This document shows positions 1 to 64,000 of a stretch of 64,000 nucleotides of DNA, in pieces. Source of the DNA: Nemertoderma westbladi (lineage: Eukaryota > Animalia > Xenacoelomorpha); the NCBI GenBank assembly GCA_032718475.1, contig JAUCBJ010001142.1, positions 1 to 64,000 on the forward strand, in the 5' to 3' direction. The position numbers and the translations under genes were made by a program. Each line of letters begins with the position of its first letter. Position 1 is the first letter of the stretch. The notes below the pieces were generated by a model, which worked only from the letters and a program-made list of their open reading frames with translations, was not told the DNA's origin and searched no databases.

Positions 1-236
1 CTCGCGGGTTGTTGCTGTTCCGCTGCTTCTTGGTCCCGTTTGACCTGAGCTCGAGTGCCTATGATAGACCTACGATGTTGGACCAGCCTAGGTTCTTTTA
101 TTACTACTGGAGGGATGACTTTCCTCACAGTGGGAGGTGAACTGAACTTACGACTAGAAGGTTCTACGCCTCTATCTGAGTCGCAGATAGTTACATCTAA
201 TATACTGTCTGACAGGTTCTGCTTAGTATCAGACAT
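1..236 (-). CDS. N-terminus of BEL/Pao Gag (copy B), partial
   Basis: ATG at 236 reads MSDTKQNLSDSILDV...SPPTVRKVIPPVVIKEPRLVQHRRSIIGTRAQVKRDQEAAEQQQPA, homologous to the N-terminus of ORF 43536..48026. Confidence 0.88.
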   Translation of the reverse strand, partial: MSDTKQNLSDSILDVTICDSDRGVEPSSRKFSSPPTVRKVIPPVVIKEPRLVQHRRSIIGTRAQVKRDQEAAEQQQPA

Positions 237-1599
237 GACTATGTATACCGTTGAATGTCTACTGCTGTATTACAGTCTGAGCAAGTCTAGTAACTCAGTA
301 TTAACTGCTAGCCTAGTAATTAATTACCGGTACTGCTACTCAGTGTAGCTTGATATATATATAATATATTAGAATACCGGTATGCTTATAGTATATATAA
401 CTATTATTACAGACTAGGTTTATCACCGAATACCGGTATAATTTTAGCACAAATATATATAAATATATAATAGGCCTATCGGGAATACCGGTACAGCTGA
501 CAGTTTGTAGTGTATATATAAGTATAGTTATTAACTGAATTAATTACAGAATACCGGTATGCTTTCAGCACAAATATAAATATTATAATAGGCCTATCGT
601 AAATACCGGTATATCAATTATTTTAGAATAATTGAATTTCTGAACTTTAGGGTTACTTGGTTACTTTAACTTACTTTATTACCGTTATTTAAGCAGTAGT
701 CCAACTGATATTGAGACCTAATTGTTATATGGTAGGCCTACTATTTATAAATCGTTAGATTTGATTTATAATATATATATACCCGTTTTAATGGGTTTAG
801 CCAATGTTTGAAATAAATGTTATTATTTCTGGGGGTAATCACTACACAAAGCGGTACGCTTTCAGTGAAGTGTTACGTACAGGACTCTAAAACAAATGAT
901 TCTAATTTACCTAAGTTACTTAATTCTACAAATTACGTACAATTCGGGTTGAGATTACAATCTCTAAATAAACACAAAAATTTACAAAAACACAAAATAC
1001 AAAATTTTTTAGGGTATTTTTACAAGAAGTCTACAAACCAGCCTAACAAAGGGTTAGAATTCTGGTTATTACAACGGACAGGGTACTACGGTATTTGAAA
1101 TAATAAGTAGTAGTAAATACACTGCGTTGTCCAGATAGAAAAATACCACCGCCTGACGACCTATAGCCGTATCGCTATAGGTTCTACGTTATGTATCATG
1201 GAGTGTTCCTACCTAGAAGTTAATAGAGCTAATCGAACGTGCCTATCAACCACTTTACAACACAAATATAATGCCTACACTAATTACTCTCGGAAAGCAC
1301 TGTACACTAAACCCTAAATTAGGTACGAGTACTTGTACAACAGATAATCAGTAGTTAAATATACTTGAACAGCTAAAAGAACCACGGCATCTGCTGGAGT
1401 GACCGATGCACAAAATCACCAGTCTTTACCTACGCCAAGCAGCCCGTGTAGTACCGGGGTTAATTTAACTATAGCGGTATGTATAACAAACACAATTACT
1501 GTAGGAACAAACTTGGGGAATGAATGTTGCAAATAATCGCATAAACTCTGAATAATAAATATTACGCTACGCGTACAAACTACTCAAACAAAATGCAGA

Positions 1600-2130
1600 C
1601 CAAACACTGACAGACTACTATCAAGCCTAAACAAACTACGGTATATGCAGACTCCGAAATAATTAGGTAGTATGCGTTCTAACCCAGTAGTACGACTTAT
1701 TCTTTAATTGGGGGTTTACCTTACAGCATTCGCTGCCCCTACTTCCTAACCGTTCTTTATCGGACAAGTGATCTACACACGCTGCAATCCGTTCAGACCT
1801 AATAACAGCCAGACAACTATCCAGCCTACAAATTATCTAAATAAAATTATACGCTACCCGTACAGACTTACACAAACAAAGTACAGACTAAACGATGACA
1901 GACTACTCTCAAGCCTAAATAAACTACAGGACATGCAGACTCCGAAATGATTAGGGAGTATGCGTTCTAACCCAGTAGTACGACTTATTCTTTAGTTGGG
2001 GGTTTACCTTACAGCATTCGCTGCCCCTACTTCCTAACCGTACTTAATCGGACAGGTGATCTACACACACTGCAATTCGTTCTTACTTAACAGCAATCAG
2101 ACAACAGCTCAGCCTACAAATCATCTGTAC
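1600..2130. repeat. ~288-bp tandem duplication in the BEL/Pao leader
   Basis: TATGCGTTCTAACCCAGTAGTACGACTTATTC at 1671 and 1959; mirrored at ~41520-42060 in copy A. Confidence 0.85.
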
Positions 2131-2480
2131 AATCTGATCAGGTTTACACGCCTTCTGTTCAATACTGGCCTACAAATAAATAAAACTTGACAGAAATAAG
2201 TAAACCATATAAAGGAATAAGGGGTGATCAATCCCTAATCCCTCAACAGCCTACCGGTATACAACAATCAAATCGAATAATACTAGTGTACTTATACGGA
2301 AGTACCGGTTAGGACAGCTAGGCCTACGGACCTACAGAAGTACCGGTTCTGGCAGTTGGGCCTACTGACCTACGGCAGTACCGGTTCTGGCGGTTGGGCC
2401 TACTGACCTACAGATGTACCGGTTCAGGTTTACCGGTTGACCGGTACTTTCAACTTTATTGCTTACTGCAATAAAGAAGC

Positions 2481-2492
2481 TATATCCTTTAA
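2481..2492 (-). promoter_or_regulatory. Non-tRNA primer-binding site of copy B (TTAAAGGATATA), complementary to LTR site 3218-3229
   Basis: + strand 2481-2492 TATATCCTTTAA is the exact reverse complement of 3218-3229 TTAAAGGATATA. It abuts the LTR end and has no TGG. Confidence 0.75.
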
Positions 2493-3670
2493 TGTTCGCG
2501 CTTTCAGACCTTTGGCAGTTTAACCCGCCAAATTAAGATGTCTTCTAGATATTAAATCGCTTTTTAGCCTATGACAAGTATTTGATTCACTACACTAGTC
2601 GAAACCAATCTGTGCGCGATCATTCACCCGCTGGATATTCCCGGGAGATTGGGTTCGACGGTTTAATTTTATTGCTATGTAAGCCTAATGTATTATTCGA
2701 CTGACAGTATTATATAATCTCTGACAATATTATTCACCTTCGGGAATATTAACAGTTCCTTTAGGACGTGGCGCTTTATTTATATAAACAGAGTTATGAC
2801 TTAAACTACTCACAACGATATGGCTTAATTATAATTCACATATATGGCGCATTCTTTAGGAAATGCTTCTTTAACAGACTCACTCGTACACAATGCTGCA
2901 CAATACTGCACACTAATCTGCCAATCTTCACTGATTTTAGTCACATATAAAAGGAACACAGACTGACTCATGTAGGGTCTATCAAATAACATTAGATTCA
3001 CTTCAAACCACTTTAACATAAGTCACAATCGTTATTGGTAACCTTTCTCTCTTACCTTCGGTATATCAAGAATATTGGGTTTCGGGGTTATTTCTCGTTA
3101 TTCCAATATAATAATTCATCAACAAATATAATGAATAACCGACAACAAATAGCAGTATACAGTATTGATTGAGCAGGTAATTTTTAGCAGTGAGATATTC
3201 AAGTGATTAAAAGCCAGTTAAAGGATATATGTCCTTATAATTAAACCTACTAGTGTTGAGCTAAAAAGCAGAAAGCACAAAACACTAAAAAGCCGTTCTT
3301 TCGTGGCTTTATAAAACTCGTGACTACTACTCTATACGAGGATACCAACTACCCTTATTCCACGAAGCTCCCGTTCAACACAGAGAAAGAGCAGTGAGAT
3401 AGGAAAATTTCAGTTCAGTAGCTCTGTGATAGGTCAAAATCAAGGCTAACTCAAATTCTATTGGGAGATACAAAAACAAGGCTTATGACGCAACCTCCCT
3501 AGGCTGGTTGGCCGATTAAACAGAGCCCAGATACCTGCGTACAGCAAATCAGCCAATAAGCTGGTAGCTTGCACTATTTTTAGCTATAGATCCCTTTAGA
3601 GTATTCTAGCGACCGGGGGGGAACTGGCCAACAAGGCAAACGAATCAGTTATCCCACAAAAGCTTTTACA
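2493..3670 (-). repeat. 5' LTR of BEL/Pao copy B (~1178 bp)
   Basis: TG...CA termini shared with copy A LTRs. The R/U5 part (2493-~3170) is highly similar to 40550-41223; the U3 part is largely non-alignable. Confidence 0.88.
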
Positions 3671-3684
3671 GGTATTTTATTTTT

Positions 3685-3870
3685 TGTTACTATTAGTTTT
3701 TTTAATGGCAGCCATGGGCCAACTGTTATCTGATTATGGGGTGATGGGAGTCCTGGGCCATGCGGGGTGGGGGTATTTTATTTTTTTTATTATCAGTTTT
3801 TTTAATGGCAGCCATGGGCCAACTGTTATCTGATTATGGGGTGATGGAAGCCCTGGGCCACGTGGGGAGT
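3685..3870. repeat. 100-bp tandem duplication, with a partial third copy near 4073
   Basis: TTTAATGGCAGCCATGGGCCAACTGTTATCTGATTATGGGGTGATGG at 3701 and 3801; TGGCAGCCATGGGCCA again at ~4073. Confidence 0.85.
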
Positions 3871-4351
3871 TTTTTTTACAGTATAAATAATTATTATGGA
3901 AATTTTTTCGTGAGTATTTTTTTACCTTTTTTTTTAAGATATTTTTTACAGAGATTTTTTTAAGATATTTTATTTTACTTATTTTTTTCAAGATATTTTT
4001 TTTACTTAATTATTTTTCAAGATATTTTTTCCACTTATTTATTATTTAAATATTTTATCAAGTGTTTTATAGTGGCAGCCATGGGCCACCATACACCAAT
4101 CACCAGACCTCTACATCATAGCAGTTAACTTGGCTGGACGATTATGCTGTAAACTACAGTATACTATAGGCCTAAATCACCAAACTGGAAGTATTGTTAT
4201 ACATGCCGCACTACCCGCTCCTGCATGGCCTGAAACGCCTATCTACAGTATTATACTGTACTTACTTATTGTATACTACCGGTACCATTACCATAACGCA
4301 TAACGAAATGTACTTTTTGTATACAAAATAAATGATGGTAGGCCTACCTAC

Positions 4352-4478
4352 CAATTAATTGCAATTAATTGATTATGAGAAACTCAATTATTCAATTAAT
4401 TGATTGGCAACTCCGCCAATTACAATTAATTGATTGGTGCCATGCAATTAAATTGCAATCAATTATTGACAACCCCTG
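4352..4478. mobile_element. Possible DNA-transposon end with iterated CAATTAATTG subterminal motifs
   Basis: Five to six CAATTAATTG/AATTGCAAT palindromic motifs ending in ACAACCCCTG (CAGGGGTTG on - strand, hAT-like terminus). No partner end was found. Confidence 0.3.
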
Positions 4479-6744
4479 GTCGATGCATGTCGACTTTACC
4501 CTGGCTTTCATGGCTTCTTCAGGTCATTATAATGAAACTGCGTATACACAGAGAAACTGCAGCGCGGTTTCTCTTATATTAATCTTATATTATTAAATTA
4601 ATATATTGCATTAATCTTGAATCACTAATTATGTTTAATGTGTTATTTGATTTTTAAGAATGTTTTTTAGAAAGACCTTTATAAAGGTTTTTATTTCCAA
4701 ATAGATGGGGAGAGTGGGTGGGGGTAGAATGCGTGTCAAAGGGTGCCGTAACTTCAATTTGCACTTGCGATCGAAAACCCATCCCGTAATGACTTCAGAA
4801 ACCTCAATGTGATAAATTAATGGGAATATAGCTTCTATGCAACAACTGGCCAACACACAAGTATCACTTTGTTGCCCGCATGATATTGTTCAACAAGAAT
4901 GCCTCTGTTAAACTTACCACGAGCTGTTAATCAGGAATACCTCGAAGTCAGATGTTGTTGATGTTATATTAACTATTGGAGTTTACAATGTATACTTAAT
5001 GTAACTAAAGTTGTCGTCCAATACGCGATCCAACTGGAACTTGTGTAGCTGATGAAGAATCGTTATGAGGAATGGAGTGAGTCGAGGTAGAAGGTTAATC
5101 TGGGTCCGGTTCCTGAAAGGCGATAATCCCGAAATATAAAACCGGTCTCCCAAGTAGCTGAACGGTGATAAACTGTCAACGGTCGTCATAGCAACGGTCG
5201 TCTTGCATGTATTGTGCGTTTGATACTTTGATGTGAGTTAAATCGATAAATAAAATCTGATTACTCCAAAAAATAGTAGTTTAACATGTTCTATTTGATG
5301 ACTTTTATTTTATTTTTTGGTTAGAATAACTGTAACCTGCACCTTTACCTTACAGTAATTGATAATTGAACATTGAGATGAGATACTGTAATTATTTACA
5401 GAGATGGGATTTGCGGAATCCCCCCTCCCCAACCCCCCCCCCCCCCCCTCCCCTCCCCACACCACACCCTTTCTCGTCATCAAATTTATGCGTGAGTAAA
5501 ATATGTATCAGTTGTTATGACAACTTAAACAATTAACATTCTAGTAATTTAAATTATACCAGAAACACAACAAAACAATAATATTGCCATGTATGTAAGA
5601 ATGTAACATTATTTAACAGAGTAACTAGTATTCTTCCTTGACTTATTAATATTTGTTCACAACTTCACAATAGGTTTCATAGATTTATTTGGAAACTTAT
5701 TCTAGAACTATATATTTTTGTTCTTATTTTATAACAGTAGGTATGACTATTGACTATGTCCTCTGCTACCCACTGTATGATCATTTTGTTCAATGTGTGA
5801 ATGGCTATACGACATGGGTACCAACAATTTGAATTTTTTTTGCCTTATTCAGATTGTTGCTATATCAGTTACAGTTGTTCTAGAACATTTATTAAGTTTT
5901 ACAGGAATACGATTTATTCTGTTTTACACGGATACATTATAAGAACAAACTATACATAGGTAATGACGTACAGGCCTACATTAACATGGGACACTACTTG
6001 TGATCCAAATATTGAAGACATTTCTGCACTGTTGTTAAGTGAAAGAAGTGCGATGCGATCGAGTTTGCTCATAGCAAAGGTCTATTACCATCTGATAATA
6101 TTTAATATAACATTGAGTATTGTAATGCAGAGTGCAGTGCCACTACCTCTTTGAATCTAATTACAAAGCATGGCTTTACACGTCTTGTACGTCGGTGTAA
6201 ATCAAGATCATAATGCATAATCATAATCATGATGTAAAGGTAACAGATAATTAATAAATTTACAATGACTTACATAAAATACACAGGTTTCAAAAAAAAT
6301 TTGAAAATGTAGGTACCGGTACCGCTGTCGTATAAGTGGCAGAATGATCTGTTATCATGTGTTTTTTTATTCTAGTACAACATTTCTTCCTTCTGATAGA
6401 CATTACCTAATATCTTTCTAAAATGGCACAAATAAAAACACTAAATATAGAACATTTTCAAAATTATCACTATTTACTTTTTTTGTGCTGAGGAATATGG
6501 AACTCTTCCTTAAATTAATACTTTATATTTTTTATTGTTTTTAATAATTGATTTTCCAAATGAAAGATAAATCAATACCGCGCACCGCTTTTATCATTTT
6601 ATATAATCAATATTATTTATATAACGTCTTACTGGTAGTTTAATATAGTGTGAGAGGGGGGTTATTTGAATGTGGAAACTCACATGGTCATACCAGTAAA
6701 GCTACAGTAAGAGCATCACTGTGGCAGAGGTTTGTGAAGAGGCA

Positions 6745-8577
6745 ATGTCTTCAGCATCTGAGTCAGAAGATACCGGTAAAACGCGTGAGCGGATCTTATC
6801 CAACATTAGGAGTGAATTGCAATTGGTAAACGAACCCCCTGACATACGAATAGTTGTAGGCAAAAGGAAAATTTCCGCACACAGACGTCTCTTGGTGGAG
6901 TTGTCTGACTTCTTCAAAGTCATGTTCACTCATGGATGGAAAGAAACCAACCAACCTGATGTGAAAATCGGAGGTGTAGATCCAGTTTTAGACGCAGACG
7001 CTGTGGAACAGATCATTAACTTCGCATACACATCATTAATAACGGTAAATGAGAATACTGTGGAGAATCTGTTAGCTGCCGCATCTATGCTCCTGGTGAT
7101 TGAGGTGATGCGAAGGTGCTGCGAGTTCCTGAAGGACAACCTGGACCCGAGTAATTGTATTGGATTCCTATTGATTGCAGAAACTTTTTTTTGTCAGGAA
7201 CTGTTGTGTGATGCCAAAAAGTTCATGATGCATCGCTTCTATAATGTTATACAGAATAACAATGACGAGTTTCTTTTGTTGCCGGTTAATAAGCTGAAGG
7301 AGATAATTAAAAGTGATGAGCTGAATGTTCGTTCTGAGGAGCAGCTGTTCACTGCTGTGATGAAATGGGTTGAGAGCAGTCCGGAATGGATTCGGCACAA
7401 ATTCGAGCACAATGAGGAACATTTTCCTTTACTGCTCGAGCTGCTCAAACTCATTCGTTTGCCACTAATTAGATTGGAATTCCTAGAGGGAACGGTGAAG
7501 ACCCACCCTCTGATTTGTAATGACATTGAGTGTCTGAATCTGGTAGAAGATGCAGAGACATTCCATATGGAGGACTCATGGATCGCCAGCCCTTGGGTGG
7601 GGACGCATCCTCGTAAACCCCAGCACTGTGTACGTTTGTTTGCTTTCAGTCGGAATACAAGCGATTACCTTACTCCAATGATGTGTCATCCACCTTCATT
7701 CTCGATAGAACAATACATACCAGTGTATAATCAGTGGCGAGGGGTTAAAAAAATGATTACGCCCAGATCTGACATGGCAGTTACAGTGCTCAATGGATTT
7801 TTGTATGCGACAGGAGGTTACATTTGGTCGGAACTATCCGTAACAAACATCAGTGAGCGTTATGATCCAAAAGTTGACCAATGGAATGATATTGCTCCCA
7901 TGAGCACATCTCGTTGTTACCATGGTGTCGCAGTGATGGACGGCTTGCTCTATGCTGTTGGGGGATGTGGACTTTTGAGATATCTCAAGACCGTGGAGCA
8001 TTATGACCCGAACACCAACAACTGGACACCGGTTACTTCAATGAAGAATTGTCGAGCAAGATTATCAGTGGCCGTTCTAGGTGGATGTCTTTATGCTATT
8101 GGTGGTAGGAATGCATCTTCTACATGTATGAATTATATTATGAATTCGGTCGAGATGTACAACCCAAAAACCAAAAAATGGACAGATGAGGTGGCAGCAA
8201 TGAACATCAGTCGGCATTCCTTTGGGTGCGCTGTTTATAACAACCATATATACGTGGTAGGGGGCCTTATGGAGTTGGATCCGACAGTGGCACTCAGTAG
8301 CGTTGAGCGCTATGATCCAGTAAGCAATACCTGGATTCTGGTTGGAGCTGATTCGTTACCTGGTAATGGTATAGGAATCGTTCTTTGCTTCGGTGAAATT
8401 ATAGACATGGGACATTCCGATGGCGAAATGGACCAAAATAAGGTGAAGAATTTCGGGGATAATTCTTGGCAGTTGTGTGGAACGATGGAGAGCTGTAGGC
8501 GTAGAATACCTGAAGTGAATATAATTAAGTTCTCAAATTGCGAGTGCGTGTCACCATTCTTTTATATTTATGATTAA
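6745..8577 (+). CDS. Intronless BTB-BACK-Kelch protein, divergent KLHL20/diablo-like (Cul3 adaptor family)
   Basis: BTB (DIRIVVG..ISAHRRLL...SDFFKVMFT), BACK (CCEFLKDNLDPSNCIG, SDELNVRSEEQLFTAVMKWV), linker HPRKP, Kelch repeats (LYAVGG..YLKTVEHYDP..NNW; GCAVYNNHIYVVGG). The C-terminus IIKFSNCE resembles KLHL20 VIKMTHCE. First ATG at 6745 (the ORF track uses GTG at 6721). Confidence 0.93.
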   Translation: MSSASESEDTGKTRERILSNIRSELQLVNEPPDIRIVVGKRKISAHRRLLVELSDFFKVMFTHGWKETNQPDVKIGGVDPVLDADAVEQIINFAYTSLITVNENTVENLLAAASMLLVIEVMRRCCEFLKDNLDPSNCIGFLLIAETFFCQELLCDAKKFMMHRFYNVIQNNNDEFLLLPVNKLKEIIKSDELNVRSEEQLFTAVMKWVESSPEWIRHKFEHNEEHFPLLLELLKLIRLPLIRLEFLEGTVKTHPLICNDIECLNLVEDAETFHMEDSWIASPWVGTHPRKPQHCVRLFAFSRNTSDYLTPMMCHPPSFSIEQYIPVYNQWRGVKKMITPRSDMAVTVLNGFLYATGGYIWSELSVTNISERYDPKVDQWNDIAPMSTSRCYHGVAVMDGLLYAVGGCGLLRYLKTVEHYDPNTNNWTPVTSMKNCRARLSVAVLGGCLYAIGGRNASSTCMNYIMNSVEMYNPKTKKWTDEVAAMNISRHSFGCAVYNNHIYVVGGLMELDPTVALSSVERYDPVSNTWILVGADSLPGNGIGIVLCFGEIIDMGHSDGEMDQNKVKNFGDNSWQLCGTMESCRRRIPEVNIIKFSNCECVSPFFYIYD

Positions 8578-8689
8578 TTGTTTTACATTGATGACAATAT
8601 ACGATATATAATTTTAAAAGATAACTGTACCTTTTCAATGTTGCCTTCCTTTAACTGAACCTTTGCACATGTACAGGTCCCATTAACCA

Positions 8690-9120
8690 GCAGCCGGTTG
8701 CATCAAGCTCCACTAACTACTTAGTGCCACTAACCACTTAGGGTGTTGATAGTGATAGTGACACTAATGTAAATACAAGTACCGTTGCACCACGCTCACT
8801 AACACTTAAGTTAGTGCCCGTTAACCCCCCTAACCACCTCACTAAGCACTCCCACTATCTGTCCTCACTAAACGGAATTACAGTAGGCCTACTAAATTGA
8901 TGGTCCCGCCTTCGTTTTAAATAGAATATATAGGCGGTAATATGAATAATCTCCGCGGAACATGCCAATCCTTCTCTTAACTCTTCCAGTAAAAAACCCA
9001 CGCTCGCTTTGTCAAAACGGAATCTTTGATAGTACTCTAAATGTCAGTGGTAGTGTTCGAACGGTCAAATCTCTCTGAAACTCTACTTTTCTTTGCATTG
9101 TCCCTTTGCCCGAATAAACA
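8690..9120 (-). mobile_element. Degraded PIF/Harbinger transposon remnant
   Basis: - strand ~9065-8965 reads PFEHYH*HLEYYQRFRFDKASVGFLLEELREGL, like the N-terminal (Y/F)RF motif region of HARBI1-type transposases. 8695-8870 (CCGGTTGCATCAA...CACTAAC repeats) resembles a Harbinger terminus. Confidence 0.45.
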
Positions 9121-9206
9121 AAATACGACGAGAAACTTCGAAAATTTATAGCAAGTAGGTATTAATTAAAGATATCCTCCTGGATAGCCTCCTCCTGGAT
9201 GGAAAG

Positions 9207-10400
9207 TTATTTTTCACACGGGCGGCGGAGATGAAATGGAATACGTGATGCACGTACTGCGACAGGATCTGCATCTTCTCTGAGGTGTAATTTCACTTGA
9301 ATTGGGGTGCCATTTTCGTCACACATGAGACCTGTGGCTGAGAAAACATTGGAATATTTTGATATAATATTGTCCAGATGTGATGTGTCCAATGTTTTGT
9401 GAGTTTTGCATTCTAATAATTGTCGCACTCCTATCTTCATTCCTCTTTCTTTTACACTAGGTGGGCCAACCCGTAGCAAATCCAAAGCTGTGGCAGATTT
9501 GTATCCTAATAGAGATAAGTCTTGTGTACTAACAACAATAAACTTTACCTTAGCTGCTTGCCCATAGGCTTCCACTGTTGCTCGAACTTTTCCAACGATT
9601 TTTAGCGGAGTTTTGAATTGTATGGATATATGATACTTTTAGTGGGTGTTAGATTCATGTATTCACCATGTTGTTGTAGTGTTTTGTATGCAGAATATGT
9701 GAGGATATTACATTCTGCTCCAGAATCAATCAGTATAGGGATGCTTGTATTGTTGATATTTACATTGTAACAAGGACCCGCAGTAGAAATCTTATGAATT
9801 TTGTGTTCTTTAAATAGAGCATTGATGCATAAATCACCATACTTATCAGATGATGTGCTTTCTTCGCTGTAAATCGTTTCAGTTTCTTCATTGTCTCGAC
9901 TAATTGTCGTAAGTTTCGTTTAGTTTTCATACATACTCCTTTCATGTGTCCTATTCCACCACATGCATTACAGATGATTTTTGCTGATATTCGACAATCA
10001 GGAACTTTGTGATCTGTATTCCCACATTGGTAACAATGTGTATATTGGGATGTGCTGACAGAATTTGCAGTTGGTGGCTTGTTCTGGTATTTGTAATTTA
10101 CCGTTTTTCGCTGCCATTGCTGTTCAGCGTTTGCTTTTGGCCTTGAATATCGGTTTTTAAATTTAGCTATTTTATTAACTTCTAGGTCATCAATGTCGTC
10201 ACTTTGTCCCACTAGTTTTGTAGATCGTGCAAACTCTTCAATATCTAGTGCTTGTTTAGATGTCTGTTTTAGCGTTTGAGCAATTTGAATACATCGTGTT
10301 AGTGTACAAGCTGCAGCGTCTTCCTCTGCCACTCGAAGAAATCGTTGTAATAATTTCTTGGATCGACATCCTGCTACAGCGCGGTCACGTATATTTCGCT
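9207..10400 (-). pseudogene. Ty3/Gypsy gag-protease fragment with frameshifts
   Basis: Gag IRDRAVAG...LTRCIQIAQ; two CCHC knuckles (CYQCGNTDHKVPDC, CNACGGIGHMKGVC); protease IPILIDSGAECNIL at ~9745-9705; post-protease SLLG..A..L, YSNVF and RIPFHLR motifs. No RT or LTR. Confidence 0.85.
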
Positions 10401-11440
10401 TTACAAAAATTCAATTAAAAAATAACCAGACAAATACATTGTGGAATAAACTATTTCAGATATAATCCTACACAACAGCCATGCCATGGATACTATTTAT
10501 GTTATTATATCTCTCATTTACCTGAGATAGCAATACAACATTTATAGTAGAGTCAATAGGAATTGGAATACAGGAAGGATGGTGGGATGTGGGATTTAAA
10601 GAACGCTGTCTGGGCTGGACATTGCTTTCGCCGTGAGGACCAGCCAGTGCATAATCTTGTACTTTGGCAGCCTCATGGAGTGAATAAGCATGGTGGACAG
10701 CCCATGACTTTCTTGAGACGCATCTTAAAGGACACTGGCCTTAAAGATGCCGATGATCTAGCAAATGTCATGGGTGATAGGGAGTTGTGGCGGTGCAATT
10801 TTGTTGACAAGCCGGCACAGCATTCTTAAAAATGCAGCTGCAATGCAGCATGCCGATCCTAGTAGTAGTAGTAGTAGTCTGGGCTGGAATAGCTATACTG
10901 GTTGCCTATTACAATTCCTCTCTGGTTAGTCTACAGCCACAACTCCCAGCCAGCTAGCTCCACACCAGCAGAGACTTGACCAATAATGGGCAGGATTAAA
11001 TTTATACTCAATAATTGTGCCGTTTAATTACGTTTAGATCAATTAAAGACACATTTATAAAAGCAAATCACTTTAACTAATTAAAAACTATAATAGAATG
11101 GGGTATGTGGATTACATCTGTATAATTTTTAAGTATAATTATTGAAGTCTTATACTGTAAAACAATTAATTTATTTTAACAGGCAGGTTGAAAGTGCTGT
11201 TTTTACCGTAATCAATTTGATTAACTAATTAACTGCTAAATCTTAGCTTCTCGAAGGCCACACGAAAATTCAACTTGGAAAATTTATAAACTTTTGCCAA
11301 ACAACATGTGTACCAAGTTTGGATAGATTTCATCGAAGATTGGCCGAGTTATTAACGTTTAAAATTGAACACTGCAAAAAAAGCGACAGAACGACAGAAC
11401 GACACGTTCGTGGGGCCTTCGCGCAGCACGAGGCCCAGTT
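10400..11440 (+). repeat. Dispersed repeat copy 1 (HINE/non-autonomous Helentron-like)
   Basis: Closely similar to 12345-13050. Contains the core CATGTGTACCAAGTTTGG, an (ACGACAGA)n microsatellite and a 3' hairpin GGGCCTTCG...CGAGGCCC. Family assignment is by resemblance only. Confidence 0.6.
10620..10876 (+). mobile_element. 5'-truncated non-LTR retrotransposon 3' end (RTE-like) with (TAG)n tail and 12-bp TSD
   Basis: Peptide WAGHCFRREDQPVHNLVLWQP...DRELWR is typical of RTE-clade C-termini; TAG repeat tail; GTCTGGGCTGGA at 10608-10619 and 10877-10888; empty site at 12544-12555. Confidence 0.88.
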
Positions 11441-11654
11441 ATGAGATACAAATTAAAATTGAGCGACTGTATCACAAAATCAGGTTTTGAGAAATTTACC
11501 CACACCACCAATCAATCAAAGAAAGGGGGACAGTACGTGTTCACCCCTTTTAATCCCCCCCCCCCAATCCCACCCTTCCCAACCACCAATACATAACCGC
11601 GACATCTACCACCCACGGAAGGGTAGCACGAACTTATTTCCAATCGCACGTTAA

Positions 11655-12110
11655 ATATGCAAAGCCAGGTGGTGTATAGGAATATAATAAACGCAGTACT
11701 CGTTTTCATTATAAGCCTCGTTGCGTTCGTCCTGTTTTGTATTTAAATATATTTCTTAAACGCAGGCTAGGACGATCTTTATAATAATAATAACTAGGGA
11801 TGCGTTCAATATGCAAAGCCAGGTGGTTTATAGGAATATAATAAACGCAGTACTCGTTTTCATTATAAGCCTCGTTGCGTTCGTCCTGTTTTGTATTTAA
11901 ATATATTTCTTAAACGCAGGCTAGGACGATCTTTATAATAATAATAACTAGGGATGCGATCAATATGTGAAGCCAGGTGGTTTATATAATAATTTAGTCA
12001 ACGCAGTACTCGTCTTCATTATATGCCTCGTTGCGCGCGTCGCTTGTCCTGTTTTGTCATAAAATATTTTTCCTAAACGCAGACTAACGATCTTTATACA
12101 GTTATAACTA
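11655..12110. repeat. 154-bp tandem repeat, ~3 copies
   Basis: ATATGCAAAGCCAGGTGG at 11655 and 11809, with a diverged copy at 11963. Confidence 0.9.
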
Positions 12111-12344
12111 TGCGAAGTTTCGAAACTGTGCGAGTAACTGTTGATACATCTATGTGGAGATGTGTGATATGTGGAGATGTGTGATACAACGCCAACACAT
12201 CGTATGCCGATGTAGTAATATGGGTATTGAAATAATATTAAATCAATGTACACTCTTAAAGCTGCAGCGAAAAAATGTAGCTAATTTCCTAGGTTACATA
12301 TAAAATAATAATAATATTTTTAAGAACATTAATTTTACTACTTT

Positions 12345-13170
12345 GCAAAAATGCAATTAAAAAATAACCAGACATATACATTGTGGAATAAACTATTTCA
12401 GAAGCCTACAACAGCCATGGCATGGATAGTATTTATGTTATTATATCTGTCATTTACCTGAGATAGCAATACAACATTTATAGTAGAGTCAATAGGAATT
12501 GGAATACAGGAAGGATGTTGGGATGTTGGATTTAAAGAATGCTGTCTGGGCTGGAATAGCAATACTGGTTGCCTATTACTATTCCTCTCTGGTTAGTCTT
12601 AGCAACAACTCCCAGCCAGCTAGCTCCACACCAGCAGAGACTTGACCAATAATGGGAAGGATTAAATTTGTACTCAATAATTGTGCCGTTTAATTACGTT
12701 TAGATCAATTAAAGACACATTTATTAAATCAAATCACTTGAACTAATTAAAAACTGTAATAGAATGGCGTATGTGGATTACATCTGTATAATTTTTAAGT
12801 ATAATTATTTAAATCTTATACTGTAAAACAATTAATTTCCTTTAAAAGGCATGTTGAAAATGGTGTTTTTACCGTAATCAACTTAATTAACTAACTAACT
12901 GCTATTATCTTAGCTTCTCAAAGGCCACACGGAAATTCAACTTGGAAAATTTCTAAACTTTTGCCAAACTACATGTGTACCAAGTTTGGATAGATTTCAT
13001 CAAAGATTGGCCGAGTTATTAACGTTTAAAATTGGACAAGAACGACAGAATGACAGGTTGATTAATGGTACTACTACACTAAGGCTCACTCACTTCGTGG
13101 CTCGCCCCACAGGTTGATTAATGGTACCACTACGCTAAGACTCACTCACTTCGTGGCTCGCCCCACAGGT
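12345..13170 (+). repeat. Dispersed repeat copy 2 (HINE-like) with a duplicated terminal hairpin unit
   Basis: Paralogous to 10400-11400 but without the RTE insert. Ends with two ~56-bp units ACAGGTTGATTAATGGTAC...CTCACTCACTTCGTGGCTCGCCCC. Confidence 0.6.
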
Positions 13171-13307
13171 AAAGCCATGCTACACAAAATATAGGCCATT
13201 CCAGTTGATGTAGGCCTGTTACCGTGTAACACATGGCTACAGACCACAGTAATTATATACCGGTACCGCATTACAATAGTTTTGTTGTGTCAGCGCGTTG
13301 CTTGACC

Positions 13308-13532
13308 CATGGCCTACTATATACTAGTATATTATATATAGTATATATATACTATTATATATATATATATAGTATATATATACTATTATATATATACTAT
13401 ATACAATATACTAGTATATAGTAGTATATACTATACTATACTATACTAGTATATACTAGTATATTATATATATATATATAGTATATATATACTATTATAT
13501 ATATACTATATACTAGTATATAGTAGGCCATG
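13308..13532. mobile_element. 225-bp AT-rich insertion with ~25-bp terminal inverted repeats and flanking direct repeat (MITE-like or templated insertion)
   Basis: CATGGCCTACTATATACTAGTATAT ... ATATACTAGTATATAGTAGGCCATG; CTTGACC at 13301-13307 and 13533-13539. Confidence 0.7.
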
Positions 13533-14596
13533 CTTGACCTAATGCAGTAATACTGTAGTAAGACTACTTTATTATTATACGATACTAAGCGTGTTGGAAG
13601 TAACTCATAACTGATTAGTTTTACATTGCTACATCGGAAAGGGATATCCAACAAATACATCCTGATATTACTGTAGGATAGATCTTTTTTCAGAAGGTAA
13701 GTGAGTGAGCTGAGGCTGCATTCGGGTTTCTTTGAACCATGCCATTAATAATTACAGTATATAAAAAATAACAAAACTATAAAAATAGTTTGAATTCCAT
13801 TTACAAAAAAAGCACTTAAATACATAACTAGTAGCAATAACAAAAATGGTCAGTATCGTACTGGGTCCACTTTAGCCACATGCATTGGTTACAAAATAAG
13901 ATAGATATTCGAGTTATCCTCTAAAGTAGTCAGCTAGGATTGTTGTAACGGTATAGAAAACCAAGCTTGTTATAGTAAATTAGTTACTGTAAATGAGTTA
14001 CTGTAAGGAAGGTAAAGTTTCGTATAAACTTGAAGTCAGACATTTTGAATATTTATTTTTATAATGTGTCTTTTTTTATTTCATTAGTTTGTATTATTCT
14101 GCAATATAGACAGACGTATGGGTCTCGTGCAGCGTTCAGTCCAGAATAAGGCTGCGTTATGAGCAACGAGGATATCACCAGAACTCTGATAAGATGAAAT
14201 AAAGTAACCAAATAATCATCATACAGTAAGAAACAATGATTGTTTAGCAGAATGTCCGATTCTAGCTTGAAAAAATGGTTAGAGTCCCTCCCGCCCCCCA
14301 ATTTTAATCTTATACCAAAGTGTACAAAGTTTGCTATCTGTTAACTTTTAGTGTTTGTGTAAATTGTTCTAGAACATGTTATAATAGTTCTTTTTAAAAA
14401 CATAAAAATTAGTAATATTACTGACTAGCTAGTACTGTTAGATTATGTGAAAATTCGAAAGACTAATATTGTCACTCAATATTATTTATTTTATTCTACA
14501 TTATAAACGTATTCACAATGTCTGACTCCAACTTCATAAAGTACCGAAAGCAAATTAAACTACATTACAAATTGCATCAAAAAGCACCGACAACGC

Positions 14597-15163
14597 TCAT
14601 GCAACAGACTCATCACCATGACTACCAGGACCGGCCTCCAGCATATCTACGCGTTCATTCTGACTCCCATCGTCTCTCCCGTGACGACCTTCACCCCGTC
14701 GTCCTCCTGATGACTCATCTTCATTCTCCTCAACCTCTTCGGAACAACAAAATAATACTTTGAATTTTGAAAATATAGCCGGGAGTTCCAAAATTCCCAT
14801 AAAATATTGGACAACCAACGACACAGCAGCCGCAACGCACACCTCTATTATGATAATAATGAAGTACTTCCAGGCAGCTTGGCTGTCTGTAACCTGCAGG
14901 GCGAAGCTCCACACGGCCGTCTTCCCGCCCACATTACGCGCCGAGCAGTTAAACTGTGTGCGATCCGACTCCCACGAGATGTTCCGTATAGTGAGATTGG
15001 ATACCAGAGAGGTAGTGTTTACCGTAGCAACACTCTCCGTCCGTATTAAGAAACGTCCTTCACCTGTAGTGTGGGAGATTTCCTCCCATTCCTCTCCCTG
15101 TAGGCGGTGCCAGGAGACAGTTGTTGGTAGAGGGTATCCCTGAATTTTGCATGTTATATTAAC
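14597..15163 (-). CDS. Basigin/neuroplastin/embigin-like Ig protein, last exon (membrane-proximal Ig domain, TM with Glu, acidic tail)
   Basis: Acceptor ctaac..ttttctattcag| then VNITCKIQGYPLPTTVSW...SNLTIRNISWESDRTQFNCSARNVGG...LQVTDSQAAWKYFIIIIIEVCVAAAVSLVVQYF. The TM parallels basigin AALWPFLGIVAEVLVL with its intramembrane Glu. In frame with ORF 14597..14932. Confidence 0.82.
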   Translation of the reverse strand, partial: VNITCKIQGYPLPTTVSWHRLQGEEWEEISHTTGEGRFLIRTESVATVNTTSLVSNLTIRNISWESDRTQFNCSARNVGGKTAVWSFALQVTDSQAAWKYFIIIIIEVCVAAAVSLVVQYFMGILELPAIFSKFKVLFCCSEEVEENEDESSGGRRGEGRHGRDDGSQNERVDMLEAGPGSHGDESVA

Positions 15164-15851
15164 CTGAATAGAAAATAAGTTAGATTTTAAACAAATATAA
15201 TAAATATTATTATATATTAAAATTTTATTTCAATGTAGGCCTATCAGTGATATCATCATAACGCTGCAAAGAAACACATATAAAAAATATAAATTTTATA
15301 TTTTTCGTTTCAAGATTTTATTTACATCCAGTTCTTACTACATATACTATAATAATACTATAATATTATACTATAATAACTTACCAGTATCGCTAACAAC
15401 TATCCAGCTAGCGAGATGCGAAAGAATTATAGATTGCTTAAAGCAGGTTTGCATTTGATCTCTGTACATATTATACAGTATCATATGCTTCAACACAACT
15501 CTAACTCTATTTTTAAGGTGAAGGTTTATTTTATATTTTTATGTGTTACAATAATTTGAATTGAGTGTATGTATTTTTGTCTATGCTTCCATGATGCCTA
15601 GACAATGAGGCTTATTATATTAGATTTATATATATATATAATATACTACATGGCGATACTTATTTATTTATATTTTAATTATAATATAATATTAATAAAT
15701 ATTAATAATTAATTAATCAAATTTCTTATACAACAAATAACCAGCAAAATTAAATTTGGGATTACTATACTGCTATACTACACTGCCAGACTGTCTGGCG
15801 CCAACGTATTATTATATTGTATTACTCGCTTTATTTCTCGATTGGAATTAG

Positions 15852-18800
15852 TTGTTAGAGATGCAACAAGGGTCCCAACGTTGCTGTAACTGTGGGGTGC
15901 GCTCATGTGCCCCAACTAGCCGATGCGGCTGCGTTCGATCGAAGCGTCCTTGTGGAAGCTGTACCCCATTGTCTACGGGAAACTGTGAAAACCCTTTTTC
16001 GACTACCTTGATCCCGGCTACTTCGACCCCCAGTCATTTTAGTGACCCAGTTCTAGCTCAACCATATGTCGATGGGGCCCAAGGCGGTTCGGTTCAGTCG
16101 AGTTCCATTGATCCTCCAGTCGCCCAGGTCCAACTTCCAGTGCAACCCCGGCAGGTTCTTTCGACTACGGAAGTTCTGGAGACCGCGTTCGAGGGGGTGT
16201 GGTTAAACAGCCCCGGTTCCTCTACAGACCAAATGTGGGAAGACCGACACACCCGCCTGACCCGCCTACCCAGCCACCGTTATATCGTCCCGGGAGGAAA
16301 CGCAGGGAGAAAGGTTGTCGATGTCCTCACCCAGGAAATCGATAATCTTACAGGTGGGGTTTTCCCATCTGAGCGTCCAATGTGCTTCATAGCCATGGTC
16401 TTCCAGCGGGACCCTGATGTGGTCAAGACCCCAGATATTAGAAGGACTATCCTGAGGCGTGTGGGGATGTGGGAGATGGGTGAGTTTGACTCCCTTCTTA
16501 CCGAGGCCGAACGTTGTAACTCAAAGTTTCCTATCCGGTTTACGCGTGGTTCGAACATGGATAATGCGGCAAGAGTTTATAATAGGAAAATCCTAGCAGG
16601 TATGAACCGGGCGGCGATTCGATCCGTGACAGACCGTGAAACCGGCGGTATCCTCGACCCGAATGCACAGGCGGTGGGTCAGCCCCCGGGAGTCACCGTC
16701 CGTGATGTTCTTCAATCGAAACATCCACCCCAAATGGCGGTTTCGCCAGACGCATTCGAACATTGCCCTGACCCCCCGCCTTTTGAGGGGGTCGACGTTA
16801 CGGGACAGGTGGTGTTGAAGGTAGCCCGATCTCTCAGTGGCAGCGCTGGTCCTGCCGGTGGTGATGCCGAGTGGTGGAGCGCCGTATTGACCCGCTATGA
16901 AGCACACAGCGCCCGGCTCCGAGTGGCAGTGTCTGGGTTGGCACGTCGACTCGCCAACACCATCGTACCGTGGTCCGAGATAAGGGCCCTGCGTGCCTGT
17001 CGTCTGGTTGCGCTTGACACACTGCCCGGGGTTCGCCCGATTGGTGTCGGTGAGGTCCTATACAGGCTTCTATCAAACTGCATCGCGTTTGTAACCAAAA
17101 TGGACCTCATTGCCCAGTGTGGGGCCGATCAACTCTGTGCTGGAGTAAAGGCTGGCATCGAGGGTGCGGTCCACGCAATGTCGGCCATTTTTGAGGAGGA
17201 GGATACCGAGGTAATGCTGTTGGTCGATGCTACAAATGCTTTCAACAGCATCAGTCGTCCAGTCGGTCTCTGGAACTGTCGGATATATTGGCACCGGGCT
17301 TCTACGTTCCTATATAACGCCTACAACGGCCACGCTGCTCTCTATATTCACGGGAGTGAAGGTCCCCCACTGTGGAGCCAAGAGGGTTGGACCCAGGGTG
17401 ATCCAATCGCTATGCTAGCATATGGCGGGGGTGTTATCCCTATGATTAGGAAGTTGCGGTCGATAACGGCCTCAGCCTCACTCCATCCCGTCTCATCTCT
17501 GGGTTCCAACATATATGCCTCCCCTGTTGCCTCCACCCCACTTGACAACTCCCAGGGCCCATCCATTTTGGAATCAACTCCTTCCGGCGATCTGAACTCC
17601 ACTCTGGGCTCCTCCAGTTTGGACGCTATATTGGTCACTTCCACTCCGCCATGGGATCTCGACTCCACTCAGGGCTCCTCCAGTTTGGACGCTATATTGG
17701 TCGCCTCCACTCCGCCATGGGATCTTGACTCCACTCCGGGCTCCTCCAGTTTGGATGCTAGTTTGGTCGCCTCCACTGCTCCATGGGATCCTGACACCAC
17801 TCCGGGCTCCTCCAGTTTGGATGCTACATTGGTCGCCTCCACTCCGCCATGGGATCCTGACTCCATTCCTGGCTCCTCCAGTTTGGACGCTACATCTGTC
17901 GCCTCCACTCCTCCATGGGAACCTGACCCTACTCCGGGCTCCCCCAGGGAATTTGACTCCTCTCCTGTTCCAGGATCATATACAGGTGATGCCCAAGAGT
18001 CACTCGATGTGTCATCAGGTTCCATCAACGAATCCCAGCGACAGTGCTGGTATGCAGACGATGCCTCCTCAGCCGGCTCGCTCAGGGGGGTCTGGAGCTG
18101 GTGGCGTGAGCTGTGTAAACTGGGACCTGGTATAGGATACAACCCCAAGCCGACTAAGAGCTTCTTAATCGTCAAGCCGGATTTCGAGGACGAGGCACAG
18201 GCGCTGTTTGGTCCATCAGGAATCCAGATCGTGTTGGGACAGAGGTTTCTCGGTGGCTACATTGGTTCAACAGTCGGCCGGAAGGAGTATGTAGCGGATA
18301 AAGTAGCTGGCTGGGTCAAAAGTATCGAGCGGCTTTCTGAAATCGCCAAACAGTTCCCTCAAACCGCTCACACCGGGATGTCGAGATGCCTACAAGCCGA
18401 GTGGGACTACCTCCTGCGTGTAGTACCTGTTGACGAGGAAGACCTCATACCCATACGGACAGCACTCACGCAAGAGTATCTCCCGTCCCTGTTTGGTGTC
18501 CACGTTGGGCCTATCCCGTTTGTTCCTTCTCCCCGCTCGTCATGGTGGTGTCGGGTTACGAGACCCGCTAATGCGGGTTGGTCCAGCCCGGTCAGCATCC
18601 ACCGACGGGACCTCACTGGTCTCTGAGGCTGTCCGGTCCGGCCAGCCACTCCATGCTGCTGACCACGTCGCCAGACTCAGAGAAGTCCTAAAGGAGGCGC
18701 GGGTTTACCAGGATGCCGTATATACGGCGAAACAGGAGGCGACCGTACGGGAGCTACCCGCCGACAGAAGGCGGACAGTGGAGCGGGCAACCCAGCACAG

Positions 18801-19575
18801 GACCGTAGGCTGGTTGACAGCCCAGCCATCGGTGCTGGACAACACGGACCTAAGCCCGGAGGAGTTCCGGGATTGTCTGGCGCTCCGGTATGGCCTTGTA
18901 CCCCCGGATTTGCCTGTGAAGTGTGAGGGGTGTGGGGGCCCATTCTCCACATCCCATGCTTTGAGCTGCAAGTCCGGTGGGCTGGTGATAAAGCGCCATG
19001 ATGAGGCCCGGGAGGTATTCGGGGAGCTGATAGCCTCTGTGGTTGGTCCTTCCAGCGTTGAGCGGGAAGTGACTCTTTCCAGGGGGTACTTGGATCGGGA
19101 GGGCCGGGAGGTGGGGGGCGTACGGGCAGACCTGGTTGCTCGGGGGGTCTGGGCCAATCAACGGGTGGCGTCGTTCGACATTGCGTTAATCAACGCTGAC
19201 GCCACCTCATATGTCCAGACCAACCGTTCAACTGAGTCTCTCCTGGAGGAGAGGTGTCGGCTGAAGAAGCGACACTACCAGACCGTCTGCAACGACCGGA
19301 GGATGGCCTTCACCCCCCTGGTTGGCACCACCGATGGTGTCTGGTGCACCGAGGCTCAAATACTAATTCGCCATCTAGCGGAGTCACTTGTGGCTCGGCG
19401 GGATGGTATGCGTGAGAGGGGCCTCGCGTGCGTGCTGGGGGGTGTTCGCCGGCGGCTGCAGTTCGCGCTCCTCCGGTCTAGCTCCCTCTGCCTCCGTGGA
19501 GGTCGGCGTCCGTGGCGGGGCTTGGGATTTGGAGACGGTGCGGGTTTGCGTGGCGCTGATTTGGGTAACTACTGA
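15852..19575 (+). mobile_element. CRE-clade non-LTR retrotransposon (RT + restriction-like endonuclease), one frameshift near 18510
   Basis: N-terminal Cys cluster; RT motifs GVRPIGVGE, QLCAG..GIEGAVHAM, LLVDATNAFNS, TQGDP, WYADD, RFLGG; LPARHGGVG; CCHC (CEGC..HALSC), RHD, RADL..FDI..KKRHY (PD-D/ExK), RLQFALLRSS.LCLRG. GC-rich island in an AT-rich intron. Confidence 0.88.
17580..17960 (+). repeat. 66-bp (22-aa) in-frame tandem repeat, ~5.5 copies, inside the RT domain
   Basis: GGCTCCTCCAGTTTGGA recurs at ~17606, 17672, 17738, 17804 and 17870, partial at 17936; peptide GSSSLDAILVASTPPWDLDSTP. Confidence 0.95.
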
Positions 19576-20201
19576 TTACAGTAATTATTGTATTAAGTAA
19601 ATTTATCAGCATTTATTAATCATTTATTCTACAGTAAATATATTATTTTATTTAACTGAAATTATAATATAATAATAATAATTTTGAGATTAATAAAATA
19701 ATTAATTAATAATTAATAATTAATATTAATAAATATAATATTTTATTTTTTGTTTTGCAACCGTCGGTATTTTATTGCCTAACTACCGGTACGTAAATAG
19801 TTTTTCCATAAAGGCTCATATAACATTAATTAAAGTAAATTTTTATTATTTAAATATGCGATACTTAATTATTCCATCATGAACTTTTCAAACTAAATAT
19901 TATAATATTAATAATGTTTTGCTCTCTGTGCTGCTTAAAATTATTGAAATCAAAATTTAACAGTTAGATTGAAATTACTGTTCCGTAGAAGTTCAGCATC
20001 AATATTCACAGCAAAACTTTCCACATACTGTACAGTATAATATGAAATTTTTGCTGCCAAATGATGTGGGCTACGAACCATAACGACAAAATACCAAAAT
20101 TTTTAATCTGAGAGTTGCTTAGCAACACAAACGAACTTGACACAATGGATCTGATTAGTTTTATTAATTGATTTTATTTAATTGTATTAATAATTTCCAA
20201 C

Positions 20202-20906
20202 CTCTTTTCCCATTCTAGCTCTCTTGGATGCAGGTTTACTGTTAGTAATTCTAAGATCGCAGTTTAACTCGAATATTGTCCAATTTGTCTTTATTTCATT
20301 CTCGTGGGTAACCTGTACGATGAAAGCCCCGCAATCAGTGGCAACGCTGAAGTTTTTAATAACAACGCCTCCTCGGCAATCATTCACAACTTCGTATCGA
20401 GAAGGAGTAACATATTTATCCTCCTTTGATCTGTCTGTGCTGCAGATGAGGTCACCCTGCTTTCCCTTTAAGACATCGACTTGTTGAAACTTTGTAATGT
20501 TAAAGTTGATGCTAACTTTGTCCCCTTTCTTTGGGTGTTGCGTGTTCTTCGGTGCATCCATTCGAATAGTTAGATTCGTGCCATTTACTCCACATTGAAA
20601 ATTTAAACATTGAAACATTCCACATTTTTCAATCCCTTTTTTTGTGACACCCAACTCATTGATTGTCAGAATGGAATCATTACTATTGTCCGTGACAACT
20701 ACTACATTACCATCGACTGAATCATTAATAGGACCCCCCTTGCCATCATATATCTTTGCGTTTTCGCATGTAAAATTAATCCGCTCACCGTAACTGCAGT
20801 TAACTGAGTCTTCTTCTACAAGTGTGGAAACGTTACAATAATTAATTGTACCATTTATTCCACACAGAAGTGAAGAAATTGATATGGTAATTATAAATAT
20901 CAGCAT
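20202..20906 (-). CDS. Probable first exon of the basigin-like gene (signal peptide plus ~2 divergent Ig-like domains, many N-glycosylation sequons)
   Basis: Hydrophobic N-terminus MLIFIITISISSLLCG; GERINFTC...SILTINEL..CGMFQC Ig pattern. A phase-0 donor GAG|GTTGGA at 20202 joins KRARMGKE|VNITCKIQGYP into a continuous I-set A'-B strand. The donor is non-optimal. Confidence 0.65.
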
Positions 20907-21261
20907 AGCTATTTATTTGCGAACTTTTAAATAATCTCTCTTTTTTTATTTAATTAGTTAAAATACGCCTAATTATTCTAGAAACGCCTACCGTTAAAAT
21001 ATAAAACAAATACAAATAATGTAAGAGATGTTTATAAAACATGTCTATATTACTAACAATAAACGAAAATTAATATGGTAGGCCTACAGTACTGGTGTGT
21101 TATGGGTACACCCTTCTCTCCAAATGTTATTATAGCTAGTTTTTGCTATTTTTTCGCCTAGAGTTTAGTACGTTTTTTAATGAAAATAATGCATAAATTG
21201 CTTCCTTAGTATATTTACAATTATTAATTTTCTTAAATGTTTCTTAAATTTTTAAAATATC

Positions 21262-21482
21262 CCCTTTATTGTCCGCAAAAGTGCGGTCAATAAAGACATT
21301 AATATCCGCCTTTGTGGACAATAAGGACTATTATTCGATTAAAAAAAAGTAAGCGGAAAACACCAGTTTTTTTCAATCATTTTCAATTTAACGAAATTCA
21401 ACTATTCTGTCCGAGTGGTTGAGTTTTACAAGAGTTGGCAGGTTTTTAGCACCAGCGAAGCGAGTGTTAAAATGCCAACGAT
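21262..21482. repeat. Hairpin-rich left flank of the satellite (probable non-autonomous element)
   Basis: CTTTATTGTCCGCA pairs with TGCGGTCAATAAAG and with TTTGTGGACAATAAG. GTTGGCA..TTTTAGCAC / GCGAAGC / GTGTTAAAATGCCAAC hairpin ends just before the array. Confidence 0.55.
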
Positions 21483-24400
21483 AGGTGCGTAGCAGTAGGG
21501 TTAGGAATTAGTCACACTAGCCTGGGAGGTGCGTAGCAGTAGGGTTAGGAATTAGTCTCACTAGCCTGTGAGGTGCGTAGCAGTAGGGTTAGGAATTAGT
21601 CAAACTAGCCTGTGAGGTGCGTAGCAGTAGGGTTAGGAATTAGTCACACTAGCCTGGGAGGTGTGTAGCAGTAGGGTTAGGAATTAGTCACACTAGCCAG
21701 TGTGATGCGTAGCAGTAGGGTTAGGAATTAATCACACTAGCCTGTGAGGTGCGTAGCAGTAGGGTTAGGAATTAGTCACACTAGCCTGTGAGGTGCGTAG
21801 CAGTTGGGTTAGGAATTAGTCAAACTAGCCTGTGAGGTGCGTAGCAGTTGGGTTAGGAATTAGTCAAACTAGCCTGGGAGGTGCGTAGCAGTAGGGTTAG
21901 GAATTAGTCAAACTAGCCTGTGAGGTGCGTAGCAGTAGGGTTAGGAATTAGTCAAACTAGCCTGTGAGGTGCGTAGCAGTTGGGTTAGGAATTAGTCAAA
22001 CTAGCCTGTGAGGTGCGTAGCAGTTGGGTTAGGAATTAGTCAAACTAGCCTGTGAGGTGCGTAGCAGTTGGGTTAGGAATTAGTCAAACTAGCCTGGGAG
22101 GTGCGTAGCAGTAGGGTTAGGAATTAGTCAAACTAGCCTGTGAGGTGCGTAGCAGTAGGGTTAGGAATTAGTCAAACTAGCCTGTGAGGTGCGTAGCAGT
22201 TGGGTTAGGAATTAGTCAAACTAGCCTGTGAGGTGCGTAGCAGTTGGGTTAGGAATTAGTCAAACTAGCCTGTGAGGTGCGTAGCAGTTGGGTTAGGAAT
22301 TAGTCAAACTAGCCTGGGAGGTGCGTAGCAGTAGGGTTAGGAATTAGTCAAACTAGCCTGTGAGGTGCGTAGCAGTTGGGTTAGGAATTAGTCAAACTAG
22401 CCTGTGAGGTGCGTAGCAGTTGGGTTAGGAATTAGTCAAACTAGCCTGTGAGGTGCGTAGCAGTTGGGTTAGGAATTAGTCAAACTAGCCTGGGAGGTGC
22501 GTAGCAGTAGGGTTAGGAATTAGTCAAACTAGCCTGTGAGGTGCGTAGCAGTTGGGTTAGGAATTAGTCAAACTAGCCTGTGAGGTGCGTAGCAGTTGGG
22601 TTAGGAATTAGTCAAACTAGCCTGTGAGGTGCGTAGCAGTTGGGTTAGGAATTAGTCAAACTAGCCTGGGAGGTGCGTAGCAGTAGGGTTAGGAATTAGT
22701 CAAACTAGCCTGTGAGGTGCGTAGCAGTAGGGTTAGGAATTAGTCACACTAGCCTGGGAGGTGCGTAGCAGTTGGGTTAGGAATTAGTCAAACTAGCCTG
22801 GGAGGTGCGTAGCAGTAGGGTTAGGAATAAGTCACACTAGCCTGGGAGGTGGGTAGCAGTAGGGTTAGGAATTAATCACACTAGCCTGTGAGGTGCGTAG
22901 CAGTTGGGTTAGGAATTAGTCAAACTAGCCTGGGAGGTGCGTAGCAGTAGGGTTGGAATTAGTCAAACTAGCCTGTGAGGTGCGTAGCAGTTGGGTTAGG
23001 AATTAGTCAAACTAGCCTGTGAGGTGCGTAGCAGTTGGGTTAGGAATTAGTCAAACTAGCCTGTGAGGTGCGTAGCAGTTGGGTTAGGAATTAGTCAAAC
23101 TAGCCTGTGAGGTGCGTAGCAGTTGGGTTAGGAATTAGTCAAACTAGCCTGTGAGGTGCGTAGCAGTTGGGTTAGGAATTAGTCACACTAGCCTGTGAGG
23201 TGCGTAGCAGTAGGGTTAGGAATTAGTCTCACTAGCCTGGGAGGTGCGCAGCAGTAGGGTTAGGAATTAGTCACACTAGCCTGGGAGGTGCGTAGCAGTA
23301 GGGTTAGGAATTAGTCAAACTAGCCTGTGAGGTGCGTAGCAGTTGGGTTAGGAATTAGTCACACTAGCCTGTGAGGTGCGTAGCAGTAGGGTTAGGAATT
23401 AGTCTCACTAGCCTGGGAGGTGCGCAGCAGTAGGGTTAGGAATTAGTCACACTAGCCTGGGAGGTGCGTAGCAGTAGGGTTAGGAATTAGTCAAACTAGC
23501 CTGTGAGGTGCGTAGCAGTTGGGTTAGGAATTAGTCACACTAGCCTGTGAGGTGCGTAGCAGTAGGGTTAGGAATTAGTCTCACTAGCCTGTGAGGTGCG
23601 TAGCAGTAGGGTTAGGAATTAGTCTCACTAGCCTGGGAGGTGCGCAGCAGTAGGGTTAGGAATTAGTCACACTAGCCTGGGAGGTGCGTAGCAGTAGGGT
23701 TAGGAATTAGTCAAACTAGCCTGTGAGGTGCGTAGCAGTTGGGTTAGGAATTAGTCACACTAGCCTGTGAGGTGCGTAGCAGTAGGGTTAGGAATTAGTC
23801 ACACTAGCCTGTGAGGTGCGTAGCAGTAGGGTTAGGAATTAGTCTCACTAGCCTGTGAGGTGCGTAGCAGTAGGGTTAGGAATTAGTCACATTAGCCTGG
23901 GAGGTGCGTAGCAGTAGGGTTAGGAATTAGTCAAACTAGCCTGTGAGGTGCGTAGCAGTAGGGTTAGGAATTAATCACACTAGCCTGTGAGGTGCGTAGC
24001 AGTAGGGTTATGAATTAGTCACACTAGCCTGGGAGGTGCGTAGCAGTAGGGTTAGGAATTAGTCTCACTAGCCTGTGAGGTGCGTAGCAGTTGGGTTAGG
24101 AATTAGTCTCACTAGCCTGGGAGGTGCGTAGCAGTAGGGTTAGGAATTAATCACACTAGCCTGGGAGGTGCATAGTAGGTGGGTTAGGAATTAGTCAAAC
24201 TAGCCTGTGAGGTGCGTAGCAGTAGGGTTAGGAATTAATCACACTAGCCTGTGAGGTGCGTAGCAGTAGGATTAGGAATTAGTCACACTAGCCTGTGAGG
24301 TGCGTAGCAGTAGGGTTAGGAATTAGTCACACTAGCCTGTGAGGTGCGTAGCAGTTGGGTTAGGAAATAGTCACACTAGTCTGGGAGGTGCGTAGCAGTT

Positions 24401-27400
24401 TGGTTAGGAATTAGTCAAACTAGCCTGTGAGGTGCGTAGCAGTAGGGTTAGGAATTAATCACACTAGCCTGTGAGGTGCGTAGCAGTAGGGTTAGGAATT
24501 AGTCTCACTAGCCTGGGAGGTGCGCAGCAGTAGGGTTAGGAATTAGTCACACTAGCCTGGGAGGTGCGTAGCAGTAGGGTTAGGAATTAGTCAAACTAGC
24601 CTGTGAGGTGCGTAGCAGTTGGGTTAGGAATTAGTCACACTAGCCTGTGAGGTGCGTAGCAGTAGGGTTAGGAATTAGTCTCACTAGCCTGTGAGGTGCG
24701 TAGCAGTAGGGTTAGGAATTAGTCTCACTAGCCTGGGAGGTGCGCAGCAGTAGGGTTAGGAATTAGTCACACTAGCCTGGGAGGTGCGTAGCAGTAGGGT
24801 TAGGAATTAGTCAAACTAGCCTGTGAGGTGCGTAGCAGTTGGGTTAGGAATTAGTCACACTAGCCTGTGAGGTGCGTAGCAGTAGGGTTAGGAATTAGTC
24901 TCACTAGCCTGTGAGGTGCGTAGCAGTAGGGTTAGGAATTAGTCTCACTAGCCTGGGAGGTGCGCAGCAGTAGGGTTAGGAATTAGTCAAACTAGCCTGT
25001 GAGGTGCGTAGCATTTGGGTTAGGAATTAGTCACACTAGCCTGTGAGGTGCGTAGCAGTAGGGTTAGGAATTAGTCACACTAGCCTGTGAGGTGCGTAGC
25101 AGTAGGGTTAGGAATTAGTCTCACTAGCCTGTGAGGTGCGTAGCAGTAGGGTTAGGAATTAGTCACATTAGCCTGGGAGGTGCGTAGCAGTAGGGTTAGG
25201 AATTAGTCAAACTAGCCTGTGAGGTGCGTAGCAGTAGGGTTAGGAATTAATCACACTAGCCTGTGAGGTGCGTAGCAGTAGGGTTATGAATTAGTCACAC
25301 TAGCCTGGGAGGTGCGTAGCAGTAGGGTTAGGAATTAGTCTCACTAGCCTGTGAGGTGCGTAGCAGTTGGATTAGGAATTAGTCTCACTAGCTTGGGAGG
25401 TGCGCAGCAGTAGGGTTAGGAATTAGTCAAACTAGCCTGTGAGGTGCGTAGCAGTTGGGTTAGGAATTAGTCACACTAGCCTGTGAGGTGCGTAGCAGTA
25501 GGGTTAGGAATTAGTCACACTAGCCTTTGAGGTGCGTAGCAGTAGGGTTAGGAATTAGTCAAACTAGCCTGTGAGGTGCGTAGCAGTTGGGTTAGGAATT
25601 AGTCAAACTAGCCTGGGAGGTGCGTAGCAGTAGGGTTAGGAATTAGTCAAACTAGCCTGTGAGGTGCGTAGCAGTAGGGTTAGGAATTAGTCACACTAGC
25701 CTGGGAGGTGCGTAGCAGTTGGGTTAGGAATTAGTCAAACTAGCCTGGGAGGTGCGTAGCAGTAGGGTTAGGAATAAGTCACACTAGCCTGGGAGGTGGG
25801 TAGCAGTAGGGTTAGGAATTAATCACACTAGCCTGTGAGATGCGTAGCAGTTGGGTTAGGAATTAGTCAAACTAGCCTGGGAGGTGCGTAGCAGTAGGGT
25901 TGGAATTAGTCAAACTAGCCTGTGAGGTGCGTAGCAGTTGGGTTAGGAATTAGTCAAACTAGCCTGTGAGGTGCGTAGCAGTTGGGTTAGGAATTAGTCA
26001 AACTAGCCTGTGAGGTGCGTAGCAGTTGGGTTAGGAATTAGTCAAACTAGCCTGTGAGGTGCGTAGCAGTTGGGTTAGGAATTAGTCAAACTAGCCTGTG
26101 AGGTGCGTAGCAGTTGGGTTAGGAATTAGTCACACTAGCCTGTGAGGTGCGTAGCAGTAGGGTTAGGAATTAGTCTCACTAGCCTGGGAGGTGCGCAGCA
26201 GTAGGGTTAGGAATTAGTCACACTAGCCTGGGAGGTGCGTAGCAGTAGGGTTAGGAATTAGTCAAACTAGCCTGTGAGGTGCGTAGCAGTTGGGTTAGGA
26301 ATTAGTCACACTAGCCTGTGAGGTGCGTAGCAGTAGGGTTAGGAATTAGTCTCACTAGCCTGGGAGGTGCGCAGCAGTAGGGTTAGGAATTAGTCACACT
26401 AGCCTGGGAGGTGCGTAGCAGTAGGGTTAGGAATTAGTCAAACTAGCCTGTGAGGTGCGTAGCAGTTGGGTTAGGAATTAGTCACACTAGCCTGTGAGGT
26501 GCGTAGCAGTAGGGTTAGGAATTAGTCTCACTAGCCTGTGAGGTGCGTAGCAGTAGGGTTAGGAATTAGTCTCACTAGCCTGGGAGGTGCGCAGCAGTAG
26601 GGTTAGGAATTAGTCACACTAGCCTGGGAGGTGCGTAGCAGTAGGGTTAGGAATTAGTCAAACTAGCCTGTGAGGTGCGTAGCAGTTGGGTTAGGAATTA
26701 GTCACACTAGCCTGTGAGGTGCGTAGCAGTAGGGTTAGGAATTAGTCACACTAGCCTGTGAGGTGCGTAGCAGTAGGGTTAGGAATTAGTCTCACTAGCC
26801 TGTGAGGTGCGTAGCAGTAGGGTTAGGAATTAGTCACATTAGCCTGGGAGGTGCGTAGCAGTAGGGTTAGGAATTAGTCAAACTAGCCTGTGAGGTGCGT
26901 AGCAGTAGGGTTAGGAATTAATCACACTAGCCTGTGAGGTGCGTAGCAGTAGGGTTATGAATTAGTCACACTAGCCTGGGAGGTGCGTAGCAGTAGGGTT
27001 AGGAATTAGTCTCACTAGCCTGTGAGGTGCGTAGCAGTTGGGTTAGGAATTAGTCTCACTAGCCTGGGAGGTGCGTAGCAGTAGGGTTAGGAATTAATCA
27101 CACTAGCCTGGGAGGTGCATAGTAGGTGGGTTAGGAATTAGTCAAACTAGCCTGTGAGGTGCGTAGCAGTAGGGTTAGGAATTAATCACACTAGCCTGTG
27201 AGGTGCGTAGCAGTAGGATTAGGAATTAGTCACACTAGCCTGTGAGGTGCGTAGCAGTAGGGTTAGGAATTAGTCACACTAGCCTGTGAGGTGCGTAGCA
27301 GTTGGGTTAGGAAATAGTCACACTAGTCTGGGAGGTGCGTAGCAGTTTGGTTAGGAATTAGTCAAACTAGCCTGTGAGGTGCGTAGCAGTAGGGTTAGGA

Positions 27401-30400
27401 ATTAATCACACTAGCCTGTGAGGTGCGTAGCAGTAGGGTTAGGAATTAGTCTCACTAGCCTGGGAGGTGCGCAGCAGTAGGGTTAGGAATTAGTCACACT
27501 AGCCTGGGAGGTGCGTAGCAGTAGGGTTAGGAATTAGTCAAACTAGCCTGTGAGGTGCGTAGCAGTTGGGTTAGGAATTAGTCACACTAGCCTGTGAGGT
27601 GCGTAGCAGTAGGGTTAGGAATTAGTCTCACTAGCCTGTGAGGTGCGTAGCAGTAGGGTTAGGAATTAGTCTCACTAGCCTGGGAGGTGCGCAGCAGTAG
27701 GGTTAGGAATTAGTCACACTAGCCTGGGAGGTGCGTAGCAGTAGGGTTAGGAATTAGTCAAACTAGCCTGTGAGGTGCGTAGCAGTTGGGTTAGGAATTA
27801 GTCACACTAGCCTGTGAGGTGCGTAGCAGTAGGGTTAGGAATTAGTCTCACTAGCCTGTGAGGTGCGTAGCAGTAGGGTTAGGAATTAGTCTCACTAGCC
27901 TGGGAGGTGCGCAGCAGTAGGGTTAGGAATTAGTCAAACTAGCCTGTGAGGTGCGTAGCAGTTGGGTTAGGAATTAGTCACACTAGCCTGTGAGGTGCGT
28001 AGCAGTAGGGTTAGGAATTAGTCACACTAGCCTGTGAGGTGCGTAGCAGTAGGGTTAGGAATTAGTCTCACTAGCCTGTGAGGTGCGTAGCAGTAGGGTT
28101 AGGAATTAGTCACATTAGCCTGGGAGGTGCGTAGCAGTAGGGTTAGGAATTAGTCAAACTAGCCTGTGAGGTGCGTAGCAGTAGGGTTAGGAATTAATCA
28201 CACTAGCCTGTGAGGTGCGTAGCAGTAGGGTTATGAATTAGTCACACTAGCCTGGGAGGTGCGTAGCAGTAGGGTTAGGAATTAGTCTCACTAGCCTGTG
28301 AGGTGCGTAGCAGTTGGATTAGGAATTAGTCTCACTAGCTTGGGAGGTGCGCAGCAGTAGGGTTAGGAATTAGTCAAACTAGCCTGTGAGGTGCGTAGCA
28401 GTTGGGTTAGGAATTAGTCACACTAGCCTGTGAGGTGCGTAGCAGTAGGGTTAGGAATTAGTCACACTAGCCTGTGAGGTGCGTAGCAGTAGGGTTAGGA
28501 ATTAGTCTCACTAGCCTGTGAGGTGCGTAGCAGTAGGGTTAGGAATTAGTCACATTAGCCTGGGAGGTGCGTAGCAGTAGGGTTAGGAATTAGTCAAACT
28601 AGCCTGTGAGGTGCGTAGCAGTAGGGTTAGGAATTAATCACACTAGCCTGTGAGGTGCGTAGCAGTAGGGTTATGAATTAGTCACACTAGCCTGGGAGGT
28701 GCGTAGCAGTAGGGTTAGGAATTAGTCTCACTAGCCTGTGAGGTGCGTAGCAGTTGGGTTAGGAATTAGTCTCACTAGCCTGGGAGGTGCGCAGCAGTAG
28801 GGTTAGGAATTAGTCAAACTAGCCTGTGAGGTGCGTAGCAGTTGGGTTAGGAATTAGTCACACTAGCCTGTGAGGTGCGTAGCAGTAGGGTTAGGAATTA
28901 GTCTCACTAGCCTGTGAGGTGCGTAGCAGTAGGGTTAGGAATTAGTCTCACTAGCCTGGGAGGTGCGCAGCAGTAGGGTTAGGAATTAGTCAAACTAGCC
29001 TGTGAGGTGCGTAGCAGTTGGGTTAGGTATTAGTCACACTAGCCTGTGAGGTGCGTAGCAGTAGGGTTAGGAATTAGTCACACTAGCCTGTGAGGTGCGT
29101 AGCAGTAGGGTTAGGAATTAGTCTCACTAGCCTGTGAGGTGCGTAGCAGTAGGGTTAGGAATTAGTCACATTAGCCTGGGAGGTGCGTAGCAGTAGGGTT
29201 AGGAATTAGTCAAACTAGCCTGTGAGGTGCGTAGCAGTAGGGTTAGGAATTAATCACACTAGCCTGGGAGGTGTGTAGCAGTAGGGTTAGGAATTAGTCA
29301 CACTAGCCTGGGAGGTGCGTAGCAGTAGGGTTAGGAATTAGTCAAACTAGCCTGTGAGGTGCGTAGCAGTAGGGTTAGGAATTAATCACACTAGCCTGGG
29401 AGGTGTGTAGCAGTAGGGTTAGGAATTAGTCACACTAGCCAGTGAGATGCGTAGCAGTAGGGTTAGGAATTAGTCACACTAGCCTGTGAGGTGCGTAGCA
29501 GTAGGGCTAGGAATTAGTCACACTAGCCTGTGAGGTGCGTAGCAGTAGGGTTAGGAATTAGTCTCACTAGCCTGTGAGGTGCGTAGCAGTAGGGTTAGGA
29601 ATTAGTCACATTAGCCTGGGAGGTGCGTAGCAGTAGGGTTAGGAATTAATCACACTAGCCTGGGAGGTGCGTAGCAGTAGGGTTAGGAATTAGTCACTCT
29701 AGCCTAGGAGGTGCGTAGCAGTAGGGTTAGGAATTAGTCACTCTAGCCTGTGAGGTGCGTAGCAGTAGGGTTAGGAATTAGTCACATTAGCCTGTGAGGT
29801 GCGTAGCAGTAGGGTTAGGAATTAGTCACACTAGCCTGTGAGGTGCGTAGCAGTAGGGTTAGGAATTAGTCACACTAGCCAGTGAGATGCGTAGCAGTAG
29901 GGTTAGGAATTAGTCACACTAGCCTGTGAGGTGCGTAGCAGTAGGGTTAGGAATTAGTCACACTAGCCTGTGAGGTGCGTAGCAGTAGGGTTAGGAATTA
30001 GTCAAACTAGCCTGTGAGGTGCGTAGCAGTAGGGTTAGGAATTAATCACACTAGCCTGGGAGGTGTGTAGCAGTAGGGTTAGGAATTAGTCACACTAGCC
30101 AGTGAGATGCGTAGCAGTAGGGTTAGGAATTAGTCACACTAGCCTGTGAGGTGCGTAGCAGTAGGGTTAGGAATTAGTCACACTAGCCAGTGAGATGCGT
30201 AGCAGTAGGGTTAGGAATTAATCACACTAGCGTGGGAGGTGCATAGTATGTGGGTTAGGAATTAGTCAAACTAGCCTGTGAGGTGCGTAGCAGTAGGGTT
30301 AGGAATTAGTCAAACTAGCCTGTGAGGTGCGTAGCAGTAGGGTTAGGAATTAATCACACTAGCCTGGGAGGTGTGTAGCAGTAGGGTTAGGAATTAGTCA

Positions 30401-33400
30401 CACTAGCCAGTGAGATGCGTAGCAGTAGGGTTAGGAATTAGTCACACTAGCCTGTGAGGTGCGTAGCAGTAGGGTTAGGAATTAGTCACACTAGCCTGTG
30501 AGGTGCGTAGCAGTAGGGTTAGGAATTAGTCTCACTAGCCTGTGAGGTGCGTAGCAGTAGGGTTAGGAATTAGTCAAACTAGCCTGTGAGGTGCGTAGCA
30601 GTTGGGTTAGGAATTAGTCACACTAGCCTGTGAGGTGCGTAGCAGTAGGGTTAGGAATTAGTCTCACTAGCCTGGGAGGTGCGCAGCAGTAGGGTTAGGA
30701 ATTAGTCAAACTAGCCTGTGAGGTGCGTAGCAGTTGGGTTAGGAATTAGTCACACTAGCCTGTGAGGTGCGTAGCAGTAGGGTTAGGAATTAGTCACACT
30801 AGCCTGTGAGGTGCGTAGCAGTAGGGTTAGGAATTAGTCTCACTAGCCTGTGAGGTGCGTAGCAGTAGGGTTAGGAATTAGTCACATTAGCCTGGGAGGT
30901 GCGTAGCAGTAGGGTTAGGAATTAGTCAAACTAGCCTGTGAGGTGCGTAGCAGTAGGGTTAGGAATTAATCACACTAGCCTGGGAGGTGTGTAGCAGTAG
31001 GGTTAGGAATTAGTCACACTAGCCTGGGAGGTGCGTAGCAGTAGGGTTAGGAATTAGTCAAACTAGCCTGTGAGGTGCGTAGCAGTAGGGTTAGGAATTA
31101 ATCACACTAGCCTGGGAGGTGTGTAGCAGTAGGGTTAGGAATTAGTCACACTAGCCAGTGAGATGCGTAGCAGTAGGGTTAGGAATTAGTCACACTAGCC
31201 TGTGAGGTGCGTAGCAGTAGGGTTAGGAATTAGTCACACTAGCCTGTGAGGTGCGTAGCAGTAGGGTTAGGAATTAGTCTCACTAGCCTGTGAGGTGCGT
31301 AGCAGTAGGGTTAGGAATTAGTCACATTAGCCTGGGAGGTGCGTAGCAGTAGGGTTAGGAATTAATCACACTAGCCTGGGAGGTGCGTAGCAGTAGGGTT
31401 AGGAATTAGTCACTCTAGCCTAGGAGGTGCGTAGCAGTAGGGTTAGGAATTAGTCACTCTAGCCTGTGAGGTGCGTAGCAGTAGGGTTAGGAATTAGTCA
31501 CACTAGCCTGTGAGGTGCGTAGCAGTAGGGTTAGGAACTAGTCACACTAGCCAGTGAGATGCGTAGCAGTAGGGTTAGGAATTAGTTACACTAGCCTGTG
31601 AGGTGCGTAGCAGTAGGGTTAGGAATTAGTCACACTAGCCTGTGAGGTGCGTAGCAGTAGGGTTAGGAATTAGTCAAACTAGCCTGTGAGGTGCGTAGCA
31701 GTAGGGTTAGGAATTAATCACACTAGCCTGGGAGGTGTGTAGCAGTAGGGTTAGGAATTAGTCACACTAGCCAGTGAGATGCGTAGCAGTAGGGTTAGGA
31801 ATTAGTCACACTAGCCTGTGAGGTGCGTAGCAGTAGGGTTAGGAATTAGTCACACTAGCCAGTGAGATGCGTAGCAGTAGGGTTAGGAATTAATCACACT
31901 AGCCTGGGAGGTGCATAGTAGGTGGGTTAGGAATTAGTCAAACTAGCCTGTGAGGTGCGTAGCAGTAGGGTTAGGAATTAATCACACTAGCCTGGGAGGT
32001 GCATAGTAGGTGGGTTAGGAACTAGTCACACTAGCCAGTGAGATGCGTAGCAGTAGGGTTGGGAATTAGTTACACTAGCCTGTGAGGTGCGTAGCAGTAG
32101 GGTTAGGAATTAGTCACACTAGCCTGTGAGGTGCGTAGCAGTAGGGTTAGGAATTAGTCACATTAGCCTGTGAGGTGCGTAGCAGTAGGGTTAGGAATTA
32201 GTCACACTAGCCTGTGAGGTGCGTAGCAGTAGGGTTAGGAACTAGTCACACTAGCCAGTGAGATGCGTAGCAGTAGGGTTAGGAATTAGTTACACTAGCC
32301 TGTGAGGTGCGTAGCAGTAGGGTTAGGAATTAGTCACACTAGCCTGTGAGGTGCGTAGCAGTAGGGTTAGGAATTAGTCAAACTAGCCTGTGAGGTGCGT
32401 AGCAGTAGGGTTAGGAATTAATCACACTAGCCTGGGAGGTGTGTAGCAGTAGGGTTAGGAATTAGTCACACTAGCCAGTGAGATGCGTAGCAGTAGGGTT
32501 AGGAATTAGTCACACTAGCCTGTGAGGTGCGTAGCAGTAGGGTTAGGAATTAGTCACACTAGCCAGTGAGATGCGTAGCAGTAGGGTTAGGAATTAATCA
32601 CACTAGCCTGGGAGGTGCATAGTAGGTGGGTTAGGAATTAGTCAAACTAGCCTGTGAGGTGCGTAGCAGTAGGGTTAGGAATTAATCACACTAGCCTGGG
32701 AGGTGCATAGTAGGTGGGTTAGGAATTAGTCAAACTAGCCTGTGAGGTGCGTAGCAGTAGGGTTAGGAATTAATGACACTAGCCTGGGAGGTGCATAGTA
32801 GGTGGGTTAGGAATTAGTCAAACTAGCCTGTGAGGTGAGTAGCAGTAGGGTTAGGAATTAATCACACTAGCCTGTGAGGTGCGTAGCAGTAGGATTAGGA
32901 ATTAGTCACACTAGCCTGTGAGGTGCGTAGCAGTAGGGTTAGGAATTAGTCACACTAGCCTGTGAGGTGCGTAGCAGTTGGGTTAGGAAATAGTCACACT
33001 AGTCTGGGAGGTGCGTAGCAGTTTGGTTAGGAATTAGTCAAACTAGCCTGTGAGGTGCGTAGCAGTAGGGTTAGGAATTAATCACACTAGCCTGGGAGGT
33101 GCATAGTAGGTGGGTTAGGAATTAGTCAAACTAGCCTGTGAGGTGCGTAGCAGTAGGGTTAGGAATTAATCACACTAGCCTGGGAGGTGTGTAGCAGTAG
33201 GGTTAGGAATTAGTCACACTAGCCAGTGAGATGCGTAGCAGTAGGGTTAGGAATTAGTCACACTAGCCTGTGAGGTGCGTAGCAGTAGGGTTAGGAATTA
33301 ATCACACTAGCCTGTGAGGTGCATAGAAGGTGGGTTATAACCCACCTTCTATGCACCTCACAGGCTAGTTTGATTAATTCCTATAGGAATTAATCAAACT

Positions 33401-36400
33401 AGCCTGTGAGGTGCATAGAAGGTGGGTTAGGAATTAGTCAAACTAGCCTGTGAGGTGCGTAGCAGTAGGGTTAGGAATTAATCACACTAGCCTGTGAGGT
33501 GCGTAGCAGTAGGGTTAGGAATTAGTCACACTAGCCTGTGAGGTGCGTAGCAGTAGGGTTAGGAATTAGTCACACTAGCCTGTGAGGTGCGTAGCAGTAG
33601 GGTTAGGAATTAGTCTCACTAGCCTGTGAGGTGCGTAGCAGTAGGGTTAGGAATTAATCACACTAGCCTGTGAGGTGCGTAGCAGTAGGGTTAGGAATTA
33701 GTCACACTAGCCTGTGAGGTGCGTAGCAGTAGGGTTAGGAATTAGTCACACTAGCCTGTGAGGTGCGTAGCAGTAGGGTTAGTAATTAATCACACTAGCC
33801 TGGGAGGTGCATAGTAGGTGGGTTAGGAATTAGTCAAACTAGCCTGTGAGGTGCGTAGCAGTAGGGTTAGGAATTAGTCACATTAGCCTGTGAGGTGCGT
33901 AGCAGTAGGGTTAGGAATTAGTCTCACTAGCCTAGGAGGTGCGTAGCAGTAGGCCTAGGGTTAGGAATTAATAACACTAGCCTGTGAGGTGCATAGAAGG
34001 TGGGTTAGGAATTAGTCAAACTAGCCTGTGAGATGCGTAGCAGTAGGGTTAGGAATTAATCACACTAGCCTGTGAGGTGCGTAGCAGTAGGGTTAGGAAT
34101 TAGTCACACTAGCCTGTGAGGTGCGTAGCAGTAGGGTTAGGAATTAGTCACACTAGCCTGTGAGGTGCGTAGCAGTAGGGTTTGGAATTAGTCTCACTAG
34201 CCTGTGAGGTGCGTAGCAGTAGGGTTAGGAATTAATCACACTAGCCTGTGAGGTGCGTAGCAGTAGGGTTAGGAATTAGTCATACTAGCCTGTGAGGTGC
34301 GTAGCAGTAGGGTTAGGAATTAGTCACACTAGCCTGTGAGGTGCGTAGCAGTAGGGTTAGGAATTAATCACACTAGCCTGGGAGGTGCATAGTAGGTGGG
34401 TTAGGAATTAGTAAAACTAGCCTGTGAGGTGCGTAGCAGTAGGGTTAGGAATTAATCACACTAGCCTGGGAGGTGCATAGTAGGTGGGTTAGGAATTAGT
34501 CAAACTAGCCTGTGAGGTGCGTAGCAGTAGGGTTAGGAATTAATCACACTAGCCTGTGAGGTGCGTAGCAGTTGGGTTAGGAAATAGTCACACTAGTCTG
34601 GGAGGTGCGTAGCAGTTTGGTTAGGAATTAGTCAAACTAGCCTGTGAGGTGCGTAGCAGTAGGGTTAGGAATTAATCACACTAGCCTGGGAGGTGCATAG
34701 TAGGTGGGTTAGGAATTAGTCAAACTAGCCTGTGAGGTGCGTAGCAGTAAGGTTAGGAATTAATCACACTAGCCTGGGAGGTGTGTAGCAGTAGGGTTAG
34801 GAATTAGTCACACTAGCCAGTGAGATGCGTAGCAGTAGGGTTAGGAATTAGTCACACTAGCCTGTGAGGTGCGTAGCAGTAGGGTTAGGAATTAATCACA
34901 CTAGTCTGTGAGGTGCATAGAAGGTGGGTTAGGAATTAATCAAACTAGCCTGTGAGGTGCATAGAAGGTGGGTTAGGAATTAGTCAAACTAGCCTGTGAG
35001 GTGCGTAGCAGTAGGGTTAGGAATTAATCACACTAGCCTGTGAGGTGCGTAGCAGTAGGGTTAGGAATTAGTCACACTAGCCTGTGAGGTGCGTAGCAGT
35101 AGGGTTAGGAATTAGTCACACTAGCCTGTGAGGTGCGTAGCAGTAGGGTTAGGAATTAGTCTCACTAGCCTGTGAGGTGCGTAGCAGTAGGGTTAGGAAT
35201 TAATCACACTAGCCTGTGAGGTGCGTAGCAGTAGGGTTAGGAATTAGTCACACTAGCCTGTGAGGTGCGTAGCAGTAGGGTTAGGAATTAGTCACACTAG
35301 CCTGTGAGGTGCGTAGCAGTAGGGTTAGGAATTAATCACACTAGCCTGGGAGGTGCATAGTAGGTGGGTTAGGAATTAGTCAAACTAGCCTGTGAGGTGC
35401 ATAGCAGTAGGGTTAGGAATTAGTCACATTAGCCTGTGAGGTGCGTAGCAGTAGGGTTAGGAATTAGTCTCACTAGCCTAGGAGGTGCGTAGCAGTAGGC
35501 CTAGGGTTAGGAATTAATCACACTAGCCTGTGAGGTGCATAGAAGGTGGGTTAGGAATTAGTCAAACTAGCCTGTGAGGTGCGTAGCAGTAGGGTTAGGA
35601 ATTAGTCACACTATCCTGTGAGGTGCGTAGCAGTAGGGTTAGGAATTAATCACACTAGCCTGTGAGGTGCGTAGCAGTAGGGTTAGGAATTAGTCACACT
35701 AGCCTGTGAGGTGCGTAGCAGTAGGGTTAGGAATTAATCACACTAGCCTGTGAGGTGCATAGAAGGTGGGTTAGGAATTAGTCTCACTAGCCTGGGAGGT
35801 GCATAGTAGGTGGGTTAGGAATTAGTCAAAATAGCCTGTGAGGTGCGTAGCAGTAGGGTTAGGAATTAATCACATTAGCCTGTGAGGTGCGTAGCAGTTG
35901 GGTTAGGAATTAATCACACTAGCCTGTGAGGTGCATAGAAGGTGGGTTTAGTCAAACTAGCCTGTGAGGTGCGTAGCAGTAGGGTTAGGAATTAATCACA
36001 CTAGCCTGTGAGGTGCGTAGCAGTAGGGTTAGGAATTAGTCTCACTAGCCTGGGAGGTGCATAGTAGGTGGGTTAGGAATTAGTCAAACTAGCCTGTGAG
36101 GTGCGTAGCAGTAGGGTTAGGAATTAATCACACTAGCCTGTGAGGTGCGTAGCAGTAGGGTTAGGAATTAATCACACTAGCCTGTGAGGTGCATAGAAGG
36201 TGGGTTAGGAATTTGTCAAACTAGCCTGTGAGGTGCGTAGCAGTAGGGTTAGGAATTAGTCACACTAGCCTGTGAGGTGCGTAGCAGTAGGGTTAGGAAT
36301 TAATCACACTAGCCTGTGAGGTGCGTAGCAGTAGGGTTAGGAATTAGTCAAACTAGCCTGTGAGGTGCGTAGCAGTAGGGTTAGGAATTAATCACACTAG

Positions 36401-39400
36401 CCTGTGAGGTGCGTAGCAGTAGGGTTATGAATTAATCACACTAGCCTGTGAGGTGCGTAGCAGTAGGGTTAGGAATTAGTCACACTAGCCTGTGAGGTGC
36501 GTAGCAGTAGGGTTAGGAATTAGTCACACTAGCCTGTGAGGTGCGTAGCAGTAGGGTTAGGAATTAGTCTCACTAGCCTGGGAGGTGGGTAGCAGTAGGG
36601 TTAGGAATAAGACACACTAGCCTGTGAGGTGCGTAGCAGTAGTGTTAGGAATTAGTCACATTAGCCTGGGAGGTGCGTAGCAGTAGGGTTAGGAATTAAT
36701 CACACTAGCCTGTGAGGTGCGTAGCAGTAGTGTTAGGAATTAGTCACATTAGCCTGGGAGGTGCGTAGCAGTAGGGTTAGGAATTAGTCACACTAGCCTG
36801 TGAGGTGCATAGCAGTAGGGTTAGGAATTAGTCTCACTAGCCAGTGAGATGCGTAGCAGTAGGGTTAGGAATTAATCACACTAGCCTGTGAGGTGCGTAG
36901 CAGTAGGGTTAGTAATTAATCACACTAGCCTGTGAGGTGCATAGAAGGTGGGTTTAGTCAAACTAGCCTGTGAGGTGCGTAGCAGTAGGGTTAGGAATTA
37001 ATCACACTAGCCTGTGAGGTGCGTAGCAGTAGGGTTAGGAATTAGTCTCACTAGCCTGGGAGGTGCATAGTAGGTGGGTTAGGAATTAGTCAAACTAGCC
37101 TGTGAGGTGCGTAGCAGTAGGGTTAGGAATTAATCACACTAGCCTGTGAGGTGCGTAGCAGTAGGGTTAGTAATTAATCACACTAGCCTGTGAGGTGCAT
37201 AGAAGGTGGGTTAGGAATTAGTCAAACTAGCCTGTGAGGTGCGTAGCAGTAGGGTTAGGAATTAGTCAAACTAGCCTGGGAGGTGGGTAGCAGTAGGGTT
37301 AGGAATTAGACACACTAGCCTGTGAGGTGCGTAGCAGTAGTGTTAGGAATTAGTCACATTAGCCTGGGAGGTGCGTAGCAGTAGGGTTAGGAATTAGTCA
37401 CACTAGCCTGTGAGGTGCGTAGCAGTAGGGTTAGGAATTAGTCTCACTAGCCAGTGAGATGCATAGCAGTAGGGTTAGTAATTAATCACACTAGCCTGTG
37501 AGGTGCATAGAAGGTGGGTTAGGAATTAGTCAAACTAGCCTGTGAGGTGCGTAGCAGTAGGGTTAGGAATTAGTCACACTAGCCTGTGAGGTGCGTAGCA
37601 GTAGGGTTAGGAATTAATCACACTAGCCTGTGAGGTGCATAGAAGGTGGGTTAGGAATTAGTCAAACTAGCCTGTGAGGTGCGTAGCAGTAGGGTTAGGA
37701 ATTAATCACACTAGCCTGTGAGGTGCGTAGCAGTAGGGTTAGGAATTAGTCAAACTAGCCTGTGAGGTGCGTAGCAGTAGGGTTAGGAATTAGTCACACT
37801 AGCCTGTGAGGTGCGTAGCAGTAGGGTTAGGAATTACTCACATTAGCCTGTGAGGTGCGTAGCAGTAGGGTTAGGAATTAGTCACACTAGCCTGGGAGGT
37901 GCGTAGCAGTAGGGTTAGCAATTAGTCACACTAGCCTGTGAGGTGCGTAGCAGTAGGGTTAGGAATTACTCACATTAGCCTGTGAGGTGCGTAGCAGTAG
38001 GGTTAGGAATTAGTCACACTAGCCAGTGAGATGCGTAGCAGTAGGGTTAGGAATTACTCACATTAGCCTGTGAGGTGCGTAGCAGTAGGGTTAGGAATTA
38101 GTCACACTAGCCTGGGAGGTGCGTAGCAGTTGGGTTAGGAATTAGTCACACTAGCCTGTGAGGTGCGTAGCAGTAGGGTTAGGAATTACTCACATTAGCC
38201 TGTGAGGTGCGTAGCAGTAGGGTTAGGAATTAGTCACACTAGCCTGGGAGGTGCGTAGCAGTTGGGTTAGGAATTAGTCTCACTAGCCTGGGAGGTGCGT
38301 AGCAGTAGGGTTAGGAATTAGTCACATTAGCCTGTGAGGTGCGTAGCAGTTGGGTTAGGAATTAGTCACACTAGCCTGTGAGGTGAGTAGCAGTAGTGTT
38401 AGGAATTAGTCACATTAGCCTGGGAGGTGCGTAGCAGTAGGGTTAGGAATTAATCACACTAGCCTGTGAGGTGCATAGAAGGTGGGTTACGAATTAGTCT
38501 CACTAGCTTGTGAGGTGGGTAGCAGTAGGGTTAGGAATTAGTCACATTAGCCTGTGAGGTGCGTAGCAGTTGGGTTAGGAATTAGTCACACTAGCCTGTG
38601 AGGTGCGTAGCAGTAGGGTTAGGAATTAGTCACATTAGCCTGTGAGGTGCGTAGCAGTAGGGTTAGCAATTAGTCACACTAGCCTGGGAGGTGCGTAGCA
38701 GTAGGGTTAACAATTAGTCACACTAGCCTGTGAGGTGCGTAGCAGTAGGGTTAGGAATTACTCACATTAGCCTGTGAGGTGCGTAGCAGTTGGGTTAGGA
38801 ATTACTCACATTAGCCTGTGAGGTGCGTAGCAGTAGGGTTAGTAATTAATCACACTAGCCTGTGAGGTGCGTAGCAGTAGGGTTAGGAATTACTCACATT
38901 AGCCTGTGAGGTGCGTAGCAGTTGGGTTAGGAATTAGTCACACTAGGCTAGGAGGTGCGTAGCAGTAGGGTTAGGAATTAGTCACATTAGCCTGTGAGGT
39001 GCGTAGCAGTTGGGTTAGGAATTAGTCACACTAGCCTGTGAGGTGCGTAGCAGTAGGGTTAGCAATTAGTCACACTAGCCTGGGAGGTGCGTAGCAGTAG
39101 GGTTAACAATTAGTCACACTAGCCTGTGAGGTGCGTAGCAGTAGGGTTAGGAATTACTCACATTAGCCTGTGAGGTGCGTAGCAGTTGGGTTAGGAATTA
39201 CTCACATTAGCCTGTGAGGTGCGTAGCAGTTGGGTTAGGAATTACTCACATTAGCCTGTGAGGTGCGTAGCAGTAGGGTTAGGAATTAGTCACACTAGCC
39301 TGTGAGGTGCGTAGCAGTAGGGTTAGGAATTACTCACATTAGCCTGTGAGGTGCGTAGCAGTTGGGTTAGGAATTACTCACATTAGCCTGTGAGGTGCGT

Positions 39401-39980
39401 AGCAGTTGGGTTAGAAATTACTCACATTAGCCTGTGAGGTGCGTAGCAGTTGGGTTAGGAATTACTCACATTAGCCTGTGAGGTGCGTAGCAGTTGGGTT
39501 AGGAATTACTCACATTAGCCTGTGAGGTGCGTAGCAGTAGGGTTAGGAATTAGTCACACTAGCCTGGGAGGTGCGTAGCAGTAGGGTTAGGAATTAGTCT
39601 CACTAGCCTGGGAGGTGCGTAGCAGTAGGGTTAGGAATTAGTCTCACTAGCCTGGGAGGTGCGTAGCAGTAGGGTTAGGAATTAGTCACATTAGCCTGGG
39701 AGGTGCGTAGCAGTAGGGTTAGGAATTAGTCTCACTAGCCTGGGAGGTGCGTAGCAGTAGGGTTAGGAATTAGTCACATTAGCCTGGGAGGTGCGTAGCA
39801 GTAGGGTTAGGAATTAGTCACACTAGCCTGGGAGGTGCGTAGCAGTAGGGTTAGGAATTAGTCACATTAGCCTGGGGGGTGCGTAGCAGTAGGGTTAGGA
39901 ATTACTCACATTAGCCTGTGAGGTGCGTAGCAGTAGGGTTAGGAATTAGTCACACTAGCCTGGGAGGTGCGTAGGAGTAG
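21483..39980 (+). repeat. 44-bp satellite, left block (~420 monomers)
   Basis: Consensus AGGTGCGTAGCAGTAGGGTTAGGAATTAGTCACACTAGCCTGTG, head-to-tail, period 44. Confidence 0.99.
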
Positions 39981-41223
39981 TGTAAAAGCTTTTGCTGAAT
40001 TGTCCGGTTATTTTTCCTTATTTTTCCCGTAAAATACTCTGTAGTTGGTTTACCAGGCATAAAAAGGCCGTGTCCTTGCTGTACTGGTGTTTTAGCGGAC
40101 ATAAAAGCTATTTCTTCTGTATTTGTACTTTAGAGGACATAATCCGTAATTCCGTGACGTAAAAGCTCGATACTCTTGAAAACAGTGTCGCTACCATGAC
40201 GACGGCTAGCAGCTGATATTGCCACGTCGACGTTTCTTTGTTTCTTTGTTCTCTCGTTGTTCAGGTTGACCAATCAGAGCGTTTGTTGTCTCTGTGTTGG
40301 AGGTGTATACAGAAACTCAGTAGTTCAGTGTTATGTTTTGCCCAGAGTCTAAGAACCGGCTTTTGGCACCTCCGTGTTTTCAGTTTTTAGTCCTACACTA
40401 GTAGGCTTAATTATAAGGACATATATCCGTTATCTGTATACTGCAAACGTAACTGATGTCTGATGTCTGATGTTTGATGTCTGCATACTGCATACTGCAT
40501 ACTGCAGTACTGCATACACTGCATACTGTGTAACACTGTGCATACTTTATATTGTTATACTGCTATTTACTGTCGGTTCTTCATAATACGGTTGATGAAT
40601 TATTATATTTGGAATAACGACAAATAACCCCGAAAACCCAATATTCTTGATATACCGAAGGTAAGAGAGAAGGGTTACAGATAAATGATTGCGACCTATG
40701 TTGAGTGGTTTGAAGTGAATCTAATGTTATTTGATAGACCCTACATGATTCGGTCCGTGTTCCTTTTATATATAACTAAAATCAGTGAAGATCGGCAGAT
40801 CAGTGTGCAGTATTGTGCAGCATTGTGTATGAGTGAGACTGATAACGAAGCATTTCCTAAAGAATGCGCCATATATGTGAATTATAACTAAGCCATATCA
40901 TTGTGAGTAGTTTAAGTCATAACTCTGTTTATATAGATAGAGCGCCACGTCCTAAAGGAACTGTTAATATTTCCCGAAGGTGAATAATATTGTCAGAGAT
41001 TATATAATACTGTCAGTCGAATAATACATTAGGCTTACATAGCAATAAGATTAAGCCGTCGAACCCAATCTCCCGGGTATATCCAGCGGGTGAATGATCG
41101 CGCACAGATTGGTTTCGACTAGTGTAGTGAATTAAATACTTGTCATAGACTAAAGGTGATTTATTATCTAGAAGACATCCTAATTTGGCGGGTTAAACTG
41201 CCAAAGGTCTGAAAGCGCGAACA
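39981..41223 (+). repeat. 5' LTR, copy A
   Basis: TGTAAAAGC...GCGCGAACA; about 4 substitutions versus the 3' LTR by eye. Confidence 0.97.
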
Positions 41224-41236
41224 ATAACGGATATAT
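41224..41236 (+). promoter_or_regulatory. Non-tRNA primer-binding site of copy A (ATAACGGATATAT), complementary to LTR site 40421-40433
   Basis: Exact 13-nt reverse complement of ATATATCCGTTAT (40421-40433, also 51481-51493). Begins at the first base after the LTR and has no TGG. Confidence 0.78.
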
Positions 41237-43029
41237 CTTCTTTATTGCAGTAAGCAATAAAGTTGAAAGTACCGGTCAACCGGTAAACCTGAAAGGTACA
41301 TCTGTAGGTCCGTAGGCCTAACTGTCCTAACCGGTACTTCCCGTATAAGTACATTAGTATTATTCGATTTTGATAGTTATACACCGGTAGGCCTTAATAA
41401 TTAATCAGGGACTGCAGCCCTGGTTTTTTATTGAGATTTTTACTTATTTCTGTCAAGTTTTATTTATTTGTAGGCCAGTATTGAACAGAAGGCGTGTAAG
41501 CCTGATCATATTGTACAGACGATTTGTAGGCTGAGCTGTTGTCTGATTGCTGTTAAGTCCGAACGAATTGCAGTGTGTGTAGATCACCTGTCCGATTAAG
41601 TACGATTAGGCAGTAGGGGCAGCGAATGCTGTAAGGTAAACCCCCAATTAAAGAATAAGTCGTACTACTGGGTTAGAACGCATACTCCCTAATCATTTCG
41701 GAGTCTGCATGTCCTGCGGTTTATTTAGGCTTGAGAGTAGTCTGCCATCGTTTAGTCTGTACTTTGTTTGTGTAAGTCTGTACGGGTAGCGTATAATTTT
41801 ATTTAGATAATTTGTAGGCTGGATAGTTGTCTGGCTGTTATTAGGTCTGAACGGATTGCAGCGTGTGTAGATCATCTGTCCGATTAAGTACGGTTAGGAA
41901 GTAGGGGCAGCCAATGCGGTAAGGTAAACCCCCAATTAAAGAATAAGTCGCACTACTGGGTTAGAGCGCATACTCCCTAATCATTTCGGAGTCTGCATAT
42001 ACCGTAGTTTGTTTAGGCTTGATAGTAGTCTGTCAGTATTTGGTCTGCATTTTGTTTGAGTAGTTTGTACGCGTAGCGTAATATTTATTATTCAGAGTTT
42101 ATGCGATTATTCGCAACATTCATTCCCCAAGTTTGTTCCTACAGTAATTGTGTTTGTTATACATACCGCTATAGTTAAATTAACCCCGGTACTACACGCT
42201 ACACGGGCTGCTTGGCGTAGGTAAAGACTGGTGATTTTGTGCATCGGTCACTCCAGCAGATGCCGTGGTTCTTTTAGCTGTTCAAGTATATTTAACTACT
42301 GATTATCTGTTGTACAAGTACTCGTACCTAATTTAGGGTTTAGTGTACAGTGCTTTCCGAGAGTAATTAGTGTAGGCATTATATTTGTGTTGTAAAGTGG
42401 TTGATAGGCACATTCGATTAGCTCTATTAACTTCTAGGTAGGAACACTCCGTGATACATAACGTAGAACCTATAGCGATACGGTTATAGGTCGTCAGGCG
42501 GTGGTATTTTTCCTATCTGGACAACGCAGTGTATTTACTACCGCGTATTATTTTCAAATACCGCAGTACCCTGTCCGTTGTAATAACCAGATTTCTAACT
42601 CTTTGTTAGGCTGGTTGTAGACTTCTTGTAAAATTACCCTAAAAATTCGTATTTTGTGTTTTTTGTAAATTTTTGTGTTTATTTAGAGATTGTAATCTCA
42701 ACCCGAATCGTACGTAATTTGTAGTATTAAGTAACTTAGGTAAATTAGTATTATTTGTTTTAGTGTCCTATAAGTAACACTTCACTGAAAGCGCACCGCT
42801 TTGTGTAGTGATTACTCCCCAGAAATAATAACATTTATTTCAACATTGACTAAACCCATTAAAACGGGTATATATATATTATAAATCAAATCTAAAGATT
42901 TATAAATAGTAGGCCAACCATACAACCATTAGGTCTCCATATCAGTTGGTCTACTGCTCAAATAGCGGTAATAAAGTAAGTAAAGTAACCAAGTAACCCT
43001 AAAATTCAGAAATTCAATTATTTAAAATA

Positions 43030-43450
43030 ATTGATATACCGGTATTTACGATAGGCCTATTATCTTTATTTCTATAAATTTCGGCTGAAATTATACCGGT
43101 ACTTGTAATTAATTCTAGTTTGTAATTATACTTATATATATACACTATAAGTGTAAACTGCATACCGGTATTTACGATAGGCCTATTATCTTTATTTCTA
43201 TAAATTTAGGCTGAAATTATACCGGTACTTGTAATTAATTCTAGTCCAGAATTATATATACTACAAACTGTAAGCTGTATACCGGTATTCCGATAGGCCT
43301 ATTATATATTTATATATATTTGTGCTAAAATTATACCGGTATTCTGTGATAAACCTAGTCTGTAATAATAGTTATATATACTATAAGCATACCACCGGTA
43401 TTCTAATATATTATATATATCACACTACACTGAGTAGCAGTACCGGTAAT
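43030..43450. repeat. Imperfect repeats built on TACCGGTA/TAGGCCTA motifs just upstream of gag
   Basis: TACCGGTATTTACGATAGGCCTATTAT at ~43037 and 43163, similar at ~43280; fewer copies in copy B (320-615). Confidence 0.8.
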
Positions 43451-43535
43451 TAATTACTAGGCTAGCAGTTAATACTGAATTACTAGACTTGCTTTAGCTG
43501 TATTTATAGCCGTAGGCATTCAACTGTAAACAAAC

Positions 43536-46500
43536 ATGTCTGACACAACCCAATCACTGTCAGATAGTCTCCTAGATAGTGTTAGAATGACTGTTAGACA
43601 GTGTCTTAAAAAGATCAGTGACCCAGATCCAAGTATAGAACATCCTAGATCCAAGTCTAAGTCCCCTCCTACTGTGCGAAAAATCATCCCTCAAGTAGTA
43701 GTATCAGACCCTAGGCTAGTCCAACATCGTAGGTCTATCATAGGCACTCGAGCTCAGGTCAAGCGGGACCAAGAAGCAGCGGAACCTCAACAACCCGCGA
43801 GCCAAGAACCTAGTTCTCAGCGGCCCGAGAGATCCAGTAGTTCGGATACTGTTGAGCGGACGCCCGAACGCGGAGCGAAGATGGCGGATACGGTTTATGA
43901 TGAACGGCCAACCTATGAAGAATCAACCGACGCCACTTCTTCTCAAGAAGAAAGCGAAGGGACAGCGGAGGGGCCGCGAAAGAGAGATGCCATTGACATC
44001 TATCTGTCAGACTATCAACGCTTTGTGGGAGATGAAGAGTTGAGGAGAAGGCTGGAGGGGCTTAGCCCTAATAGTGAAGGAACCAAGCTTGTGCTGGATG
44101 CAATCGATGCGGAAATGTTAGCGGCGAACCAAGCTAAATTCGATGAACAACTCCGCATCGCTAGAGAAAAGGAAGAACAAGTAAGGAAAAAACGTATAGA
44201 AGATAGAAAGACAGCAGCAGCGGCAGTGGCAGCGGCAGAAGCGGAAAGAAAGGCAGCAGAGGCGGCGGCAGAAAAGACAGTGGCAGCGGCAGAAGCGGAA
44301 AGGAAAGTGGCAGCAGCAGAAGCGGAAAGGAAAGCGGCAGCGGCAGAAGCGGAAAGAAAGATAGCAGTGGCAGAAGCAGAACGGAGGGCATCTGAAGAGA
44401 CAACCCAACTAGAGTTGGAAAATCTTCAAGAGAGGCAAGAAAACTTTAATAAACAGTTAACAGCTAGTAATATGCAGATGATGAATCGATCTACTCCCAA
44501 ACGGCAAGGTTATACATCATCTGAGGAAGGCGATACCACTGACGCTGAAGGCGGAGGAAATCGATCCCGCCTAAGCAGACGTAAAAGAACATTCCACCGT
44601 CAGAAATTGCCTGATTTGCCTCCAGCTGTTAGAAGGCAACTAAATAACACCAACTTAGAGAGTACAGAACCCACAGACCAAATAATTACAATAGAAAGAC
44701 TCCCTACTATAGTAGATGAGCCTGAAATAAGTAGGCCTGTTCTTGAAATCACCCCTTCGGTAATAGATACACCTGTGCTCCCTGAAGCTACCTATAAATT
44801 CCCTCTGCATAGCACTAAGCTACCTGTGCCCCGTAGAACTGCCCAGGAGACAGTTCAGGTCCTGGACCCCGAGCGAAATATTCCAAATTTGTCGCCCGTT
44901 GTCCCTCGTCTGCCCGCTACGACGTTGGCGGATCCCGTTTCGGCGGTTGATTGGGTAGACGAGAGACGGCGGGGGATGGATATTCTCCTAGGAGAGATGA
45001 AGGAGAATCGGATACGCTCTTCCCAACAGGTCCGAGAGTTGGAAGGGACTGTCCAACATTTAAAAGGAACAGTGAGGGAAAGTAAGTTAGAGTTGCAAGA
45101 AGTGCAGCAAAGTATCGCGGTAGAACGCGATAAATTAGTAAACTTAAAAAAGGGTATACCACCACCCTCTGTAACAATGTGTCAACCCGTTAGGTCTGAA
45201 GTATCTCATGCGCAAGGTGTGGAGCCTACACGCATCTATACTGCTAGCGAAGTAGAAACTCCTATAGTGAACCCTATTAAGGGTAATTATAGACCTGTTG
45301 ATAATGATATTCCCTATAGACCGGATCATAATCCGAGAAATTTATATACCGATAACTCGATATTAAATAACACGATGGCCCAAGAAAGTTTTACGCGTCA
45401 AATGGCTAGAACCGAAGCCCGGCAAGCGGTAAAGGTGGGAGAGATCGTCAAGTTCAATGGAGATGAGATGAAATGGTTACCTTTTAATGAATATTACAAA
45501 GATAACATACAGAACTCTGTACTATCTAATGGAGAAAAACTTAGATACCTCATCGAGTGCTTGGAAGGATCTCCCAAGTTAATGGCGTTAAAGTTTATTG
45601 GACATCCAGACGGATTAAGACAAGTTTGGGATACACTAAACATCAGGTATGGTAATAGGAATAATATCGCTGGGTACTTGTATGCAAAGTTAGTAGCGCC
45701 CCGAAAGTTTATTAGTAGCGGAATTATCGAGTTTTCCGATGAGATCCAGGAGATCTGCAGACAATTAGATTGGCTAGGTAAGTCTCATGAATACCAGAAT
45801 TATATGGTTGTAGGAGCCTTAGCATCTACTTTGCCCAAGGGTGGAGTAGGTACACGCTGGGACAAGAAGGTGTTATATATGATGGAACAACAACAACGAG
45901 ACCCTACCATGGCTGATCTCATGTCATTCTTAGATGGAGAAGTGAAATTACAGCTCCTAAGACAGTCCAGAGAGAAGACACTGGAAAACAGGGTAAGTGA
46001 GAAACCCGTTTCTAGGAGAAGGGTAACACCAGTATGTTATACCGACGACGGTGAAAGCCAAACTTCTCAAGGAGAGGACAGCGGGAAAGACACTGACAGA
46101 TCTTATTATGTCAATAAATTGCCTAAAGATCAGGTAAGTAAATCCGAGTCTCGACCCAATGACAGAAGGGAACCGGTACAAAAAACCCTTTCTACATCTC
46201 CTAAAAGAATTCAGGTGAGAAAGCCCGAGGAAAGAACAAGTGTGCACCACATAGCACAGGTTAAAGTAAGTAACATCAAGCCGAAATGTGTGCTGTGCGA
46301 CGGGCCCCACCGTTTAAATGCGTGTGATAAATTCCTGAGGAAATCACTAAAGGATAGACGTGAAGTCATGTGGGATAAGCGGTTGTGTTATAATTGCCTC
46401 AGACGAGGACACCAACGGCGAACCTGTAACTCCGACGCAAGGTGTGCAAAGTGCGGCGCAAAACATCATATCTTGTTGCACACGGAATTCGAACGAAACA

Positions 46501-48026
46501 GCCCGAGTCAGGTAAGTGAGTCCGAACTACATGTCCAATTCAGTGATGTGAACGACACTGATCAATCTGAGATGGAAGGATTCTATACGGACGAGTTCTC
46601 CGACCAAAACGAATCCTGTTACCTAATAAACACCACCGCAGTGTATCGAGCACTCGTACATGAGAAAGACACAGACAGCGACCTTACCTTAACTACTTCC
46701 GATCAACAACCATCTTGGAAAGCGCCAACTTCCAATATAGGAATCCGAGAATTTCCTGTAGTCCAGTTACGGGTCCACGGACCTCAGAAGAGCTATATAG
46801 TGAACGCCCTCCTGGACTCCGGTAGCACAGGAACATTCATCGATAAAGAACTAGCCGAAGTCATCTTTGCTGGACAATCCAAGTTCCGAACCAAGCTAAA
46901 CATGTCAGGGATCATGCAGGTTTGGAATTCTACTGTAGCTGCCGACTATTATATAGGTGAGTTGTCCACTCCACAGGATAAACTAGGAGAATACAGTATA
47001 AGGTCAGTCAAAATGGTGGCAATAAAGAACTTCGCTACCACCCAAGTGGAACCTTATAATTGGGACGAAGATGATCATGTCCAACAACTTAACATCCCTA
47101 GATTCGACACCGATTATCCTGGAGTACAAATATTAATCGGTCAAAACGCGCATGAGGCGCTTGAGACATTGGAGAAACGACCTACTCAACCGCAACCACT
47201 TCAGACCTATGCGGTAAGAACTAGAGTAGGTTGGTACCTTACTGGACCTTCCCGTAGAACGCTCAGGGAAAGACTGCTTCAAGATCGCGTCTGCCAGGTG
47301 AGTGAATGGGAAGACGATACTAGTGAGGGAGACGACCCAACTGAGGGAACACCACACTCCTCAGATAAGGACAATCTTAACTCCAATGTAGATCAATGGA
47401 GATATTGCCCCAAGACGATGAATATAGCCGACATCGCTTCCAGAGGAGCAACTCCTCAAGAACTGACAGATACTACAGACCGGTTAGGTGAACCCGACTT
47501 CCTGAGTAAGGAGGATGAATGGCCTCCCCATCTTACTCCGACTGAGATTAGACCAGCCAAGGGAGCGGAGAAAGTTAAACCTAAAACCCGGACGGGTGGA
47601 GCGGAGTTATTTGAACCCGGGATAGATCTGTCGGTATTACATATTGCCAGGGACGACGCCGTGGATCTGGACCTCCCCACTGCGAGTGGATCCTTCATGA
47701 AGATCAGAGAGAGCGATTGGAGCTCTGGAACATCAGACGTCTCGCAGGAACTCTCACCTCTCCTGCAGAGAGCGACGGACCACTATAGCTCCTGGAATCG
47801 GCTTTGTGACGCCGTCATATACTTTGAGCGATGTTTCTATCGTCACTATTCCAGGACGAAGAGGAAACCTGGAATTGTATTCAGGATGCAGCGACTCAAT
47901 CACCCAGTCGGTCGTTTGTGTTTATCGGAAGGGAATGGAGGACTCTCCGGAAACTGTGGAAGGCAAGATTCTCTTCCCACGACCACCTCCCTAATCCTTC
48001 AAACATCTAGGGACTCCATAACGTAG
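43536..48026 (+). CDS. BEL/Pao Gag-protease polyprotein (1496 aa) fused in frame to the RNase H C-terminal remnant; RT and integrase absent
   Basis: AEAERK coiled repeats; DUF1759-like KFNGDEMKW..LSNGEKLRYL; triple knuckle CVLC..H..C / CYNC..H..C / CAKC..HH.LLH; protease ALLDSGSTGTFI; ILIG..AVRTRVGW; then directly QWRYCPKTMNIADIASRG..PDFL..EWP and YSSWNRL. No YVDD or DDE motifs. Confidence 0.92.
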   Translation: MSDTTQSLSDSLLDSVRMTVRQCLKKISDPDPSIEHPRSKSKSPPTVRKIIPQVVVSDPRLVQHRRSIIGTRAQVKRDQEAAEPQQPASQEPSSQRPERSSSSDTVERTPERGAKMADTVYDERPTYEESTDATSSQEESEGTAEGPRKRDAIDIYLSDYQRFVGDEELRRRLEGLSPNSEGTKLVLDAIDAEMLAANQAKFDEQLRIAREKEEQVRKKRIEDRKTAAAAVAAAEAERKAAEAAAEKTVAAAEAERKVAAAEAERKAAAAEAERKIAVAEAERRASEETTQLELENLQERQENFNKQLTASNMQMMNRSTPKRQGYTSSEEGDTTDAEGGGNRSRLSRRKRTFHRQKLPDLPPAVRRQLNNTNLESTEPTDQIITIERLPTIVDEPEISRPVLEITPSVIDTPVLPEATYKFPLHSTKLPVPRRTAQETVQVLDPERNIPNLSPVVPRLPATTLADPVSAVDWVDERRRGMDILLGEMKENRIRSSQQVRELEGTVQHLKGTVRESKLELQEVQQSIAVERDKLVNLKKGIPPPSVTMCQPVRSEVSHAQGVEPTRIYTASEVETPIVNPIKGNYRPVDNDIPYRPDHNPRNLYTDNSILNNTMAQESFTRQMARTEARQAVKVGEIVKFNGDEMKWLPFNEYYKDNIQNSVLSNGEKLRYLIECLEGSPKLMALKFIGHPDGLRQVWDTLNIRYGNRNNIAGYLYAKLVAPRKFISSGIIEFSDEIQEICRQLDWLGKSHEYQNYMVVGALASTLPKGGVGTRWDKKVLYMMEQQQRDPTMADLMSFLDGEVKLQLLRQSREKTLENRVSEKPVSRRRVTPVCYTDDGESQTSQGEDSGKDTDRSYYVNKLPKDQVSKSESRPNDRREPVQKTLSTSPKRIQVRKPEERTSVHHIAQVKVSNIKPKCVLCDGPHRLNACDKFLRKSLKDRREVMWDKRLCYNCLRRGHQRRTCNSDARCAKCGAKHHILLHTEFERNSPSQVSESELHVQFSDVNDTDQSEMEGFYTDEFSDQNESCYLINTTAVYRALVHEKDTDSDLTLTTSDQQPSWKAPTSNIGIREFPVVQLRVHGPQKSYIVNALLDSGSTGTFIDKELAEVIFAGQSKFRTKLNMSGIMQVWNSTVAADYYIGELSTPQDKLGEYSIRSVKMVAIKNFATTQVEPYNWDEDDHVQQLNIPRFDTDYPGVQILIGQNAHEALETLEKRPTQPQPLQTYAVRTRVGWYLTGPSRRTLRERLLQDRVCQVSEWEDDTSEGDDPTEGTPHSSDKDNLNSNVDQWRYCPKTMNIADIASRGATPQELTDTTDRLGEPDFLSKEDEWPPHLTPTEIRPAKGAEKVKPKTRTGGAELFEPGIDLSVLHIARDDAVDLDLPTASGSFMKIRESDWSSGTSDVSQELSPLLQRATDHYSSWNRLCDAVIYFERCFYRHYSRTKRKPGIVFRMQRLNHPVGRLCLSEGNGGLSGNCGRQDSLPTTTSLILQTSRDSIT

Positions 48027-48574
48027 CAACATATGGAGTGGGTGTGTGACTCTATTATTTTATATTATTTTATTATTTTTATATTTCTGTATGTATTACT
48101 ATGTAATTTTATTATAATCGTTTTCTTTAATTTTATTCAGTAGAATGTTATTTTAGCGATTATTTAGTAGATTAGTGCAATATATATTCGCGTTTATTAC
48201 TTAATTACGTATATATTATATTTAATGCGACGGCAAGAAATAATTATTTTCTCTTTCCTTACTGTCCGTATCATATTATAAATACGTGACTACAGTAAGA
48301 TGAAATGTCCATACTTATTAAAGTACAATAAAGCCACTACTATATTTAAGTATTATTGGTAGGCAGAGTATTAGGAATGCAAAGTTCAGATCCTCGTGTC
48401 TCGGCTAAACCAAGCTCTGGGTAGACCTTGGAAACGACTTGCCTCTTCACACTGACATTGCTTCGTGCGATATTGCTCTCATACCGTATATTAAATAATA
48501 CATATAGTAGCGTGATGTCCCTTTAACAGTAGCGTATAACGCAAAATAAATCTGTTAAACCCTTTGACCATCTG

Positions 48575-48870
48575 TAATTCTAGTCGATTAAGATATCGCG
48601 GCACCCACCGATATACTTGAAAGACAAATTCTAGAATCAGTGGTTAACGTCCCCAGACAAGTTCTGGAATAAATCGGTGCCCATCTCAAATATTAATTAT
48701 TTAATATTTGCAAATCTAATAAATCAAAATTTGTAAAATTCAGATCCTTCAACAATTCTAGTCAATTAAGATATCGTAGCATTTACCGATATTCTTAAAA
48801 AAGACAATTGTCATAGAATTAAGGATCTTGTGTCCCTAGACATGTTCTAGAATCAAAATATGTCCATTTA
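48575..48870. repeat. Diverged ~178-bp duplication in the element's 3' region
   Basis: TTCTAGTC(G/A)ATTAAGATATCG...ACCGATAT...AAAGACAA at ~48578 and ~48756. Confidence 0.7.
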
Positions 48871-51040
48871 ATTATCAAATAATAAAATTTCAGGGAATAA
48901 ATTTAAATTCATGCCTTTTAATGAATTTAATAAATTGCCATTGTTACGCAATTTATAAAGTTCCCAAAATTCCATTAATTAATAGGTCAAGGGAGCGGAG
49001 ATTTATCTTATCATGCGTATGAGTGTGTGAAAGTCTCCCAAACATAGTCAATAGCCGATAAAATTCATAAAGTCATGTATAAAACAGAACATTGACTATT
49101 AAAGAATACTATTAAATAACATCCCAGATCTGTATGTATTGGAACTACCCTAATTCTACCGCTAGCTTTGCATAATGTCACCATAGCAACAATCACGCTA
49201 GAATTAGAATTGAGTTAAAAGAACAATAGAAAGCTTGTCCCATTGAATAGCATAGGGAATAAATAGCGCACTACTAGTATCCAAGGATACATAATAATAC
49301 AGTGACATTCTGGAAGGCATTGACTAACGGACAAATGGCCCGAATGTGCGTAGTTGTGACCAGTTGTGTGGTATTTGTGAGTTTATAGGTGAATGTTACT
49401 GCTAAAGTGTGTTTACAGTAGCTAGTCGCAATCGTAAAAGTAACCTAACTCTCCAAGGAAAACCTGAAGTACATCTAAGCCTTTGGGACGGACAGTTGAG
49501 TGACTTGTGCCGGTTGTCGTTGTCATTGTGCGGCTACGTCGTTGGCGAAAGTACAGCGGCGACGACACATCGGCGCTGAGGATCTCGTACTGTCCGGGGG
49601 TTGATTGGGGTAGGCAGCGACGCCCGCTCGCCTAAATATAAACTCATTATAATATGGATAAACTCATATATAGCAGATATGACGGAGTTGATAGAAGATG
49701 GTCTTGGTATCGGGGAGCGATATACTCTACTTTTACAAGCGTTTGTTGATAGCTTAATACGCGGCGACGTTCGTCCAACTGCTGCGGAGGACGATGGTCG
49801 TTATATCGAACCGCCAATGTCCCAAGAGCAGCTCGCGCGAGTTGGACTATAGAAAATTCGCTGCTCGATATACGCGGCGTAATGGTACGTATATGGGCTT
49901 CTTAACTACTGGTCATCCTATCGATTTACACAATACAGACTATGTCGACTATATATCCTGCCCAGCGGAGTCGGAACCATAAACTGAAATTCGAATGCGA
50001 AAATTCTATTCGAAATCGACTCGAAAGAAAAGACACTAAAGAAACAAATGGACGCGGTAACTCCAACGTATATTTGGAATTCTTGATAGAAGCATTGTAA
50101 CAACAGATAAATATCACCCGCGTTTACCCTACCAGACGTGCGTCTTTGGTATTATTACGATAAATGCCCTAGACCCAACTAATAAACGGAAAGACATAAA
50201 CATCCACGTAAACCAAAACTTGTTGACGTATCACCTATGCTCACTCGGCTCGAACGATCCTGGAGTAAACCTACGATCAGAGGCCCGGAATACTCGGTAA
50301 AACCTCCTCATTCCTTAGTTGGACCTCAGACCTGCGATCCTGGTGGTGTCGCGGATCCTCGCGGACTGTATTCACTGTTCAAAGATCTAGTGCTACCCTA
50401 ACAATTAATCGGTAACACTCCGACAGTGATTTCTAGCTAGCCGCCCATCTTACCTAGCCGGATTGTGACGTGGACACCTAATATCACTATCCAACCGTAT
50501 GGTCGTCCCCGTTTAACGCGATACAACCCCTCATCAAGGTGAAGGAGAGCGTTGTACGAAACGAGTTAAACGCTATTCTATAAAGATCAAAAAAGAAACC
50601 TGCGTTTGTTCAGATAAACGTAAGTTATAACAGTAAGTCCAATCGATAAACGAATTGGCCTTATCTCAATTCGATTGGGAAATCCAGAATCTCTAAGAAG
50701 TTATCGAACTTGGACGATCCTATTCTCTGCGAGAGTTTTTGGATGAACGTATCCAGCTACGAGCGGAGGAAAATCAGCTCGAGGAGAAACATATCGAAAC
50801 GGCAGATACCTCGACCACAATCCTACACCTTCTGATGCAATCATATTGCACCCTTCACCCACGAGTTATGGCCCTCCTAGTAAAGTGGCTCCCCCCAAAG
50901 AGAAAAAGACTCTTGCTAGCCTCAAAAAACTGCGTAAACGCCGTCTGCGTAAGAAAGACTAACTGTTTAGAGTATCTTTATGTTTTAGAAACTGTGATTT
51001 TTATATTTTATAGACTGAAAATCCCATTTTCTGGGAGCGG

Positions 51041-52283
51041 TGTAAAAGCTTTTGCTGAATTGTCCGGTTATTTTTCCTTATTTTTCCCGTAAAATACTCT
51101 GTAGTTGGTTTACCAGGCATAAAAAGGCCGTGTCCTTGCTGTACTGGTGTTTTAGCGGACATAAAAGCTATTTCTTCTGTATTTGTACTTTAGAGGACAT
51201 AATCCGTAATTCCGTGACGTAAAGGCTCGATACTCTTGAAAACAGTGTCGCTACCATGACGACGGCTAGCAGCTGATATTGCCACGTCGACGTTTCTTTG
51301 TTTCTTTGTTCTCTCGTTGTTCAGGTTGACCAATCAGAGCGTTTGTTGTCTCTGTGTTGGAGGTGTATACAGAAACTCAGTAGTTCAGTGTTATGTTTTG
51401 CCCAGAGCCTAAGAACCGGCTTTTGGCACCTCCGTGTTTTCAGTTTTTAGTCCTACACTAGTAGGCTTAATTATAAGGACATATATCCGTTATCTGTATA
51501 CTGCAAACGTAACTGATGTCTGATGTCTGATGTTTGATGTCTGCATACTGCATACTGCATACTGCAGTACTGCATACACTGCATACTGTGTAACACTGTG
51601 CATACTTTATATTGTTATACTGCTATTTACTGTCGGTTCTTCATAATACGGTTGATGAATTATTATATTTGGAATAACGACAAATAACCCCGAAAACCCA
51701 ATATTCTTGATATACCGAAGGTAAGAGAGAAGGGTTACAGATAAATGATTGCGACCTATGTTGAGTGGTTTGAAGTGAATCTAATGTTATTTGATAGACC
51801 CTACATGATTCGGTCCGTGTTCCTTTTATATATAACTAAAATCAGTGAAGATCGGCAGATCAGTGAGCAGTATTGTGCAGCATTGTGTATGAGTGAGACT
51901 GATAACGAAGCATTTCCTAAAGAATGCGCCATATATGTGAATTATAACTAAGCCATATCGTTGTGAGTAGTTTAAGTCATAACTCTGTTTATATAGATAG
52001 AGCGCCACGTCCTAAAGGAACTGTTAATATTTCCCGAAGGTGAATAATATTGTCAGAGATTATATAATACTGTCAGTCGAATAATACATTAGGCTTACAT
52101 AGCAATAAGATTAAGCCGTCGAACCCAATCTCCCGGGTATATCCAGCGGGTGAATGATCGCGCACAGATTGGTTTCGACTAGTGTAGTGAATTAAATACT
52201 TGTCATAGACTAAAGGTGATTTATTATCTAGAAGACATCCTAATTTGGCGGGTTAAACTGCCAAAGGTCTGAAAGCGCGAACA
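51041..52283 (+). repeat. 3' LTR, copy A
   Basis: Near-identical to 39981-41223; preceded by GGGAGCGG and followed by AGTAG. Confidence 0.97.
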
Positions 52284-55200
52284 AGTAGGGTTAACAATTA
52301 GTCACACTAGCCTGTGAGGTGCGTAGCAGTATGGTTAGGAATTACTCACATTAGCCTGTGAGGTGCGTAGCAGTTGGGTTAGGAAATACTCACATTAGCC
52401 TGTGAGGTGCGTAGCAGTAGGGTTAGGAATTAGTCACACTAGCCTAGGAGGTGCGTAGCAGTAGGGTTAGGAATTAGTCACACTAGCCTGTGAGGTGCGT
52501 AGCAGTAGGGTTAGGAATTACTCACATTAGCCTGTGAGGTGCGTAGCAGTAGGGTTAGGAATTAGTCACACTAGCCTGGGAGGTGCGTAGCAGTAGGGTT
52601 AGGAATTAATCACACTAGCCTGTGAGGTGCGTAGCAGTAGGGTTAGGAATTAGTCTCACTAGTCTGTGAGGTGCGTAGCAGTAGGGTTAGGAATTAGTCA
52701 CACTAGCCTGTGAGGTGCGTAGCAGTTGGGTTAGGAATTAGTCACACTAGCCTGTGAGGTGCGTAGCAGTAGGGTTAGGAATTAGTCTCACTAGCCTGGG
52801 AGGTGCGTAGCAGTTGGGTTAGGAATTAGTCACACTAGCCTGTGAGGTGCGTAGCAGTAGGGTTAGGAATTAGTCACACTAGCCTGTGAGGTGCGTAGCA
52901 GTAGGGTTAGGAATTACTCACATTAGCCTGTGAGGTGCGTAGCAGTAGGGTTAGGAATTAGTCACACTAGCCTGGGAGGTGCGTAGCGGTAGGGTTAGGA
53001 ATTAGTCACACTAGCCTGGGAGGTGCGTAACAGTAGGGTTAGGAATTAGTCACACTAGCCTGGGAGGTGCGTAGCGGTAGGGTTAGAAATTAGTCACACT
53101 AGCCTGGGAGGTGGGTAGCAGTAGAGTTAGGAATTAGTCACACTAGCCTGGGAGGTGCGTAGCGGTAGGGTTAGGAATTAGTCACACTAGCCTGGGAGGT
53201 GCGTAGCAGTAGGGTTAGGAATTAGTCACACTAGCCTGTGAGGTGCGTAGCAGTAGGGTTAGGAATTAGTCACACTAGCCTGTGAGGTGCGTAGCAGTAG
53301 GGTTAGGAATTACTCACATTAGCCTGTGAGGTGCGTAGCAGTAGGGTTAGGAATTAGTCACACTAGCCTGGGAGGTGCGTAGCAGTAGGGTTAACAATTA
53401 GTCACACTAGCCTGTGAGGTGCGTAGCAGTACAGCAGTAGGGTTAGGAATTAGTCACACTAGCCTGTGAGGTGCGTAGCAGTAGGGTTAGGAATTACTCA
53501 CATTAGCCTGTGAGGTGCGTAGCAGTAGGGTTAGGAATTAGTCACACTAGCCTGGGAGGTGCGTAGCAGTAGGGTTAGCAATTAGTCACACTAGCCTGTG
53601 AGGTGCGTAGCAGTAGGGTTAGGAATTACTCACATTAGCCTGTGAGGTGCGTAGCAGTAGGGTTAGGAATTAGTCACACTAGCCAGTGAGATGCGTAGCA
53701 GTAGGGTTAGGAATTACTCACATTAGCCTGTGAGGTGCGTAGCAGTAGGGTTAGGAATTAATCACACTAGCCTGTGAGGTGCATAGAAGGTGGGTTAGGA
53801 ATTAGTCACATTAGCCTGTGAGGTGCGTAGCAGTAGGGTTAACAATTAGTCACACTAGCCTGTGAGGTGCGTAGCAGTAGGGTTAGGAATTACTCACATT
53901 AGCCTGTGAGGTGCGTAGCAGTTGGGTTAGGAATTACTCACATTAGCCTGTGAGGTGCGTAGCAGTAGGGTTAGGAATTAGTCACATTAGCCTGGGAGGT
54001 GCGTAGCAGTAGGGTTAGGAATTAATCACACTAGCCTGTGAGGTGCATAGAAGGTGGGTTAGGAATTACTCACATTAGCCTGTGAGGTGCGTAGCAGTTG
54101 GGTTAGGAATTACTCAAATTAGCCTGTGAGGTGCGTAGCAGTTGGGTTAGGAATTACTCACATTAGCCTGTGAGGTGCGTAGCAGTTGGGTTAGGAATTA
54201 CTCACATTATCCTGTGAGGTGCGTAGCAGTTGGGTTAGGAATTACTCACATTAGCCTGTGAGGTGCGTAGCAGTAGGGTTAGGAATTAGTCACACTAGCC
54301 TGGGAGGTGCGTAGCAGTAGGGTTAGGAATTAGTCTCACTAGCCTGTGAGGTGCGTAGCAGTAGGGTTAGGAATTACTCACATTAGCCTGTGAGGTGCGT
54401 AGCAGTAGGGTTAGGAATTAGTCACACTAGCCTGGGAGGTGCGTAGCAGTAGGGTTAACAATTAGTCACACTAGCCTGTGAGGTGCGTAGCAGTACAGCA
54501 GTAGGGTTAGGAATTAGTCACACTAGCCTGTGAGGTGCGTAGCAGTAGGGTTAGGAATTACTCACATTAGCCTGTGAGGTGCGTAGCAGTAGGGTTAGGA
54601 ATTAGTCACACTAGCCTGGGAGGTGCGTAGCAGTAGGGTTAGCAATTAGTCACACTAGCCTGTGAGGTGCGTAGCAGTAGGGTTAGGAATTACTCACATT
54701 AGCCTGTGAGGTGCGTAGCAGTAGGGTTAGGAATTAGTCACACTAGCCAGTGAGATGCGTAGCAGTAGGGTTAGGAATTACTCACATTAGCCTGTGAGGT
54801 GCGTAGCAGTAGGGTTAGGAATTAATCACACTAGCCTGTGAGGTGCATAGAAGGTGGGTTAGGAATTAGTCACATTAGCCTGTGAGGTGCGTAGCAGTAG
54901 GGTTAACAATTAGTCACACTAGCCTGTGAGGTGCGTAGCAGTAGGGTTAGGAATTACTCACATTAGCCTGTGAGGTGCGTAGCAGTTGGGTTAGGAATTA
55001 CTCACATTAGCCTGTGAGGTGCGTAGCAGTAGGGTTAGGAATTAGTCACATTAGCCTGGGAGGTGCGTAGCAGTAGGGTTAGGAATTAATCACACTAGCC
55101 TGTGAGGTGCATAGAAGGTGGGTTAGGAATTACTCACATTAGCCTGTGAGGTGCGTAGCAGTTGGGTTAGGAATTACTCAAATTAGCCTGTGAGGTGCGT

Positions 55201-58200
55201 AGCAGTTGGGTTAGGAATTACTCACATTAGCCTGTGAGGTGCGTAGCAGTTGGGTTAGGAATTACTCACATTATCCTGTGAGGTGCGTAGCAGTTGGGTT
55301 AGGAATTACTCACATTAGCCTGTGAGGTGCGTAGCAGTAGGGTTAGGAATTAGTCACACTAGCCTGGGAGGTGCGTAGCAGTAGGGTTAGGAATTAGTCT
55401 CACTAGCCTGGGAGGTGCGTAGCAGTAGGGTTAGGAATTAGTCTCACTAGCCTGGGAGGTGCGTAGCAGTAGGGTTAGGAATTACTCACATTAGCCTGTG
55501 AGGTGCGTAGCAGTAGGGTTAGGAATTAGTCTCACTAGCCAGTGAGATGCGTAGCAGTAGGGTTAACAATTAGTCACACTAGCCTGTGAGGTGAGTAGCA
55601 GTAGTGTTAGGAATTAGTCACATTAGCCTGGGAGGTGCGTAGCAGTAGGGTTAGGAATTAATCACACTAGCCTGTGAGGTGCGTAGCAGTAGGGTTATGA
55701 ATTAGTCACACTGGCCTGGGAGGTGCGTAGCAGTAGGGTTAGGAATTAATCACACTAGCCTGTGAGGTGCATAGAAGGTGGGTTAGGAATTAGTCTCACT
55801 AGCTTGTGAGGTGGGTAGCAGTAGGGTTAGGAATTAGTCACATTAGCCTGTGAGGTGCGTAGCAGTTGGGTTAGGAATTAGTCACACTAGCCTGTGAGGT
55901 GCGTAGCAGTAGGGTTAGGAATTAGTCACATTAGCCTGTGAGGTGCGTAGCAGTTGGGTTAGGAATTAGTCACACTAGCCTGTGAGGTGCGTAGCAGTAG
56001 GGTTAGCAATTAGTCACACTAGCCTGGGAGGTGCGTAGCAGTAGGGTTAACAATTAGTCACACTAGCCTGTGAGGTGCGTAGCAGTAGGGTTAGGAATTA
56101 CTCACATTAGCCTGTGAGGTGCGTAGCAGTTGGGTTAGGAATTACTCACATTAGCCTGTGAGGTGCGTAGCAGTAGGGTTAGTAATTAATCACACTAGCC
56201 TGTGAGGTGCGTAGCAGTAGGGTTAGGAATTACTCACATTAGCCTGTGAGGTGCGTAGCAGTTGGGTTAGGAATTAGTCACACTAGGCTAGGAGGTGCGT
56301 AGCAGTAGGGTTAGGAATTAGTCACATTAGCCTGTGAGGTGCGTAGCAGTTGGGTTAGGAATTAGTCTTAGTCACACTAGCCTGTGAGGTGCGTAGCAGT
56401 AGGGTTAGCAATTAGTCACACTAGCCTGGGAGGTGCGTAGCAGTAGGGTTAACAATTAGTCACACTAGCCTGTGAGGTGCGTAGCAGTAGGGTTAGGAAT
56501 TACTCACATTAGCCTGTGAGGTGCGTAGCAGTTGGGTTAGGAATTACTCACATTAGCCTGTGAGGTGCGTAGCAGTTGGGTTAGGAATTACTCACATTAG
56601 CCTGTGAGGTGCGTAGCAGTAGGGTTAGGAATTAGTCACACTAGCCTGTGAGGTGCGTAGCAGTAGGGTTAGGAATTACTCACATTAGCCTGTGAGGTGC
56701 GTAGCAGTTGGGTTAGGAATTACTCACATTAGCCTGTGAGGTGCGTAGCAGTTGGGTTAGGAATTACTCACATTAGCCTGTGAGGTGCGTAGCAGTTGGG
56801 TTAGGAATTACTCACATTATCCTGTGAGGTGCGTAGCAGTTGGGTTAGGAATTACTCACATTAGCCTGTGAGGTGCGTAGCAGTAGGGTTAGGAATTAGT
56901 CACACTAGCCTGGGAGGTGCGTAGCAGTAGGGTTAGGAATTAGTCTCACTAGCCTGGGAGGTGCGTAGCAGTAGGGTTAGGAATTAGTCTCACTAGCCTG
57001 GGAGGTGCGTAGCAGTAGGGTTAGGAATTAGTCACATTAGCCTGGGAGGTGCGTAGCAGTAGGGTTAGGAATTAGTCTCACTAGCCTGGGAGGTGCGTAG
57101 CAGTAGGGTTAGGAATTAGTCACATTAGCCTGGGAGGTGCGTAGCAGTAGGGTTAGGAATTAGTCACACTAGCCTGGGAGGTGCGTAGCAGTAGGGTTAG
57201 GAATTAGTCACATTAGCCTGGGAGGTGCGTAGCAGTAGGGTTAGGAATTAGTCTCACTAGCCTGGGAGGTGCGTAGCATTAGGGTTAGGAATTAGTCACA
57301 CTAGCCTAGGAGGTGCGTAGCAGTAGGGTTAGGAATTAGTCTCACTAGCCTGGGAGGTGCGTAGCAGTAGGGTTAGGAATTAGTCACATTAGCCTGGGAG
57401 GTGCGTAGCAGTAGGGTTAGGAATTAGTCTCACTAGCCTGGGAGGTGCGTAGCAGTAGGGTTAGGAATTAGTCTCACTAGCCTGGGAGGTGCGTAGCAGT
57501 AGGGTTAGGAATTAGTCACATTAGCCTGGGAGGTGCGTAGCAGTAGGGTTAGGAATTAGTCTCACTAGCCTGTGAGGTGCGTAGCAGTAGGGTTAGGAAT
57601 TAGTCACACTAGCCTGTGAGGTGCGTAGCAGTAGGGTTAGGAATTAGTCACACTAGCCTGGGAGGTGGGTAGCAGTAGGGTTAGGAATTAGTCACATTAG
57701 CCTGTGAGGTGCGTAGCAGTAGGGTTAGGAATTAATCACACTAGCCTGTGAGGTGCGTAGCAGTAGGGTTAGGAATTAGTCTCACTAGTCTGTGAGGTGC
57801 GTAGCAGTAGGGTTAGTAATTAGTCACATTAGCCTGTGAGATGCGTAGCAGTAGGGTTAGGAATTAGTCTCACTAGTCTGTGAGGTGCGTAGCAGTTGGG
57901 TTAGGAATTAGTCTCACTAGCCTGTGAGGTGCGTAGCAGTAGGGTTAGGAATTAGTCACACTAGCCTGTGAGGTGCGTAGCAGTAGGGTTAGGAATTAGT
58001 CACACTAGCCTAGGAGGTGCGTAGCAGTAGGGTTAGGAATTAGTCACACTAGCCTGTGAGGTGCGTAGCAGTAGGGTTAGGAATTAGTCGCACTAGCCTG
58101 TGAGGTGCGTAGCAGTAGGGTTAGGAATTAGTCACACTAGCCTGGGAGGTGCGTAGCAGTAGGGTTAGGAATTAGTCACATTAGCCTGTGAGGTGCGTAG

Positions 58201-60402
58201 CAGTAGGGTTAGGAATTAGTCACATTAGCCTGTGAGGTGCGTAGCAGTAGGGTTAGGAATTAGTCACATTAGCCTGGGAGGTGCGTAGCAGTAGGGTTAG
58301 GAATTAGTCTCACTAGCCTGGGAGGTGCGTAGCAGTAGGGTTAGGAATTAGTCACATTAGCCTGGGAGGTGCGTAGCAGTAGGGTTAGGAATTAGTCTCA
58401 CTAGCCTGTGAGGTGCGTAGCAGTAGGGTTAGGAATTAGTCTCACTAGTCTGTGAGGTGCGTAGCAGTAGGGTTAGGAATTAGTCACACTAGCCTAGGAG
58501 GTGCGTAGCACTAGGGTTAGGAATTAGTCACACTAGCCTAGGAGGTGCGTAGCAGTAGGGTTAGGAATTAGTCACACTAGCCTGTGAGGTGCGTAGCAGT
58601 AGGGTTAGGAATTAGTCACACTAGCCTGTGAGGTGCGTAGCAGTAGGGTTAGGAATTAGTCACACTAGCCTGGGAGGTGCGTAGCAGTAGGGTTAGGAAT
58701 TAGTCACACTAGCCTGTGAGGTGCGTAGCAGTAGGGTTAGGAATTAGTCACACTAGCCTGTGAGGTGCGTAGCAGTAGGGTTAGGAATTAGTCACACTAG
58801 CCTGTGAGGTGCATAGCAGTAGGGTTAGGAATTAGTCACACTAGCCTGGGAGGTGCGTAGCAGTAGGGTTAGGAATTAGTCACATTAGCCTGTGAGGTGC
58901 GTAGCAGTAGGGTTAGGAATTAATCACACTAGCCTGTGAGGTGCGTAGCAGTAGGGTTAGGAATTAGTCTCACTAGTCTGTGAGGTGCGTAGCAGTAGGG
59001 TTAGTAATTAGTCACATTAGCCTGTGAGATGCGTAGCAGTAGAGTTAGGAATTAGTCTCACTAGTCTGTGAGGTGCGTAGCAGTTGGGTTAGGAATTAGT
59101 CTCACTAGCCTGTGAGGTGCGTAGCAGTAGGGTTAGGAATTAGTCACACTAGCCTGTGAGGTGCGTAGCAGTAGGGTTAGGAATTAGTCACACTAGCCTA
59201 GGAGGTGCGTAGCAGTAGGGTTAGGAATTAGTCACACTAGCCTGTGAGGTGCGTAGCAGTAGGGTTAGGAATTAGTCAAACTAGTCTGTGAGGTGCGTAG
59301 CAGTAGGGTTAGGAATTAGTCACACTAGCCTGGGAGGTGCGTAGCAGTAGGGTTAGGAATTAGTCACATTAGCCTGTGAGGTGCGTAGCAGTAGGGTTAG
59401 GAATTAGTCACATTAGCCTGTGAGGTGCGTAGCAGTAGGGTTAGGAATTAGTCACATTAGCCTGGGAGGTGCGTAGCAGTAGGGTTAGGAATTAGTCTCA
59501 CTAGCCTGGGAGGTGCGTAGCAGTAGGGTTAGGAATTAGTCACATTAGCCTGGGAGGTGCGTAGCAGTTGGGTTAGGAATTAGTCACACTAGCCTGGGAG
59601 GTGCGTAGCAGTAGGGTTAGGAATTAGTCACACTAGTCTGTGAGGTGCGTAGCAGTAGGGTTAGGAATTAGTCACATTAGCCTGTGAGGTGCGTAGCAGT
59701 AGGGTTAGGAATTAGTCACACTAGTCTGTGAGGTGCGTAGCAGTAGGGTTAGGAATTAGTCACATTAGCCTGTGAGGTGCGTAGCAGTAGGGTTAGGAAT
59801 TAGTCACATTAGCCTGTGAGGTGCGTAGCAGTAGGGTTAGGAATTAGTCACATTAGCCTGGGAGGTGCGTAGCAGTAGGGTTAGGAATTAGTCACATTAG
59901 CCTGGGAGGTGCGTAGCAGTAGGGTTAGGAATTAGTCACACTAGCCTGGGAGGTGCGTAGCAGTAGGGTTAGGAATTAGTCACACTAGCCTGGGAGGTGC
60001 GTAGCAGTAGGGTTAGGAATTAGTCACATTAGCCTGTGAGGTGCGTAGCAGTAGGGTTAGGAATTAGTCACATTAGCCTGGGAGGTGCGTAGCAGTAGGG
60101 TTAGGAATTAGTCTCACTAGCCTGGGAGGTGCGTAGCAGTAGGGTTAGGAATTAGTCTCACTAGCCTGGGAGGTGCGTAGCAGTAGGGTTAGGAATTAGT
60201 CACACTAGCCTGGGAGGTGCGTAGCAGTAGGGTTAGGAATTAGTCACATTAGCCTGTGAGGTGCGTAGCAGTAGGGTTAGGAATTAGTCACATTAGCCTG
60301 TGAGGTGCGTAGCAGTAGGGTTAGGAATTAGTCTCACTAGCCTGTGAGGTGCGTAGCAGTAGGGTTAGGAATTAGTCTCACTAGCCTAGGAAGAGCGTAG
60401 CT
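52284..60402 (+). repeat. 44-bp satellite, right block (~185 monomers)
   Basis: Same monomer, resuming in register after the TSD; ends ...CTAGCCTAGGAAGAGCGTAGCT. Confidence 0.99.
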
Positions 60403-60952
60403 GGCCAAGTATACCCTTTCACTCTGTACAAAAAACTACAGGCGTCAGAGTCGTTATAATTTTCCTGCAGGGTACCACGTGGGCCATGACAATGGTGTAT
60501 TTCCTAACCTGAATTTTAACAGCTCTATCTATTATTTTTTACACCTTGAAAAAAAAATAGCTGTGATCTATAAATCATTGTAGTACACAATATGAGGGGG
60601 GGTAGGGGGGGGGGGGGAACTGTAATTCCGCCGCGACCACAATGCATTACAGTAAAATTGCGTACAAAAACAGTGAAATAATTTAATCTTAACACTGGTT
60701 GAACATTTATTAAATTTCCTAATTAGTAAATTACCACATTTATAAAGGCTATGTAAAATATCAAGTTTTCATCAGTTGAGATGTGAATAATATGTCCCAG
60801 ATATTTATACTTAGTCACAGTTTCGAAAATTGCACCGCTAATATAAATCTGGTTATTTAATAAGGTTTTATATATCTTGGGGGTAAATAGCCTAAATTTA
60901 GATTTCTTAACGTTAATAATAATTGAATGTTCAAGGGCGTAATTTTCATATA

Positions 60953-61857
60953 CACCATGTCCCAGAATATAGTGTCGTAATTCAGTGACATGCCCCCCCC
61001 CCCCTCCCCCCTAATTTTTCTACAAATCGTAATGAGATTGCATGAAATTTGAAACAGAGATAGTTTCACCTCCCAACCACTGACTGGGTGAGCCAGAATT
61101 TTTATTTTTGCTTTCAATCTTTAGCTACAAGCGTTTATAAAAGTGTCTCCAGCGATATTACACCAGTTACACCGCAGTTATTCTTCTACCATATAGCTGT
61201 TTGTTGGTACCAATGGAAAGCTGGCCCTGCAAGGATTTCAAATACTGTAACGCAATTTGAATTTCGTTGAAAAATAGCTGAGATATGGGCGTTCAAATGT
61301 TGCATGGTTATGCACCTGCGCGAGGCTATTTTATTCTATTTAATAAATGCATCATAATCTGGAATATTTTGTTTATCCAAATACGTAGCTGGGCAACAAT
61401 GCATTACATCTTTAATCATACTATTACGTAGCTATTCATACATTTAAAAAATGTTCCAGAATATGGTTTATTTATTAATAGAATAAAATAGCCTCGCGTC
61501 GTTGCAAAACCATGCAACATTTGAACGCCTCATATCTCAGCTATTTTTCAACGAAATTCAAATTGTGTTACATATTTGGAATCCTTGCAGGGCCAGCTTT
61601 CCATTGGTACCAACAAACAGCTATAAGGTAGAAGAATAACTGCGGTGTAACTGGTGTAATATCGCTGGAGACACTTTTTTTAAACGCTTGTAGCTAAAGA
61701 TTGAAAGCAAAAATAAAAATTCTGGCTCACCCAGTCAGTGGTCGGGAGGTGAAACTATCTCTGTTTCAAATTTCATGCAATCTCATTAAGATTTGTAGAA
61801 AAATTAGGGGGGAGGGGGGGGTACCTGAATAACGACACTATATTCTGGGACATGGTG
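60953..61857. mobile_element. 905-bp foldback MITE with ~400-bp inverted arms and TA TSD (Tc1/mariner-type)
   Basis: TA|CACCATGTCCCAGAATATAGTGTCG ... CGACACTATATTCTGGGACATGGTG|TA. Arms stay complementary to ~61370/61450 with a short spacer. Confidence 0.9.
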
Positions 61858-62094
61858 TAATTCTATTAGTTTTTTTTATACCATGAAATGAATTTGAAAT
61901 CAATCTGTTCTAAGAAAAACTGTTCTATTGACTTTAGTTTATTGTCTTGGTTAGATAGGTCTGCCACACTGTTATAATACAGTAAACATTCAACGGTACT
62001 GCAGAGCTTTTTTGGCACACAACCTCCCAACTTTTTGTGTACTAGCAAGTTCTTGTTACTTTTCTTTTAATGTTCTAAAGGTCTCTCCTCTATT

Positions 62095-62285
62095 TTATGT
62101 CAAAATTAATTTTGTTCTAGAATAAATATATTTATCTGAAAATGAATTTTGTTCTAGAATAAATATATTTTATCTCAAAATGAATTTTGTTCTAGAATAA
62201 ATATATTTTATCTCAAAATTAATTTTGTTCTAGAATAAAATTATTTTATCTCAAAATTAATTTTGTTCTAGAATAAATATAATTT
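62095..62285. repeat. 38-bp tandem repeat, ~5 copies
   Basis: AATTTTGTTCTAGAATAAATATATTTTATCTCAAAAT unit; TTCTAG at 62115, 62152, 62190, 62228 and 62266. Confidence 0.92.
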
Positions 62286-62644
62286 TTTCGGTATTTAGTT
62301 GCCCCCACCCCCCATTTATTGTAAATTTTTCCAAATCATCCCTTTCTGTCCTTTTTGATTAATGTTAAATATTGTTAGTGACAAGAGTTATTATCCAAGG
62401 TAGCTAGTGTTCTTTTTATGTTAGCTAGTGTTTTTTCTAATGGTAGCTACTGTAGTATTTTTGAAAAAAATATTATTTTTTAAGAATTCGTCGTTTATGA
62501 GTGTTAAGGCACTCGTTGTGGAATGATCTACCAGGGTCAATAACTCGAGCGCCATCTCTTGTCGTATTCCAACACAACCTGAAGAAACACTTTTTAGATA
62601 AACTTGCATCTACGGATATCTCTGTGTTCACAATAACATAGCGA

Positions 62645-62848
62645 TTTTATTATGTTTCTATTACTTATAAACTTTATATTTTATCTACCTTTTATAACAG
62701 GGATCCCTATGGAAATGAGATGTAATTATCTCTTAGGGCTATCCTTAGCGGCTACATTTTTTTTCTTTTTGTTAATTTCTATCGTGATTTGTATTTATTT
62801 TAATTTGTAATCCGCTAATAAACAAGTTCAAGTTCAAGTTCAAGTTCA
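62645..62848 (+). mobile_element. 3' UTR end of a LINE/SINE (L2/CR1-group-like)
   Basis: Stem-loop GGATCCCT..GAGAT..ATCTC..AGGG..ATCC, then AATAAA and a (CAAGTT)4 tail. Confidence 0.55.
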
Positions 62849-64000
62849 GGCCATCGAGTTATATTCCCTTTCTCGGCCACTGGTGATAACCAGATTAAAG
62901 TTCTCTAAAACAATCTTAATGGATCGCAACAAACCTGGCGATTCTATGTCAAAGGACTTGATTAATGCAAACTTTGTAAGTAACTGCTTCGCACTAAGCA
63001 ACATCGCACAAGGCAAAACGTCGACTATGCACTTTTACTGCATATCATAATAATTAAATAATTTTGATTTTAGTTAAATTTAATTATAATTTACTCTGAT
63101 TTATTTACTTACCGGAACTTTATTGATGGTGAGAATCACCCGATGTACAATTTTAGATATTTTAAACTTGTCGGCAGAGTCAGAATTAACACAAATAATA
63201 AATATTGATTAATTTTAAGCAAAATCTGTATATAGATATTAATTTGAATGTTTAGCTAATCATTAAATATATATATTTATTGAAGCACTTTTAGAATGAA
63301 CAAAGAAACATCCTGTTTATCCATCATGAAACCTAAATACATATAAAGTTATACAAATGATTTCTTATTAATTATTAAGTAATTATTACTCATAAACAGA
63401 CAAAAAAAATATTAAAAAATAGTAATCTTAAATTGATACTTTTATGTTGATTAGTTCTTAACTAAAGGATAGAAAGAAATAGCGTTACAATATAAATTGA
63501 ACTGCATAATTTTACTGTATTGCTTCCATAGTTAATGTTACTGTAAATCAATATAATGTTCTAGAATATTTATTAGGTAACTAGAGAGCCGCTTATCTAC
63601 ACATACCAATATTGGATATTGTGTTCCGTTTTGGAAGTTGCACCGTCCACGCTTCACAGACACTAAAGTTGCAAGAACTTTTGAGTGGGTGCATGGATTT
63701 TGCTTAAGTTACTTGCGAACCTTTTCTACACTTGAAATGAACACATGAAATAAAGTTTAAGAAATTCCACCAAAAATATTTTCACACTTAGTTAACCTTT
63801 TACGCTGGTAAACAAATATAATCAACGCTATTTCAGTTACTTTTCCCTAGGGAAGAAAAGTACTCTTTTTTTTCTCCCGATTTATATATTCGATCGAAAA
63901 AGTAGAAATTGTTAGATGCTGAAGTAATATTCGGTAGGCCTATTCTATCTGGCGTCTCTTCTAAAAAGAGTCTTATCTTAACTGGCGTCAATCTATACCG

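Follow-up and report, generated by a model that had tools for sequence, protein, structure and literature searches.

A primer-binding site that covaries with its own LTR suggests self-priming in a BEL/Pao retrotransposon family of Nemertoderma westbladi

In Tf1 reverse transcription is primed by the first 11 nt of the element's RNA, released when RNase H cuts between bases 11 and 12 (PMC7175516, in excerpt), and priming needs a three-duplex "pretzel" structure (bioRxiv 2022.12.06.519325, in excerpt). Tf1 and Tf2 of S. pombe, Tj1, Tosmo and the Tf1/sushi group have in common with the family described here an LTR-adjacent primer-binding site (PBS), an LTR complement on the 11-nt scale and no tRNA (PMC7175516 and PMC4600332, in excerpt). 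Self-priming has been predicted from a complement of at least 10 bp starting 0-5 nt past the LTR, and by that same criterion the Tcn1 clade and the Copia TAR lineage (Houba, Osr-1) are included; these are Gypsy or Copia elements from plants and fungi, and the available parts of the source make no mention of a primer made at a splice junction (PMC6317226). The fungal GalEa Copia elements likewise have no tRNA PBS and carry a conserved hairpin at the PBS position, but in the available sections of the report no LTR complement was found by its authors, whereas the family studied here has a covarying one (PMC5445492). For BEL/Pao the ICTV profile of the Belpaoviridae gives host tRNA priming from an 18-nt PBS complementary to tRNA-Arg or tRNA-Gly, and calls replication poorly understood (PMC8742986). 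Self-priming itself is known from Tf1 and, within the literature searched, is most likely new for BEL/Pao; neither it nor a splice-junction primer is described for BEL/Pao in the portions of that literature available, a scope with most subscription journals and Repbase outside it, nor in passages of PMC3601003, PMC5341516, PMC3286476 and PMC8220671, and the terms PBS and tRNA are absent from PMC3118150 and PMC554778.

The window, a stretch of 64,000 nt of N. westbladi DNA, holds two copies, A and B, of one LTR element family (Table 1). The earlier note took the family to be BEL/Pao, and this is borne out by its proteins as well as its ends. The copy A ORF matches DUF1759 (E 4e-11), with weak protease and zinc-knuckle matches, PF05380 (the Pao domain) occurs in 15 of 15 homologs of that ORF, and among the top representatives (8 checked of 150) DUF1759 is found in 8/8 and PF05380 in 7/8; the BEL/Pao hallmarks of TG...CA LTRs, a target-site duplication (TSD) and a polypurine tract (PPT) are present in copy A. 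A Gag with DUF1759, a protease, a Pao RNase H motif, LTRs, a PPT, a 5-bp TSD and an animal host are all common to this family and the Belpaoviridae of the ICTV. Membership of the Tf1/sushi clade was rejected, since Ty3/gypsy chromovirus proteins would be expected there and the element's proteins are those of BEL/Pao, a different superfamily. The RT, the integrase and most of the RNase H are missing from copy A, which keeps an RNase H tail only, and so an autonomous relative would supply its enzymes in trans. The leader (2.3 kb) has tandem repeats at 41522-42096, 43137-43360 and 2295-2425, with units of 288, 114 and 38 bp.

Table 1. Features of copies A and B, and distant BEL/Pao loci sorted by the type of match between PBS and LTR
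Feature	Position or locus	Strand	Remark
LTR element, copy A	39981-52283	+	both LTRs, TSD, purine tract
5' LTR, copy A, 1243 nt, TG...CA	39981..41223	+	4 differences from 3' LTR
3' LTR, copy A	51041..52283	+	from LTR comparison
5-bp TSD AGTAG	39976..39980, right copy 52284-52288	+	insertion in 44-bp satellite
Candidate PPT, purine-rich tract abutting 3' LTR	51033..51040	+	
Gag (DUF1759, zinc knuckles)-protease ORF	43530..48026	+	runs into RNase H remnant
C-terminal RNase H remnant in copy A ORF	47382-47555	+	
PBS, copy A	41224..41236	+	no TGG; follows 5' LTR directly
Candidate self-primer, copy A	40421..40433, core 40422-40433	+	second copy 51481-51493 in 3' LTR
Conserved island, 46/52 identical to B	40385..40436	+	between poorly alignable upstream LTR and variable stretch
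Strong splice-donor-like site AG/GTAAGA	40661..40666	+	candidate; conserved in B; second at 40980
Possible auxiliary duplex, complementary to leader just past PBS	41033..41049	+	weak
Possible stem, 41094-41110 with LTR end	41094..41221	+	not significant alone; 62 and 55 of 500 shuffles as good
9-bp hairpin directly after PBS	41240..41262	+	identical in A and B
5' LTR, copy B, 1178 nt	2493..3670	-	element runs off window start
PBS, copy B	2481..2492	-	
Candidate self-primer, copy B	3218..3229	-	
PBS matches only joint of predicted GT-AG LTR intron (76-451 nt)	L032, L054, L058, L060/L096, L061, L082, L083, L086, L092		
Junction-only matches, further loci	L001, L006, L007, L009, L026, L093		
Contiguous self-match 3-9 nt past LTR end	L008, L013, L015, L020, L024, L025, L028, L089		

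The 13 nt that follow the 5' LTR of copy A (41224-41236) are, as the earlier note had read them, the exact reverse complement of 40421-40433 inside that LTR, and in copy B 12 nt (2492-2481) are complementary to 3229-3218; in both copies pairing begins at the first base past the terminal CA of the LTR, an end fixed by comparing the two LTRs of A and by the AGTAG duplication. PBS positions 1 and 5 differ between A and B and the partner bases in the LTR change in step, a covariation seen within the family in these two copies and with a random expectation of 1/66 x 1/9, or about 0.002, for two partner-matched changes in 12-nt sites. When partners are swapped (the PBS of A with the LTR of B, and the PBS of B with the LTR of A) only 5 nt anchored at position 1 are left, and the flanks of the two sites are 94% (626/664) and 100% (57/57) identical between the copies. 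Position 13 is T in A and G in B, an uncompensated change, and so the core duplex of the family is 12 bp; with the rare T at 41236 the match of copy A reaches 13 nt, which is what a further templated base would give and is otherwise a 1-in-3 coincidence. Chance complementarity in AT-rich DNA is effectively refuted as an account of these matches: the site is indeed AT-rich, and 12-nt contiguous chance matches do occur in wide scans (L002, L003 and L005 among the distant loci), but 13 nt is reached by 2 of 20000 dinucleotide shuffles of the LTR and by a single one of 9777 internal start positions, which is 41224 itself, and the compensatory changes tell against chance as well. The complement is well beyond chance, and stands at the sole position where a primer must sit.

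A PBS of the TGG type is absent here, in agreement with the earlier note, the first TGG lying at +198 (A) and +286 (B) after the LTR. The 18-nt complement to a tRNA 3' end that is the BEL/Pao criterion was not found in the window family, and what was found is the PBS complementary to an LTR-internal site that is the criterion of Tf1-type self-primed elements. ARAGORN detected no tRNA in the window, and an Rfam search gave two matches, both far below threshold. Reportedly the C. elegans element Cer7 encodes its own tRNA-like primer, which is a different mechanism. That a host tRNA half or some other small RNA does the priming, the LTR complement being secondary, seems very unlikely, even though half-tRNA priming exists in Copia lineages (PMC6317226, in excerpt) and a host tRNA is what the ICTV gives for BEL/Pao (PMC8742986). 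Against it, Rfam holds nothing near threshold, every related family has its own PBS matching its own LTR, and two PBS alleles with different bases at 2 of the first 5 positions are both common, a state hard to reconcile with a fixed tRNA partner. Both alleles are indeed frequent in the contigs of public runs, where the family is abundant (11734 contigs aligned in run X1): in X1 the B allele takes 53% of summed contig depth at 41224 and 51% at 41228, in X3 43% and 56%, and G at 41236 has 99% (X1) and 97% (X3), these shares being taken from the 40 listed of 133 variants, in depth that is not copy number, and with X1 possibly the source of the window itself.

By duplex folding the cognate cores reach -13.3 and -11.6 kcal/mol and the swapped cores -7.3, the cognate pairs being 4-6 kcal/mol more stable. 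The primer-PBS helix of A has a predicted pair probability of 0.90-1.0 from both starts tried; that of B is mostly at 0.9 or more when folding starts at 3236, and at 0 when it starts at 3260. An extended pairing upstream (ATAAGGA, GCTTA), which the earlier note had raised, is predicted by duplex folding too, but it competes with the hairpin that directly follows the PBS. Compared with the Tf1-type pretzel, weak candidate duplexes lie on both sides of the PBS, with shuffle ranks of 16-19 and 55-62 of 500; the segment at 41033 overlaps an AATAAA in B where A has AATAAG, and its duplex is equalled by 16 of 500 shuffles in B, another site scoring best in A. In contrast to the Tf1 primer, which is the RNA 5' end, the candidate primer of the window family would close a predicted loop of about 790 nt. 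The duplex might have a structural or regulatory role in the leader (packaging, dimerisation, poly(A) or splicing control) with priming done by something else, for which the alternative leader pairings (the hairpin, and 41033-41049 over the AATAAA of B) and the long LTR with its donor-like sites can be cited. We hold such a purely regulatory role to be decidedly unlikely, because in A and B the pairing begins exactly where the LTR ends, and in relatives 0-4 nt from there, and because another primer site is not evident given how distant the first TGG is. A primer made at a splice junction was also rejected for the window family, where the match is contiguous and spliced alternatives score 7 and 3.

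The downstream LTR parts of A and B are 94% identical and their leaders 92%; the upstream LTR parts (39995-40384 vs 3656-3267) align poorly, which suggests promoter exchange between A and B. The conserved island that follows contains a T-rich acceptor-like tract ending in AG at 40390, for which a trans-splicing reading was considered, then TATAAG at 40412-40417 and then the candidate primer. Directly after the candidate primer the sequence from 40437 to 40555 is highly variable, with 7-bp tandem repeats in A and none in B; it is heterogeneous among contigs (agreement 0.63-0.78), as are the contig loose ends just 3' of the primer site. Conservation between A and B stops within 4 nt 3' of the primer site, which matches the predicted cut position and was counted for self-priming. 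TATAAG, 9-10 nt upstream of the primer site, could on the other hand be a TATA box with a start at about 40440, past the primer site, in which case a self-derived primer would be taken from the copy at 51481-51493 in the 3' LTR, on the same or a second RNA. The hexamer is the same in A and B, a further upstream TATA-like hexamer exists in B only, and covariation would look the same under such a downstream start. It is nonetheless an unlikely arrangement, as the start would fall in the most variable sequence, ATAAGGA has an alternative use in pairing with the leader, and the cut would detach the 3' R on which strand transfer depends, unless a second RNA were given up.

Probably the window BEL/Pao family primes its minus strand in the manner of Tf1, from its own LTR RNA and not from a host tRNA. 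Of the self-priming put forward in the earlier note it is the signature that stands, in the complement, the covariation and 12/16 relatives, together with the absence of a tRNA-like PBS signature. Transcription would start upstream of 40422, the primer site would fold onto the PBS about 790 nt downstream, and a nuclease (the element's RNase H, if Tf1 is a guide) would cut near 40433/40434 to give a free 3' end, which the RT would extend from the terminal CA of the LTR. Plus-strand synthesis would recopy the PBS from the primer, and so changes in the LTR would be carried into the PBS. A primer remains attached to the cDNA and serves as template for the PBS, and template ends are prone to error; this would account for the covariation as well as for the variable stretch that follows 40434. 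Self-priming of this kind makes a sharp prediction: DNA joined to the 3' end of an RNA at 40433. If this is true, BEL/Pao would be the third LTR superfamily with self-priming, annotation filters that look for a tRNA-based PBS would overlook or misread such elements, and tRNA fragments acting in host defence would presumably have no hold on them.

Close relatives of the window family were absent from the viral contigs and metagenome contigs (P0001) scanned. A profile of six distant BEL/Pao polyproteins gave 96 loci (80 retained from 518 confirmed, plus 16), in 66 families at 90%. Sixteen contigs in bacterial genome bins carry BEL/Pao elements (L081-L096), and are most likely animal host DNA. 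For 16 loci, making 15 families, the 5' LTR end was set by eye by comparing both LTRs; L008 joined this set after a contiguous-match scan flagged it, and the LTR of L096 ends in CT. In contrast to the Belpaoviridae as described by the ICTV, TGG at +1 is absent from the window family and from 16/16 of these relatives, two of which have TGG at +2. With strong donors and offsets of 0-3, 9/15 give an 11-13 nt match of the PBS across a predicted GT-AG intron, and 0-1 of 1000 null positions are equally good. The rule was widened after inspection to offsets of 0-4, AG/GT donors and matches of at least 10 nt, and by this widened rule the self-match which the earlier note had asked for in related BEL families is found, at 10-13 nt, in 12/16 (0.05 expected), or 11/15 by family. 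In ten of these 12 the match exists only with a predicted GT-AG intron of the LTR spliced out, and in two it is contiguous, as in the window family; L010, L028, L045 and L088 fail the widened test, each having by eye a partial or offset match. PBS letters differ from family to family, each matching its own LTR, and cross-family matches are few (5/306, four of them between near kin). Matched changes occur in the sister families L082/L083, where they sit at the end of exon 1, and L020/L028. The paired PBS starts with GT in most relatives and the window family is without GT near its PBS start, the distance from primer to LTR end is 725-790 nt in the window family as against 44-248 in relatives, and post-PBS auxiliary duplexes were better than shuffles in 0/10 relatives tested.

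An exploratory scan without a fixed LTR end gave spliced matches in 10/1806 tests against 2/3261 in the null, of which ten two look spurious and three repeat the L032 family; its contiguous counterpart gave further candidates, with 6/1432 in the null. Several candidates were set aside: the contiguous matches of L002, L003 and L005 lie in coding DNA and were dropped, the spliced matches of L002 (852 nt from the putative end) and L021 (2149 nt) were put down to chance, and so were matches of L047, L019 and L092 and a repeat-driven one of L089. Quick trees were made of RT-RNase H (66 rows, the careful search being unfinished) and of Gag-protease (49 rows), and on both the contiguous families sit in three places among spliced ones. 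The starred branches force at least two (RT-RNase H) and at least three (Gag-protease) changes between contiguous and spliced, with rows lacking a label left out of the count and five of the "spliced" labels given by eye on partial matches. In the Gag-protease tree the window element is a long branch without placement, and so the relatives inform the superfamily and not the window family directly. It is about an even chance that, contrary to the ICTV profile, self-priming is common in much of BEL/Pao, the primer usually coming from an LTR intron spliced by the host, with contiguous families arising by loss or bypass of the intron. The window family would do without an intron what, by prediction, most of the BEL/Pao relatives sampled do by way of a splice junction. 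The junction form, if true, ties reverse transcription to host splicing, and the contiguous families would be its natural comparison.

Elsewhere in the window a 44-bp satellite of about 600 copies, strongly G-skewed, occupies 21483-39980 and 52284-60401, and it is there that copy A is inserted. Two overlapping ORFs at 15852-19575, without a Pfam match and with a 66-bp tandem insert at 17596-17947, resemble what we take to be a CRE/NeSL-like non-LTR retrotransposon. An uninterrupted Kelch-like (KLHL20-type) ORF at 6700-8577 is about 35-44% identical to animal homologs, and a long inverted repeat at 60997-61821 is MITE- or foldback-like. A Gag-like zinc-knuckle ORF fragment lies at 9760-10410, and an exon with Ig-domain and transmembrane-like sequence at 14597-15229 (minus strand).
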